The notes under the pieces were generated by a model. The model saw only the letters and a program-made list of their open reading frames with translations, searched no databases and was not told where the DNA came from. From positions 76,136,001-76,200,000 of the forward strand of contig OY740782.1 of NCBI GenBank assembly GCA_963514005.1: a stretch of DNA of 64,000 nucleotides. The letters are read 5' to 3'. Shown here piece after piece: positions 1 through 64,000 of this stretch; the first letter of the stretch is position 1; the number at the start of each line of letters is the position of its first letter. The position numbers and the translations under genes are program-made. This DNA comes from Raja brachyura (lineage: Eukaryota).

Positions 1-164
1 AAGCTGAATGTAGGGACAAAAAATGTACACGTTAGAATTAAGATACATAATGTCTTCTAAGTCTAGAGTTGACACAAGGTATTATATTGTTCATATGACA
101 TTGTATTTCCTTCTATCAGCCATAGAATCGTGATCAGAAGATTGTAAAGATTGAAAAATGAAAC

Positions 165-455
165 ATTGATTATAGGGTAGATAGTCAGAGTCTTCTTTCC
201 AGGATAGAGATGTAAAATACCAGAGAAATAGTTTTAAGGTGTAAGGGGAAAAGTTTAAAGGAGAATTGCGAGGCATGTTTTTGTTATACAGAGTGGTTGG
301 GGGAGGCGATAGAATGGCAGGGTTTGAGGCATTTACAAAGACTAATGAACAGACAGGGAATAGAGGAAATGGACCATTTATAGGCAAACAGAATTAGTTT
401 AGATTGACATTATTGTCAGTGCAAACCCAATGTTTCTGGCTAAATTTTTCTATGT
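165..455 (+). mobile_element. Degraded CR1/HER1-type LINE 3' end
   Basis: Matches the ORF2 end and 3' UTR pattern of younger CR1 copies in this window (gtagatagtcagagtctt...tttaaggtg...aagtttaaaggag...cagagtggt). Boundaries approximate. Confidence 0.7.
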
Positions 456-883
456 TCATTGACTATTAATCATAAACTCCATGTACCGTAGAAATATTTA
501 AGGAATAGATCATTTTGTTTGTTTTGAATCAAGCTTCAAAGCATTGAAAGGGTTGTTGTATGTAAGTTGGAGGGGAATTGCTCTTATGAAATCTGCACTA
601 GCGCACAGCATCTTGCATGCAAACTGCTAAAATCCCATTGTACTCACCTGTGCCATAATTGTAGTTTTAAAAATTATCAACAGTTTCAACAATTGCATAC
701 AAGGCACATACAAGCCTAAAGGCTGGCTATATCTTCCAAATTTGGCTATCGGGCTAATTCTAGAGAATTACGAATTGCCCAAAATAAATCAGTTTATATT
801 TATTTTCACAAATAAATTGGAAAATATTATTTTCTCCCCAAAAGGCTTTCATTACAGAGCCATTTATTGGTCAATAGGCACCT

Positions 884-1019
884 TCTTCTTCTTTCGTGTG
901 GCGTGCACAGCCTAAAGTTGTTGGACAACTTGTTCTATTTGATCTTCCGTTTGTGCACGTCGAGTTGATTGCATTAGTCGAAACAGGGCGGTCCACGTGA
1001 AGGTTGCAATCTTCTACCC
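884..1019 (-). mobile_element. 136-bp short retroposon with (GAA)n tail and 12-bp TSD
   Basis: Direct repeat CAATAGGCACCT at 872-883 and 1020-1031. The minus strand starts GGG and ends aaagaagaaga. CpG-rich relative to its flanks. Confidence 0.85.
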
Positions 1020-2108
1020 CAATAGGCACCTATAACTGAGGTACTTCACTCTATAACTAAGCTTTTTTTAAATGATTTGTATTTAAAAATGTTGCTGTAT
1101 TATTACAGCAAATCATGGTTTTGACAAACTACCATTTCAGACTATCAAATTCAACTATTAAGCTAAAATCAATAACTGATATGAAATTTTGTGCAAGTAT
1201 GAAAGTTAGCAAGTTTTGGTTATGATGTTTCTGTAGTTTGGGCTGAATTCTCATTAGATCCTAGGATTATATTGCATTGCATTTGAAAGTGCCGACCAAT
1301 CTTGAAGAGGATAGAGTGGGCTAATATAAGAGTTTTGATGTGGGAGAAAGAACGGAATTGGGGATGATTGCTGTTACATGTGTTTGTTTGTATTTGATAT
1401 GACTGCATTAGCTTTTATTTTAACCAGAACTGTTATCCCTCTAATACTTATGTTAATAAAACAATCTATGGTCACATCATAGCAGGCTGCTTAATGAAAA
1501 GACAATGATTTTTATTTAAGGTAATATAAATTTGTGAAGACATTTGGGAAATTGCAATATGCTTAAATAGGTAAATAATCTGTGCACTTTTCTTGTAATT
1601 CTCGTAATTCTCCGTAGTGGTGCATTATTGCTGACTAAGAGTGGCCAACATCTCTTTAAGTCCTTGTGGTTATTTGTTTTGAAATCTTGGTGAACCACAG
1701 TTGCCCCATCTCCTAGACCATCTGCATCCATAGTTTAGTCAAACGCACAACTGTAAAGTTTTATGTAAACCAATGAATGTGAAGTTGATTGGTTTTGACC
1801 TTCCTGTGGTGTTGTCTCAATTAGTCATTTCTCAATTGCAAGACTCCCTGGTGAAGGAACTCTCTCTCTCTCCCTGTCAGCAACTTACTGCTTTAACTGA
1901 GCTATGAGAAAACACTATTTTTTGACCGTACAGCTTCTACTTTTTTTTTAGTAAACAAAGAACATGCAGGAGTTCACTGAAATATATCAGCTGCCCTTGC
2001 TTTTTTCTTCCCCATCATATTCTGTATTTAATCACATAATAGCCTATTAATTGTCCAATGTATACATTTTTAAAGAAAGTGCGTGACATGATCCTTTTTG
2101 TTTTGCAG

Positions 2109-2279
2109 AGTATTGCAGAGCAACATCCTCCTTTCCGACAGTAGATTGCATCTCTTCTTGCAGACACAACTAAGCACCACAGAAATTGAGGCCTGCGTCT
2201 CGGGTCTGACCGACTATACAGTTACTGATGCTGTTCATAGGCACGCAACGTCCAACCAAAGGTTTCCTGTCGAGGAAGC
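2109..2279 (+). CDS. SNX10: Sorting nexin 10, penultimate coding exon (end of PX / extended PXe helices)
   Basis: Acceptor tttttgttttgcag ends at 2108. Translation VLQSNILLSDSRLHLFLQTQLSTTEIEACVSGLTDYTVTDAVHRHATSNQRFPVEE matches the SNX10/SNX11 LLSDSxLHLFLQ..IEACV motif; ACVSG and N.RFP favour SNX10. The donor GC|GTAAAA at 2280 is inferred from phase compatibility. Confidence 0.92.
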
Positions 2280-2665
2280 GTAAAAAGTAAAGATCTGTTT
2301 AAATTTCAGATGCAAGGATTTTAATCCTACTATATATTTTTTTAAAGCATTGTTAATTCATCTCATTGTTATAGAGCTGTGACAGCTCATCATAGAAAGC
2401 TGCTCACACCTCCACACTGACTTAATGAATGCAGTGAAAATTCAATTATCTGTATTCTGATTATCTGAATTTCATTTTGTTAGACTTGGGTTATTTCCTT
2501 TTAAATTATCTAGCAAAAAATATCAGACTCTACTGCAAACACCTAATTAAAAGACCAAATTTCCTGTCTCTCTGAGACTGGAGATAATTAAGGTTCTCCT
2601 CTGTTACTCAGGCTTTAACTGTGTTGTAGAAACCAATTTCCTCTTTATTATTTTATTTTCATCAG

Positions 2666-2720
2666 CACTTCATCCTCGGGGCTTGGAAATAGCAGCAGTG
2701 ACAACAACGTGAAGTCGTAA
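2666..2720 (+). CDS. SNX10: Sorting nexin 10, terminal coding exon
   Basis: Acceptor ttttattttcatcag ends at 2665. The phase-2 reading (A)TSSSGLGNSSSDNNVKS* resembles the SNX10 C-terminal SSSSGLG.SS motif. TAA at 2718-2720. Confidence 0.85.
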
Positions 2721-5140
2721 AAGATGAAAATTGCAAGGATCTCTTTTGTGGCTCATTTTCTGTTTTGGGCATGTGTTCCAAATCTGCAGTCTAGACTGTT
2801 CTCCAAATCTAAATCATCCATATAGACCTCATTTGCAAAATAAATTCATGGAAGCTCGGAGCTTGATGCAGTGTTTTTTTGTGTAGATGGGAAAGCCTGA
2901 CTCTGAGCTGTTTTATTTTTAATTGCAACTTCTGGAATGAAAAGAGAGAAAAAGCCTGAAGAAATTTGGGCCTTTTTTTGTAAGACGTTAATTTGTAGAA
3001 AACACCAAAATAAACGACTGCAATTAATTGAAAGAAATTTAAACGTAACTGAAAATGTAAAATGCATTTGATGAATCCTTTTTTTATGAACTGAACACAA
3101 AATTTAATTGCACCTAAATGTTGGCTGTGAGTTTGCATTATGTGTGCTACAAATGGCAATCCCAAAGTTATCATAGTTTGTTTTTAATACAAGAGCTGTT
3201 GGAAAAAAATATTATTTTTGCACATTGAAACTGTAAATCAGCCATTCATAAATTGCTTCTGGATTAATTTATGGAAATTTATCATCCATTGCCTTGATTT
3301 AATAACTTATTCGCTAAGCAAGCCTTTTTTTTTAAGTCTATGAATTTAGCTACATTTGGTTGAGACAGCAAATAAACGGTAAAATAAACGGGTAACTCTT
3401 TACCTTAACTTATCCATTCCATTTAAATCATTCAGTGATTCTGCATTAATTATGGCAGGGTTGGTTTATAGAACTTTCTGTTGAGTTTTATCCTGTAGAT
3501 TCAGGTGGTATTTTACTTGACGACGTGTAAAATTTAACATTTGATTTACTTATCAGAGCAGTGTTATTTTATATGTGAGGAGGAATTTATTTTGGAATTA
3601 CCTAATTTGGTAATTGGGTATTTTTTTCAGAACGTATTAGCTTGTTCTTTGTAAAATATGTTATTAGTCTTCAAATTGTTAAATACACCCTTGGGTCAAA
3701 TAGCAATTCCATTATTTTCCTGAATAGTAAGATGCTTCTCTGGGCAAAGGAATATTGGCCTACTTGCTTGCTAACAATCCTTGCTTGAAGTGTAGGTGTT
3801 GGCATTGTTCGGATACACTTCTAGACAAAAGGCAGCAAAAGAAAAACTGGTTCCATGCGTTACATGAAAATGGCCACTTGGTTGAGATAATAAATGAGCA
3901 CTACTTACGGAACCTTGACACAGCAGGGAGTTATCTTTATTGGAGGGAGAATGTTCATCGAATGTTTATTGTAAATGAGCTTTTTAAAAGAAAATAAACT
4001 GTAATTTCCTCTTTTAAGGATAGATTTTGATTGTAATTTCAGTGTTCTGCCGAAAGCTATTTGTTCTGATATTTCACTTTTTTTTCCATCTTTGGATTTC
4101 AGATTTTAAAGTTAACTGGGAATTTATGAAGCAATATAACTATTGGCCCTCTGCAGACGTATCCTAACTTTCTAAGTACTGCATCTTCTATTTTTACCTT
4201 TAATAAACAAAAATTGGACTTTCTCATGTTACTAAAGAGAACATTTTATTAAACTGTAATCATAATACCATTATTTGTCTCCTGATATTGGAAATCTGCA
4301 CCTGTCTGAGTTTTTTTGAATATGGAGTTGTGAATTATTATTTAGCCTGCTGGTCACAGTGGTCACCTGGTGTTGTCATTGTGAACGTGAAAATAAACTC
4401 TGCAGTCATGGATAGTTTTGCAGAAAATGGGAGAATGAAAGACACTGGAACTTTACGAGATGTCTGATGGGATGCTACACTTCATTTATATAAATGTTTT
4501 ATATTTCAATGTCAATGTTCATGGAATTGTGCAATTACCTTATAATAAATTAATCAAATGTGTATTATTGGTGATGTACTACGAGTTACAAATATAACAA
4601 GGTATTGCAATGACAATTTGAGATGGGGTGTGTGTATAAAGTGAACCTTTGTTCTGATAAACAGCAGGAATTCTTTCATATCTTGAGGTTAAAATGTAGG
4701 AATGCTGTGCAAAATTTTAGATTGTTCTCAAATGTATATGTTTAATAGCAGGAAAAAACAAATCTACAGCTTCTTGTGAGTTATGTACACAGATCCTCTC
4801 TTACTCTATAAGCACTGCAGTAGACCATTAGCACTTAGTTTGTCAACAGAAGCCTGTTCTTCTTGACCATATGGTATTAGGTGGTTTTGAAAGACTTACT
4901 TGATTGTCTAGACCAATTAAAGGACTCTGGCATAGTTTGACAGCTTAGTGGGCTTTAGAATGAAATCTAAATGTCCTTGTGCAGTTTGTCAACTTGACCA
5001 TAAGTCATTACATGTTTTTGTTTGCAGGAGCGGTCTTCCTTTTGAACTGGAAGCAGAATTCATATTTTTCCCTCTTCGTTAATGTAAGATCACTTGGAAT
5101 TGGTAGTACTTTTTTTAAAATGTTGTTATATGTAAATAAA
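2721..5140 (+). other. SNX10: Probable SNX10 3' UTR (end uncertain)
   Basis: AT-rich, repeat-free sequence after the stop, with multiple AATAAA (e.g. near 2840, 3010, 3370, 3995, 4200, 5135). The signal actually used cannot be determined. Confidence 0.45.
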
Positions 5141-5419
5141 AATTGAAGTGCACAAAAGATGTAATGTCATTGATTTACTTTTTTTTGCAGTCATGTTCAG
5201 AAATGTTATTTTTGAGATTTGGGAAGTTTTTAGTTTTATTGTTCTTTATTATAGATACCTGGATGGAGAGATTTGCTATTTGGTAAAATGCAGGCTTAGA
5301 AATGGACATCTGGTCCTTCAGAGCTCATCACATTAAGATTATTTTTCTTTCAGGCTGTACTTGCATTTTCAATATGCAGACGTGACAACAATGTGAAGTC
5401 GTAAAAGATTGCTCACTCT

Positions 5420-5515
5420 TTTGTGTCTATCTACGTGAAACATCGACCATCCTTCTGCCTTCACATGTGCTACCCGATCTGCTGAGTTCCTCCAGCAATT
5501 TGTAATTTTGCTCCA
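5420..5515 (+). mobile_element. Penelope-like pLTR fragment
   Basis: gaaacatcgaccatcc...gctgagttcctccagc matches the pLTR seen at 25005-25129 and after the GIY-YIG relic. Confidence 0.65.
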
Positions 5516-6384
5516 TTTATATACCATCTTTGAAAATGTCTCGAGGGGTATCACGGGAATTGTCAAACACAGATCAAAAGCTTTGCTAATATTTTTGTAT
5601 TTGCAAAACAATGTAGCAGATGCCTTGAAATAGACAACCAGAACAATTTTAGTTTGGTTTACTGATTTTGCAAAACCTAGAAACAATCTCTTCCCTAATA
5701 TTTTGGCTTGATTGCTTTCCATTTGTAATCGGTCTACGATCTCTCCTATTGCAACCCTGTTTTAAATGGAACAATTTAAAATAATAAACGGAAGCACCGT
5801 TTCAAATACTTTTTACCTTCTATAGGCCCAGCATAATTTGTAAGCATGTGTTCTGATTGATTCAGTACTTTGATTCGCTAATAGTTATCCATTGCCAATA
5901 GATTACTTTACCTACCTGTAGCAATTATTTATTTACACATTTTTACTTTTGTACTTTATCATTAAATGTTCAAAGCCTTTTGGGTACCCACTACCAATGC
6001 AAATCCATCTGAGAATTGATTTTGCTTTTTCCAAAATCTTGTCTTTGGTCTCATTCTTGTCACTGGTCATTTATTAGCTGCTTTCCAAATAAGCCACTTG
6101 GCATTTGGTGAAACAACATCTGGATTGCTGCATGCATTTTGGATTGCCTTATCCAGGGATGCATATGGAGTCAGTGCTGTGAGTTTTCACCAGATGGATT
6201 CTTTGGATAAGTGTGTTGACCTTTGAGTAAGATGGATCTATGCTCTCCGGAGTTGAGACAATGAAAGATGTTATGATTGAATCTAAAAGCCTGATTTTAG
6301 TCTGACTGGTAAATATAAACTCTGCATTAAAAATCAACAAGTAATTTAAATTGGATTACAACCAGGTAAGGAGTCAACTATTTG

Positions 6385-6590
6385 GCTCTGAGTGGGGAGA
6401 AACAATTTTTACATACTAGGTTGTGAATCTTGGAAATCTTCCATCCCCAAGGGTAGTTGATCCTAAAGAATTGAATGTGTTCATAGCCGACTTCTATTGG
6501 GATCAAAGGAAGTTATGTTATGAGCAAAATGGATAAGCCATGATCTCACTGAATAATGGCACCATCTACTCAATTTTATGTCTTTCTTTG
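6385..6590 (+). mobile_element. Old CR1 3' end relic
   Basis: ggttgtgaatcttggaaatcttc...agccatgatctcactgaat resembles the CR1 3' UTR in younger copies. Confidence 0.55.
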
Positions 6591-6925
6591 TTGGTCAAAA
6601 CCTGCACTAAATATATAAGATATGAATAGCCTTTATTGTCATTCAGTAAGATATAACATATATATAAATACATATAGTGGTACGTGCAACATGATCTCCA
6701 AATTACCTAGTTTCATTTGAGCTCTATAATGAAAAATGTTTGTCACTCAATTAGGCAAAATAATTAAGAATCTAGATCTTATCTATTCATAATGGTAATT
6801 GTTTTATTATCCTAAATCAACGAGAGAAGGCAAGGTGTGTTGAAAATGATAAGTTAGGATTCATGGTGATCATAATATTTTACTTTCTCCAAGAACATCA
6901 ATACGGTATTAGGTTATTTGGCAGG

Positions 6926-7183
6926 TCACAATTTGAAGTTACGTATTCGCTTGTTTAATTTCAAAACGTGGTCTTTGTAATTGTTAACATTTTTTGTTAC
7001 AGACAATGCAAGCCGAAAACAGGCTTGGAAGTCAGCGATAGACTCAGAGATAACGTCTTTCGGACGGGACCCTCTGGACAGTGCGAAAAAATAAGGCCAT
7101 TGTAAAATGCGCTGGATTGTTGGAAGCGTATCAATTAAGACCCGGTATATCTGATTTTTGACATTTACCCGTTTTGTTTTCCT
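6926..7183 (-). CDS. Candidate exon 2 of an unannotated antisense small-protein gene
   Basis: Minus-strand acceptor cccattaacttttcag (AG at 7185-7184) followed by 85 open codons to a stop, in phase 0 with the exon at 8861-8929. No homology recognised. Confidence 0.3.
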   Translation of the reverse strand, partial: RKTKRVNVKNQIYRVLIDTLPTIQRILQWPYFFALSRGSRPKDVISESIADFQACFRLALSVTKNVNNYKDHVLKLNKRIRNFKL

Positions 7184-8860
7184 CTGAAAAGTTAATGGGA
7201 ATACATTTTTAAGGAACCGCATAAACCCTAAGTGCCCAGTGATAATGATCCTCTTCATGGATTTGTACCAACTCTGCTCCAATTGTACCTGTTCTGACTT
7301 TGGTTACGTGATTAATATAGACGGTCTCAGAATTAAACCAGCGAGCCATGCACAAAAGTGGCCACAACTTTGATAGTTAGGACGGCAGTAGTCCATTAAA
7401 AATATCAAAAGCTTGAACTAAGGTCAATGATCCTGTTCTGAAATTTTCAGATTTTGCACCGAGAATTCATGTAAATGTAGCTTCAAATTTACCACATAAT
7501 CAATTACCATTTCCTACAGAATTCGTTATTGCAAAATCTATTTAGAAAACAAATATATCCTTGGGCTATTGTCTGTAATTTTATAGGATTCATTTGGTCT
7601 GGGCAGAAACGAGGAACTGCAGGTGCTGTTTTGATGACATACGTTTTGATTAACTAAAGATTTCGGTATATTTTCTCCAGTTTAATGCAGATCTGAACTG
7701 GGGTATTGTATTGTCTATGGAGGCAATTGTTCCTTTCTGGGGATCGCCTTGAAGCAGTGCCTAGAGTTCACCCCTTTAGTTGTCCATAACTTTAATCGTA
7801 ACTGAAGTACGAAATACCTCTACTACAACACATTCCATTCGTTATGCTTTTACATCCTAACTTTAATTTTATTCCTGTTTACTTCAGGAATTCCAATAAA
7901 TTGGAATAAGAGGGAAATAAATGACTGACAGCTCACATAATGCGTAGTCTGACAACTCGTTTAACAAACTTTCTAAAGTCGATCTAAATTTATTGCAGGC
8001 ATTCGGCACGTTTCAACGAGAGGATAGAATGGGTAAAAGTTACGAACGTAATTTCCAATTCAGTACTGAATACATAGACCTTGTCTAATTACATTGGAAA
8101 GACTTGAACTGCTGTGTTTTATGCATTGCGGTTTTCACTCACCGCGATTTTCATCAGTTTGGATTAGACACACGAGTCATTAAAGAACACACCGCGAAAC
8201 TTTAAAAGGACCACACGTGTACATAAACTGCCTTCACAATTGCAGATCATCAAAATTGGGAATGAGATTCGGAACACATTAAGATAATATCCGATTGGTT
8301 CAATTGAATTTGATCATCGCACTTTTCAAAGAGTTACATATTATTTTCAGAGAAACTTGCTGTACAACGAAATTCTCCTAGTTATATTTCTCCCCATTAA
8401 ATGTTTTGACCGATCTCCCGTGGCTGTGCCATCAGCGGGTGCTTATAAATAACCGTTTGAATAGCAAACCCTTTCCGTTGTCAAAAAAGCCAGAAACTCA
8501 ACCACCCAATGCACCTCAGTTCGAGGGAGACTCGAATGAAGTTTGTTGCACGCACATCTAGCGCTGTAGATAAGCTAAAGGGTGTTAAACAACAAACTAA
8601 AGTAAAGTGTACTTATTCCTAACATGCAGTGATCCATAGTAACTAAGTGACCCTTGACTACCTTGTACTTGAACTGGCACGAATGCTGTCAAGACAAACA
8701 GAAACGTCATTTCAAAAGCCCAACAACTACCAATTTACGATTCCATTCCTCTGATGAGAATGCAATGTAAATAATGTTTCATGGCACAACAACAAACATT
8801 CCCGAAATAAAGCGGCAAAGCGGTGTACCTGTCTTGTGTAATATCCCATCTCACTCTCAC

Positions 8861-8929
8861 CTCAGTCAGAGCCGGCCCAACGTCAGCCAAGGATTGGACC
8901 TTCCTGCTTTCCTTGCATACACCGACCAT
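8861..8929 (-). CDS. Candidate first coding exon MVGVCKESRKVQSLADVGPALTE
   Basis: ATG at 8929 in context aatATGG-type (A at -3, G at +4), preceded by a CAA-rich leader. Donor GAG|GTGAGA after 23 codons. Lies directly downstream of a promoter motif cluster. Confidence 0.45.
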
Positions 8930-9039
8930 TATTTTTAATGTTGTAATTGTTGTTGTTATTATTACTGCAAAGCTTTCTCTGGCAGTTTATCCCTAAATGC
9001 TGTTTGCCGACGCTGGTGGTATTTCTCTGCCAGTTTCTT

Positions 9040-9160
9040 TTTAGTGGCAGGTAGCGGTAACCCATGGCAACGGCGTGCGAGCCAGCCAGAGACGGCAGTC
9101 AGCATTGGTGCAGCCAGACACAACAAGCCCGCGGGCGGTTGGGGCAGGGAGGGGGCATGA
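9040..9160 (-). promoter_or_regulatory. Promoter: RFX X-box + CCAAT + Sp/KLF GC boxes
   Basis: GTAACC-CAT-GGCAAC at 9057-9071 fits GTNRCC(N0-3)RGYAAC. ATTGG 9104-9108, GGGCGG 9133-9138, GGGAGGGGG 9147-9155. Local GC/CpG peak. Confidence 0.7.
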
Positions 9161-12100
9161 GACACAACAACCCTCCTCTCCCGTAACTTCCAACCACCTA
9201 CCTTTACTGTTACCATTTTAAACCTGGAAACAGTGCAAATATCTGAACCAGTTTGGCAGCATGTACTAATGCCTTTCGTGGGTGTCTGGAAAACCGAACC
9301 ATGATTATTTCTGTACATTAATCCAACAAAGAAACAAACATGAAACAGCACATTTAGCTGGGGATAAAATCAATAGTACGAGCTATTTCCTTTTCAAAAA
9401 AGGAAGTTAGAGATTATATTTTAAATCTTTTGTTATTTTTAGCTCTAACCTTTACACAAATGTAACTTTTGCAAAAGTGTTGCACAAATTAAACATGTTG
9501 TATGTTGTGCTTTACAGCATATCTTGCGTTGTTTCTTAGTGGCTTTTCGACTCAATCATGAGGTTTACCAAACAGAAAAGAAAGTAACTGAGAATAGTCC
9601 ACCGCGTTGATATAATCAACCTATTCTTTATAGAGACAGGATGAACCACTTTCTATTAATCTTTATTGGACCTTTATTATATGTTGAGAATTGTATCAAT
9701 TGATTGCGAGATGAAGCAGCATGCAACACTCGTTTTCTATATTATCTGGTATTCTTTATTATCTCTTGTAATTGGGCAGATCTGTGAATTCAAAGAAGGA
9801 AACACACACGCTCCCTGTTCAATTGTCTTTGAAACCACAAATCAGCCTTCTTTGTTAAAGCGTCTCTGCAACTAGACACAGCCAATAATTAGGTCAGTTA
9901 ACAGAGAAAAGCAGTATAAAATAAATAATCTGACATTTTTTAAGCAAATCGAAGTGATTAAAAATCACATAATATATTTTAAGCATCACGTCCTAATGTA
10001 AACGTGTTTTGTTACAATGCGATTTATTTTCCTGAATGATTGCGCTTTTGTACCTAGCTCTGAGAAATGAGGAAACGGTTTCATGTTTCATTTACATGTG
10101 CTGTTGCTTCCATGGATTATAAAATATATTTAAAAAATCTGAATGGGGCTTCAATGTAGTTCATTAACTACAAACACCCGTCGTTTATATATAAGCGCAT
10201 TGTTCATGGGAAGGCGCATCCACTCAAAATACCGTTCCGCGTCCAGCTGAAAGGTGTTGCAGACACCAACTATTTGTGAGTGGAAATGTTAGTAAGAAGC
10301 ACCGAATGTCTATCTCACACGTTATCAGAATGGCCCAGCGCTGAGCAAGATGTGTGCTCCAGAAGATGCAAAAGATGCATTCATTTTATAATGTAACCAG
10401 CCCGTGCTTCCCAATGCAGATCTCCTCGAGCTCCGTATAATCAGTTGCTGTCGTACGCTAAAGAGGAAATTCTGGTTTCATTATCATAGTCTTGGATAAT
10501 ATCGGACCTGCACGTTTTATCAAACGAGTGTAATTGTTTTCTTAATCGATATGTCTTATGATGCACGAATAAACTTCCGTGACCTTATTTTTTGTTTGCA
10601 TATGACTGTCCTGAAACCAGATATTGGCAGTCGAATTAGCACTGATGCACGTCAAAGAATGGTTAAATTGAAAATACGGATCGCACGATATTAAAATTCG
10701 AGAGAAAAATAAACAGATGCTATGGTCCATACATGTAATAAGAGCCCAGAATATCAGAAGGCAAATTAAACCATGCATATTCGGTTAATTCAAAACTGTT
10801 TATCACGCATTTCTATTTCAGGACCTATATACCTATGTGTGTATACATAGATATATATAGTAAACATGTAATATATTATGCGTGTGTGTATACCTTACAT
10901 AAATACGTTTAGAAACCACGCGATTTTATGAAGAACAAATCAGATATCGACATTTTTTGCATAGATTCAACCCTGTAGTATATTTATGATAAGCAGATGA
11001 GCCATCTAATTTTCGTGGATCAATTGATTATTTTGTCGAACAGTGAGCAAATCCATGTTAGAGCCTCCATTCGTCGAACACGTCTTTCCTCTGGGTGTCA
11101 CATTAGGTCGCAGAATGTGACATTTTTAAAACGCCTGCTCAGCGGATTTACAGTGTGTACGTATTAGGTGAAAAAAAAATATCAATTTATAGTGCATTAA
11201 TTTTAAAGTGCGGAATAGGTCAAAACCTTCTCCCGATTAGATTTTAACATTGCTACATTTAGATTTATTTAATATTGAATACAAAACTTGGTAAAAGAAC
11301 GTGGCAGATTAGAGTGACAATAGATTCATTGGGGCGGATTGCGATTGTGTGCAAAGTTCTAATGTTTTCGCTTTCAGGAAATACATAGACAGCGTTATTG
11401 ATTTGCCTACTTATTCTATGATGTAAACACTATTAGAACATGGTGGCGAATTATGCAGGATATAAGATGATATAGCCTGGTTGGAAGGTGGGAGCACCTT
11501 GTCCCACTGGAGGGGCTGGGCGAGATTCACCCTTCCCAGAGCCAGGGGACTGCGCTTGAATTCCTGAAAAGTAACATAATTGATCACACTTTGGCTTTGG
11601 TGCTGAATAAAGAAGGTTTACACCAATGGCCACGCAATTTATTGCCGAAGAAAAATAGGATATCTCCAAAATAAACTCTCAATTTTTATTTTCTTTATCC
11701 TTTCAAGCAATCTATCAATGACAGCTTTTACTTCCGAAGTTATGGCCGTAGCAGTTATTGATTTTCTTAAATTATTGTTATTGCATTAGCACTTAATACG
11801 TGTTTTTAATAATTGATTTTACAATTTTTTATAGCTCCTATCATATGAATCAAGTCCATATTACGGTTACGTATATTACAAGATGAAGATTTCTTGGGGT
11901 TTTGCTTTGTGTAAATCAAGACAGGAAAATCGGTTTTACCGATGAGGGACATGAGCTGATTTAATTTAAGCTCTTACATCGAGAATAACATTATGCAAGG
12001 TCTTCTTTCTTATCTCTTCTGGACGTCGGTACTTCGTAAATTTGGAACCATTAGGTTAGCGAGCACAAAGGAAATGTATCTATCTACCTGAAGCCGGGTC

Positions 12101-14018
12101 AGAGAGAGCGACAAGGGCCAGAAACTCTCTTTGCGGATATGCACCACGGCAATGGAAAACTGCCTGTGTGAATTTGTGCCCTTAACTTTACAGTTACAGC
12201 ATTTTGAGTGTTTAAACTAATTTAAATTGGCCAATTAAATCAGTTGAAAATGAGCCTATTGAAATTGATGTAGGCATGTAAACTGGCTTTGAGGCACAGC
12301 CTCCCTAATGAAACACTGTAATGAAAACAACCAGCTGTTCACAGCGCACTTTTCTCTTTATTGATCCTCTGAGGGCCGTGGCAGCTCTTTGCCACATTAA
12401 AAAAAAATGTTTCAAAATTTAAACACTCTTCACTCATCTTACGGTTGGTATGTTTATTTTAATTCATATTGAAATCCACAAACTGCCGTATCCTCAGATA
12501 AACCCGACTTAAACAATGTCCCTAGTTTCTGTGAGTCACAAAGGAAATTATCCGGTTTCACCTGGTATACCAAGCAGATCGAGATCCATCAGGCAGCCAG
12601 CCCCGCTGGCCCGGGAGCTGGGTGCAGATTGATGTTGCAGTGGTACACACCTGGCCCAAGCTCATTGCTTAATAGGCTTATTACACTGTCACTCAATCAC
12701 TTTTGTTTCACCAATGGCAAGAGACTCCTTCAGCTGGCAGGAGTGAAAAACTGCACTATTTACATTGTGTTATATTCTGAAATTACCTGTAGGGTAACTT
12801 CACACAACTTGGGTTTAGTTTTTGTATTTTCCCAAAGTGTAGTTGTCAAGTATGAGGGAAAGAACACAAGGTCAGTATATCAATTCACTCAAGTACTGTA
12901 CCACATCTACCAGCTGCTGTACACAATGGTCACTGTCAGACCAAAATGACTAACTATATAATGGACCAAGGCAGAAGCATGATTAGACAGCACTGCTGTC
13001 TCTTTGCACTCTAACCTCTCAGTGTATAAGTTAAACATGCTAATGAATCTATTTGATGTGTCACGTAAAACTGATGCAGTTTAAATCTTGATGTTGATCT
13101 CACTTTTAGTTGACACTGTTCCTTTTAGCTGGTTTGTTCAGGTCAGATCCCAATTCATACAAAAAGGTGTTGGACAAGCAATGCAACTCAACACCATCAT
13201 CAGAGATAGAAAAGCCAAATAAAACAGTGTAGTGTAGTAGATCTGGCTGCAGGCATTTTCATTTTGGACATGAATATTTAGTATGGAGACAAAAGTATGA
13301 AAATAAATTCTGAAGAGACAAACACTCCTCTGATACAGGACATGTCCAGATTTAAGTCGAGGAATCATTTCAAAGATAAAATTCTGTAGCCTCAATATAA
13401 AGTATGAAACAGCTTATTTGTGATGATGAGTCGTGCAGTCATTAAATCAATAATGTTTGAAGAATGAACCTCAGCATTTTCTAACCTAAAGAATTATCAC
13501 TATTTCATTTGTTCAAGTGCTGTAAAGGTTAATATCTAAGGTATGTTATGATAGAAAAAGGCAACATTCTTTACTGACATTTACCATTTGCTGCAGCAGA
13601 TGGTCTTTCCTTAAGTGGTGCTTTTTGTGCAATAACAAAAGCCAAAAGGCCTCATTGAAACACTGTGTCATGAAGTAATGGAATATGTAGGGTCTAGGCT
13701 GGAAATGCACAATGAATCGAGAAGGTTTTTATGTAATTAATTGACCAGTCTTAAATAGTTACTGTGATGTAAGGAATTTGGAACTCATTAATTTGGGCCC
13801 TGACAGTTTTCATATTAGGACTGGCAAAAATGAATTGGAACGCTCATTCTTTGTAACAGTTAGAATTTTACATGACAGTGAAGTTTAGCAGAAAAAGACC
13901 CTGTGTCAGAACATAGCTGCCTCGCCTGCAATCATCAGCTCTGCTGGGTAATAAAAGGTAATGAAAAAGACGGAAAATAATAACAGAATTCCTTGATGTT
14001 ATATTAAAGGGAAACAGA

Positions 14019-14032
14019 CCAGCAGAGGGCAG
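14019..14032 (+). promoter_or_regulatory. CTCF core motif
   Basis: CCAGCAGAGGGCAG fully matches CCASYAGRKGGCRS. A weaker GGGGGCAG site follows at ~14048. Confidence 0.6.
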
Positions 14033-14184
14033 CTGTCACTACCTTTTGGGGGCAGTGATGCTGTAAACTGCAACTTAAAGATGAATAGAATTTATAAGGA
14101 AAGGAGTGTTGATCTGGATCTATACTCTAGTCCTGACAAGTTAATTACAATATTACTCAAGCCAATCAGGAGAGCCATACCTAG

Positions 14185-14830
14185 CTAGTATATATTTCAA
14201 GAGGATTAGAATACAAAAACAGGGATGTAATGCTGAAGCTCTATAAGTCGCTGGTAAGGCCGCATTTGGAGTATTGTGAGCAATTTTGGGCACCATATCT
14301 GAGGAAGGATGTGGTGGCTCTGGAGAGGGTCCAGAGGAGGTTTACAAGAATAACCCCAGGAATGAGTGGGTTAACATATGATGAGCATTTGATGGTGCTG
14401 GGCCTGTACTCGCTGGAGTTTGGAAGGATAAGGGGGGACCTCATTGAAACATATCAAATAGTGAAAGGCTTGGATAGAATGGATGTGGAGAGGATGTTTC
14501 CACTAGTGGGAGAGTCTAGGACTAGAGTTCATAGCCTCAGAATTAAAGGACGTTCCTTTAGGAAGATGAGGAGGAATTTCTTTAGTCAGAGGGTGGTGAA
14601 TCTGTGGCAGTCTTTGTCCCAGAAGGCTGTGGAGATCAAGTCAATGGATATTTTAAAGACAGAGATCGATAGATTCTTGATTAGTACACATGCCAAGGAT
14701 TGTGGGGAGAAGGCAGAATGGGGTTAGGAGGTTAGGGCTATGAGAGATAGATCAGCCATGATTGAATAGCGGAGTACACTTGATGGGCCAAATGGCCTAA
14801 TTCTGCTTCTATCACTTATGACCTTATGAC
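14185..14830 (+). mobile_element. 5'-truncated CR1 LINE (ORF2 C-terminus + 3' UTR, cttatga tail)
   Basis: ORF 14230-14727 LYKSLVRPHLEYC..W.P...LERVQRRFT...RGDLIE...FFSQRVVNLW. Tail cttatgaccttatgacc. Confidence 0.95.
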
Positions 14831-14959
14831 CAACTCTTACTACTAGCCTTTTAATTTAGAGGTGAATAGGCAGAAATGACCTATGTTGAAATGGAGGCCT
14901 CTTTCTCATTTTACTCACACCCTGACACTACCTACTACTAAGTCCACTCAGCAGTGTCA

Positions 14960-16030
14960 TACTCATACAGTGACTAAACAGGCCCGTTGGCCCAATTCAT
15001 CTACACTGACATAGGTGCCTATCTACGGTAGTTTCATTTGCTTGCATTTGATTCCTCTAATCCTTTCCCATTCATGCACTGGCTTAAATATCTTTTAAAT
15101 ATTGTCGTTGTACCCACCTTAACCACTTCTTATGGCAACTCATTGTAAATATGTACTACCCTCATTGTGAAGATGTTGCCCATCCGGTTCCTATTATCTT
15201 TCCCCTCCCAGCTTAAACCTATGCCATTTAGTTCTTGATTCCCTAACCCAGGGAAGAAAGATTACATCCCCTCTCTATGCTCATCATGATATTATCCACG
15301 TCTGTAAAATTGTCCCTCAGTCTCCTATGCTCTAAGAAATAAAGTCTAAGCCTGTCAAATCTCGCACTCTATCTCTCAAATCCTGGCAACATCCTCATTT
15401 TTTTCTGTACTCTTTCTAGTTTAATGACATATTTCCTATGCAGGATGACCAAAATGACCACTATGTGCACAACGTCTACCTGTGATACCACTTTCAGAAA
15501 ACGTATACTCCTAGGTCCCTCTGTTCTACAACATCCCAGGGTCCTTCATTTCACTGTGAAATTCCTATCCTACCTTGACCTCCCAAAATACAGACCTCCA
15601 TTTAGCTGTATTAAAATCCATTTGCCATACTTTGGTCCACCTTGACAGTTGATCATTATCCCACTGTGATTCCTGATAACCTTCTTCACAGTCTATAATA
15701 CCAACTATTTTAGTATGATCTGCAAATTCACTTACCATGTCTTATACATTCTCAACCAAATCATTGATATAAACCACAAGCAATAAAAGCGCCAGTATCC
15801 CCTTATCCCCCCTCCCCTTTTTGTCTTGTTTTTGCACTGAGTAGGAGCAGTTTTTAATCTCACTGTACATGTGTATAGTGACAATAAAAGGCATTCTGAT
15901 TCTGATTCAGTACTGACCCCCTGAGGTATAGTATTAGTCATAGATTTTCAGTCCAGTAAAACAATCTTCCTCCATCACCCTCTGCTTCCTACCATCAAGC
16001 CAATTATGTTTCCAGTAAGCCTTTACCATG
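14960..16030 (-). mobile_element. Old CR1 LINE fragment
   Basis: Reverse complement of the CR1 3' UTR (aggcccgttggcccaa) and degraded RT region (tttagtatgatctgcaaatt = KFAD). Confidence 0.8.
15810..15910 (+). mobile_element. Rex1/Babar-type LINE 3' tail nested in CR1
   Basis: cactgtac...gtgacaataaaaggc followed by (attctg)n. Confidence 0.6.
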
Positions 16031-16954
16031 TTGGATAATAAAGATAATAAAGAGCATGTATTTGGAAAATATAATAAATGTCTAGTAAAAATATGTATAC
16101 ATTTTACTTGGGATTGACGGTGTGTAACTAGAACTGGACCTATATTAAAAAGTTGTTACATTTGTTTAAATCATTAAAATAGGGAGGGGATCTCAATATA
16201 TTTCAATTCAATTATAGCAAGCATTCACTTTAAAATCAATTTAACCCCATAAAGAACAGGTTTTGCCTATGATTCACTCCAAAAAAAAAGCATACCTATA
16301 ATACTTTGAAGAGTATCTCATAATTTACAGGAGCAAACATTAAATACTCTAGAGGAAATTTGAATGACCTATAGGCTGCTCTTACTTTTCTCTTTAAATC
16401 ATTTTTATATGCTACATCTGTTAATAACTGAATGCTATTTCCTTTGCTCAGTCCAGAATGATGGTCCAGAACTAACAGATATATTCCTTTGAATGTTTCA
16501 TTATCATTAGTTTAGCTTTTACAGTTTTGTCATTTTCATGTCGTCCTTTCTCTTCATACACTGTAGGAACTTAGGTTTGCATGAAAAGAGATTTGTCTGT
16601 ATTTCCTTAGGAGCAAATTGTTTAGAAATGATGTATCAAACTAGCCACAGTGCCATATGCAAACGTCTGTCAAGATTTTATCTAAAACTTGAATGAACAA
16701 GTTTTATTTGAAATTTCAGAAAATGAAATATTATTTGTAAAACACAGGCTGACTGGTTACATCATTAAACAGATTTTGTAAACTTATGTGTTGTCTTGCA
16801 ACTTTTAAGTTCATATAAATTTTACATCGCTGCATAGTGTTTGCTGGACAGCTAATTAGCTAAAGTCAAATAGATGGTGATTTGCTGTGTGGTGTGTGTT
16901 GTTAATTATATAAACCGATTATAGAGACACGGGGAGCTTCCTTTGAAAAATACT

Positions 16955-17232
16955 TGAAAATGAGACCTGCCTGCCCTCTTGGGTAGATATAAATGATTAC
17001 ACAGCATTATTCTGAGAAGAGCAGGGGGAATCTACCGATATCCGGGCCAACACTTCTTCATCATCAAACATCAGTAAATCTGTTTATTTAGACATTGCTA
17101 TTTATGGGACCTTGCTGTGTAAAAATCAGCTGTTCAGGAGCAAAAGAGCCCACTCCTCATGAGCAATGAGTAAAGCACATTAGGTTTATTCATGATCATT
17201 GAAGTAGTTTTGTAAAGGCAAGTTCTTCCTTT
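16955..17232 (+). mobile_element. Deu-domain SINE (SacSINE1/AmnSINE1-like) relic
   Basis: gagaagagcaggggg...gggccaacac...cattgctatttatgggaccttgctgtg resembles the Deu central domain. Confidence 0.7.
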
Positions 17233-17589
17233 TTATCAATTGTTAGATGAGAGCTTCAGATTATCTTTAAAATAAAATAATCCTGTGAGTAGATATGCTT
17301 TAAATTCAGATCTGTATGAAGCATAACCAGTACCTTAAATTGTGCTGTTTGATTAAAATATATGTTAGCTTAATGTGCTAAATGAAATTCCTGTGCTCAT
17401 TTTCTAGAGGTATGACTTGATTAATCTGAAATGGGGTAAAGCTTCTGCTAAAGTATTAGAGAGAAATCTGAGACAAATATAGTGAGTGTTTATTTGGAAT
17501 TCATCCATGCTGTGAATTTGAAGTCTGTATATTTTCAACTAAAGTGCATGTAATTAGTTATTTTGCAGATCATAAATATCCTAGGTTTG

Positions 17590-17890
17590 ATCGTTGCTGT
17601 TTTCGCTGAACTCCAGGCTGGAAGTGAGGGTGTGACATTTGATCTGACCTTCCCCAGGCTAGGAAGAATAAAAATCAGCCAAGGTTTACCTGTTTAAGGT
17701 TTTCATCCATTATCTCCTACTGATAAGTGTATTTGTTGTACTGGCTAAAGGATTGGATAGAATTTAACTTTGATATTGACAGCTAATTTATGAATGAAAT
17801 GGCATCTAAGAATCACAGTACTGTATATGTTGAATAGATGAGCAATGGCCACATGAGAGAGAACTGCTGATGCCTATGGAACCATATAAT
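17590..17890 (+). repeat. Ancient SINE-like interspersed repeat (family uncertain)
   Basis: cccaggctaggaag..aaaatcagccaagg and gatgcctatggaacc motifs recalled from chondrichthyan repeats. Not verified. Confidence 0.35.
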
Positions 17891-20800
17891 TTACCACCAT
17901 CAGGAAAGATAGGGGCAGAAAAAGACATTGAGTAAAAAGTGAGAAACAAAATTATTGACATTAAATTATTAAATGTCTTTGTGGAGGCAAATACTATACT
18001 ACACTGTTGTTATCATACGTGATTTGCCTGGAATTGTTTTTCTGGATGAGTAGTTGAGAGGAGGTTTGGCTGTGTGTAAGTAAAGATCCTGGGTCAAACC
18101 TATAGGGAAAGGGAGAGTCAATAGCTCTTGAGCACATTATTATTTGTGATGGTGCATTATCAACATGAGCTAATGACAATTATTACTTAAACTTTAGTTA
18201 GACAACTTATGGTAGTAACATATTTATTTCTACTTAGGATGTGAATGCACACTATTGAATGAGGATAGTGACTGTGATCTGGAGTTAGTCTCATACAATG
18301 CATTTGGAATGAGGGATGTTTACACTGTTTGTAAATTGATGAAATGGATAAACCACACTGCATCAATCCATTGGTAATGACTGCCATTTTCCAATTCTGT
18401 ACAGCGGTATTTTGAGATTTGATATAATATAAATTATAGTAGGCAAATATATCCAGCTCTTCAGGAATAGCTAGAATCTCCAGCAATCAGCAATGAATCT
18501 CCCTGTTGATGTATAAGCAAATTAGGAGGAAAAAAATAGGAAAATTAAACAAAAGACTGACTGGCCCAATGCCCTCACCTAGGATCACTGCCAGTGGACT
18601 GGGGAGAGGAGGTGAAGAATGAGGCTGGCTAAGCAGACACAGGAAACCAACTATGAAAATCAGAATATAAATAGTTAAAATGGCTAAGGAAAGAAATGAA
18701 TTAAAATGGAGAAAGGGGATGACGGAGGCAGTGAATTGCATTTTGCGATTGCATCAGGTTTGCTACTGCTTGAACACGTGGAGCTCCAACACGTTTCCTC
18801 CCTCTGAATTATTACGTGTTGAATACTGAAATATGGAGGTATATGCTCTGAGGTTATAAACATGCCTGATTGAAGCAAACATGAAGGGATGTTGTTTCAC
18901 CGGTTTAACTGTGTGTTAATATTCTTCTAGGAACATTTAAACCTTGAAGGAAATATAACTGTTGGTGGATTGCAGATGGTGAGAATAACTTTGGAGCGAT
19001 GATTACATGTGACTAAGGGATGTTATGGGGAGTGTTACTGGAAAAAAGTAACAATGGGATTGGAAAGACTAGAGTTGGTGGGAGGTATACACATGTTTAA
19101 ATATGGTGCCCACTTGTCAGTGCTGAGAATGGAAAGTAAATTTAGAAGCTGAAGGTACTCACAGAGCATATCTAAGAGAAAACAAAATCTTGGTTCTTGC
19201 AGTTATATTTAAAAAATGTTGATAGAGGATGAATATAAATATTGCAGATTAGTTTAATTGTGGCTGTTTTATACAAATGCAATGCACAATAGAGATTTTG
19301 GAAATTCCAATGTATTTTTTCAGCTTTCCTCTCTCTCAGTTGACTTTATGTTAATAAATTAAATTACTAATATATTCATTATATTATTGAATTAATATAA
19401 TTACATGAACAGAATTCTTTTTTTTTTTCATATGATCTAGAAGAAATATTTTTTTCATATGATCCAGAAGACATTAATGAATATTTGGATACATTTCTAA
19501 ATTTAATCATGACCAAGGAATGATTTAGGGAAGTGTTACAAAAGAATGTAAGACTGGCAGACATTGCTGGTATGTTGCATAGTAATGTATAATACAGTAT
19601 GGTTCAGTAGTAAGCTGTAAGTCAATTTCTAGGTCAAGAGACAGATGTTCAGCTTCAGGCTGTGAGTGGGAGAATTTACCAGTGAATGTATTCTCAGGCT
19701 CAGACTTCATTTGGGATGCTCTGATGGAAGGATAACCAAACACATTGCTGTCACAGACTGCTGCACATACTCACTTATTTAACTACTTGATACATTCATT
19801 ACTCCCCCTGCACAAAGATTTTTTTGCATTATGACTCCTTTAGCTTTATGAAGCTAAAAATAAAGTTGTTTAAAGCTTTTAAAAACAATTCTTTTGAGTA
19901 AATGTTTGTAGTTGTGTAGATGGTTGAAGAGTTTGTGCAATTAGTTGAACCCCCAGCTTATGTTGCAGCAGGTCTGCTAGTAAGTACACTTAACTCTGAG
20001 GTCACCTTCAATTATGTCTTTATGAGGACAAAGAAAAAAATATTATCAGTATTAGCAAAGGGTTAAAATTGATCCTGGCATAAAGGTGGTCTGCTATTAA
20101 AAAGAAGTGTTACATTTCATGGTTAATATAATGGTCATCACTGTAAGAAAGAGTGTTTCCTCAGGAAGCAGCCTGTCCAACAACGCAGAACAGTAAATGC
20201 TGGAAATTCTTAGCTGTTCAGGGAGTATCCGTGGAGAGGGGAGCAGCGTTAATGTTTCAGGTTGATGACCATTCATTAGTAATCAAAGATACTTTCCACA
20301 ATCATCCTGCTTTTTCCTTGCCTTCAGACGTACCAAATAAATGAAAGTATTTTAGCAATTGCAGGTGGGGGAACGGAGGTCTTATTTAGAGCTCTTTCTG
20401 CACAGTAACACACGATAAATTTGAAATATGGTTCACTGGCAGAACAAATAATTTGGGACAAGGACAATTCAAGAAATGTATGTAATCCTGGTTGTGGGAA
20501 TTTTGTAATTTCTGGGCATTAGGGTCAGCTCGTGAGACAATGATGAATTTTAGCAGGGCCTTTGTGTTTGTAATGATCTTCATTAAAATTTAATTAGATT
20601 CAAATGGATATTAAAATATTTAATTTTACGATTGCATGAATACCATAAATAGAATATGCTATGGAGAGCAGTGAACTCTTCTTTTAATTCCATCTCATGA
20701 AATGAAACAGAACTCAGTTATTGAAATAAAAGTTCATTTTACTGTGCCAAACCCTAACTTTAATTGAGTCCACATTAGCGGACATTTCATAATTTTGCTT

Positions 20801-20974
20801 ACTGTATTAAATAATGATTTGCATTTATTATTTTTATTGCATCATGTGTGAACTTGAGGCTGTCAACCATGCCGAGGATAATTGGCTGGATTATATTTGT
20901 CACCAAAATGCCACGGCATAACTTGCCAAGTTGGTGGTGCAGTTGATGGCCATGCGATCACTGCAACATGTGTC

Positions 20975-21705
20975 AACCATGGCACAGCTGGAACTCTCTC
21001 CCCTGTTAGGAAGTTGACGGTTCAAGTAAATTAGTGTACTAATTTTGACGCTGAGACTGTACTACACTGAATGTAGGGCCTTGTCATTTCTGGATGCAAT
21101 TCTAATTAATGCTCTCGCCAATCATCAGATGAATGCTAGAGATGTGATAGTAGTCGGCAAGGAGGTGCAGCGGTAGAGTTGCTGCCTTACAGCGCCAGAG
21201 GTCGGGTTTTTTCCTGACTATGGGTGCTGTCTGCATGCAGTTTGTACGTTGTGGGTTTTCCCCTGGTGCGCCGGTTTCCTCCGACACTCCAAAGACATAT
21301 AGGTTTGTAGGTTAATTGGCTTCAGTAAAGGTTGTACACTGTCCCTAGTGTGTAGAATAGTGCTAGTGATCAGGGATTTCTGGTTGCCATTGACCCGGTG
21401 GGCCGAAGGGCCAGTTTCTGCACTGTATCTCTAAATTGATAAACTCTAAACTAATAATATATTTCAAGGAAGAGCAGTGTGTAGTATTTAGTATCCTATC
21501 TAAAACATCCTTTAATCAACATCACTAAAAACAGGTTACCTGGCCATTGTAACATTGCTGTTTCTGGCAGCCTGCTGTGTGTAAATTGTATACATAATTT
21601 CTTATGTGACAGCATTGATCATGCTTAATTTATTTCATTGGCTGTAAAATGCTTAAAAATGTTCATACATTTGAAAGACATTAAATAAATGCGATCTTCT
21701 TTTCC
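20975..21705 (+). mobile_element. Deu-domain SINE interrupted by an HE1 SINE
   Basis: Degraded head with ggttcaagt at ~21020. The Deu domain resumes after 21452 (ggaagagcag...cattgctgtttctggcagcctgctgtg) and ends aataaatgcgatcttctttt. Confidence 0.65.
21155..21452 (+). mobile_element. HE1-type V-SINE
   Basis: tRNA-like head (gcagcggtagagttgctgcc), V-domain (ggtgcgccggtttcctcc..ccaaagac..ggttaattggc), CR1-like tail gggccgaagggcc...ctaaact. Confidence 0.9.
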
Positions 21706-23204
21706 TTCCTTTTAATCAAAATTAGAATAGGTAAAATTCAATCTTTTGTTGAGGACTGGTTAAAAGATGTCATTCGATTATCAATACCACAATACCAGTA
21801 TAGTGAAGCATTGTTAGTTTTAAAGTGATAGCTATCAATAATGAAACAAATATTAGACCATACTATCTGTTCCAGTAATAGAAAATAAACATTTTAAAAC
21901 ACTCAGCAGGTCAGTAGTCAATGAGAGATTAGGAGAAAGATGGTCACCTTTCATTGAGAATCTAGCTATTGATAGAGGACAGCTAAGTTTATCAGGATGA
22001 AGGCCTCCAAATATATCCTAGTCAAGACCCTTCTAAGACGAGTCAGGCCCCAGCCTATGTGGATTTCTCTGGCAGGTATGGATTATGGTTCACTTCTTTA
22101 CAACCAAGAACTTATGTTTTCATGTCAATTAACACTACCAATTTCACTCTGAAATAGCGAAATGAAATGAGAATATCATCCTTTCCTCGTGAAGTCATTA
22201 ATGATTGATAGCTGACCACATAGTTGATTATTTTACTCTTAGCACTTCTTCAAAAATTTAGATTTTTTAAACAGCTGGTAAATCTTTCCATGAGAACATT
22301 TTGTTATCTACAGGTTGCCATGGAGCTTATAGTCTCAGCCAGTCGAGTCCCTTCCATAGTTTCAGCATTCCAGGCAGTCTGTGTTAGTCTCAGACACAGA
22401 TTTCCATCAACATTTTTCCCAGCATGCCTCTCAGTTATCTTTCTGTGGCTACCCATATGTTCACATTACCAATATATTCCTGCACGTGTTAAAAGTAAGG
22501 AAAATCAGCATAATTTGGAGAATATATAACTTGAAACCTGAAATACTTCCAAATGTCATCGGCAACTAAAAATTACAAAGCGTTTTGCAGCAAAACCTCT
22601 CATCCCCTTTTACCTGTAACTAGATGCACAGTCCTCCACTCTAATTTTTTTTTTCCTGGTTTGAATACATAATTATTTTTTCTCTAGATGTTTCATCAAC
22701 TGCTACAATGACAGGCAGTGAGATTTGGCATTAGGGGAAGATGGACATGTGGGTTTCATGGAGTAGGTTACTGTTGAATTTGTGCACAAACTTGGAACAA
22801 TAATTTCTGTGCTGAGAAAACCATGTTCCATCACTAGTGCAAATGGTCATCAGGCACAACCCACAGCTGCTTTAAGTTTCAAAGCTGAAGGAGTGAACTG
22901 TGATTTCAATCACTTGTTACTTTTCCCATTTTCTCAGTCAATACCTTGTGTTTTTTCACTGTAAACCCATATTTAGATATTGATTTAGATTTCAGTCTGT
23001 GTCTGTTTGTATCACATTTTTCATTCTTCCCTTAAGTAGAGCATAACCTTTTCATTTTTATATATTTAGCAAAATGTTTTAATATATTTAGTTAAATGTG
23101 GATGTTAGTGAAATTAAAATACAAAGTAAAGGGATTATTATCCTTGCTGTTAATATTATAAACAATGAATATTTATTTTCAGTAGTTTAATGTATTTGTA
23201 ATTT

Positions 23205-23375
23205 TTCTTGGACTTTTCCTCTGGATATTTACGCTACAATGTTGAAAACTATATTCTGCACTCTGGTATTTTTCTTTTTGCTCTACCCATTGTACTTGTG
23301 TACAGCTTGATTGTATTCCCGTTTAATATTATCTGATTTAACTAGATAGCACGCAAACAAACATTTTCAGTGCTG
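23205..23375 (+). mobile_element. Rex1/Babar-type 3' UTR relic
   Basis: ttgattgta...gatagcacgcaaacaaacattttca resembles the tail at 53120-53377. Confidence 0.5.
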
Positions 23376-23624
23376 TTGAAGTAGTAGTGCAACACAGGCA
23401 AGAAAATGAAAGAAAGTAGATTCTGAAAAATTATGCGAGTAGCATAGAGCAAATGTCAACAAGGATTTAGCATGTAAGTCAGCAGGATTATACCAAGTTT
23501 TTGTTTGCATATTCTGATATGATACAAAAAGGAATGCATCTTAAGAAAGAATTTTAATGGGCCGTTACCCTTTCTCATTCAAGTAAACAAATGTTAACTT
23601 ATGAAGATAGACTTTCATGATATT

Positions 23625-24233
23625 TTCTTCATAGGCAGTACCCCAGGATTGAGGAGGACTTGCTTCCATCATGGTGTTGTGGCTTCTACATTGGCCAAAG
23701 AGGCCAATGTGAGACCCGTATAGGCTCTTCCACACAGACAGGAGGTGCTTGTCAAGGCAGGTGGGCGGGTAGTTTGTGGAAGAAGTCTGCCACTGACACA
23801 GGGCCTCTGTGCTCCTGATGCATGTCCTGGAGGTTCCCAATACCTTCCTGAATGCTCCTTCTCCAATCTGAGTAGCCAGGGACAGGAGATTCTCAAGAGT
23901 CAGTGAGTATGTTGCACTTCTTTAAGGAAATTCTGAGCACATCCTTGAAGCTGTTTCTGTATTTACCTGGCAATCTTCTCTTACAACAGAGTTCTGAAAA
24001 GCGTTTCAGAGGTCTAAGAATAAGTATGCAGTCAAAGAAGCCTGCCAGGGGTAGCTGACTGAGTGTAACAAGGGCCTCGGTGTCAGGGATATTGGCTTGG
24101 GAAAGGGAGTTTCCTTCCAGTGAACATGGAGGATTTTGCCAAAACATTATTCGTGACATTTTTCCAGTGCCATGACAGGCCGGCTCTAGGTGATCCAGGT
24201 CTGTGAAGTGTATGGGACTGCTCAATCACTGCC
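23625..24233 (-). mobile_element. RTE-clade LINE 3' part (degraded)
   Basis: Minus-strand translation SQANIPDTEALVTLSQL...GKYRNSFKDVLRISLKKCNI...SCPW and HIGLF match the RTE/BovB-like C-terminus. 3' end ggaagcaagtcctcctcaatcctgggg..tgcctatgaag. Confidence 0.8.
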
Positions 24234-24930
24234 AGAGCTCCAAGATACTGACGACTCACTAAAGTATTGGACTTACCTCAGCATCTGCAAGGCTAAGGTC
24301 TGCTGCCAACCGGCCCCCCACTGCACTACATAAATTCTCTGAAGAAACAACTGTTCATGATGAGACCCTTGAAACCACTTCCCATATTATGAAAGCCACC
24401 TCTCAGTGAAAGCAGAGATTAATTACAAGATTCATCGCTGCCTTCAATTGCAAGCACAGCCTTTGGTCAATTGAGGAAATTGACCCAACACTCTGGAGTT
24501 TAGAAGGATGAGAGGGGATCTCATTGAAACATATAAGATTGTTAAGGGCTTGGACAAACTAGAGGCAGGAAACATGTTCCCGATGTTGGGGGAATCCAGA
24601 ACCAGGGGCCACAGTTTAAGAATAAGGAGTAAGCCATTTAGAATGGAGACGAGGAAACACTTTTTCTCACAGAGAGTGGTGAGTCTGTGGAATTCTCTGC
24701 CTCAGAGGGCGGTGGAGGCAGGTTCTCTGGATGCTTTTAAGAGAGAGCTAGATAGGGCTCTTAAAAATAGTGGAGTCAGGGGATGTGGGGAGAAGGCAGG
24801 AGCGGGATACTAATTGGGGATGATCAGCCATGATCACATTGAATGGCGGTGCTGGCTCGAAGGGCCAAATGGCCTACTCCTGCACCTATTGTCTATTGAA
24901 ATAAATATTTGAAAATGCCTGGCATAAAGC
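24234..24930 (+). mobile_element. RTE-clade LINE upstream part, inverted relative to the 3' part and split by CR1
   Basis: Degraded ELQ..GLT.S..K.KV...HFPY..SHLSVKA.I...IHR.LQ.ASTAFGQLRK. Resumes after 24898 (tatttgaa..cctggcataaagc). Confidence 0.7.
24488..24898 (+). mobile_element. Young 5'-truncated CR1 (ctattgt tail)
   Basis: ORF 24508-24813. Nearly identical to 57357-57764. Confidence 0.95.
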
Positions 24931-25004
24931 CTTCCATTTAATGACTGGATGAAATTGATGTTGTACTTCCTGTGGATTGCAGAGATCAACAGCAAACATG
25001 TTGT

Positions 25005-25032
25005 CTGAAGAAGGGTCTCGACCCGAAACGTC
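25005..25032 (+). ncRNA. Minimal type I hammerhead ribozyme motif
   Basis: CTGAAGA-A-GGGT(CTCG)ACCC-GAAAC-GTC: CUGANGA core, stem II, GAAA, palindromic ACGT stem III and GUC cleavage triplet. Stem I is weak in this copy. Confidence 0.75.
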
Positions 25033-25129
25033 GCCTATCTCCTTCGCTCCTTAGATGCTGCTGCACCCGCTGAGTTTCTCCAGCTTTTTGTGTAACCCTC
25101 AATTCTCCAACATCTGCAGTTCCTTCTTT
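25005..25129 (+). mobile_element. Penelope pLTR-derived insertion with 10-bp TSD
   Basis: AACATGTTGT at 24995-25004 and 25130-25139. The sequence matches the pLTR following the GIY-YIG relic at 39105-39230. Confidence 0.85.
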
Positions 25130-26952
25130 AACATGTTGTATATCCACGTGTTAAGCAGACTAGTTGTTTTTTTTAAGTTAACTTTTTCTTTAGTTTAATT
25201 TAGACTAAATCACACTGGCTGAGGTTTAACATAAAATATAGTTTTCTTTCGCATATTTATTCATTTCTGTTGTACAGGTTACTTGGGGTGTTAAGACAGG
25301 CATATCCGCAATAACTGAATGGACTAACTTTGTGCAGAAGTTTTGGCATACAGTGTTATTGAAGAATAGGCCTGACGGCAATATTAAGTGATGCACAAAG
25401 GCAATAAATTCAGGAGCTGGGAAGGTTTTTGCCCGAGTTGCCCTGATTGTTCAAAAGCTCTGCCATAAGACCTGGCATTGAGATGCATGGAACACCCTTG
25501 GACTGCCATTCCTACTCTACTCAATGCTACCTAAAATTTAAAGCTCATCTATTCCAGTCTAAGTAATTTTTTAATGGCAAGGTAAGTCTTAATTACTGTC
25601 AAACTACTTCTCTGATATAGAAAACAAGCTTTAGTACATGTGGAGACTTGTTCTTTCACAGTGAAATTATTGTTGGAGATTTAAAAAATAAAAATTGATT
25701 TTTTTTCGCTACCTTTTTGTTTCTCTTGCAATCCTAATTTTCTTCTGTCTTCATTTCAGATTTAGGACAAGATGTTGACACTGAACTAAATACTCCTTTA
25801 TTCTAATTAGCTCCCTCTTGTTAGGACACTTGTTAAAAGATAATTTTTCAATATTTTTGGTTAAGGAGATGGTATAGGCAAAGTTGCATATCCTTTCAAT
25901 ACAGGTTGCAGACCCTCTATGGAAGGTGCCATGCCAGAATGTCAATCTGATTCTACCAAGTTCCCCAGAGTAGAATTTCTGTTGACAAGTTTTTTTAATA
26001 TATAAATGGATATCTCAATGCATTCACCATAATCTGTTAAATCAGAGCCATTGGTTCCGAATCACTTTGGGATATCATTAAAAAAAATGATACCCCAAAG
26101 TGGTATTAAAAGTGGTATTAAAAGTGGTATTCCAGGAAATTTTTTTAAAGTTTTCTTTCAAAAATAAGCTAAGAGCATGTGACCTATTTAGCATGATGTA
26201 TGCAGATAAACCGTTGTATGATTGTGAAAATGTACAATGGAAAGGAAGCTATTTTGAGCTCATTGCCAGGACAGTGCAAGCTCTTTTTTTTTTTTTTCTT
26301 GATTGCTTTTGGTAATGCCTACTGGTAATCTTTGTGGTTGGTGAACATTTGGGCAGACCTGAGGCTTATTTATATCTGCCGTTGTAAAGGATAAAGCAAC
26401 AAATGCTTGACATGTGGCTTTGAGAAGTGTTATGTCCACTGCCTGTGGTATGGTTTCTCTTCAGTTCTTAGATCTGTTACTGGCCTGTTTCGGAATCCAA
26501 GACAATTTATCTACCACATCTCCCCTCATGCGTCCATAGGTAAAAACTGTGATCAATATGCTACTTGGGAAAGTCCCTGGCATGGGCTCATCTCTTTTAC
26601 CCTGTACTTTTGCAACTATTTCATCCTATATGGTGCCTGATATGGACGGCTGCTTCAAGATCCTGGGATGGAGAGGGCAGCCCGGGTTAAGCTTCCTTGG
26701 TCCGTAATGTCACTAAATTGAGCTAAATTCTGCATTTTTCACTTACTTCACTTTCACTTAATTTTGATATATGCCATCTGCTATTTTTCATTACTTTTGG
26801 CTTGGTGTGTCAAATCAATTGAATTATCTGTATAGCAATAAAACCAGTGGGGCAAACTTTCTTTGAAAATGATACTTTTGCCGATAAGCTGTTTGTTAAA
26901 TTAATAATCTGTGAGAAATATAGTTATGGTCTCTCTTTTTCCAATAAATTAT

Positions 26953-27096
26953 NNNNNNNNNNNNNNNNNNNNNNNNNNNNNNNNNNNNNNNNNNNNNNNN
27001 NNNNNNNNNNNNNNNNNNNNNNNNNNNNNNNNNNNNNNNNNNNNNNNNNNNNNNNNNNNNNNNNNNNNNNNNNNNNNNNNNNNNNNNNNNNNNNNN
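26953..27096. other. Assembly gap
   Basis: Run of N. Confidence 1.
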
Positions 27097-28804
27097 TTTG
27101 TGCCCTGCTCTTTGTCACTTCTAACCTGTTTACCATATAGTTTTGACAGCAGCTGACAGAAACATCGCCACCTTGCTGTTATAACTACTTCTGCCAAATC
27201 TTTTCAGCATTACAAAGAGAAGACTGTTGGTAATGTCGTCTGCCTCACACCCCATAGTTTAAAATGGCAAAAGACCGTTTTAATAAAACATCTGAGGGGC
27301 CAACTGCCACTTCCTTCGAAGAGATTTCCTGTAAGGAAGTGCAGTAAATGTCCCAGGAGGAAACCATGGAGTACACACCCACTGAGAGAAGCCAGTGTCT
27401 TCTGATTTCATTGTCTACTTGTCAATACAATAAGGTATTATTTCTGATAGGATGAACTTTGCTATTTCACGAGCTGTTGTTTAAAAGTCATCTTCCGTAC
27501 AGAAAATCTTCTCAAAAGATTATAGTTAACACAACTAGTGTTGCAAATAAGCAACCAACATATCTGTGTAAAATATTGGTCTTATTTGTAATTAATGTTT
27601 TCTTCTGGTGCGTTTCTGCTTCTACATCATGGATACATAAAAATAAATATTACATATAACTCTGGTGACTCCCCTAGTGCCCCATTTCAAAACTGTAAGA
27701 GAATTGATTTTTATCAATTTATTTGGAAATAAGGCTAATTTAAAAAAAGGATTGCTGTGTCGTTAACTTCACTTTACCATGTTTTTTTGTTGTAAATTAC
27801 AATGTAGAATATTGATAGAAAACATATTTCTGTTGCTTAAGGTATAAACAGAATGTATTGTTCAAATAAAAATGCTGTGGAGAAAATATGTAATCCCAGT
27901 ACTAATTAGCATTGGAAATGAGACTCCCAGATATTCAGCTTTCAAATAGCTGTAGAAGGGAGGGGAAGGCAATGCAAGTGCTGGTCTATTGTGTAGCGCA
28001 TGTTGTTGAGAAAATGGTCTATCCAGTGTCTGTCTACTATCATGGGATCCTAACTAATCCACACATTAATTATTTACGCAACACATGTAGGTCACAAAGT
28101 CAGTTATCACGTTAATCACATCGCACATTTTGCTGAACAAGGGATGTGGTTTATTGTAGCTGTTCTGTGTGTTTCCTCACTGTGTGACAGAGAGCATTTT
28201 TGAAGCAGACACCTGAATAACTTTTTGAAGCTGATCCTCTCATCATTTACAAATTCTTTTTTGTGATTTGGTTATCCCTGCTTACATTCTTATAGTAGTA
28301 ATCACATAGTAAGTGTACAGGTAATGACTTAGAAAATGTATTATTGACTTTATTTAGGTGGGAACTAATTAACCTATTTGTTTAATTAAACGTTCAGTTC
28401 CTGTTTCATTGAACGCTGATAACCAAACAGTGAAATAAAACCTCATGGTTGGTTAAATAAGAGATGGATAATATTTAAAACATAACTCTTTCTTGACAAC
28501 TCAGTAAAATATCTCAGGACTGTTATAATTTTGACAGGGGTACATTGAAACACTGTTTCCTCAAGTTTCTCCCCCCCCCCCCCCCCCGTGTTAAATGTAA
28601 GTTTGATTTCTGGATCCAGTACCATTGATTAGTTTTCCAATACCTTATCAAGTAACGTAAATTTAAGGAATGGAAATTGAGCATTGACGGACATTTTTCC
28701 ATGCCACTGATAAAGTCCAATTCCCATTCCATTCTCACCCAACACAATGATCAGAAACCCTGGCTAAATCCATGTTCATGCTCCCTTGTACTGTACACAT
28801 TACA

Positions 28805-29022
28805 GTGATGAATCCGTGGAATTCTTTGGTACAGAAGGCTGTGGGGGCCAAGTCAGTTGATATATTTAAGGCAGAGATAGATTCTTGAGAAGTACAGGTG
28901 TCAGTGGTTATGGGGAGAATGGGTTAGGAGGGAGAGATAAATCAGCCATGATTGAATGGCAGAGTAGACTTGATGGTTCGAATGGCCTAATTCTGCTCCT
29001 ATCACTTATGATCTTATGATAT
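28805..29022 (+). mobile_element. CR1 3' end (cttatga tail)
   Basis: Highly similar to 14594-14830. Confidence 0.9.
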
Positions 29023-29474
29023 GATTATTTGTCTTCCCAACTGCTTGTCATGCATGTATGTCTTCATTCTGCATCTCACGAACTATCACCCACGGATGGA
29101 ACCTCTCCCTCCCACCTTTCTCACTATCTCATCTTGCTAATCCAGCTGAGACTTTTCTAAGATTTTAATTTACATTTTAATATTTTATTTGTTACATTTT
29201 ATATCACATTTTCTGCTGTATTTTTAATTCATATGCCGATTTAAAACAATAGCGAATAAATGCAATGCATTTTCAATCTTCTCAAGATAAAAATAAACAT
29301 AGAGTACGGATTGTTGTTGTACAGTCCATAAAAGAATAAAGCTCCCTCCAGTCTGACCTAACCATACAGCAAAGGAATATTCTCATGACTTCTTTCTCAA
29401 AATGCCTACATGTGCCCCAAGTGTGTGCGATTTAGAGTTAACCAAAGCTGTAAATGTTCTGTATAAATAAGAAA

Positions 29475-31500
29475 TAGAAGGTTTAGGTTGAATGGAGTAG
29501 GTTAAATGGCCCCTCAAGCCTGCTCTGCTGTTCCAAGTGATTATGCATATTGGGGCTCTTCTAACTACTAACTACTTTACACAATTGTCACATTCTTTGA
29601 TTCTCTCAATATCTGGAAATCTATTGATATCAGTTTTAAATATACTCAACAACCAAGTGACCGCACACCCCTCTGAGGTTGAGAATTCAAAATATTTGCA
29701 TAAATAAATTTCACCTCATTGCATTGTCCATGGCTTGGATACATATCTATTGACTATCTAGTTCTAGGTTCTTGACCAGGGGAAATAAGTTCTCAACATC
29801 TTCCCTGCCAATCCCTCACAACAGGCAAGTGCCGTGAGTAATTACTCAGGGTAGGCAATCAGTCGGCTTAAAAAAAAAAATTAAACCGCGCATGCGCAGA
29901 TTGTTCTCGCCATAAAAAATAAAAAATAAAAATAGTAACAATTCAATTTGCCTAAGGCTTCCTAGTCTCCTTTATTCTGAATTACTGAATGGGTGGGTGG
30001 GTGAAGGGTGATGGCAGGTGGAGAGATGGTGGGAAAAACAGGTGTACAGGGAAAAGTTGAATCAGTTGTCATCTAATTGAATGACAACACTTGTTCAAGG
30101 GACCAATTGGTGGGAGGGTTCCTTTCACAGCGTGTAGAGAGTCTGTGCCAGGGGTAAAGTTGCGGGGAGGGCAGGAGTGTTGAGAAGGAGGGGGTCAGGG
30201 ATAATGCCAATAACTCAGTCACTCACCGCTGCCGCATCTCTCCGGGCACGAAGCCACCGCACTACAGCCAGGGATAGAAGCAGCTCAGGGAGCTGCAAGC
30301 GGCCGCCAGGACCCAACAGCAGAACTGGCCGCCACTTCAGCACCTTCTGCCGGCCCGCTCACCTCTGGCAGTGCTCTCCGTCTGAACTCCTCTCACCTGT
30401 CGCTCGCCGACTTCGCTCATGTCAGCCGCTTCCCGCAAATCCTTAATTTCCCACAGCCGATTAACCTCAATCGCGCTGTCGGAATTTAAGGACATGAGTG
30501 AGGCCAGCGAGCAGCAGGAGATAGGTTTTTAGATGGAGAGCTGCCAGAGGTGAGCGGGGGCCGGCAGAAGGAGCTAAGGCGGCGGCCGGTTCCGCTGAGA
30601 GGTCCGGCGGCCGCTCAGCCACACGAGCTACGTCTCACCCCCCCCCCCCCCCCGCCTCAATGCGATGGCATTGCACGCCTCCGTGCAAGGAACGTCGCAA
30701 GTGGCATTATCCCGATCCCCTCCTTCACAACATTCGTGCCCTCCCCGCAACTTTACCCCGGGCCAGACTCCCCAAACACTGTGAAACGAGCTCTCCCCCC
30801 ACCCCCACACCCCGGGAAATAAGGGATTTAAAAACATCACCAGGAAATGTACTTACCACATCATTGGTACACGAGCTACATTCTTCTCTCCCAGTTTCCT
30901 AAGATACACTTAAAGTAATGCCAATCCATATTTGAAACCCCCGCCAAGAAACCAGCGCTGCGCCTGCACAGTAGGCAGAATTTCAGCTGCCTTCAGCCCC
31001 GCTTGAAATTGACGGCCTTAGGCAGCGCTGACGGCACGTGTGCTGCAGAGACCTTCCCGTGTTACAAGCATTGCAGATGAAAGGCACGGAGAATTATGCC
31101 TACCCAGGAGATCGATCTCTTAGATAGGCATAATTCTCCTATGCCTTTACTATTTATATTTAGTAATTACTTTGTTATAATTTTAGTCAGGGTAGGCACT
31201 GCCTACCTTGCCTACCCTGACGGCACGTGCCTGCCTCTCAAATGCCTGCATGACTCAGTTAAATACCCTTTTATTCTTCTGATCTCCAGGGTGCATAGTC
31301 CAATTTTTATTTTCTCTGAGCAACCTTTAGACTTATAACCTAAAATCATTTTTTAGGTTATAAGACTAAAATGCCACGTCATATTCCAGATGTGGCCTGA
31401 CCAAAATCCAGCATATTCATGAAAACGTATTCACGTTTGTACAACTCCTTTTGAGTAAAAACCATTATAATCTGTGCCTTCTTAATCAGATATAAACAGA
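29475..31500 (-). mobile_element. Old CR1 fragment split by a hAT element
   Basis: CR1 3' UTR reverse complement at 29480-29820. Continues after 31233 (cctgcatgactcagttaaataccc...ccagatgtggcctgacc). Confidence 0.65.
29822..31233. mobile_element. Non-autonomous hAT-superfamily DNA transposon
   Basis: TIRs CAGGCA(A/C)GTGCCGT[..]CAGGGTAGGCAA at both ends. 8-bp TSD CCTCACAA (29814-29821) / CCTCTCAA (31234-31241). No transposase ORF. Confidence 0.85.
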
Positions 31501-32950
31501 GAAATTTAAGATAGCAAGGCTGATCTATGCCCCAAAATAAATACTGCTTAAATTCTGCAGACTTGCCAGAAGTGACCATTATTGGTTCACACAACGTCAG
31601 GGTGGTTGGGTCGAGTTTATTGTGCTCTGTGCCATTTTTGCTCTTGGCCACTAGAAAAAAAAAACTCTGTTCAGGAACGAGCTGCTCCCCTGTCCCTTGT
31701 ACAATTTAAGTGACATCTGAATGTCAAATAGAAATATTCCTGGCTGTCGGTTAACACTTATCCAATGCTTTAAATAGGTCACATTCTCAAACAAATAGAA
31801 CAACATTGTTAATGTTGCTAGCAATTAAAGCAATATTCAAACTATTACTTTTCTTGATGTTTGTTTTAAAATATTACAAGTGCAGTGACACACAGAGGAT
31901 GGAGTGCTAGTCAATAATGTCCAGTAAATAAATAGTCTTTGCATTATCAAATAGGACATACAAAAGTGATTGTATTCTCCTATTTGGCCCACTGGCTTCT
32001 AAAACATTAACAAGCTTTGACACAAAAAATGTTTCATAGTACAAGTCCATTTAATAATGTCTTTTCAATTTAATTATACTCATCCAAATCCAATAGTCCG
32101 CACAAAGGTTTTCTACAATTCCCTCTGAGATAGTTCCCGCTATTTCTTGGGCTTTAGTCCTTTAAGTACTTTAGACGTGATGCTAAATTTGATTATTTAA
32201 ATTAAAATTGGATAGCTGTTAGGAAAATAAAACAAATATAAAACATTTAAAACTTGATAAAATGGCAATTTATTTGATGAATGGGCCTGATGGTTTCCTG
32301 TGTCAGTACATTGCTGGCGACAGCCACCGGCAGTGAATGTATGCACTCCGCCTCACAGAAACACTGACTGAAGGTTTTATTAACATAATGATCTTTATTT
32401 CAAAGTCCTGAAAAGCAGATTTTTAAAAAAGTCAAAAGACGGATGGATTTTCTTTCCCTTTTAAATGTGCTTATTACCTGAAGAGCCACACTGGGCAAGC
32501 CACTCCCAGTAATAGCCTTCCCCCAAAATGCTAAACCTTCTTGATATGCCTAGCATTTGAGACAATCATCTCACGTTAAAGGTGGGTGGGGGTGGAAAGT
32601 CTGCAGTGAGCTGATGTGTTGGCTGTTCAACAGTTGCCAGTACTTGGAGTTTTGCACCGGTGGTGACAGCAGAAAACATTCACCAGGACCTCCATTACAG
32701 ACTGTGGATGGGAGAAACTCAAACTGTGTGATTAACTGATTTCATTTTGAATGGTGCTATATAACAATCCATGGTGTTCTGGTTACTTCTGTGATATTTA
32801 TTAAAAGAGAAAGAGGCCCTCTGATGAAATAAAAACCTACTTAAACATCTCAAAGGAAACTTGACATACTAAAACGATTAAAAGAGAAAAAAATAGTATG
32901 GATTAATGAAATTTGCAGAAGGGGAAAGAATCATAGGGGGACCAATACAT

Positions 32951-33273
32951 TGTTCTAAATGTTATATATTATGATTTAAATCAGGAAAATCCTATAATCT
33001 ATAGCAATAGACGTATTTGGAAACAAATAGTTAAGACTCTACATTTGGATAATATGTCGCTTTGTTTACCAATTATGAATAATCCTTCATTTAAATCTAT
33101 ATTGGATAAGGGGTTTAGACAATGGAAAAAATTAGGAATTATAAGGATAGAACACTTTTACAGGAAAGGAAAATTTCTCTCATTTCAGGAGTTAAAAGAT
33201 ATCTATGGATTGCATCCAAATAACTTGTTTAGGTATTTACAAATTAGAGACTATATTAAGTCAAACATATATG
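32951..33273 (+). mobile_element. Internal L1-clade ORF2 fragment
   Basis: RIWKQI..LPIMNNPSF..D.GF.QW...GI..I..FY..G...SFQEL...Y.L....FRYLQIRD is typical of the post-RT region of fish L1 ORF2. Flanked by a 46-bp direct repeat. Confidence 0.85.
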
Positions 33274-33744
33274 AATGAAATTTGCAGAAGGGGAAAGAAT
33301 CATAGGGGGACCAATACATATATCGTTAAGATTTAAATAGTTGAGGCAACCATTTTGTTTGGTGGTTGCAAAGAAAATGCAAAAAAGATATAGAATGACC
33401 CATTGACAATCAGCAAATGTACTAATGTTTGATCTATCACTGGTTTAGGTGCGTGCAATGAGGTTATTGCTTCCAAATCACTGTCCCGCAAAATGAAAAC
33501 TCCTGAGACTTGGTATGAAGGCCATTTCTCCCACATGCACAGGAACAACGCTACCCAATCTTCCATTCCTGTGTTTTTGTTCTCAAGAATATCAGGTTAC
33601 ATCTCTCATGACTGCTGGACTTATTTCCATGATGCTTGAACCAGTGAGAACATTGGCGAATTAACTAGGGCATGGCAGCAACTATTGACCAGGTCCCCGT
33701 CAAAGTGGTTAGCCTCTTCTTCCCATTCCCTGTGCTTAGACCGG

Positions 33745-33963
33745 TACCAGCACAGGAACAGGCCCTTCGGCCCACAGTGTCTATACCAACCAGGTTAAAC
33801 TAATCTTCTCTGCCCTGCAGGTGACCCATAGCCCTCCATTCCCTGCATCCATATGCCTCTCTAAAAGCCACTCAAATGCCACTATTGTATCTATCTCCAC
33901 CACCACCCTTGGCAGTGAATTCGAGGCACCCATCATTCTTTGTGTAAAAACACATGCCCCGCA
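33745..33963 (-). mobile_element. CR1 3' end running into a gap
   Basis: cagcacaggaacaggcccttcggcccac...ccaccacccttggcag. Confidence 0.8.
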
Positions 33964-34150
33964 NNNNNNNNNNNNNNNNNNNNNNNNNNNNNNNNNNNNN
34001 NNNNNNNNNNNNNNNNNNNNNNNNNNNNNNNNNNNNNNNNNNNNNNNNNNNNNNNNNNNNNNNNNNNNNNNNNNNNNNNNNNNNNNNNNNNNNNNNNNNN
34101 NNNNNNNNNNNNNNNNNNNNNNNNNNNNNNNNNNNNNNNNNNNNNNNNNN
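33964..34150. other. Assembly gap
   Basis: Run of N. Confidence 1.
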
Positions 34151-35170
34151 ATTTTGAGATTTAAAAAATCAAGCCTGCAATTTATCCAATCAGATAAAGC
34201 ATAAAAAGAAGTTTAATTTGACACCTAATTTACATTAATATCTTCAGTATTAAGAAAGTTATGGCCATTTTCACACTCGGAAATTAGCATCTTGCTCCCC
34301 ATTGCCTTTCAATTGACTTAACTCAAAAGCTGTGATCTGGAAAAGTTAAAAGCCCATAACTTTATTAAAAATTAAGAGAACTCAATGAAATTTTCAGTTA
34401 TTATAGATTGAAGCATTCTGAAACAAATATTAAACAATCTTACTTGGATTACCTGAAATTAAAGCATATAATTAGTTAGTTATCTAATTGTAGCTAATTA
34501 CAAAATTCAATGAGTAGATCTAAACATCTATCCATTTCTTAAGAAAAGATAAACTTTTTTTAAATTGCCTAAGTGTCCAAATAACATTCACACAATAATC
34601 CACACTATAACATAATTTTTAAATCTCATTTTCATGAATTTCTAGGCCAAATGGAAGGAATTTAGTGTTTGATTCCTGTAAATTAATGGCCATTTAAATC
34701 AACTAGCGAGTGGGTTTTAGTGGAATGCGGTGGATTAGAACGTTGCGGTTAGCGGTGAAGTCGGGGGGAAAAATACTGTTTGTTCATAGATTTTTTGGGA
34801 CCCCATTTCGCAACATAAAAATATTATTAAAGCCTCCCGAAAAACCAACTTTTAATATAAAAATAAACTATTTACCTTTTTTTCTCCCCCAACGCAAAAT
34901 CCTTCCGGTTGTCGGCGCTCACGGCTTTTGAAGGTGATTTTTAAATTACTCTAGTTAATAAATAATCTAGAGTAATTTAAAAATACCTTCATTGATGAAA
35001 TGTCGGAGCGATTTTTCTTCCGCAACAAAATCGCCCGACATTCATCCATTATCCCTGTCTGTTGAAAAACGGCACTTTAAGCCCGCCCCCCTCTGAAAGG
35101 CGCCAAAGTCGCGCACACGGGGAGCGGCAGAAGTGCAGCGCCGCTAAAGGTAAGTTTTGCAACATACCTA
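34151..35170. mobile_element. Young non-autonomous DNA-transposon-like repeat (family unassigned; left end in gap)
   Basis: CpG-rich terminal region ending cagcgccgctaaaggtaagttttgcaacataccta, recalled as a common skate repeat end. No ORF. TIR and TSD cannot be checked because of the gap. Confidence 0.55.
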
Positions 35171-36688
35171 GTATTGTCATATTCCTTTTGATTCCATGGT
35201 CCGCCAAAACTACATGCTCAAACTCCGTTTTTTTTTCCATTTCGCTGGCGATTTCGCTTCTACATTCACAGATTTACGCCTCATTACATTTAGACATTTT
35301 TATGTACGCATTTTAAAAAAAAAATACTCCCCCCCCCCAAACACTCACTCATTTTAAAATCGAAACCGCATCTCACGAGCTGCTTACGTCACAATCCCAC
35401 ATGCCCAACAATCCCAAGCTGCTTCTCTCTCTTCATTTTCCAGCCCAGCTCCCCCTCACCCCTCCTCCAACTACGCTCGCACCTCCCGCAGCTGGACTCG
35501 CCCGCGCGCTCCCCGCCCCCAACTATGCTCGGGCCTCCCACAGCCGGACTCGCCCGCGCGCGCCCGCTCAAACCCCCCCCCCCCCCCCCCCGTTCTCAAA
35601 ATGCTCTGCTGATCGGGAGGTGAGATAAGGCATCAGTTCCGTGAAGCCCCGCCCGCCTACACACCCCTTCGGTCCCCTGCGCGCTCCAGAGAGTCACAAG
35701 CAGGATCTTTGGTCCCACAGCTCCACTCTCATGCCGGCATGCTCTGCAGATCGGGAGAAGAGATAAGGCGACCGCTGGGCGGGCGGGGTAAGGCCCGATC
35801 CTGGGGTGGTGAAGAGGGGGAGTCGGGAGGGAGAGGGGGGAATGGGGGAGGTGAGAAGGGAGAGTGTGGGAATAGAGGGAGAGGAGTGGGGGTCACAAGG
35901 AGTGGGGAATAGATGGACTGCCCCCACCCCTCTCCCCCTCCCTCCCCACTCTTTCCCCCTACCCCATCTCCTTGCTCCCCACTCTTCCCCCTCTCTCCCT
36001 TACCCCATCCCCTCCCCACCCTCCCATCCCCGCCAACTCCCCCTCCCTCCCCCCCACCTTCTTCCCCTCCACCTTCTTCCCCTCCCCATCCCCTCTCAGC
36101 CCCCTCTCCCACTCTCTCCCCTCCCATCTCTCACCCCACCCTCCCCCCCTCCCCCACCTCCCCTCCACCTCCTCTCCTGCCCTTCTGTCTTTGCCCCTTT
36201 CTCTCTCCCCATTCTCTCTCTGCNNNNNNNNNNNNNNNNNNNNNNNNNNNNNNNNNNNNNNNNNNNNNNNNNNNNNNNNNNNNNNNNNNNNNNNNNNNNN
36301 NNNNNNNNNNNNNNNNNNNNNNNNNNNNNNNNNNNNNNNNNNNNNNNNNNNNNNNNNNNNNNNNNNNNNNNNNNNNNNNNNNNNNNNNNNNNNNNNNNNN
36401 NNNNNCTCTTCCCCCGCCCCCACCCCTCTGTCCCTCAGCCACCACTCCCCCTACCTCCCCACTCTTCCACTTCTTTCCCCTTCCCCCACCCTTCTCCCTC
36501 CCCACCCCTCTCTCTCCCCCTCCCTCCCCCCTCTACCCCCACCCCTTTTTCCATACCCCTCTCTCCCTCTTCCACCACCCCCCCTCCCCCCCTCCCCCTC
36601 TCTCTCTCTCACCACTCCCCCCCTACCCCTCTCCCCCTCCCTCCCCACTCTTCCACTTCTCTCTCCCCAGTGTGTGTGATGCCACATG

Positions 36689-36720
<32 letters not shown>

Positions 36721-36770
36721 CACAACCGCACGTTGGAGGAACAGACCCAACGGGTCTGCATTTGGTCTAG
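35171..36770 (+). mobile_element. Non-autonomous Helitron-like unit 1
   Basis: 3' hairpin CAGACCC-AAC-GGGTCTG (36742-36758), then CTAG|T at 36767-36771. The 5' block 35185-35315 is repeated at 36810-36945. Confidence 0.7.
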
Positions 36771-37650
36771 TATACTTTTAAAACTGTGTGTTTGTGTCTG
36801 TCAGATTTGGCCTTTGATTTCATGGTTCGCCAATACCACACACTCAAACTCCAAGAAATTTTCCATTTACCTAGGCATTACACTTTTACATTCACGGATT
36901 CACTCCTCATTACATTTAGACCTTTTTATGTACACATTTTTTAATAAAAGAGGATTGGGGTGAAAGGGAATGGGGAATAGATGGACTGCCCCTACCTCTC
37001 CCTCTCCACCTCCCCACTCTTTCCCCTCTCTCTCCCTGCCCCTCTCCCACCCCATCTCCCTCCTCCCCTCCCTCCTTTCCCCATCCCTCTCTCCTCCCCA
37101 TCTCCCTCCTCCCCTCCCTCCTTTCCCCATCCCTCTCTCCTCCCCATCCCTCTCCCTCCCCTCCCACCCCCATTCCTCTCTCCCCCACCCCCATTCCTCT
37201 CTCCCCCACCCTTCCCCCTATCCCCCACCCTTCCCCTTCTCCCCCACCCTTCCCCCTCCCTCCCCTACCTCATCTCCCTCCTCCCCCCCTCCCTCACACC
37301 TCTCTCCCCCTCTCCTCCCCTCCCCACCCCTCTCTCCTCCCCCTCTCCATCTCCCTCTCCTCCCCCCATCCCTCTTTCCCCATCCCCCCTTCCCTCTCTC
37401 CCGCAGCACCCTTTCTGTCTGTCCCTCTTCCACCACTCCCCCTACCCCCCTTCCCGCTGTCTCTGCTCTCCTCCCCCTCCCCCCTCTCCTTCCCCAATCT
37501 CTCCCCTTTCCTCCTCCCCTCTCACCTCCCTCCCCTCCCCTCCCCCCCCCTCCCCCCACCCCACCCCATCCCTCCCTCGCCTGTGTGTTTGGGGAGTGGT
37601 TAGTGTGAGTGTGACGCTGCAGCCCCCCCCCCCCCCCCCCCCCCCGCAAA
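35920..37650. repeat. C/T-rich low-complexity tracts and poly-C runs
   Basis: Extreme pyrimidine/purine strand asymmetry at 35920-36720 and 36990-37650. Confidence 0.95.
36224..36405. other. Assembly gap
   Basis: Run of N inside a C-rich tract. Confidence 1.
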
Positions 37651-37669
37651 CACGCGTTTGGGGGAACAG

Positions 37670-37671
<2 letters not shown>
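36771..37671 (+). mobile_element. Helitron-like unit 2, head-to-tail with unit 1, 3' hairpin truncated
   Basis: Starts tatacttttaaaactgtgtg. Shares the 5' block, the ggggaatagatggactgcccc segment, the C-rich tract, poly-C and ggggaacagac with unit 1. Confidence 0.65.

Positions 37672-37673
<2 letters not shown>

Positions 37674-37718
<45 letters not shown>
37674..37718. repeat. (TG)n microsatellite
   Basis: About 22 perfect TG units. Confidence 0.98.
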
Positions 37719-37720
<2 letters not shown>

Positions 37721-37739
37721 ACGTGCGTTTGTGTGTGTT

Positions 37740-37990
37740 CCATTTCTCCATTGCCCTCTATTCCTTCCTCTATCAAATATTTATCTACATCCACTTTAAA
37801 TCCTGATAATGATCCAGCTACCACCACCCATTGGAGCAGAGAATTACAGTGAGTCACCTGACTCCGTGAAGACGTTTCTATATTCCTCTGTTTTTAGTAC
37901 CTGGCTCAGTTATGTCCCATTGTAGTTATGTCCCTTTGTTTAATCAATTTTCTCAATCATCAAATTCTTCCTATCCGTATCTTTGCCTTT
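37740..37990 (-). mobile_element. Old CR1 fragment
   Basis: tatcaaatatttatct..ccaccacccattggagcagagaattacag pattern. Confidence 0.55.
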
Positions 37991-38059
37991 ATTTAATTTT
38001 AAGACACTAGCTTCAAACCTGTCTTTTTCAATCTCAAACTTAATATTGTCTCCAATATC

Positions 38060-39230
38060 TCTGCCACATTTGACAAGATCTTATCAGCGGTCACATCGTC
38101 CCATCTCCACCCCTTTCCACTTTGTGCAAAGACCACTCTCTCCGCAATTCCTTGGTTCACTCATCCCTTCCCACCCAAACTGCTCTCTCCCCAGGAACAC
38201 CTCACTGCAATCACAGGAAATGGAACACCCATTCTTACACCTCCTCCCTTACCTCCATCCAGGCACCCAGGAGCCTTTCCAGATGAGACAGAGGTTCACA
38301 TACACCTCTTCTGATCTAATCTGCTTCATTCAGTCCTGATGTGGCTTCTTTTACATCAGAGAGACTGAGCCATGACTAGGCGATCATTTTAATGAACACT
38401 TACACCAAGGAATGTTGGATCTTCCGGTTGTAAACCATTTTAACTCCCATTCCCATACGGACCTTCCTGTCCTGGGGCTCTACCATTGCCAGTGTGAGGC
38501 CACATTCAAACTATAGTAACAGCATCTTAGATTCCACTTGGGTAGTTTACAATGATGTGAACATTCAATTCTCTAATTTTAATTTTAAGTCATGCCCAAC
38601 CTACTATCCCTTCTCCCCACCCCCACCTCGGTGTGCACCCATTTCTCCCAATATACTGCCCCTCTTTCCCCCTCTTGCCCCGTGTTCCCTATCACATATA
38701 TTCCTCCCTGTATCATTACATTTCACTCTTCTTCTCTCCTTATCTAACTATTGAATCTTCTTTTCATCTCTGATTTATCCACCCATTGGCAATAAAATTC
38801 CCCTCACCTGTATCCACTTATCACTTGCGTAGGGAGGAACTGCAGATGCTGGTTTACACCAAAGAAAGCTGGACTAACTCAGCGGGTCAGGCAGCGTCGC
38901 AGGAGAAAAGGAATGGGTGACGTTTTGGGTCAAGACCCTTTTTCAGATTGGAGAAAAGTCTCAACTTGAACTGGCACCTATTATTTTTCTCCCGAGATGC
39001 TCTCTGACCCGCTGAATTCCTCCAGCTTTTTGTGTCTATCTCTACACATCACTTGCTTTGTCCCACTCACACCTCTTTTCCAGCTTCCCCCACCCCACTA
39101 TAATCAGTCTGAAGAACGGCCCTGACCTAAAATGTTGTTAGTCCCCTACACAGATACTGCTTGACCCACTGAGTTAGTCCAGCTCTTTGTGTGTTGCTCA
39201 AGATTCCTGCAACTGCAGTTCCTTGTGTCT
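38060..39230 (+). mobile_element. Penelope-like element 3' part: degraded GIY-YIG endonuclease + pLTR
   Basis: Frameshifted PSPPLS...DHSLRNSLVHSSLP...FQMRQRFTYTSSDLICFIQ..CG..YI.ET...LGDHF.EHL (GIY-YIG: LIY.I.C..C...YIGET). pLTR with a degenerate hammerhead at 39109. Confidence 0.85.
38829..39047. mobile_element. Inverted (hairpin) pLTR pair with 9-bp TSD, nested in the Penelope relic
   Basis: ATCACTTGC at 38820-38828 and 39048-39056. The left arm is the reverse complement of the right arm, with hammerhead remnants at the centre. Confidence 0.8.
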
Positions 39231-39399
39231 CGACAGTTGATAAAAAGAGGAAGGGGGGAGTGTAAATGCAGACAGTTGTTTAAGGAATGCCCATTCAATT
39301 GAGGTAAGAATTTCCTGGGTAAAGGGGACCCGAGAGAGTGAGAAAAAGCTGATATACGACTGCCACATTGTTGTTTCTTTTTTAATGAACTGTCTGCAT

Positions 39400-39532
39400 T
39401 TGCTCCTCCCCCTTTCCTATCAACCATCTCCCCTCTTTTCTATCAGTCTGAAGCAGGGCCCCGATGCAAGACATCTTCCCTCCACAGATGCTGCCTGACC
39501 CGCTGAGTTCCTCCAGCAGTTTGTTTTTTTGC
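39400..39532 (+). mobile_element. Penelope pLTR fragment
   Basis: cagtctgaagcaggg...cagatgctgcctgacccgctgagttcctccagc. Confidence 0.75.
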
Positions 39533-42500
39533 TATTTATAATTTGCCCTGAATTTAAAGGCAGATATTCATTCTGCAAGGTTCATAATGTACATGCGTGT
39601 GTTTACTTTTGATGTTTTGTTAATTTTTTGAATTGCAATGAAAATTGGAGTGGGTCATATGTCACTGGAAAGGACATTGTCTCTTTAAAAAATAAAATAG
39701 GTATGCTGGATTACAATCGATATATCATATAAAAGTGATATACTAGGACTATTACCAGCTGGGGGCTCTACCGGGCTCTTTGAATGGAAGAAGGCTGACA
39801 GCAACATCTATTTGTAACATGAAAAGAGAATCATACATGCAGAATACATATTCGGCCTCATTCTGTATATAAATCAGAATGTACTGGTAGTCTGATACAT
39901 TCTTTTCGGAGACACAATAAATGATTGAGTGAAATGCAATTGTATGAAGTCTCTACTCTGAAATAAGTAAAATATTGATACTTGTGTCTCATTTAATCAA
40001 CAGCAGTCACAAAGACAGTGTTTTTTCCCCTATCATCGATTTGCAAGTCCAAAGGTGATAAATATTATCTTTATACTGATATTCACTTGACATTTCTGTA
40101 ATAGTAATTGTATTCACATGTCAGGCTGCAAGAAATTTGTTTAACATTCATTATAAATTCGGAGAGTAGAAACAATAACTCCACTTCTCGCTGACTGAGA
40201 GCAAGTGGCACCGGGGGATGTCACCCCCCTTGGAAATTCTGAAAGGCTGGGGCACCGGACTTCATAATAAATTGAGAGTAGGAGGAATACTTTTTGAATA
40301 TTGCTTATTAAATTGGACAAAAGCTGTCTTGCTCCTGGTGATGTCTCAAGATGCCCTCTGCCTGCATGCAAACTGCGTGTATGACTGAGAGCCATTTGCA
40401 TTACCCTGCAGTCATTTTTATATGTGAAGGTAATGAAGTTGTCAGTGCTGCCTCAGTATGGCAGAACTGATATTCAAATGGAGTGTCCCCAGCTGATCTG
40501 TAAGCCCCTGTATTACCAACTGAATGATCCAATTATGCACAGCAACTGCAGCTTTGTTTCTATGTAGGCGACAATATGTCCACCCTGGGATTTGAATGCT
40601 ACAGTACAATTAATCCATTGACTGCTAATGAATGTGGCTGAGTCATGCTGTATATACATACATATATATTTATATATGTATACATTTGTATGTGTGTGTC
40701 GAATGCAAATGTCTGTTTTTATGTGTCCGCCAGTGCTTGTTGCCTGCCTGCCTGCCTGCCTAAAAACATTTATTCAAAGCTGGTTTCGGATTTCTGTTTT
40801 TTCCACCTTATATAAAGAATTACAAAACCAATGAGGAAATAAAGATTTCAATCAGGACATCTGCGGAAAGATGAAAAGGCCAGCCAATAGGAACTGATGT
40901 GGCTGAAGTGCCACTCTCAATGGGTTCGGACAAAACTGAAAAATGTTGGTAATATCAGATCTATTGGCTGATTACTGAAGCGTTCGATTTTTGCAGTGTC
41001 AATTCATCAATGTCCACCTGGTTATATTTAACACTTTCTCCCATTTCCAATGCATCTGCTGGGATTGCCAATCTTTGTCACATGATATCTGCCTCACGGA
41101 AAGGTCATTGGACCATTGTGGGACCTCATGGTTGCTGCCCCCAGCTGGCTTCCTGCTCGGCCTGCCATGGCTGACAGCAGATGGAGCCAGGGTATCTCAC
41201 TGGGCCAAGTGGGACTACAGCTCCAGCTCGTGAAATATTAATGGAGCAAGTCACGCTATCAATACCCTCTGCCTGACTACCCTTCCCTGCTCTTGCACAA
41301 CCTAATCGTTTTCTTTTTTAAGTAAAAATTTTATCCATGTTTTGTCAGCTAGTGCTAATAATAATGACTTTGTGATTTTTATCGGCAGCCTTGTACGCCG
41401 GAATCAAATCTTACCTCTTTACCATGCCAATTCATCAGTGGGGTTAAGACTGCTGCTCACTGCCACACACTCTTGCCAGAGACAAATGGCTTTAGAAATT
41501 TAAAATCAATCATTAACAGATTAGCTGTTAGTTCAAAGTAAATAGCAATCACCCTATTAAGCATCAGCCTGAGTGTGATAAAGGTGAAGGGTAATTGAGA
41601 ACGAGGATGTTTTGGGGTAATGTGCTTGTAGGACAGTCCAACCAAAGGCAGCTTCTTTGTTTGTTTCACTAATTACAGATGGAAAGTGCCATTGTGAGAA
41701 TGCCCAGAATACACTGCGAGCACAGATGCTAAGGCACCATACAGACAGAACAGTGGCAGCTAACTGACACCTCAGTCCTCAATTAATTTTGGTCTGTCAC
41801 ACTGAATCTCCACAATCTGCTGCCAAATTAACCCTTCTGAGTACTTATTTGTTGAAACGATGTTTGCTGTTTTTTGGTAAGTCCAAAATCCAAAGGTAGC
41901 ATGGATGGCGAATGTTAAATTCTCTGCTCATGGAAATTCGATGGATAGGAACTTCTTATCATATAACAATGGATATGACACTATTAATATCAGATAATAT
42001 TTATAAAATATCTTATCAGTAAATTCTGTGCCTGCAAGTAGCATCCAAATTCAGAGTGATGAGAAGAGTAAACATCACTAATTTTGGAAACAAATACAAA
42101 AAAAATGTATGTTAAATTATCAATAAAATAATGCAAAGAGCCAGAAATTAAAAATGTTTGACTTTAAAATGTTATATATAATTTGTTGGTTGTCTTGATG
42201 GTATCTTAATTATCTCAGCAAGAGTATACAAGATGAATTTTTATTTTCAGTAAGCCAAAGTTTGGTCCATTTTTATCCGTGCGGATAACCACAGTTGTAA
42301 AAAATTCCCTGATTTCCCTGATTTCACGCAAAATGCAACGGTAATCTTCCCCATGCTTGTGAAGACAGGTTGTTTAATACTTGGAAATACTAATGAACGC
42401 TAACTTAATGGAAAGGTTTCATTTTGAAGCATTTCTTTCCTGTTAAAAACACAATGAACATTTAGAACAACATTTTAGATAAATATTTTGTATTTTAAAA

Positions 42501-43221
42501 ATATATTAGAGATTTGTACAGTACCTAGGGCAATGATTAAGCCCTACTGGCCTGAGCCAGCTCCTTCCATCTGCTGGTCTACTGAACTTGCCTCGGTCAA
42601 TATTTCTATATTTTTCTTTGCAACGGGGAACATCTTAATTGGAGTTGTCCTTTAAGCTGCTGGTACACTGTGTTTATGGCAGCACTGGGGAAGTACTAAA
42701 AGGTAAAAGGTGAGGCTGTGAATGAGTTCAAGGGTCAATGACTAGCTGGTGGCAATAAAATTATATTAACTTTAATACCATGACATTTAATATTACATCT
42801 CTCTAATTTTAGGCAATCAAGGATTCCCAGGGCAGCTTTGAAGTACAATAAAGTTCCTTCCTTGTTCTGTGACTCCCATGACCTGGGCTGCATCTAACAC
42901 AACACATTTCAGATAATATCTCTGTGGCCAAAGATGGAGGGGCTAGTTTCAAACTAGGATATCAAAGTTTCAAGAAAATGCCTGTCGTCAAAGATCAATA
43001 ACCTTAAAATATATTTCACTTATATTGTTCTGACAAGAACTTGAAGTAGATTTGTGCTGTTCAGTTCAGTTTATTTATTGTCACGTGTACCGAGGTACTG
43101 AGAAAAAATTCTGTCTGTATGTTAGTCCTACATCCTTTTTGAAATGCCATAATTTTTCTTGTTATGGCTTTTCTCATTTGTCCAAATGGACTATATTTAA
43201 TATTTAAAATGAGACGGAAGA

Positions 43222-43530
43222 GGCAGCACAGTGGCACAGCAGGTAGAACTCCACCTAAATCATGGGTTTGATCATGACCTCAGAGGTTGTCTGTGTGGAG
43301 TTTGCACATTCTCCCTGTGACCTCATGGGTTTCATCCGGATGCTCTGGTTTTCTCCCACATCTCAAAGACGTGTGGGATTGTAGGTTAATTGGCTGCTGT
43401 AAATTGCCCCTAGTGTATAGGGAGTAGATGCAAAAGTGGGATAACATAGAACTAGTGTGAATGGGTGATTGATGGTCAGCATGGACTCGGTGGGCTGAGG
43501 GGCCTGTTGCCACGTTGTACCTTTAAATAA
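43222..43530 (+). mobile_element. HE1-type V-SINE
   Basis: Same head, V-domain and tail as 21155-21452. Confidence 0.88.
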
Positions 43531-45024
43531 AAAAAATTAAATTACCTAAAAGAACTGGTTTCGACGGAATCACTGTGCGAACATAAGCACAAGGTGATGA
43601 CCAAAGCCAATGCAGTCAAATAAAATCTGAGTGGAGGTGTTCTCAGTTCCCACATATTTAAACTGAACCTTTAATGTCATCTGGAATAAAATATGAAGGA
43701 TTCTTATACTGTGAAAACAGCACAAGACACATTATGTTGGGTACATAATCTGTTGTTCAACCCACTCCAAATGGTTAAATTTCCAAGTCTTACACAAGTC
43801 ATAAACAATAGTAAGCCCGATGTTCCTTTATAAACTACTCTGCATTTGAATTTTGCTTCACATATCATATATACAACAACATAAGTTAATAAGAGCACGC
43901 AAATTAAAAAAATACCTTAAGCCTGAGATTTTGACAATCTATAATTATGTTCCCCTTTTGTGCACTAACTCACTCCATCTTCGACAGAAGTAAAATATGC
44001 AGATTTTCAAAAGAGGTGCAATTCTGTGAAACTTCCACCTGGTGCAATGAGCAGTCTGTGGGCACACAATGTGTATTCATTCGTGACTGTATGAGACTGA
44101 CTCCTTAGCTGGTGCTTTGGCTGAGTTCACACAGCAGTGAGCTTCTCCATCTTGGAAAGCTGAAAATACCAGTGTTGGCTGGAGCTTCACTTTACATGAG
44201 ATGCTCATTTATTGATCTAATTCTAAAACATAATGGAAAGGAGTCACCGAGACGCCCCTTAACTCATTCCCTTAGCTAACTACACCATTTGGAAAAATAC
44301 ATCCAGTGGTAAGAGAAACTCAAAAAGAAGCAAAAGAGAATTTGAATAAAAGGGGTAACATTTGACCTCTGCCTTGTAAAGCCTACTTTGTAACAGTTTT
44401 AAAACAAAAGGAATGATCAACAAAGGTAATCTTAGACCTAATTTAGCTTGTCAGTGGAGAGGAAATAAGCAACAATGGATGACGGCTGATAAAGGGTGAC
44501 TTTCTGTTTCTTTCTCGAGCCTTCAGTAAAAGAGAAAAGGTGATTACAATATATGAGGTGTAATCGTCCATAGGACTAGAGAAATGTGCTGAAAGCCAAT
44601 GTGATTAAGAGAGGCTGCTTGTGAATACTAATAGAACAGACAAAACATAGGAGCATATGTGGCTTATTACTCTCCTACAAATTTCCTGCATACACGAGTG
44701 CAGCAGCTGCAGTAATAAAACAAATAGAATCTCTTTGAATTTAAAAATGTACCGTATTTCAAATATAATTTAGTTTTGAAAGAAAGAGAGAGGGAGAGAG
44801 AGGAAAATAATCAGAAATTGTAAGTGTCCATATCTCTATGTTGAGACGCTCCTGCTTCTTTTGGAAATAGATCACAGGGCAAAAGCTACAGAGCATTCTA
44901 TCTATTAATTGAAGTAAAGGAACAATATGCTTCAAATTCTCTGCTACATACAAAAGGTCAGAAGAACGAAACTACAAACGTTTTCCATGATTAAAATTTG
45001 AAAGCATTCTGTGTATCTGCGAAA

Positions 45025-45040
45025 TGTTGCTATAGCAACA
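45025..45040. promoter_or_regulatory. Perfect palindromic RFX X-box
   Basis: TGTTGCTATAGCAACA. A second, imperfect site GCTACCATGACAAC lies at 45218-45231. Confidence 0.6.
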
Positions 45041-47411
45041 ACAATATAATGGACACAAAATGTACTGTTTAAAAAAAAATCATTTTCCTTCAACCACTAT
45101 AATTGCCTATTTCTATGGTCCATTGGCTGTTAACCTTGAAGTGACTGGGGTAAAGCAAGCAAGACCCGCTCTGTCAGAACACTCTCCAGGCTGACCTCTT
45201 GCGGTTCTGGGGAGGATGCTACCATGACAACCACGACAGATGTCAGCTAACCAATGCATAGTTGAGAAAGGCTCCTGTATTGTGAAAATCGATCATGTAA
45301 TGGTAATATGGAGCACATTCACCACACTGCCATGTGTTCTCCACTCAAACATTTATTCTACGTAGCAGTGAGAAGAAAGCATAAAATAAATGAAATGAAT
45401 ATGACCTTTTTTTCTGAAATGCCATTCTTGCTAAATTGCATCAAATTATGTCTAATATGAATAAAGGAGAAAAAAAATTACATTTCTAATATCATTTTTA
45501 ACGCATTGACTAGTAATGTCAATCTTTTGTGAGCAAATTGTTGAAAGTCAGAGCAGTAACAGTAGGTTATTGTTTTGTCGCCTGTAGTTGCACCGAGGTC
45601 ATCACAAAATACACAAAATCTTCGACATGATATGCTGCTGTCACTCATACTGCAGGATATTTAATCACATATCCCCCACAGGTAAAACTGACAGGAGCCA
45701 TTCCTTCAACTTAAATCAATAAGAGCCTTTTTTTTCCCAGAACCATAAAATACTTTGTTATACCTTTGAAGTGACCACACTCGGCTGCACAGTGAACACA
45801 GAGTAAGTGTATCCTGAGATAGATTGTAGCATGGGAACTCTTGGTGAAAATGGCATCAAAGGAAGCAATTGAACCTCCTCAGAACAATGGGAAAATGTGT
45901 CTACCCCCTTGTGTCCATGCAACTTTGTGGCAAATGCTAGTGTGTGAGGAAGCTATAAACAAACACACTAATTGGAAGTTCTGAACAGCTGCAGATGTAG
46001 GTTTTCCTGTCACACAGGATCACCAGGCTTTGACAAGGATGAGGCAAGTTGGGATCAGCTTCCAGTCAAACAAGTCCCCATGCCACATGTCCTTTCTCAA
46101 CACACTAGCAGAAATGGATTGATGGGGATGTAGAGCTGAAAGTGAGAACAGGTCACATTGAATCTTCATGTGGCCGGACTGACTATACCTATTGGAAAGC
46201 AATAATTGCAGTAGTTCAAAGTTTAGACTTATCAATTCAAGTGTCAGTATTTACACAAAAAATGATTTACCCATGTATATTTTATGAAGATAAACTTTTC
46301 CAGTGAATTAATTTTAAAAGATTTTCCTTTGGTTCAATTAAAACATACAGTATGCAGCAAAATGTTAATGCTAACTCAAAAAATATTAATGTTGGTTGCT
46401 CACTAAAATAAAACGGACCAAAATATGTGTGCTTTTGCTAGGACTAAAAATCATATTAATAATTTTCTATTCTTCAAGAAGAGATGACTGTATTCTAATA
46501 AAGCCTGTACTTGGGAAACATGTCTTCTGAAATATAATGTTTAGGACCCTTAGTCAAATAAGTACTTTAAGAATGTTATTAACAATTAATATTTTCAATT
46601 ATGTAGGAAAATTATCCAAACATATTCGTATATTAAAGTTATCCTCAGCATGAAGGATTATTCAATTTAGTTTCATTTCCATTCACCTGAATTAATTCAG
46701 ATACAATGCTGGGTTCATATGTAATTTTAAATGTTATTTGTTTATTAATCACGGTCATAAGATTAAGCATTTAATCAAATACTGGATATATTATTAAGCT
46801 CTAAGTGATTATTAATACATTTTTCAAATTAGAATATTTTTATAATTGTAATTGTAAATTAACAAATAGTTTCCATCTTCAGGTGGTTTGATTTGTTCCA
46901 ATCTAGATTTACTTAATCGAATCTTTAGGGGAAATGAGGTGTGTCATCAAATACAATAATATAATTCCAGGTCAGAAATGTCTTTCTTCGAATGATGTTC
47001 ATGAAAATAACAATAAACAATTTGCTTAACAAATAAGAAGCACTGGGCCGTAATTTTCAGTTAGATTATACAAAAATAATAGGAAAAAGCCGAAGGATGT
47101 TATAAAGCTCTAATTAATCAGCGGATGGGATCCTTTCATGAATGTTACCTGAATCATCTGATTGAATATAATCTTAATTTCTTTCCGATATACTTGTTAT
47201 AAACAAAGTGCAATATATATTATATAAATCTTATAAATGCTAACTTGTTCAAGTGTCAATGTTGTTATTGGTGGAACAGTAATTAACAGTAATTAATAAT
47301 GAAACATCAAGAAAATTACCACTAAGCAAATAAACTATTACCAATTTGTTAGACAAATATAAGAGTTTTCCCCAATAAAAACAGAACACACAGTTCTTCA
47401 CTGGAGCATTA

Positions 47412-47527
47412 GTTCTGATGAAGGGCCATTAAGTTGAAACATCAGATGCTGCCTGGCCTGCTGATTATCTCCAATATTTTCTGTTTTATTTCAGTTTTCC
47501 AACATCTGCAGATTTTTGCTTTTCAGG
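47412..47527 (+). mobile_element. Old pLTR fragment with hammerhead remnant
   Basis: CTGATGA 47415-47421 ... GAAACATC 47436-47443, then cagatgctgcctggcctgctga. Confidence 0.65.
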
Positions 47528-49569
47528 CTTTTCCAAAATGTTTCAATAAAACATTTATTAAAGTTAAAAAACTGATATTTCTTCAACTGATTCTAAAAGC
47601 CAGTGCTGGCTAAAATATTGAGATGTTAATGTCCCAATCATAGCAATATTTTCAATCAGATTAACAAAAACTGTACAATTATCAGTCTTTGTTTGGCATT
47701 TGTTTGTTAAGAAAGTGCATAAGAAACATAAATTAATGTTGTGGTCAACATAGGTCTCTCCTCATGTAAATGACATATTGGACGTAAGTGCACACATTGC
47801 CAGGGCAGGTATAGGGACTTCTACAATACACACTTGAACACACGACTGTAAAGGGTTCAGTTGTCCACATGTGGCTTGTTAACAGCCCAGGCCATTCATG
47901 CACAACTAGGGAATATAAAATCTCTCTTTGAAACTCAAAGGTTCCTGCCTGACACTGTTTGAACAGCAGGAGTCTGGTGTATGAAATCACTCACCTCTCT
48001 CTGTAGGTCTTCTTTGAGGTGCCTCCCACCACAACTTGGCCTGATTGCAATGCTGACCATTCCATCAATTGTCATCCGTGGCATACCCCCAATCTGACCC
48101 TTGAGATGCTGATCCCTAATTGTCCTGAAAAGATGCTGGCGAGTCATCTCCTTGAACCGTTACAGTCCACTTGCGATGGTACCTCCCATGATGCTGTAAG
48201 ACAGTGACTTTTAGGATCTAGATGTAATAACAATGCATTGTCAAGTTGCAGCTGAGCAAATAGATGACCTGGCCTGTAGCCAGGAGGGCAGCCCACTAGC
48301 TGGATCCTTTTAGGACTGATCCTTGGCAAATGGTGGGAAGCATAAAGCCACTCTAGGCAAGCATAAGAAAGGTTATGATCTCAAATGAGTACGCAAGGCA
48401 ACAACTGAGAGGGGGAGAAGAGTCAGTGATGAGAAATTCAGGGGCTAAAGGGGGAGGATATCTTGATCATGGGTCCAGTAGAAGCAAAAGGCTTTCTTAC
48501 TATGCTTGGGATATATTTCTGCTTCCTCTGGGCCATAAATAGTGCTATTAAATGCATCGTTTCCTGGGAAACCCATTCAGCAGCAGTGAATTTTAAATCA
48601 TGCTCCCATTTGCACTGTTGGAGTTCAATTTAAATATATTAATTAAATGCCCTGACTCTCCATAGTGCGGCACCTTGCCATGTGCAGTGACAGGCTGGAA
48701 GCACACTTCCTCCATATTTCAGTCTCCAAGCATTCTTGGCCCTCTCCTGCTTGTTGTTGGGGGTCAACATTGAAGGATTAGTTTTTGCGCACAGCTGACG
48801 GACTACTAGCAGGTAGGTTTTCAAAAAATATTATGCAACAAAACCAGAAAAGCTGGAAGTACTCAGCATGTCAGTGAGTATCTGTGACAGAGAAACAGAA
48901 TCAATATTTCAGCTTGTTGGCAGCTTTAGTATCAGGGAAATGTTAGGCAGAGCAACTATATCACACATTTGGCAGGACTCACAAGTGAATAACCCTGAGT
49001 AAAGCATTTTCATGAGGAAGGATAAAATGGCAGCAATGCTGGCAAAGGATTCCATGACCAGATTGTAAGGCTTTCCTATGGATATGTAATAACATTGATT
49101 TCATGGAGAATAAAGAAAAATGAAAATAATTGAAATTATGAGCTGAATTTTGCAGACAAGTTGTCAACAGTTCCACGGTGAACTCCTGACACTTTCGCCC
49201 ACGAAGCTTGGTGCATAGCCTTCCAAAGGCTGGTGAACCCACGGATCCATTAGTGGTCGGAGGATTCATCAGTATGTACTCTGGGGAATCTGCTTACTGA
49301 TCCTGTGTCAGGTTATACCCAACAAAGGATCCCCATTTCAATGAGAATTTTACAGCTTTGAAGAATTTTAAGGTTATTTGTATTTTCAGTAAAGTTATCT
49401 TTTCAGTATTGAAGGTTTTGTATTTTTAGGCGATTTTCTTATTTAAAAGTTTCTGAATTCTTCAGAATATCAGGAGCTTTCCAAACCTTTGCCAGGTATT
49501 GGCTGGGAGGAAAACTGGAGGGGTGGCTTTGATAATTGTTAAAGGTTCGACATGATACGTAGGAATTCT

Positions 49570-50375
49570 ATTTATCCCAGTAGGGAAATTGATCGGTCAA
49601 CAGTCTTAAAAACACAAAATACATGAAACATGAAATTAAAGTGATGAGTGGGGTGGATTGAGGGATGTGCAAAGATTGTGGAAGAAGTTAGGGAGATAGG
49701 AGGGAAGGGAGTCAGAATCAGTCTACCCCACGACAGAAGGGGGAGGAGTTGTAAAGTTTGATAGCAACAGGGAAGAAGGATCTCCTGTGGCGTTTTGTCC
49801 TTCATCTTGGTAGAACCAGTCTGTTGCTGAAGGTACTCCTCAGGTTGACCAGTGTGTCATGGAGGGAGTGAGCTGTATTGTCCAGGATGTTCCTTGTTGA
49901 TCCTATTGGCGTCCGCAGTCTTCACCCTGCTGCCCCAGCACACGGCAGCGAAGAAGATGGCACTGGTTACCAACGATTGGTAGAACATGTGCAGCATCTT
50001 ACGTTGAAGGAACAGGGCCTTCTCAAAAATTGCAACTGGCTCTGTCCCTTCTTGTACAGGGCCTTGACGTTCCTGGACCAGTCGAGTTTACTGTCCAGGT
50101 ACGCTCCAAGGTATTTGTACTCCCTAATAAACTGCACATCTACACCATTGATGGAGACAGGGGATGGGGTGCTCCACTGTTCCTAAAGTCCACCATCAAC
50201 TCCTTAGCCTGCTCGGTGTTGGGCTGCAGGTGATTCAGCCCACACCACTCACAAAGTTGTTGAACACACCTCTGTATTCAGCGTCCATCCCCTCACTGAT
50301 GCAGCCCACAATTGCAGAGATCTGAAAACGTCTGCAGGTGACAGGAGATGGAGTTATATCTGAAATAATCTGATA
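49570..50375 (-). mobile_element. Rex1/Babar LINE 3' part
   Basis: Minus-strand LQTFSD.SAIVGCISEG..EYRG..N.F..WC..NHL...KELMVDFR and YKKGQSQL.FLR motifs. Confidence 0.88.
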
Positions 50376-51157
50376 TATAGCTATGGACTATGCACTATAG
50401 TTGGATTATTTCAGTCATAATAATTGTTAAATTAGTACATAAAATTCACTAATATTGGCATGATTTGTAGATTTTTAATCTAGCAAGAAAACAGGCATTT
50501 AGTTTTTGGAAACTAAATGGACATAATAAGTGTGGACAGCAAATGCAACATAAATAATTTAGTTGTAAGATCTGAAAATGGCAATCAAGCTGGGAACAGG
50601 CAAGGCTGTTGTATTAAAGAGGTCTCAGATCAAAATAATTGGTTGGTAAGATTAGCATGGATTTCACTGTCAACTTTAAGTGAGTGAACAATTCAATAAA
50701 GGGAATACATTAAGAATATTGGGGTGAAACTAAACCCACTATGTTCACCTTCCTATCCTAGTGAGATGAACTTTGTCTAGCATGGCAACTGTTCAGTAGA
50801 ATCATAGAACATAGAACAGTACAACAGACAAACAAGTCATTCAGCTCACATTGTCTGTGCCAGAAATGGTGCAAAGTTAAACTAATCTCCTCTGCCTGCA
50901 CATGATCCATATCCCTCCATTTCCTGCATATCCATATTCCTATCTAAAATCCTCTTAAACACCACTATTATATCTACTTCCATCCACCACTCCCTGAGTA
51001 AAATACATGCCCCGTGCATCTCCTTTAAACTTTCCCCCTCATCATTTTATATCTGGTTTCCCCTCATCATCTGATGTTCCAGAGAAAACAATCCAAGTTT
51101 GTTCAATCTCTCCTTTTGGCTACTACTCAGTAATCCAGGCAGCATTCTGATAAACCT

Positions 51158-51849
51158 AAACAGAAAAAGCTGGAGTTAATAATTCTGGATTTTGCACCCC
51201 TTTGTCCATTCAGTGAAAACACCTAGAATACTGTAAAAATCCTTTATTTCACCTAGGTGACCTTGCTTCCCTTTCCTGCTCCGGAGAGCTCTCCAGCTCC
51301 AGTACAGCAAATTGAAAACATGTGCTCAAACAAAGGAATTAGCATATATATATATGGTTAATACAGTGGGAGGTAACTTGCAATGGGCGGTAATTCTAGA
51401 CCAATTACTACAGTATCACATGGTTATATAGGTGGGGACAATATTTCCACCCAATTACAATCATACACAGCATAATACATCTTAGCTAATCACAATAGCA
51501 TTGAACATCACATGTTTTACAAGAATGATGATGTCACAGCAAGAAAAGTGAGACCTAACTTCAATCAGCCACGAGGTATCCCCGATCTCCAAGAGACAGA
51601 ATCGTTAACCCCTTAGTCGTAGAGTATCCCCAGTTCTGCATATTCTCAGAGTAACTCAGCGGAACAGGCCACATCTCTGGAGAGAAGGAATGGGTGACAT
51701 TTTGGATCGAGACCCTTCTTCACACAAAGGGTCTCGAACCGAAACATCACCCATTCCTTCTCTCCAGAGATGCTACCTGTCCCGCTGAGTTACTCTAGCT
51801 TTTTGTGTCTATCTTCGGTTTAAACCAGCATCTGCAGTTCCTTCCCACA
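51158..51849. mobile_element. Inverted pLTR pair with 15-bp TSD (itself split by a solo LTR)
   Basis: CATTCTGATAAACCT 51143-51157 vs CATTCTGGTAAACCT 51850-51864. Arms 51649-51720 and 51728-51798 are reverse complements. Confidence 0.8.
51177..51648 (-). mobile_element. Solo LTR (ERV or Gypsy type), 472 bp
   Basis: 4-bp TSD GAGT (51173-51176, 51649-51652). The minus strand starts TG; the other end reads TA instead of CA. Minus-strand order: CCAAT/GC box (51385-51405), TATA (51344-51355), AATAAA (51243-51248). Confidence 0.7.
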
Positions 51850-52014
51850 CATTCTGGTAAACCTCTTTTGTATCTTCTCCGAAGCCTCAACTTCCTATCT
51901 GTAATGGGACAATCTGAACAATCTACACAATAAGTAACATTTGTTCACCGCATGCAACAAATAAAGTTTGTGAAGTTGCGCCGATAAACACCAAAAGCAC
52001 CAGAAAATTGATGA

Positions 52015-52365
52015 AAAGCAAAAAATGCTGGAAACGTTCAGCAAGTCAAACAGCATCTATATCTGAAGAAGGGTTTCGACCCAACACGGCATCCATTCCT
52101 TCTCTCCAGAGATGCTGCTTGTCACGCTGAGTTACTACAGCATTTTGTGTCTACCTTCTATGCATGGCGAAACAGTTAATGTTTTGGGTCTGGGAAACCT
52201 TCTCAATTGTAATGAATTTTAATTAATAATTTTAACTTACTAATTGTCTAACTAATTTTAGTCTAACTAAAATACAGTTCGTCCTTCTACTGAACGAGTG
52301 AATGTTTCTAGCATTTTCTGCTTTTGTTTTATATTTCCAGAATCTGCAATTTTTTGTTTTTCAAT
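52015..52365. mobile_element. Young pLTR (52061-52155) nested in an older pLTR hairpin
   Basis: CTGAAGAAGGGTTTCGACCC at 52063. The flanks match older aaatgctggaa..cagcatct / cagcattttctg arms. Confidence 0.7.
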
Positions 52366-53119
52366 TACCAGAAAATTAAAGACATGCTATTTCAGATGCA
52401 TGGAAATTTAAAATTATGCAATTAATCTTAATTTCTGCCTAACGTGTCTTACAATTAATTTTACTTTGTGTGAGGTTGCAATTTCTTCTGATTTGAAATA
52501 TTGAGAGAAATTTAAAATGTTTCCTTAAAATACTCTTTGAATACTCTTTAAAAGTGAAACCACCAGTTTGCTTTCACCTTCCCTGAAATATCCGAGTGAG
52601 GACTGTGTCCAGAATTATGTTGAGTGGTGGCGCGTTGCCACAAGGACAGCGGCAGCAACAGCTGTGAGTCTGGGAGGGCAAGCACCACTAATCTCTCAGC
52701 CTGCTTTGTTCTAATAATTATGGAGCGTCCCAGCATGGATTTGGCCTTGTCTTGTGGGTATAGAGCAGGAAATCAATGTCCGCACCATTAAATAGCAGCT
52801 ACTGTGCCATAAAACTCTGATATCACATCCCACACTGGTCAAACATGTGCTGTTTGCCAATAACTTTTGGCTTGATCTTGCAAGATGTGTGACAGGTCTG
52901 CAAGACTACAGCGAGGAGGGGCGTTCACTTTAATTTCTGAAAGAGCCCTGTGTGCCAGCCTGAAAGTATTCAATGAGGGAGCCATTGGCTCAGAGGGACT
53001 CCCCTTCAGAGAGCAGCTGCCATGACTTATCAGGCCAAGGAATGGGACTGGTCAATTTGGTGTCTGCCAGCAAGAGGTTCCCCACTCAGACATAACAACC
53101 TGATGTAGTTTGCCATGAA

Positions 53120-53377
53120 AAGTATCCAGTTCAGCTATTCAGTTATAAGGCAACTGAACCATCCTACCTCAACTAGAGAGCAGTCCTGAACTACTATCTA
53201 CCTGATTGGAGACCCTCGGACTAAATGTTATTCACATTATTCCCTTTATCATGTATCTGTACAGTGTACATGGCTCGATTGTAATCACGTATTGTCTTTC
53301 CACTGACAGGTTACAGGCAACAAAAGCTTTTCACTATACCTCAGTACAGGTGACAATGGGCTAAACTAAACTAAACT
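53120..53377 (+). mobile_element. Rex1/Babar-type 3' end
   Basis: ggcaactgaaccatcc...caaaagcttttcact...gtgacaat with an (aaact)n tail. Confidence 0.75.
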
Positions 53378-53699
53378 AGTATTCGATGGAGATATCCTCT
53401 TGCACGCTTCTCACTGCGATGCATTCTCATAGGGGAGGCTAATATCCCTGATATGGGTGGCGTGCCAAGCACAGCGTTTGTATTCCAAGCACTCACTTTG
53501 TTTAGTATCACCGCTGGTAGTTCCCCCGATACTCTTCCATACTGTGCATGCAGTGAGGGCAGTGCCCATGAAATCCCTCCTCACAATCACTTCATGATGA
53601 CAGAGGCAGTGCGCCCCAAAGGTAGAGAAGAACTGGGCACACCCAACCTCACATCTTGAAGCACCAGAGTGAATAATCTCTGGAACATCACATATTCCC

Positions 53700-54320
53700 T
53701 TATAATTTCACAGAAGATGGTGATTCAGCCCATTGCCTCTGTGCTAACTGTCACAGAAATTCAGCAATCATATTCCTCACTTATTTTCTTGCAACCTATT
53801 ATTTCTCATGCCTTTCAAATGCACCCTAATTCTCCTGTTATCCCCCTACACAGGGCTATTGCTAAATAACTCATTAATGCACCAAATTGTACCTTTGGTA
53901 CACATACAACATAGAACCGTAAAAACACAGAAACAGGACCTTCAGTCCCCAATGTCTGCGCTGAACATGATGCCAATTTAAACTAATCTCCTCTGCTTGC
54001 ATTTCTCTCCATACCCTGCATATTCATGTGCCAACCTGAAAGCCTCTTAGATGCCACTATTGTATCTGCCTCCACCACTGCTCCTGGCATCATGTTCCAG
54101 GCACTCATGCTCTCTGTGTATAAAAACATGCCTTCTCATCTCCTTTAAACTTTGCCCCTCTCACAGCAAAGGTATGCCCTCTAGTGTGACTGATGTGAAA
54201 GGAAACTGGAGAACCCATGGGGAAATCCACATGGCCACAAACATCACTGGAGGTCAGAACTGAACCCGAGTCCCTGGAGCTGTGAGGTATCAGTGCTTTG
54301 CTTCGATACCATATCAGTGA
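53700..54320 (-). mobile_element. Old V-SINE split by a CR1 3' fragment (53905-54185)
   Basis: ggaaactggagaaccc...gaacccgagtccctggagctgtgagg is the reverse V-SINE head/core. The CR1 tail caacatagaac..acaggacc lies inside. Confidence 0.65.
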
Positions 54321-55169
54321 CAGTCTATTGAGTCCAAGATGAGTGCAGGCAGAGGGGTAACATGTGAGATCAAGCTTCCAGCTCTTGTTTTGTAAATATT
54401 CTGCCATTTCTGATGCTAATGCTGACCAAGTTGCCCCATCTAAGTTTGTCTCCTTTGCCCACATTTGGTCCATATCCCTCTAAACCTTTCTCATCGAAGT
54501 CCATGTCCAAGTGTCTTTTAAGTGCTGTTATACAAGTGAAATTTGTGTGAACATCTAGTGAATTCGAACATTAGTCCTGTATTTCTCTCCATGCTGCCTG
54601 ACATTCAGAGCGGCCCTGGAATCTCTGTTTTAGTTTCAGACCTTTGGCAGCTAAACATTTTGCTTTTAGTTTAATTTTCCTGCTGAAATGTGTTGACATG
54701 CATCTTGACCATCAGCAGCTGCAGTAACAGGAGCCCAGCATCCATCTCCCATCACTATCTACCCATCGCTGCAGCAGGTATTAGTGCAATAATGCTGTTG
54801 GTTGGTTGCAGAGTTCAGACTTACGTTGTGCATGTGAATGAAAGGAAACGAGGTGGGAGACGAACAAGTTGGATTCCCAATAACCCTCTCTGGCTAAACC
54901 CCTCCCTTCACCACCTCCAGTTTAAATTCCAGTTGGAATATTTTGGAGGACCAAGTAACCAAGAACCAAGACTATGGAATTGGAGGATCAATACCGGCTC
55001 AATGGGAAAAATGGGAAGTCATGTTGGGAACAGTTGCCAACCTGGTGGAATTGTAGCACACGGCTACATGCATGCAAAGCTGCAGAAACAACTTGGATTA
55101 ACCAGAGTTAAGCAATTCCACAACCATTGAATAAGAAGTAGGTTCAGCAGCATTATCACATCCAGTTGT

Positions 55170-56246
55170 GAAACATAGAAACATAGAAATTAGGTGCAGG
55201 AATAGGCCATTCGGCCCTTCGAGCCTGCATCGCCATTCAATATGATCATGGCTGATCATCCAACTCAGTATCCCGTACCTGCCTTCTCTCCATACCCTCT
55301 AATCCCCTTAGCCACAAGGGCCACATCTAACTCCCTCTTAAATATATCCAATGAACTGGCCTCAACTACCCTCTGTGGCAGAGAGTTCCAGAGACCCACC
55401 ACTCTCTGTGTGAAAAAATTCCTTCTTTTCTCGGTCCTAAAGGATTTTCCCCTTATCCTTAAGCTGTGACCCATTGTCCTGGACCTCCCCAACATCGGGA
55501 ACAATCTTCCTGCATCTAGCCTGTCCAACCCCTTAAGAATCTTGTAAGTTTCTATAAGATCCCCTCTCAATCTCCTAAATTCTAGAGAGTATAAACCGAG
55601 TCTATGCAGTCTTTGTTCATAAGACAGTCCTGACATCCCAGGAATCAGTCTGGTGAACCTTCGTTGTACTCCCTCTATGGCAATAATGTCCTTCCTCAGA
55701 TTTGGAGACCAGAACTGTACGCAATACTCCAGTTGTGGCCTCACCAAGACCCTATACAACTGAAGTAGAACCTCCCTGCTCCTATACTCAAATCCTTTTG
55801 CTATGAAAGCTAACATACCATTGGCTTTCTTCACTGCCTGCTGTACCTGCATGCCTACTTTCAATGACTGGTGTACCATGACACCCAGGTCGCGCTGCAT
55901 CTCCCCTTTTCCTAATCGGCCACCATTTAGATAGTAGTCGGTTTTCCTATTTTTGCCACCAAAGTGGATAACCTCACATTTATCCACATTATACTGCATC
56001 TGCCAAACATTTGCCCACTCACCCAGCCTATCCAAGTCACCTTGCATTCTCCTAGCATCCTCCTCACAGCTAACACTGCCACCCAGCTTAGTGTCATCCG
56101 CAAACTTGGAGATATTGCCTTCAATTCCCTCATCCAGATCATTTATGTATATTGTAAATAGCTGGGGTCCCAGCACTGAGCCTTGCGGTACCCCACTAGT
56201 CACTGCCTGCCATTGTGAAAACGACCCGTTAACTCCTATTCTTTGC
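55170..56246 (-). mobile_element. Young 5'-truncated CR1 with an intact 327-codon RT fragment
   Basis: SGVPQGSVLGP, KFADDTK, LYRVLVRPQLEYC. Tail (tttctatg)n at 55170-55189. Confidence 0.97.
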
Positions 56247-56547
56247 AAGGAGGAGCAAGGTGAAGGAGGTGGACAATAAAATATTTAATGTGTGGAAAGG
56301 GCTCAAAGGAAATTCCCCATTTTTAATAAAGGCAGAGTCCTGTGTGTGAATTCAACCATGCTTAGTCAGAAATGCCAATTGGATGTTCCATCTCCAATTC
56401 CTCTTGAAATGTCCATTATGATAACACCAGGTTACAGCCAATTGGATTGATGCTACATATTATCAAGAAATGACCATGGGCTGACAAATACGGCAGCAGT
56501 GGTGAAGACCACTGCTCTACTAGCTGCACATAAGCCAAGCTGTGACT

Positions 56548-56680
56548 GTCATAAGATCATAAGTGATAGGAGCAGAATGAGACCATTTGGCCCATCAAGT
56601 CTACTCCGCCATTCAATCATGACTAATCTATCTCTCCCTCCTAACCCCCTTCTCCCCATAACCACTGATACCTGTACTAA
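56548..56680 (-). mobile_element. CR1 3' UTR fragment (cttatga tail)
   Basis: gtcataagatcataagtgataggagcag is the reverse of the tail at 14800-14830. Confidence 0.85.
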
Positions 56681-56939
56681 CCGACTGTGTATCTACACCA
56701 ATAGCATCCGCCTGACAATTTGAGGAATTGTCCAGGAATGGCTGGTTCATAAAATACAGAACAAATCCAATCCAGTTATCTACCGCCTGCTTAGTTTTCT
56801 CTTATTTAGCAGCAAAGTGATGGAAGGTGGTGTTATTTGTACCAAGTTTGCTGATGCATGGTTTGGGTTTTGGCAGAATCAGTCTTCTCCAGTCCTCAGC
56901 CTTGTCCCAAATATGGATCTAAGAATTGGATTCCAGATG

Positions 56940-58550
56940 TGGGATGAGAATGACCATTCTTATAACCAAGGCACCATTTGGCTGAATGTTGCATTAAGAC
57001 ACCCTGATAAAACTGAAGCCAATGGGCATCAGGGTAAAATAATTATATAAAACAAGGTGTATGTGCTTATCAGCGATTGATCATCCTAGCCTTGCTCATC
57101 AGTCTATGAAAGTAAGCATGCTGGGACAGCAGGCAGTGAAGAAAGCGAATGGCATGTTTGCCTTTATAACAAGAGGAGAAAAGAGTTCCTTCTGCAGTTG
57201 TACAGAGCCCTAGTGAGACCACACCTGGAGTATTGTGTGCAGTTTTGGTCCCCTAATGTGAGGAAGGACTTTCTTGCTATTGAGGGTAGGTTTACAAGGT
57301 TAATTCCCGGGATGGCGGGACTGTCATATGCTGAGAGAGTGGAGCAGCTGGGCTTGTACACTCTGGAGTTTAGAACGATGAGAGAGGATCTCATTGAAAC
57401 ATATAATATTGTTAAGGGTTTGGACATGCTAGGGGCAGGAAACATGTTCCCGATGTTGGGGGAGTCCAGATCCAGGGGCTACAGTTTAAGAATAAGGAGT
57501 AAGCCATTTAGAACAGCAACGAGGAAACACTTTTTCTCACAGAGAGTGGTGAGTCTGTGGAATTCTCTGCCTCAGAGGGCGGTGGAGGCAGGTTCTCTGG
57601 ATGCTTTCAAGAAAGAGCTAGATAGGGCTCTTAAAAATAGCGGAGTCAGGGGATATGGGGAGAAGGCAGGAACGGGGTACTGATCGGGGATGGTCACCCA
57701 TGATCCCATTGAATGGCGGTGCTGGCTCGAAGTGCCGAATGGCCTACTCCTGCACCTATTGTCTAGAACATCGAGGTGGTGTCCTAGGTCCGACCATCTT
57801 CAGTTGCATCATCATAAAGTAAAAATTGGAGATGTTCACTAGTGATCGCACAATGTACAATTCTATTCAAAATTCTTCTGAAAATAAAGCAGGTCATGTC
57901 TTCATGTGGCAAGAAACGTATGCATCACAAACATAGAAACAAAGAACTGTAGATGCCGGCTTATACCAAAGATAGACACAAAGTGCTGGAGTAACTCAGC
58001 GAGCCAGGCAGATGCTGCCTGGCCCATTAAGTTAATACAGAACTTTGTGCCTACGTTTTGCACCAAAATAGTGTCAGATATTCATCCTCTCCAACAACAG
58101 CAAAACCAACCATCTATTTTTTAATTCAATTACTTTATCCTCATTGGCACCAACCATCAGCATTCTGATGTTCACCACAAACTGGAAACTTACTGCTTTA
58201 GTCACTTTATTGCTGTGGCTATAGGAGCAGATGGAACTGACTCATGTATGGTTGGGTATCCTGCAGGGGATAACTCAATGGATGATGCTACAACGCTTTT
58301 CACCATCCACAGAGTAAAATTCAAGAGTATATTGGATTACTCTTACGTATGAATGGATGCAGAACCAATACCAAGAAGCTCCACACCATCCAGCTCATCT
58401 CACTAACCCTACCCATAGTTTATCCACCACAGGAGCACGGTGGCAATAACATATACCATCAGATAGTACAGAGCCACTACTCACCCAAGGTACTCTAACA
58501 GCACGTCCCAAACCTCTGATTTCTAACACCAAGAGAGCCAAGTTCATAAT
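56940..58550 (+). mobile_element. Ancient CR1/L2-like LINE hosting younger insertions
   Basis: Degraded VLGPTIFSC..MF..D.TM at 57780-57860. Also contains a pLTR hairpin at ~57930-58055. Confidence 0.55.
57097..57764 (+). mobile_element. Young CR1 (ctattgt tail) with two small internal deletions
   Basis: ORF 57198-57683 YRALVRPHLEYCVQFWSP. Nearly identical to 24488-24898. Confidence 0.95.
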
Positions 58551-58654
58551 TCGCTCCAAGTTCATTGTTCACTAAAGGTGGCAACACAAGTAGATAGGTT
58601 GGTAAAAGAGTATGCTTACTTTGTTTGCTCAGGGCATTGAGTACAAGACTCAGT

Positions 58655-58941
58655 GTGTCACAGTGGAGTAGTGGTAGAGCTGCTGCCTTATAGTGCTGGA
58701 GACCCTGGTTCAATCCTGATTACGGGTGCTGTCTATATGAAGTTATTATGTTGCCATGTGATTACGTGAGTTTTCTCCGGGTGCTCCGGATTCCTGCCAC
58801 ATTCCAAAGATGTGCAGGTTTGTCGGTTAATTGGCTTCTGTAAATATCCCTGGTGTGTAGGATAGAACTGTGTACAGATCATCATTGGACTCGATAGGCC
58901 GAAGTGCCGGTTTCTATGCTGTATCTATAAACTAAACTAAA
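58655..58941 (+). mobile_element. HE1-type V-SINE
   Basis: ggtagagctgctgcc, B box ggttcaatcc, V-domain, (aaact)n tail. Confidence 0.9.
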
Positions 58942-59247
58942 TGATGTAGCTCTAAAGGACTTTGGTTAGGATGCATTTGGAAGATTGCATGCAGTTCTGG
59001 TTTCTCTATTACAGAAAAGATGTGGAAGCTTTGGAGAAGATGCATCAGAGGGTTACCAGAATGCTGCTTGAATTACAGGGTTTCAGCTGCAGGGAGGTTC
59101 AATAGACTTGGATTGTTTCCTCTGGAATGTTGGAGGTTGAGGGGAGACTTGGAAGAAGTATATAAAATTATGAGAGGAATACATAAGGTGGACAGTCAGA
59201 AACATTTGCCCATGGTGTAAATGGCCAACACCAGAGGGAATAGCTAT

Positions 59248-59601
59248 AGAGACATAGAAACATAGAAATTAGGTGCCTGCACCGCCATTCAATATGATCA
59301 TGGCTGATCATCCAACTCAGTATTCCATACCTGCCTTCTCTCCATACCCTCTGATCCCCTTAGCCACAAGGGCCACATCTAACTCCCTCTTAAATATAGC
59401 CAATGAACTGGCCTCAACTACCCTCTGTGGCAGAGAGTTCCAGAGACTCACCACTCTCTGTGTGAAAAAAGTCTTTCTCATCTCGGTCTTAAATGATTTC
59501 CCCCTTATCCTTAAGCTGTGACCCCTTGTCCTGGACCTCCCCAACATCGGGAACAATCTTCCTGCATCTAGCCTGTCCAACCCCTTAAGAATTTTGTAAG
59601 T
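59248..59601 (-). mobile_element. Young CR1 3' end (tttctatg tail)
   Basis: Nearly identical to 55170-55550 apart from a 27-nt deletion. Confidence 0.95.
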
Positions 59602-60064
59602 TGTAAGGTGATAGGGGGAAGTTTAATGGAGTTTAATGTTTCCAAGCTGTATCTCTAAAATAAATTAAAGTCCTTTGGGATGTATTTCTGCAGTGGATGG
59701 TAAATAGATATCCACATGTGGTATCCAAAATCAAGTGGAGAATAATAGTATGTGCGTTATGTTATGCATGTGATCTGTTGCACTGTTGCCAGGAACAAAT
59801 TCAGCAGAATCTTTCATTTTTTAGAGATTTTCTGATGTTGTCAATTTTATCTTTTTTTGTTGGAGATCTAATACACCACATTGAATGTGACTAAAGTTTA
59901 TATTTTTCTAACTGTCCAGGTTGTGTATGTTTCAAGGACCTTGCTATCTTGCCAGACAGGTAAAGTTTGCATTTTGAACACAACCAGAAAATGGTAGCAT
60001 TGTGTCCGCAGCCTCTTTGGCAAGAAGTGGGTCTGCATGTATTTGCCTTTCTCACAACTTTAAC

Positions 60065-60745
60065 AGAATCCTGGAGTCATACAGTGTGGAAATAGGCCTT
60101 TCGGCTCAACTTGCCCACACCGACCAACATGTCTCATCCATATTAGTCTCACCTGCCTGTGGCCCATATACCTCTAAGCCTATGCTGTCTATGTATCTAT
60201 CTAAATGTTGTGATAGTACCTGGCTCGACTACCTCCTCTGGAAGCTCAATCCATATGCCCACCACTTTGTGTAAAAAGGTTACCTCTCAGGTTTCTATTA
60301 AATATTTCCCCTCTCACCTAAATCAATGTCCTTGGGTCTCGATTCCCCTATTCTAGGTAAAAGACTCTTTGCATTTATCCAATCCACTCCACTCATGATT
60401 TAGTACACCTCCATAAGAGCACCCCTCATAATATTGCACTCTTCTGAATAGTGTTTGAGCTTGCTCAACCTTTCCCTATAGCATAGGCACTCAAGTCTTG
60501 GCAACATCCTCGTAAATCTTCTCTGCACCATTTTCCACTTGACAGCATCTTTCCTATAACATAGTGACCAAAATTGAACCAAATACTAATTTTTGAGTAT
60601 TGAATAAAATGTGGTCTCACCAACGTCTTCTATAGCTGCAACACAACCTCCAAAATTCTATCCTTAATATTCTGACTAATGAAGGCCAATGTGCCAAAAG
60701 CTACCACTTTCAAGGAACTATGTACCTGCACTGCAAGATCCCTCT
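60065..60745 (-). mobile_element. Older CR1 3' part
   Basis: ORF 60400-60582 VQFWS.CYRKD...VQRRFTRMLP. 3' UTR aggcctttcggctcaac. Confidence 0.88.
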
Positions 60746-61444
60746 AATAGTGTACTTTCATCTTGTGTCTCTCTATGCACTGGGGGCATTTTTGTATATT
60801 CTTCCTTTGTAGAGAGAGGCTGTGTCTAAGAAGAGACAATTTTGCTGAATGATATGCTGGAATATCTCAAAATTTAGAACATATTCAGAAATTCATAAAA
60901 TATTATAAATAACCAAAGAGTTGAAATAAATACTCCATCTTTGTCACATGCTATAGTGAGAATGTTTGCAGCCCTAGAACCTTGGTATGTATGCTGTATA
61001 GTGTTGACATCACCATCCTGCAGCAAACTCCAACAAATGAAAGGACCCACATCCTAATTTCCACTGGTTTTACACTTTAAATGAAATGTGTGCTCGGGAA
61101 TAGGTTGTGAGGTCTGTAACCATTGAAATAGCTAAGTTCCTGTTCCATTGCTATGGACTACTTCCTGATTATCTGCATCCCGATACAAAAGTGTCAAGTT
61201 CACCAAGGAAAATCACCACTGAATTTACTTTTGATATAACGTTTCAGTAACTAGCTAATGTGCTCATGAGATCCATTCACACTGCTCAATTAATGCCAAC
61301 TTGATAACTTTGGGCAGCATGGATAATTTGAATCACGGGTTATTAATCATTCCATGTACGTTCCCTTTCCCATCATTGCTAATTATCATAATATCTCTGA
61401 GCATACATGCTCCATTTTCTTTCTCTCTCCAATTCAATTTCAAA

Positions 61445-61760
61445 CCCGGTAAGGCCAGCATTTAACACGCATTCCCTGATCTGTGTGGCTTCATATTCTA
61501 GAGAAGAGCTGGCGTGATGGGTATATCTATTCACATTGTGGATAGACTGGATAATAGAGCAGATTTACCTTTCTACGTTGAACCACATGGGTGTTTCTAT
61601 TACCTGGTAGCTTTCATGCTCATCATTTGCAACAGCAATTTCTTAGTCCAGAACTTGATTTAATCAATTAACTGAATTTTAGTTTCCATTAGCTATTATA
61701 GGATTGGAACACATTAGTCTCCGCCATGGGATTATGAGACAATGATGTAACTATTGTACT
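61445..61760 (-). repeat. Ancient SINE-like repeat (family uncertain)
   Basis: aaggccagcattt...attaactgaatttt..ggattggaac pattern recalled from chondrichthyan tRNA-SINEs. Heavily degraded. Confidence 0.4.
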
Positions 61761-63232
61761 GTTGTACATCTACCAGTCATTATTGTATCAATTTAATGGA
61801 AACATAATGTATCGCTGTATGACTACAACTTTATAATTGTGAATTCTCTTTCCTTCTGGTGAAGGGTCTCCAGTTCTCCATTGAAGGGTCACTTTCCTAA
61901 TCATTGACTGTCTTTGATGTCTGAAAGCTCTGTTTTGTTAATTTGTGCAGCTTTAGAATAAAAGGGTTAGAGTGTCTGCCATGAACACAATGCTGGTTAA
62001 GACACTGTTATAGTTTCCAATAAAAGTCCTATAAAATTCCTAAGCATAACCATAAATGTAAAACATTTAATGAACCGGTGAAATTGAACACTGCAATAGA
62101 ACACCATCATTTATTGCTTTGCGTTAAAAAGCATTTCTTATTGACTTTAGTCTTTTGTTATTCTCTTGGTATTGGTGAAAATGGGGCTATCTCCAAAATT
62201 AAATGTTTTTCATGATAATATCCACTTCTTGACCTGTGAAGTGATTAAAAATAAATCTTCAAAAATAATTTTAAAAAACAATACTGAGCCATTTTCTAGT
62301 TTTATTGATGTACAATAATCAGTTTCTCAGTAATGTATTGATGTGAGGATACTTCATTATGCCTCTATAAATGCTTTTGCGCCAGTAGATTTGGGCCTAA
62401 CCCATGTGTTTAAATTGTGTTTTTTTTGTACTGGCTCAGCCAATTTAATCAGAATTTACAAATGTAACCAATTTGAAGAGCCTTCTTTCATCAGCATTTT
62501 CAGCTGTATCTCCTTATGTCTGGCTGGGCCATGAACAGATATGGGGGAAGGTGAATAATATCGGAACATAAGGTTGCGGAAAACACAAGTTTGGGTGCTT
62601 TTGGGGCTAACCTGCAAGTTTAAACTTCACCTTTTGTTGGCAATGCTTCTTTCGATTGCTGCAGCCCCTTTATAAGAGGCAATTCCACAGTGACATTAAG
62701 TCAGGTGTTTCAAGACACAGTGATAAAGAAGGGAGACACAAGGAACTACTATCACAAAATGATCCAAACTGCTGGAGTACCTCAGCAGGTCTGATGCTAC
62801 CTGATAAAGAAGGAAATGTGTTTTATTTCTGAATCAGGATAATGTGTGATTTGAAGTGGAGCCTGTTGCTTGTGGTGTTACCATGGGTTGGCTTGATCTT
62901 TTTGGTGGCAGTATTCCATGGTGCAGGCGACACAGAGGGGACATACGTATTCTACATACGTGATTCAATTTAGATTTACGTCCAAAGGTACTTTATGTTT
63001 GAAAATCTTGGAGCCAAATTATTAAGGATAAATAATAACTTGAAATTAAACGTGACTTTAATAAACTGTTATGTGCCACAACTTCAGATATACAAGATTG
63101 CACTTTTGCAAACCTTGTTTATTTTGTTCACTGAGTAGTATTAGTTTCACCTTAAATATTAATGTGGATACCCGAGTTTGGAATTACCTTTCCTAATGTT
63201 GTTCCCAAGTAGTGCCAAAAGTAAGAGACTAA

Positions 63233-63971
63233 TGGGCCTGTCCCATTTACGTGACTTTTTAGGTGACTATAGGGAACTATGTGGTCACCACAAGGTCACC
63301 ACATGTTCGCCAGAGGTTGCCCGGGTGTTGCCTGCATGGTGGAGAGTAGTTCCCGCATTCTTGTAACTAGTTGAGGCTTCATTCTGGTTGCCGCTAATTT
63401 TTCAAGATGTTGAAAAATTACCGGCGACCAGAATTTTGACGCCATGGAGAGTAGTGAGAATTCTTGTGACGTAGGTGCAGTGGTAGTGGGTTGCCAGGAG
63501 GTCGTGGGTTGTCATAGGTTGTCGTAGGTTGTCGCCGGTGAATTTCGTTGGCTCATTGGGAAAAAAAAACCGTAAACAGTAGTTTTCAGAACCAAGAATA
63601 ACCGACCGGTAATGTTAATGTCCGCCGAGCTTCACAGCCATGTACTTCTGGCTTCTTAAAAGATGTCTCCACTGCTTCCCCACTCTTTTAAAGGACTGTG
63701 ACCCTTCACGAACACTGTGCTTTCACCGTCTTAATTACAGCGCCAACCTTCTTGTTCACATTGGCTTCGCACCATGTGAATTTCACTCAGACAGCGCTCC
63801 CCCTGCTTGCCCTGTCCCCCGCCTGCATAACTGGCTGATGAAGGAAGCGATGTATGTATGTGTGTTGCACTCTGACAGTTACTGTTCCAGTTGGTGGTTT
63901 TTCAGCGGCCTGCTATGACCCTGACAGTCGCCGGCAGTCGCCTGAAAAATTGCCTAAGTGGGACAGGCCCA
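63233..63971. mobile_element. PIF/Harbinger-type MITE, 739 bp
   Basis: TIR TGGGCCTGTCCCA(T/C)TTA at both ends. TAA TSD at 63230-63232 and 63972-63974. Internal 10-bp gtcgtaggtt-type subrepeats at ~63500-63535. Confidence 0.9.
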
Positions 63972-64000
63972 TAAGAATAGAGCATTGAAAGTCATCCAAA

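Follow-up and report, generated by a model that had tools for sequence, protein, structure and literature searches.

A CpG-rich island with an RFX X-box 3' of SNX10: a predicted lncRNA promoter rather than a conserved small-protein gene

In the 64-kb stretch of Raja brachyura DNA analyzed here (the window), the region 3' of SNX10 is best explained, with a probability that we put at about 0.6, as an RFX-driven lncRNA promoter within a predicted non-methylated island, rather than as a gene for a conserved protein. The promoter is probably real, and selection appears to act on the promoter together with the first exon, which argues that the likely role of the locus is cis-regulatory, as an active promoter or an enhancer-like element for neighboring genes. 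The 108-codon reading frame on which the original prediction of an ancient microprotein was built probably arose by chance, through a single additional T in one of the two organisms compared, organism A.

The SNX10 flank and its CpG-rich island

The window consists of AT-rich vertebrate DNA with LINE reverse-transcriptase fragments. Translation and a PDB match placed the last two coding exons of SNX10 on the plus strand at 2109-2279 and 2666-2720. The best PDB match of the exon at 2109-2279 was SNX10, at 60.7 bits compared to 55.8 bits for SNX11; a shorter, 44-residue query from the SNX10/SNX11-like exon gave an ambiguous PDB result, and the last exon (2666-2720), too short to match, gave no PDB match. 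A candidate poly(A) signal for SNX10 lies at 5135, and the CpG-rich stretch containing the X-box sits just 3' of the gene. The bit scores and exon coordinates show the identity of SNX10 and its convergent layout relative to the predicted minus-strand unit. In the same flank, 5371-5409 is a 90% copy of the end of the last SNX10 coding exon (2688-2725) with its own acceptor-like tract near 5353, and is possibly a duplicated alternative last exon of SNX10.

A search of six frames found no SKAP2-like motif in the 64-kb window, and closeness to a Hox cluster is not evident within it. The link to a Hox cluster therefore rests on the human gene order around SNX10, which we take to place the gene near one. 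Elsewhere in the window, LINE reverse-transcriptase 3' fragments, which are ordinary repeats, occur at 55265-56284, 14185-14727, 24484-24813, 57090-57683 and 59317-59622, and the longest of them (55265-56284) matched Pfam RVT_1. The GC-rich segment 30108-30801, in which CpG is raised, matches its reverse complement at 68% identity over ~700 bases and resembles a palindrome derived from a transposon; there are shorter palindromes at 31080-31148, 31326-31370 and 34929-34991. There were 0 Rfam matches in the 64-kb window.

CpG content, which was also profiled in 500-nt steps, defines an AT-rich but CpG-rich island at 6901-12500 (5.6 kb, no strand assigned). Its CpG observed/expected ratio (o/e) is 0.83 at 38% GC, well above the background of 0.25-0.35 in the long flanking blocks (0.35 in 1-6900, 0.25 in 12501-29900 and 0.32 in 31401-64000), and we predict from this ratio that it is a non-methylated island. 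Zebrafish non-methylated islands are described as having high CpG o/e at background GC (PMC3583005), and the island is like the intergenic non-methylated islands of cold-blooded vertebrates in that source in its high CpG o/e, a GC content like that of its surroundings and its distance from a coding start. The same source places 45-64% of lncRNA starts within non-methylated islands; the islands described there mark lncRNA starts or enhancers, whereas the island reported here is a prediction from sequence. Upstream of the promoter, the island continues for over 3 kb (9600-12500); this part, in which o/e peaks at 1.38 (10501-11000) and no long frame is found, could contain additional elements or a start on the plus strand.

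Promoter motifs, the predicted first exon and local conservation

On the minus strand, the promoter motifs are found where they had been placed: GC/GT-box-like elements at 9155-9133, which we take to be of the Sp/KLF type, a CCAAT box of the NF-Y type at 9108-9104, an RFX X-box at 9071-9057, and the leader. The CCAAT box is a common motif, with 20 copies in the island, and is weak evidence alone. Taking the RFX consensus to be GTNRCC-N0-3-RGYAAC, the X-box at 9057-9071 (no strand assigned) matches exactly, as expected of an RFX target, and is the sole exact match in the 64-kb window; first-order resampling gives a chance expectation of 0.43 matches per window and 0.039 in the island. Letters 1-10 of the X-box on the minus strand are identical to the RFX palindrome given in PMC11344851. 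Most functional X-boxes are found less than 500 bases from a start site (PMC5838959); X-boxes co-occur with CCAAT boxes, and expression of RFX1, 5 and 7 is broad (PMC11344851). The X-box described here lies within ~150 nt of the predicted first exon, with the CCAAT box 33 nt upstream. The locus thus shares a palindrome-type X-box and a CCAAT box with the RFX target promoters of these two studies, but the targets presented in the portions of PMC11344851 and PMC5838959 used here are protein-coding, whereas this locus is probably noncoding. We also observed a second RFX-like cluster at 45026-45260, outside any CpG-rich island, with a perfect 14-base palindromic X-box-like site (45026-45039), a near-match (45218-45231) and CCAAT boxes near 45120 and 45251, which is a possible RFX enhancer.

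The predicted first exon spans 8861-9050 on the minus strand, its start site being a prediction as well, and it carries the ATG at 8929, the 23 codons and the donor GAG/GTGAGA after 8861 of the original prediction. The ATG is the first in the exon and has a strong context (A at -3, G at +4) behind an A-rich (CAA-rich) leader; such contexts are common (330 of 2590 ATGs), as are runs of 23 open codons (746 of 2585), and each is weak evidence alone. The donor is the sole minus-strand member of its class between 650 and 24279, and with 19 such sites in 128 kb, counting both strands, the probability of finding one within 300 nt is ~0.04; its distance from the X-box is ~200 nt. Over the first 2 kb, there are four donor-like sites on the minus strand and none on the plus strand, while polyadenylation-like hexamers number 6 and 7, respectively, indicating that the strand asymmetry holds for donors only. 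Candidate polyadenylation signals (AATAAA at 6808 and 6637) lie on the minus strand in 6632-6808.

To compare lineages, contigs from four public runs were aligned on 5550-12400; all were DNA-like, and each spanned the stretch in one piece. Two runs (X1 and X2) come from one sample of organism A, which may be the source of the window, and two (X3 and X4) from two samples of organism B in one study. Organism B is ~99.3% identical to the window, differing at 49 letters and by 13 gap letters over 6851 positions. An apparent joint between 6643 and 10211 (side 21) was dismissed as a short repeat match. A search for public data covering 5550-12400 gave six entries from two studies, none recorded as RNA, a result that speaks neither for nor against transcription. 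Among the changes listed, the longest block without a substitution or indel between A and B is 8570-9618 (no strand assigned), which covers the promoter, exon 1 and the donor. A longest gap of at least 1049 among 48 randomly placed changes has a P of 0.016, given that the changes outside the list lie beyond 10720. We infer that these further changes (11 for X3) fall in 10720-12400, since the list ends at 10720 with less supported rows included, and 11-12 changes in the remainder fit the average rate. Two of the 48 changes, at 10363 and 10366, are also present in organism A's own runs, which slightly weakens this P value; all four runs have C at both positions where the window has A, and the window letters are likely errors or a rare allele. 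Within the narrower interval of the original prediction, 8850-9160, A-B conservation taken by itself does not reach significance (P 0.11). The promoter and first-exon part of that prediction is supported by the rarity of its motifs, the raised CpG, the asymmetry of splice sites and the conservation of the surrounding block.

In the proposed mechanism, the island would stay unmethylated and open, and RFX, with NF-Y and Sp factors, would start polymerase II near 9050, with the donor-like (U1) sites of the minus strand favoring elongation in the minus direction. Heading toward the 3' end of SNX10, the predicted RNA would join the donor at 8861 to any of several acceptors and terminate near 6.8-6.6 kb, at the AATAAA at 6808 or 6637. 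Such an RNA would end short of the SNX10 signal at 5135, making direct antisense overlap with SNX10 doubtful.

The 108-codon frame in two organisms and in a related protein

The original prediction joined the first exon to a second at 6926-7183 on the minus strand, and its elements are present in the window: an acceptor AG ending at 7184, then 85 codons, open in organism A only, to a TGA at 6928-6926, for 108 codons in all. The acceptor is one of 19 acceptor-like sites downstream of the donor, and the probability that at least one of 19 would be open for 85 codons is 0.11 outside repeats (4/658) and 0.27 with repeats included (14/848); exon 2 is not above chance expectation. Two segments of the proposed intron, 7596-7640 and 7884-7922, match many other contigs in all four runs and are a small dispersed repeat.

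The T run at 7086-7091 on the minus strand varies in length between lineages; it also serves as the pyrimidine tract for a second candidate acceptor (AG 7075-7074). X1 and X2 keep the run as it is in the window, indicating that the frame is real in organism A. In both runs of organism B, X3 and X4, one base is missing at 7086, inside exon 2. This deletion shifts the frame after exon-2 codon 32, the exon-2 part then ends at 61 codons, and the proposed splice would give a product of 84 codons with an altered C-terminal part. The frame is therefore not intact across the two organisms, and a frameshift is what the original prediction had itself named as evidence against a protein. Apart from the frameshift, exon 2 has 4 A-B substitutions compared to 1.8 expected; three of the four are synonymous in the proposed frame (P 0.14), as are 3/3 downstream of the indel (P 0.046, post hoc).

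A conserved protein would also be expected to have relatives among distant vertebrates or to belong to a known family. The only protein relative found was P0001, from a Logan contig, which was the 1 match among 2 candidates in the search with exon 2. A search with a 125-aa frame gave 3 matches, of which P0002 and P0003 are unrelated repeat proteins. No protein homologue was found for the exon-1 frame, 0/19 candidates matched a promoter-spanning 135-aa frame, and an exact protein look-up found 1/3. Among 5.8 and 1.84 billion proteins there was no named vertebrate homologue; each exon was used as a query of its own, and exon 1 offers just 23 codons, which limits the sensitivity of these searches. 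The proposed protein matched no Pfam family, and its one PDB match (E 0.48) was dismissed as chance. The ESM Atlas gave no usable match for either exon (recognition 1200 and 1799), a result that shows neither absence nor novelty.

P0001 starts at an internal ATG at 7100 and follows the frame of organism B with one extra codon, so that its lineage, judged by the protein, would be out of frame with the window upstream of the variable T run. It reads through the stop at 6926. Its residues differ from those of the window at 8/53 positions before the stop and at 5/24 from the stop on (Fisher P 0.53), giving no indication of better preservation in the supposed coding part. Over exon 2, depth is level at one contig per run, which favors an orthologue in a more distant species over a repeat copy as the source of P0001. 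An ORF beginning at the internal ATG 7100 was considered and rejected, as it has 18 codons in A, 57 in B and 82 in P0001. Each exon-2 frame that was examined is disrupted, or differs in length, in one or more of the three lineages; as expected of a spliced lncRNA, the locus shows no conserved coding frame among these. The frameshift in B and the shared frame of P0001, which lacks the stop, refute the 108-aa protein as a conserved gene, unless B and the P0001 lineage both lost the frame. The surprising claim, that of an unannotated ancient protein, does not stand.

Alternative readings and comparison with known lncRNA loci

It is possible, at a modest probability, that the locus is instead an RFX-bound enhancer or orphan non-methylated island giving rise to short unstable RNA only, with its splice sites incidental. 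In PMC3583005, 17% (mouse) and 40% (zebrafish) of intergenic non-methylated islands are putative enhancers, 15% (mouse) and 9% (zebrafish) are known non-coding starts, and a broad shape, such as the 5.6 kb observed here, is linked to Polycomb-regulated developmental loci. The second cluster of X-box and CCAAT motifs at 45026-45260 also speaks for an enhancer. However, the strong donor 200 nt past the X-box (P ~0.04) and the four-to-none strand ratio of donor-like sites speak against such an element, as do the GC box-CCAAT-X-box order and a conserved block that, among the listed changes, spans the first exon too. The same block, the longest free of A-B changes among those listed, makes it most unlikely that the motifs are a chance collection within inert CpG-rich DNA: 0.43 X-box matches are expected per window, and CCAAT boxes, ATG contexts and short frames are all common, but this X-box lies within the island and beside a rare donor.

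Two protein-coding readings were also weighed. A young, lineage-restricted small protein, encoded by exon 1 with another exon or through a splice from 8829 to 7073, is unlikely. The latter splice joins an alternative donor (8823-8831, minus strand, phase 2, exon end 8829) to acceptor 7073, giving 82 codons that are open in both A and B; the indel then becomes intronic, with the variable T run in the pyrimidine tract of the acceptor, the A-B changes in its exon are synonymous in 3/3 cases (P 0.046), and the first ATG is strong. However, it requires the weaker donor and was chosen post hoc from 212 donor-acceptor pairs, several of which yield 75-87 codons in both organisms. Moreover, P0001 has 7 mostly radical residue changes over the 48 codons in question, has lost the stop and is equally diverged past it, and protein searches found no homologue outside P0001. 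That an 82-residue young protein of this kind is made from a jawed-vertebrate-old RFX promoter shared with human SNX10-AS1/T-RECS is very unlikely. The original model, an ancient conserved 108-aa basic protein with exons 8929-8861 and 7183-6926, is barely credible. Its frame is open in organism A in both A runs, and 3/4 A-B substitutions are synonymous, but the 7086 deletion is present in both B samples and P0001 follows the frame of B, the database searches gave no named vertebrate homologue, and an 85-codon frame behind 1/19 acceptors is expected by chance with a P of 0.11-0.27.

The preferred reading, an RFX-driven lncRNA promoter, can be compared with the human locus. Human SNX10-AS1 is an antisense lncRNA whose start lies in a CpG island, a few kb beyond the 3' end of SNX10; we take it to be AC004540.4 / T-RECS (ENSG00000225792). 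The RNA predicted here is convergent with SNX10, a layout that may correspond to the human one; it would probably end before 5135, and its overlap with SNX10 is uncertain. AC004540.4 / T-RECS is described as a two-isoform, nuclear-enriched lncRNA from chromosome 7 and stated not to be conserved in other species (PMC10882889), and the AC004540.4 promoter is reported to be methylation-sensitive (PMC9102946). A genomic position for AC004540.4 is absent from the supplement of PMC10882889 and from the portions of PMC5514141 and PMC7076085 used here.

The Hox-locus lncRNAs HOTTIP, HOXA11-AS and HOXB-AS3 likewise have promoters more conserved than their RNA bodies (PMC8293171, PMC5853149), and some Hox lncRNAs have reported shark counterparts (PMC8293171). 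These lncRNAs lie at Hox loci, whereas the present locus belongs to no Hox cluster evident in the window. There were 0 matches to SNX10, AC004540 or ENSG00000225792 in nine supplementary files of PMC5853149, and SNX10 and SKAP2 had 0 matches in the consulted text of the Hox lncRNA review PMC8293171. Antisense non-coding cDNAs are common in the elephant shark (PMC3466250). Within the open-access literature, we found no description of the SNX10 3' locus in cartilaginous fish.

The locus illustrates how a difference of one base in a T run is enough to give a single species a convincing frame of 100 codons. LncRNAs conserved in their promoter only are already known, and the usefulness of an orthologous promoter would therefore be modest. 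Should this promoter correspond to that of human SNX10-AS1, the regulatory origin of a cancer-linked lncRNA that has been called non-conserved would be very old, and the X-box would indicate a regulator of SNX10-AS1, assuming that this is the lncRNA described in PMC10882889.
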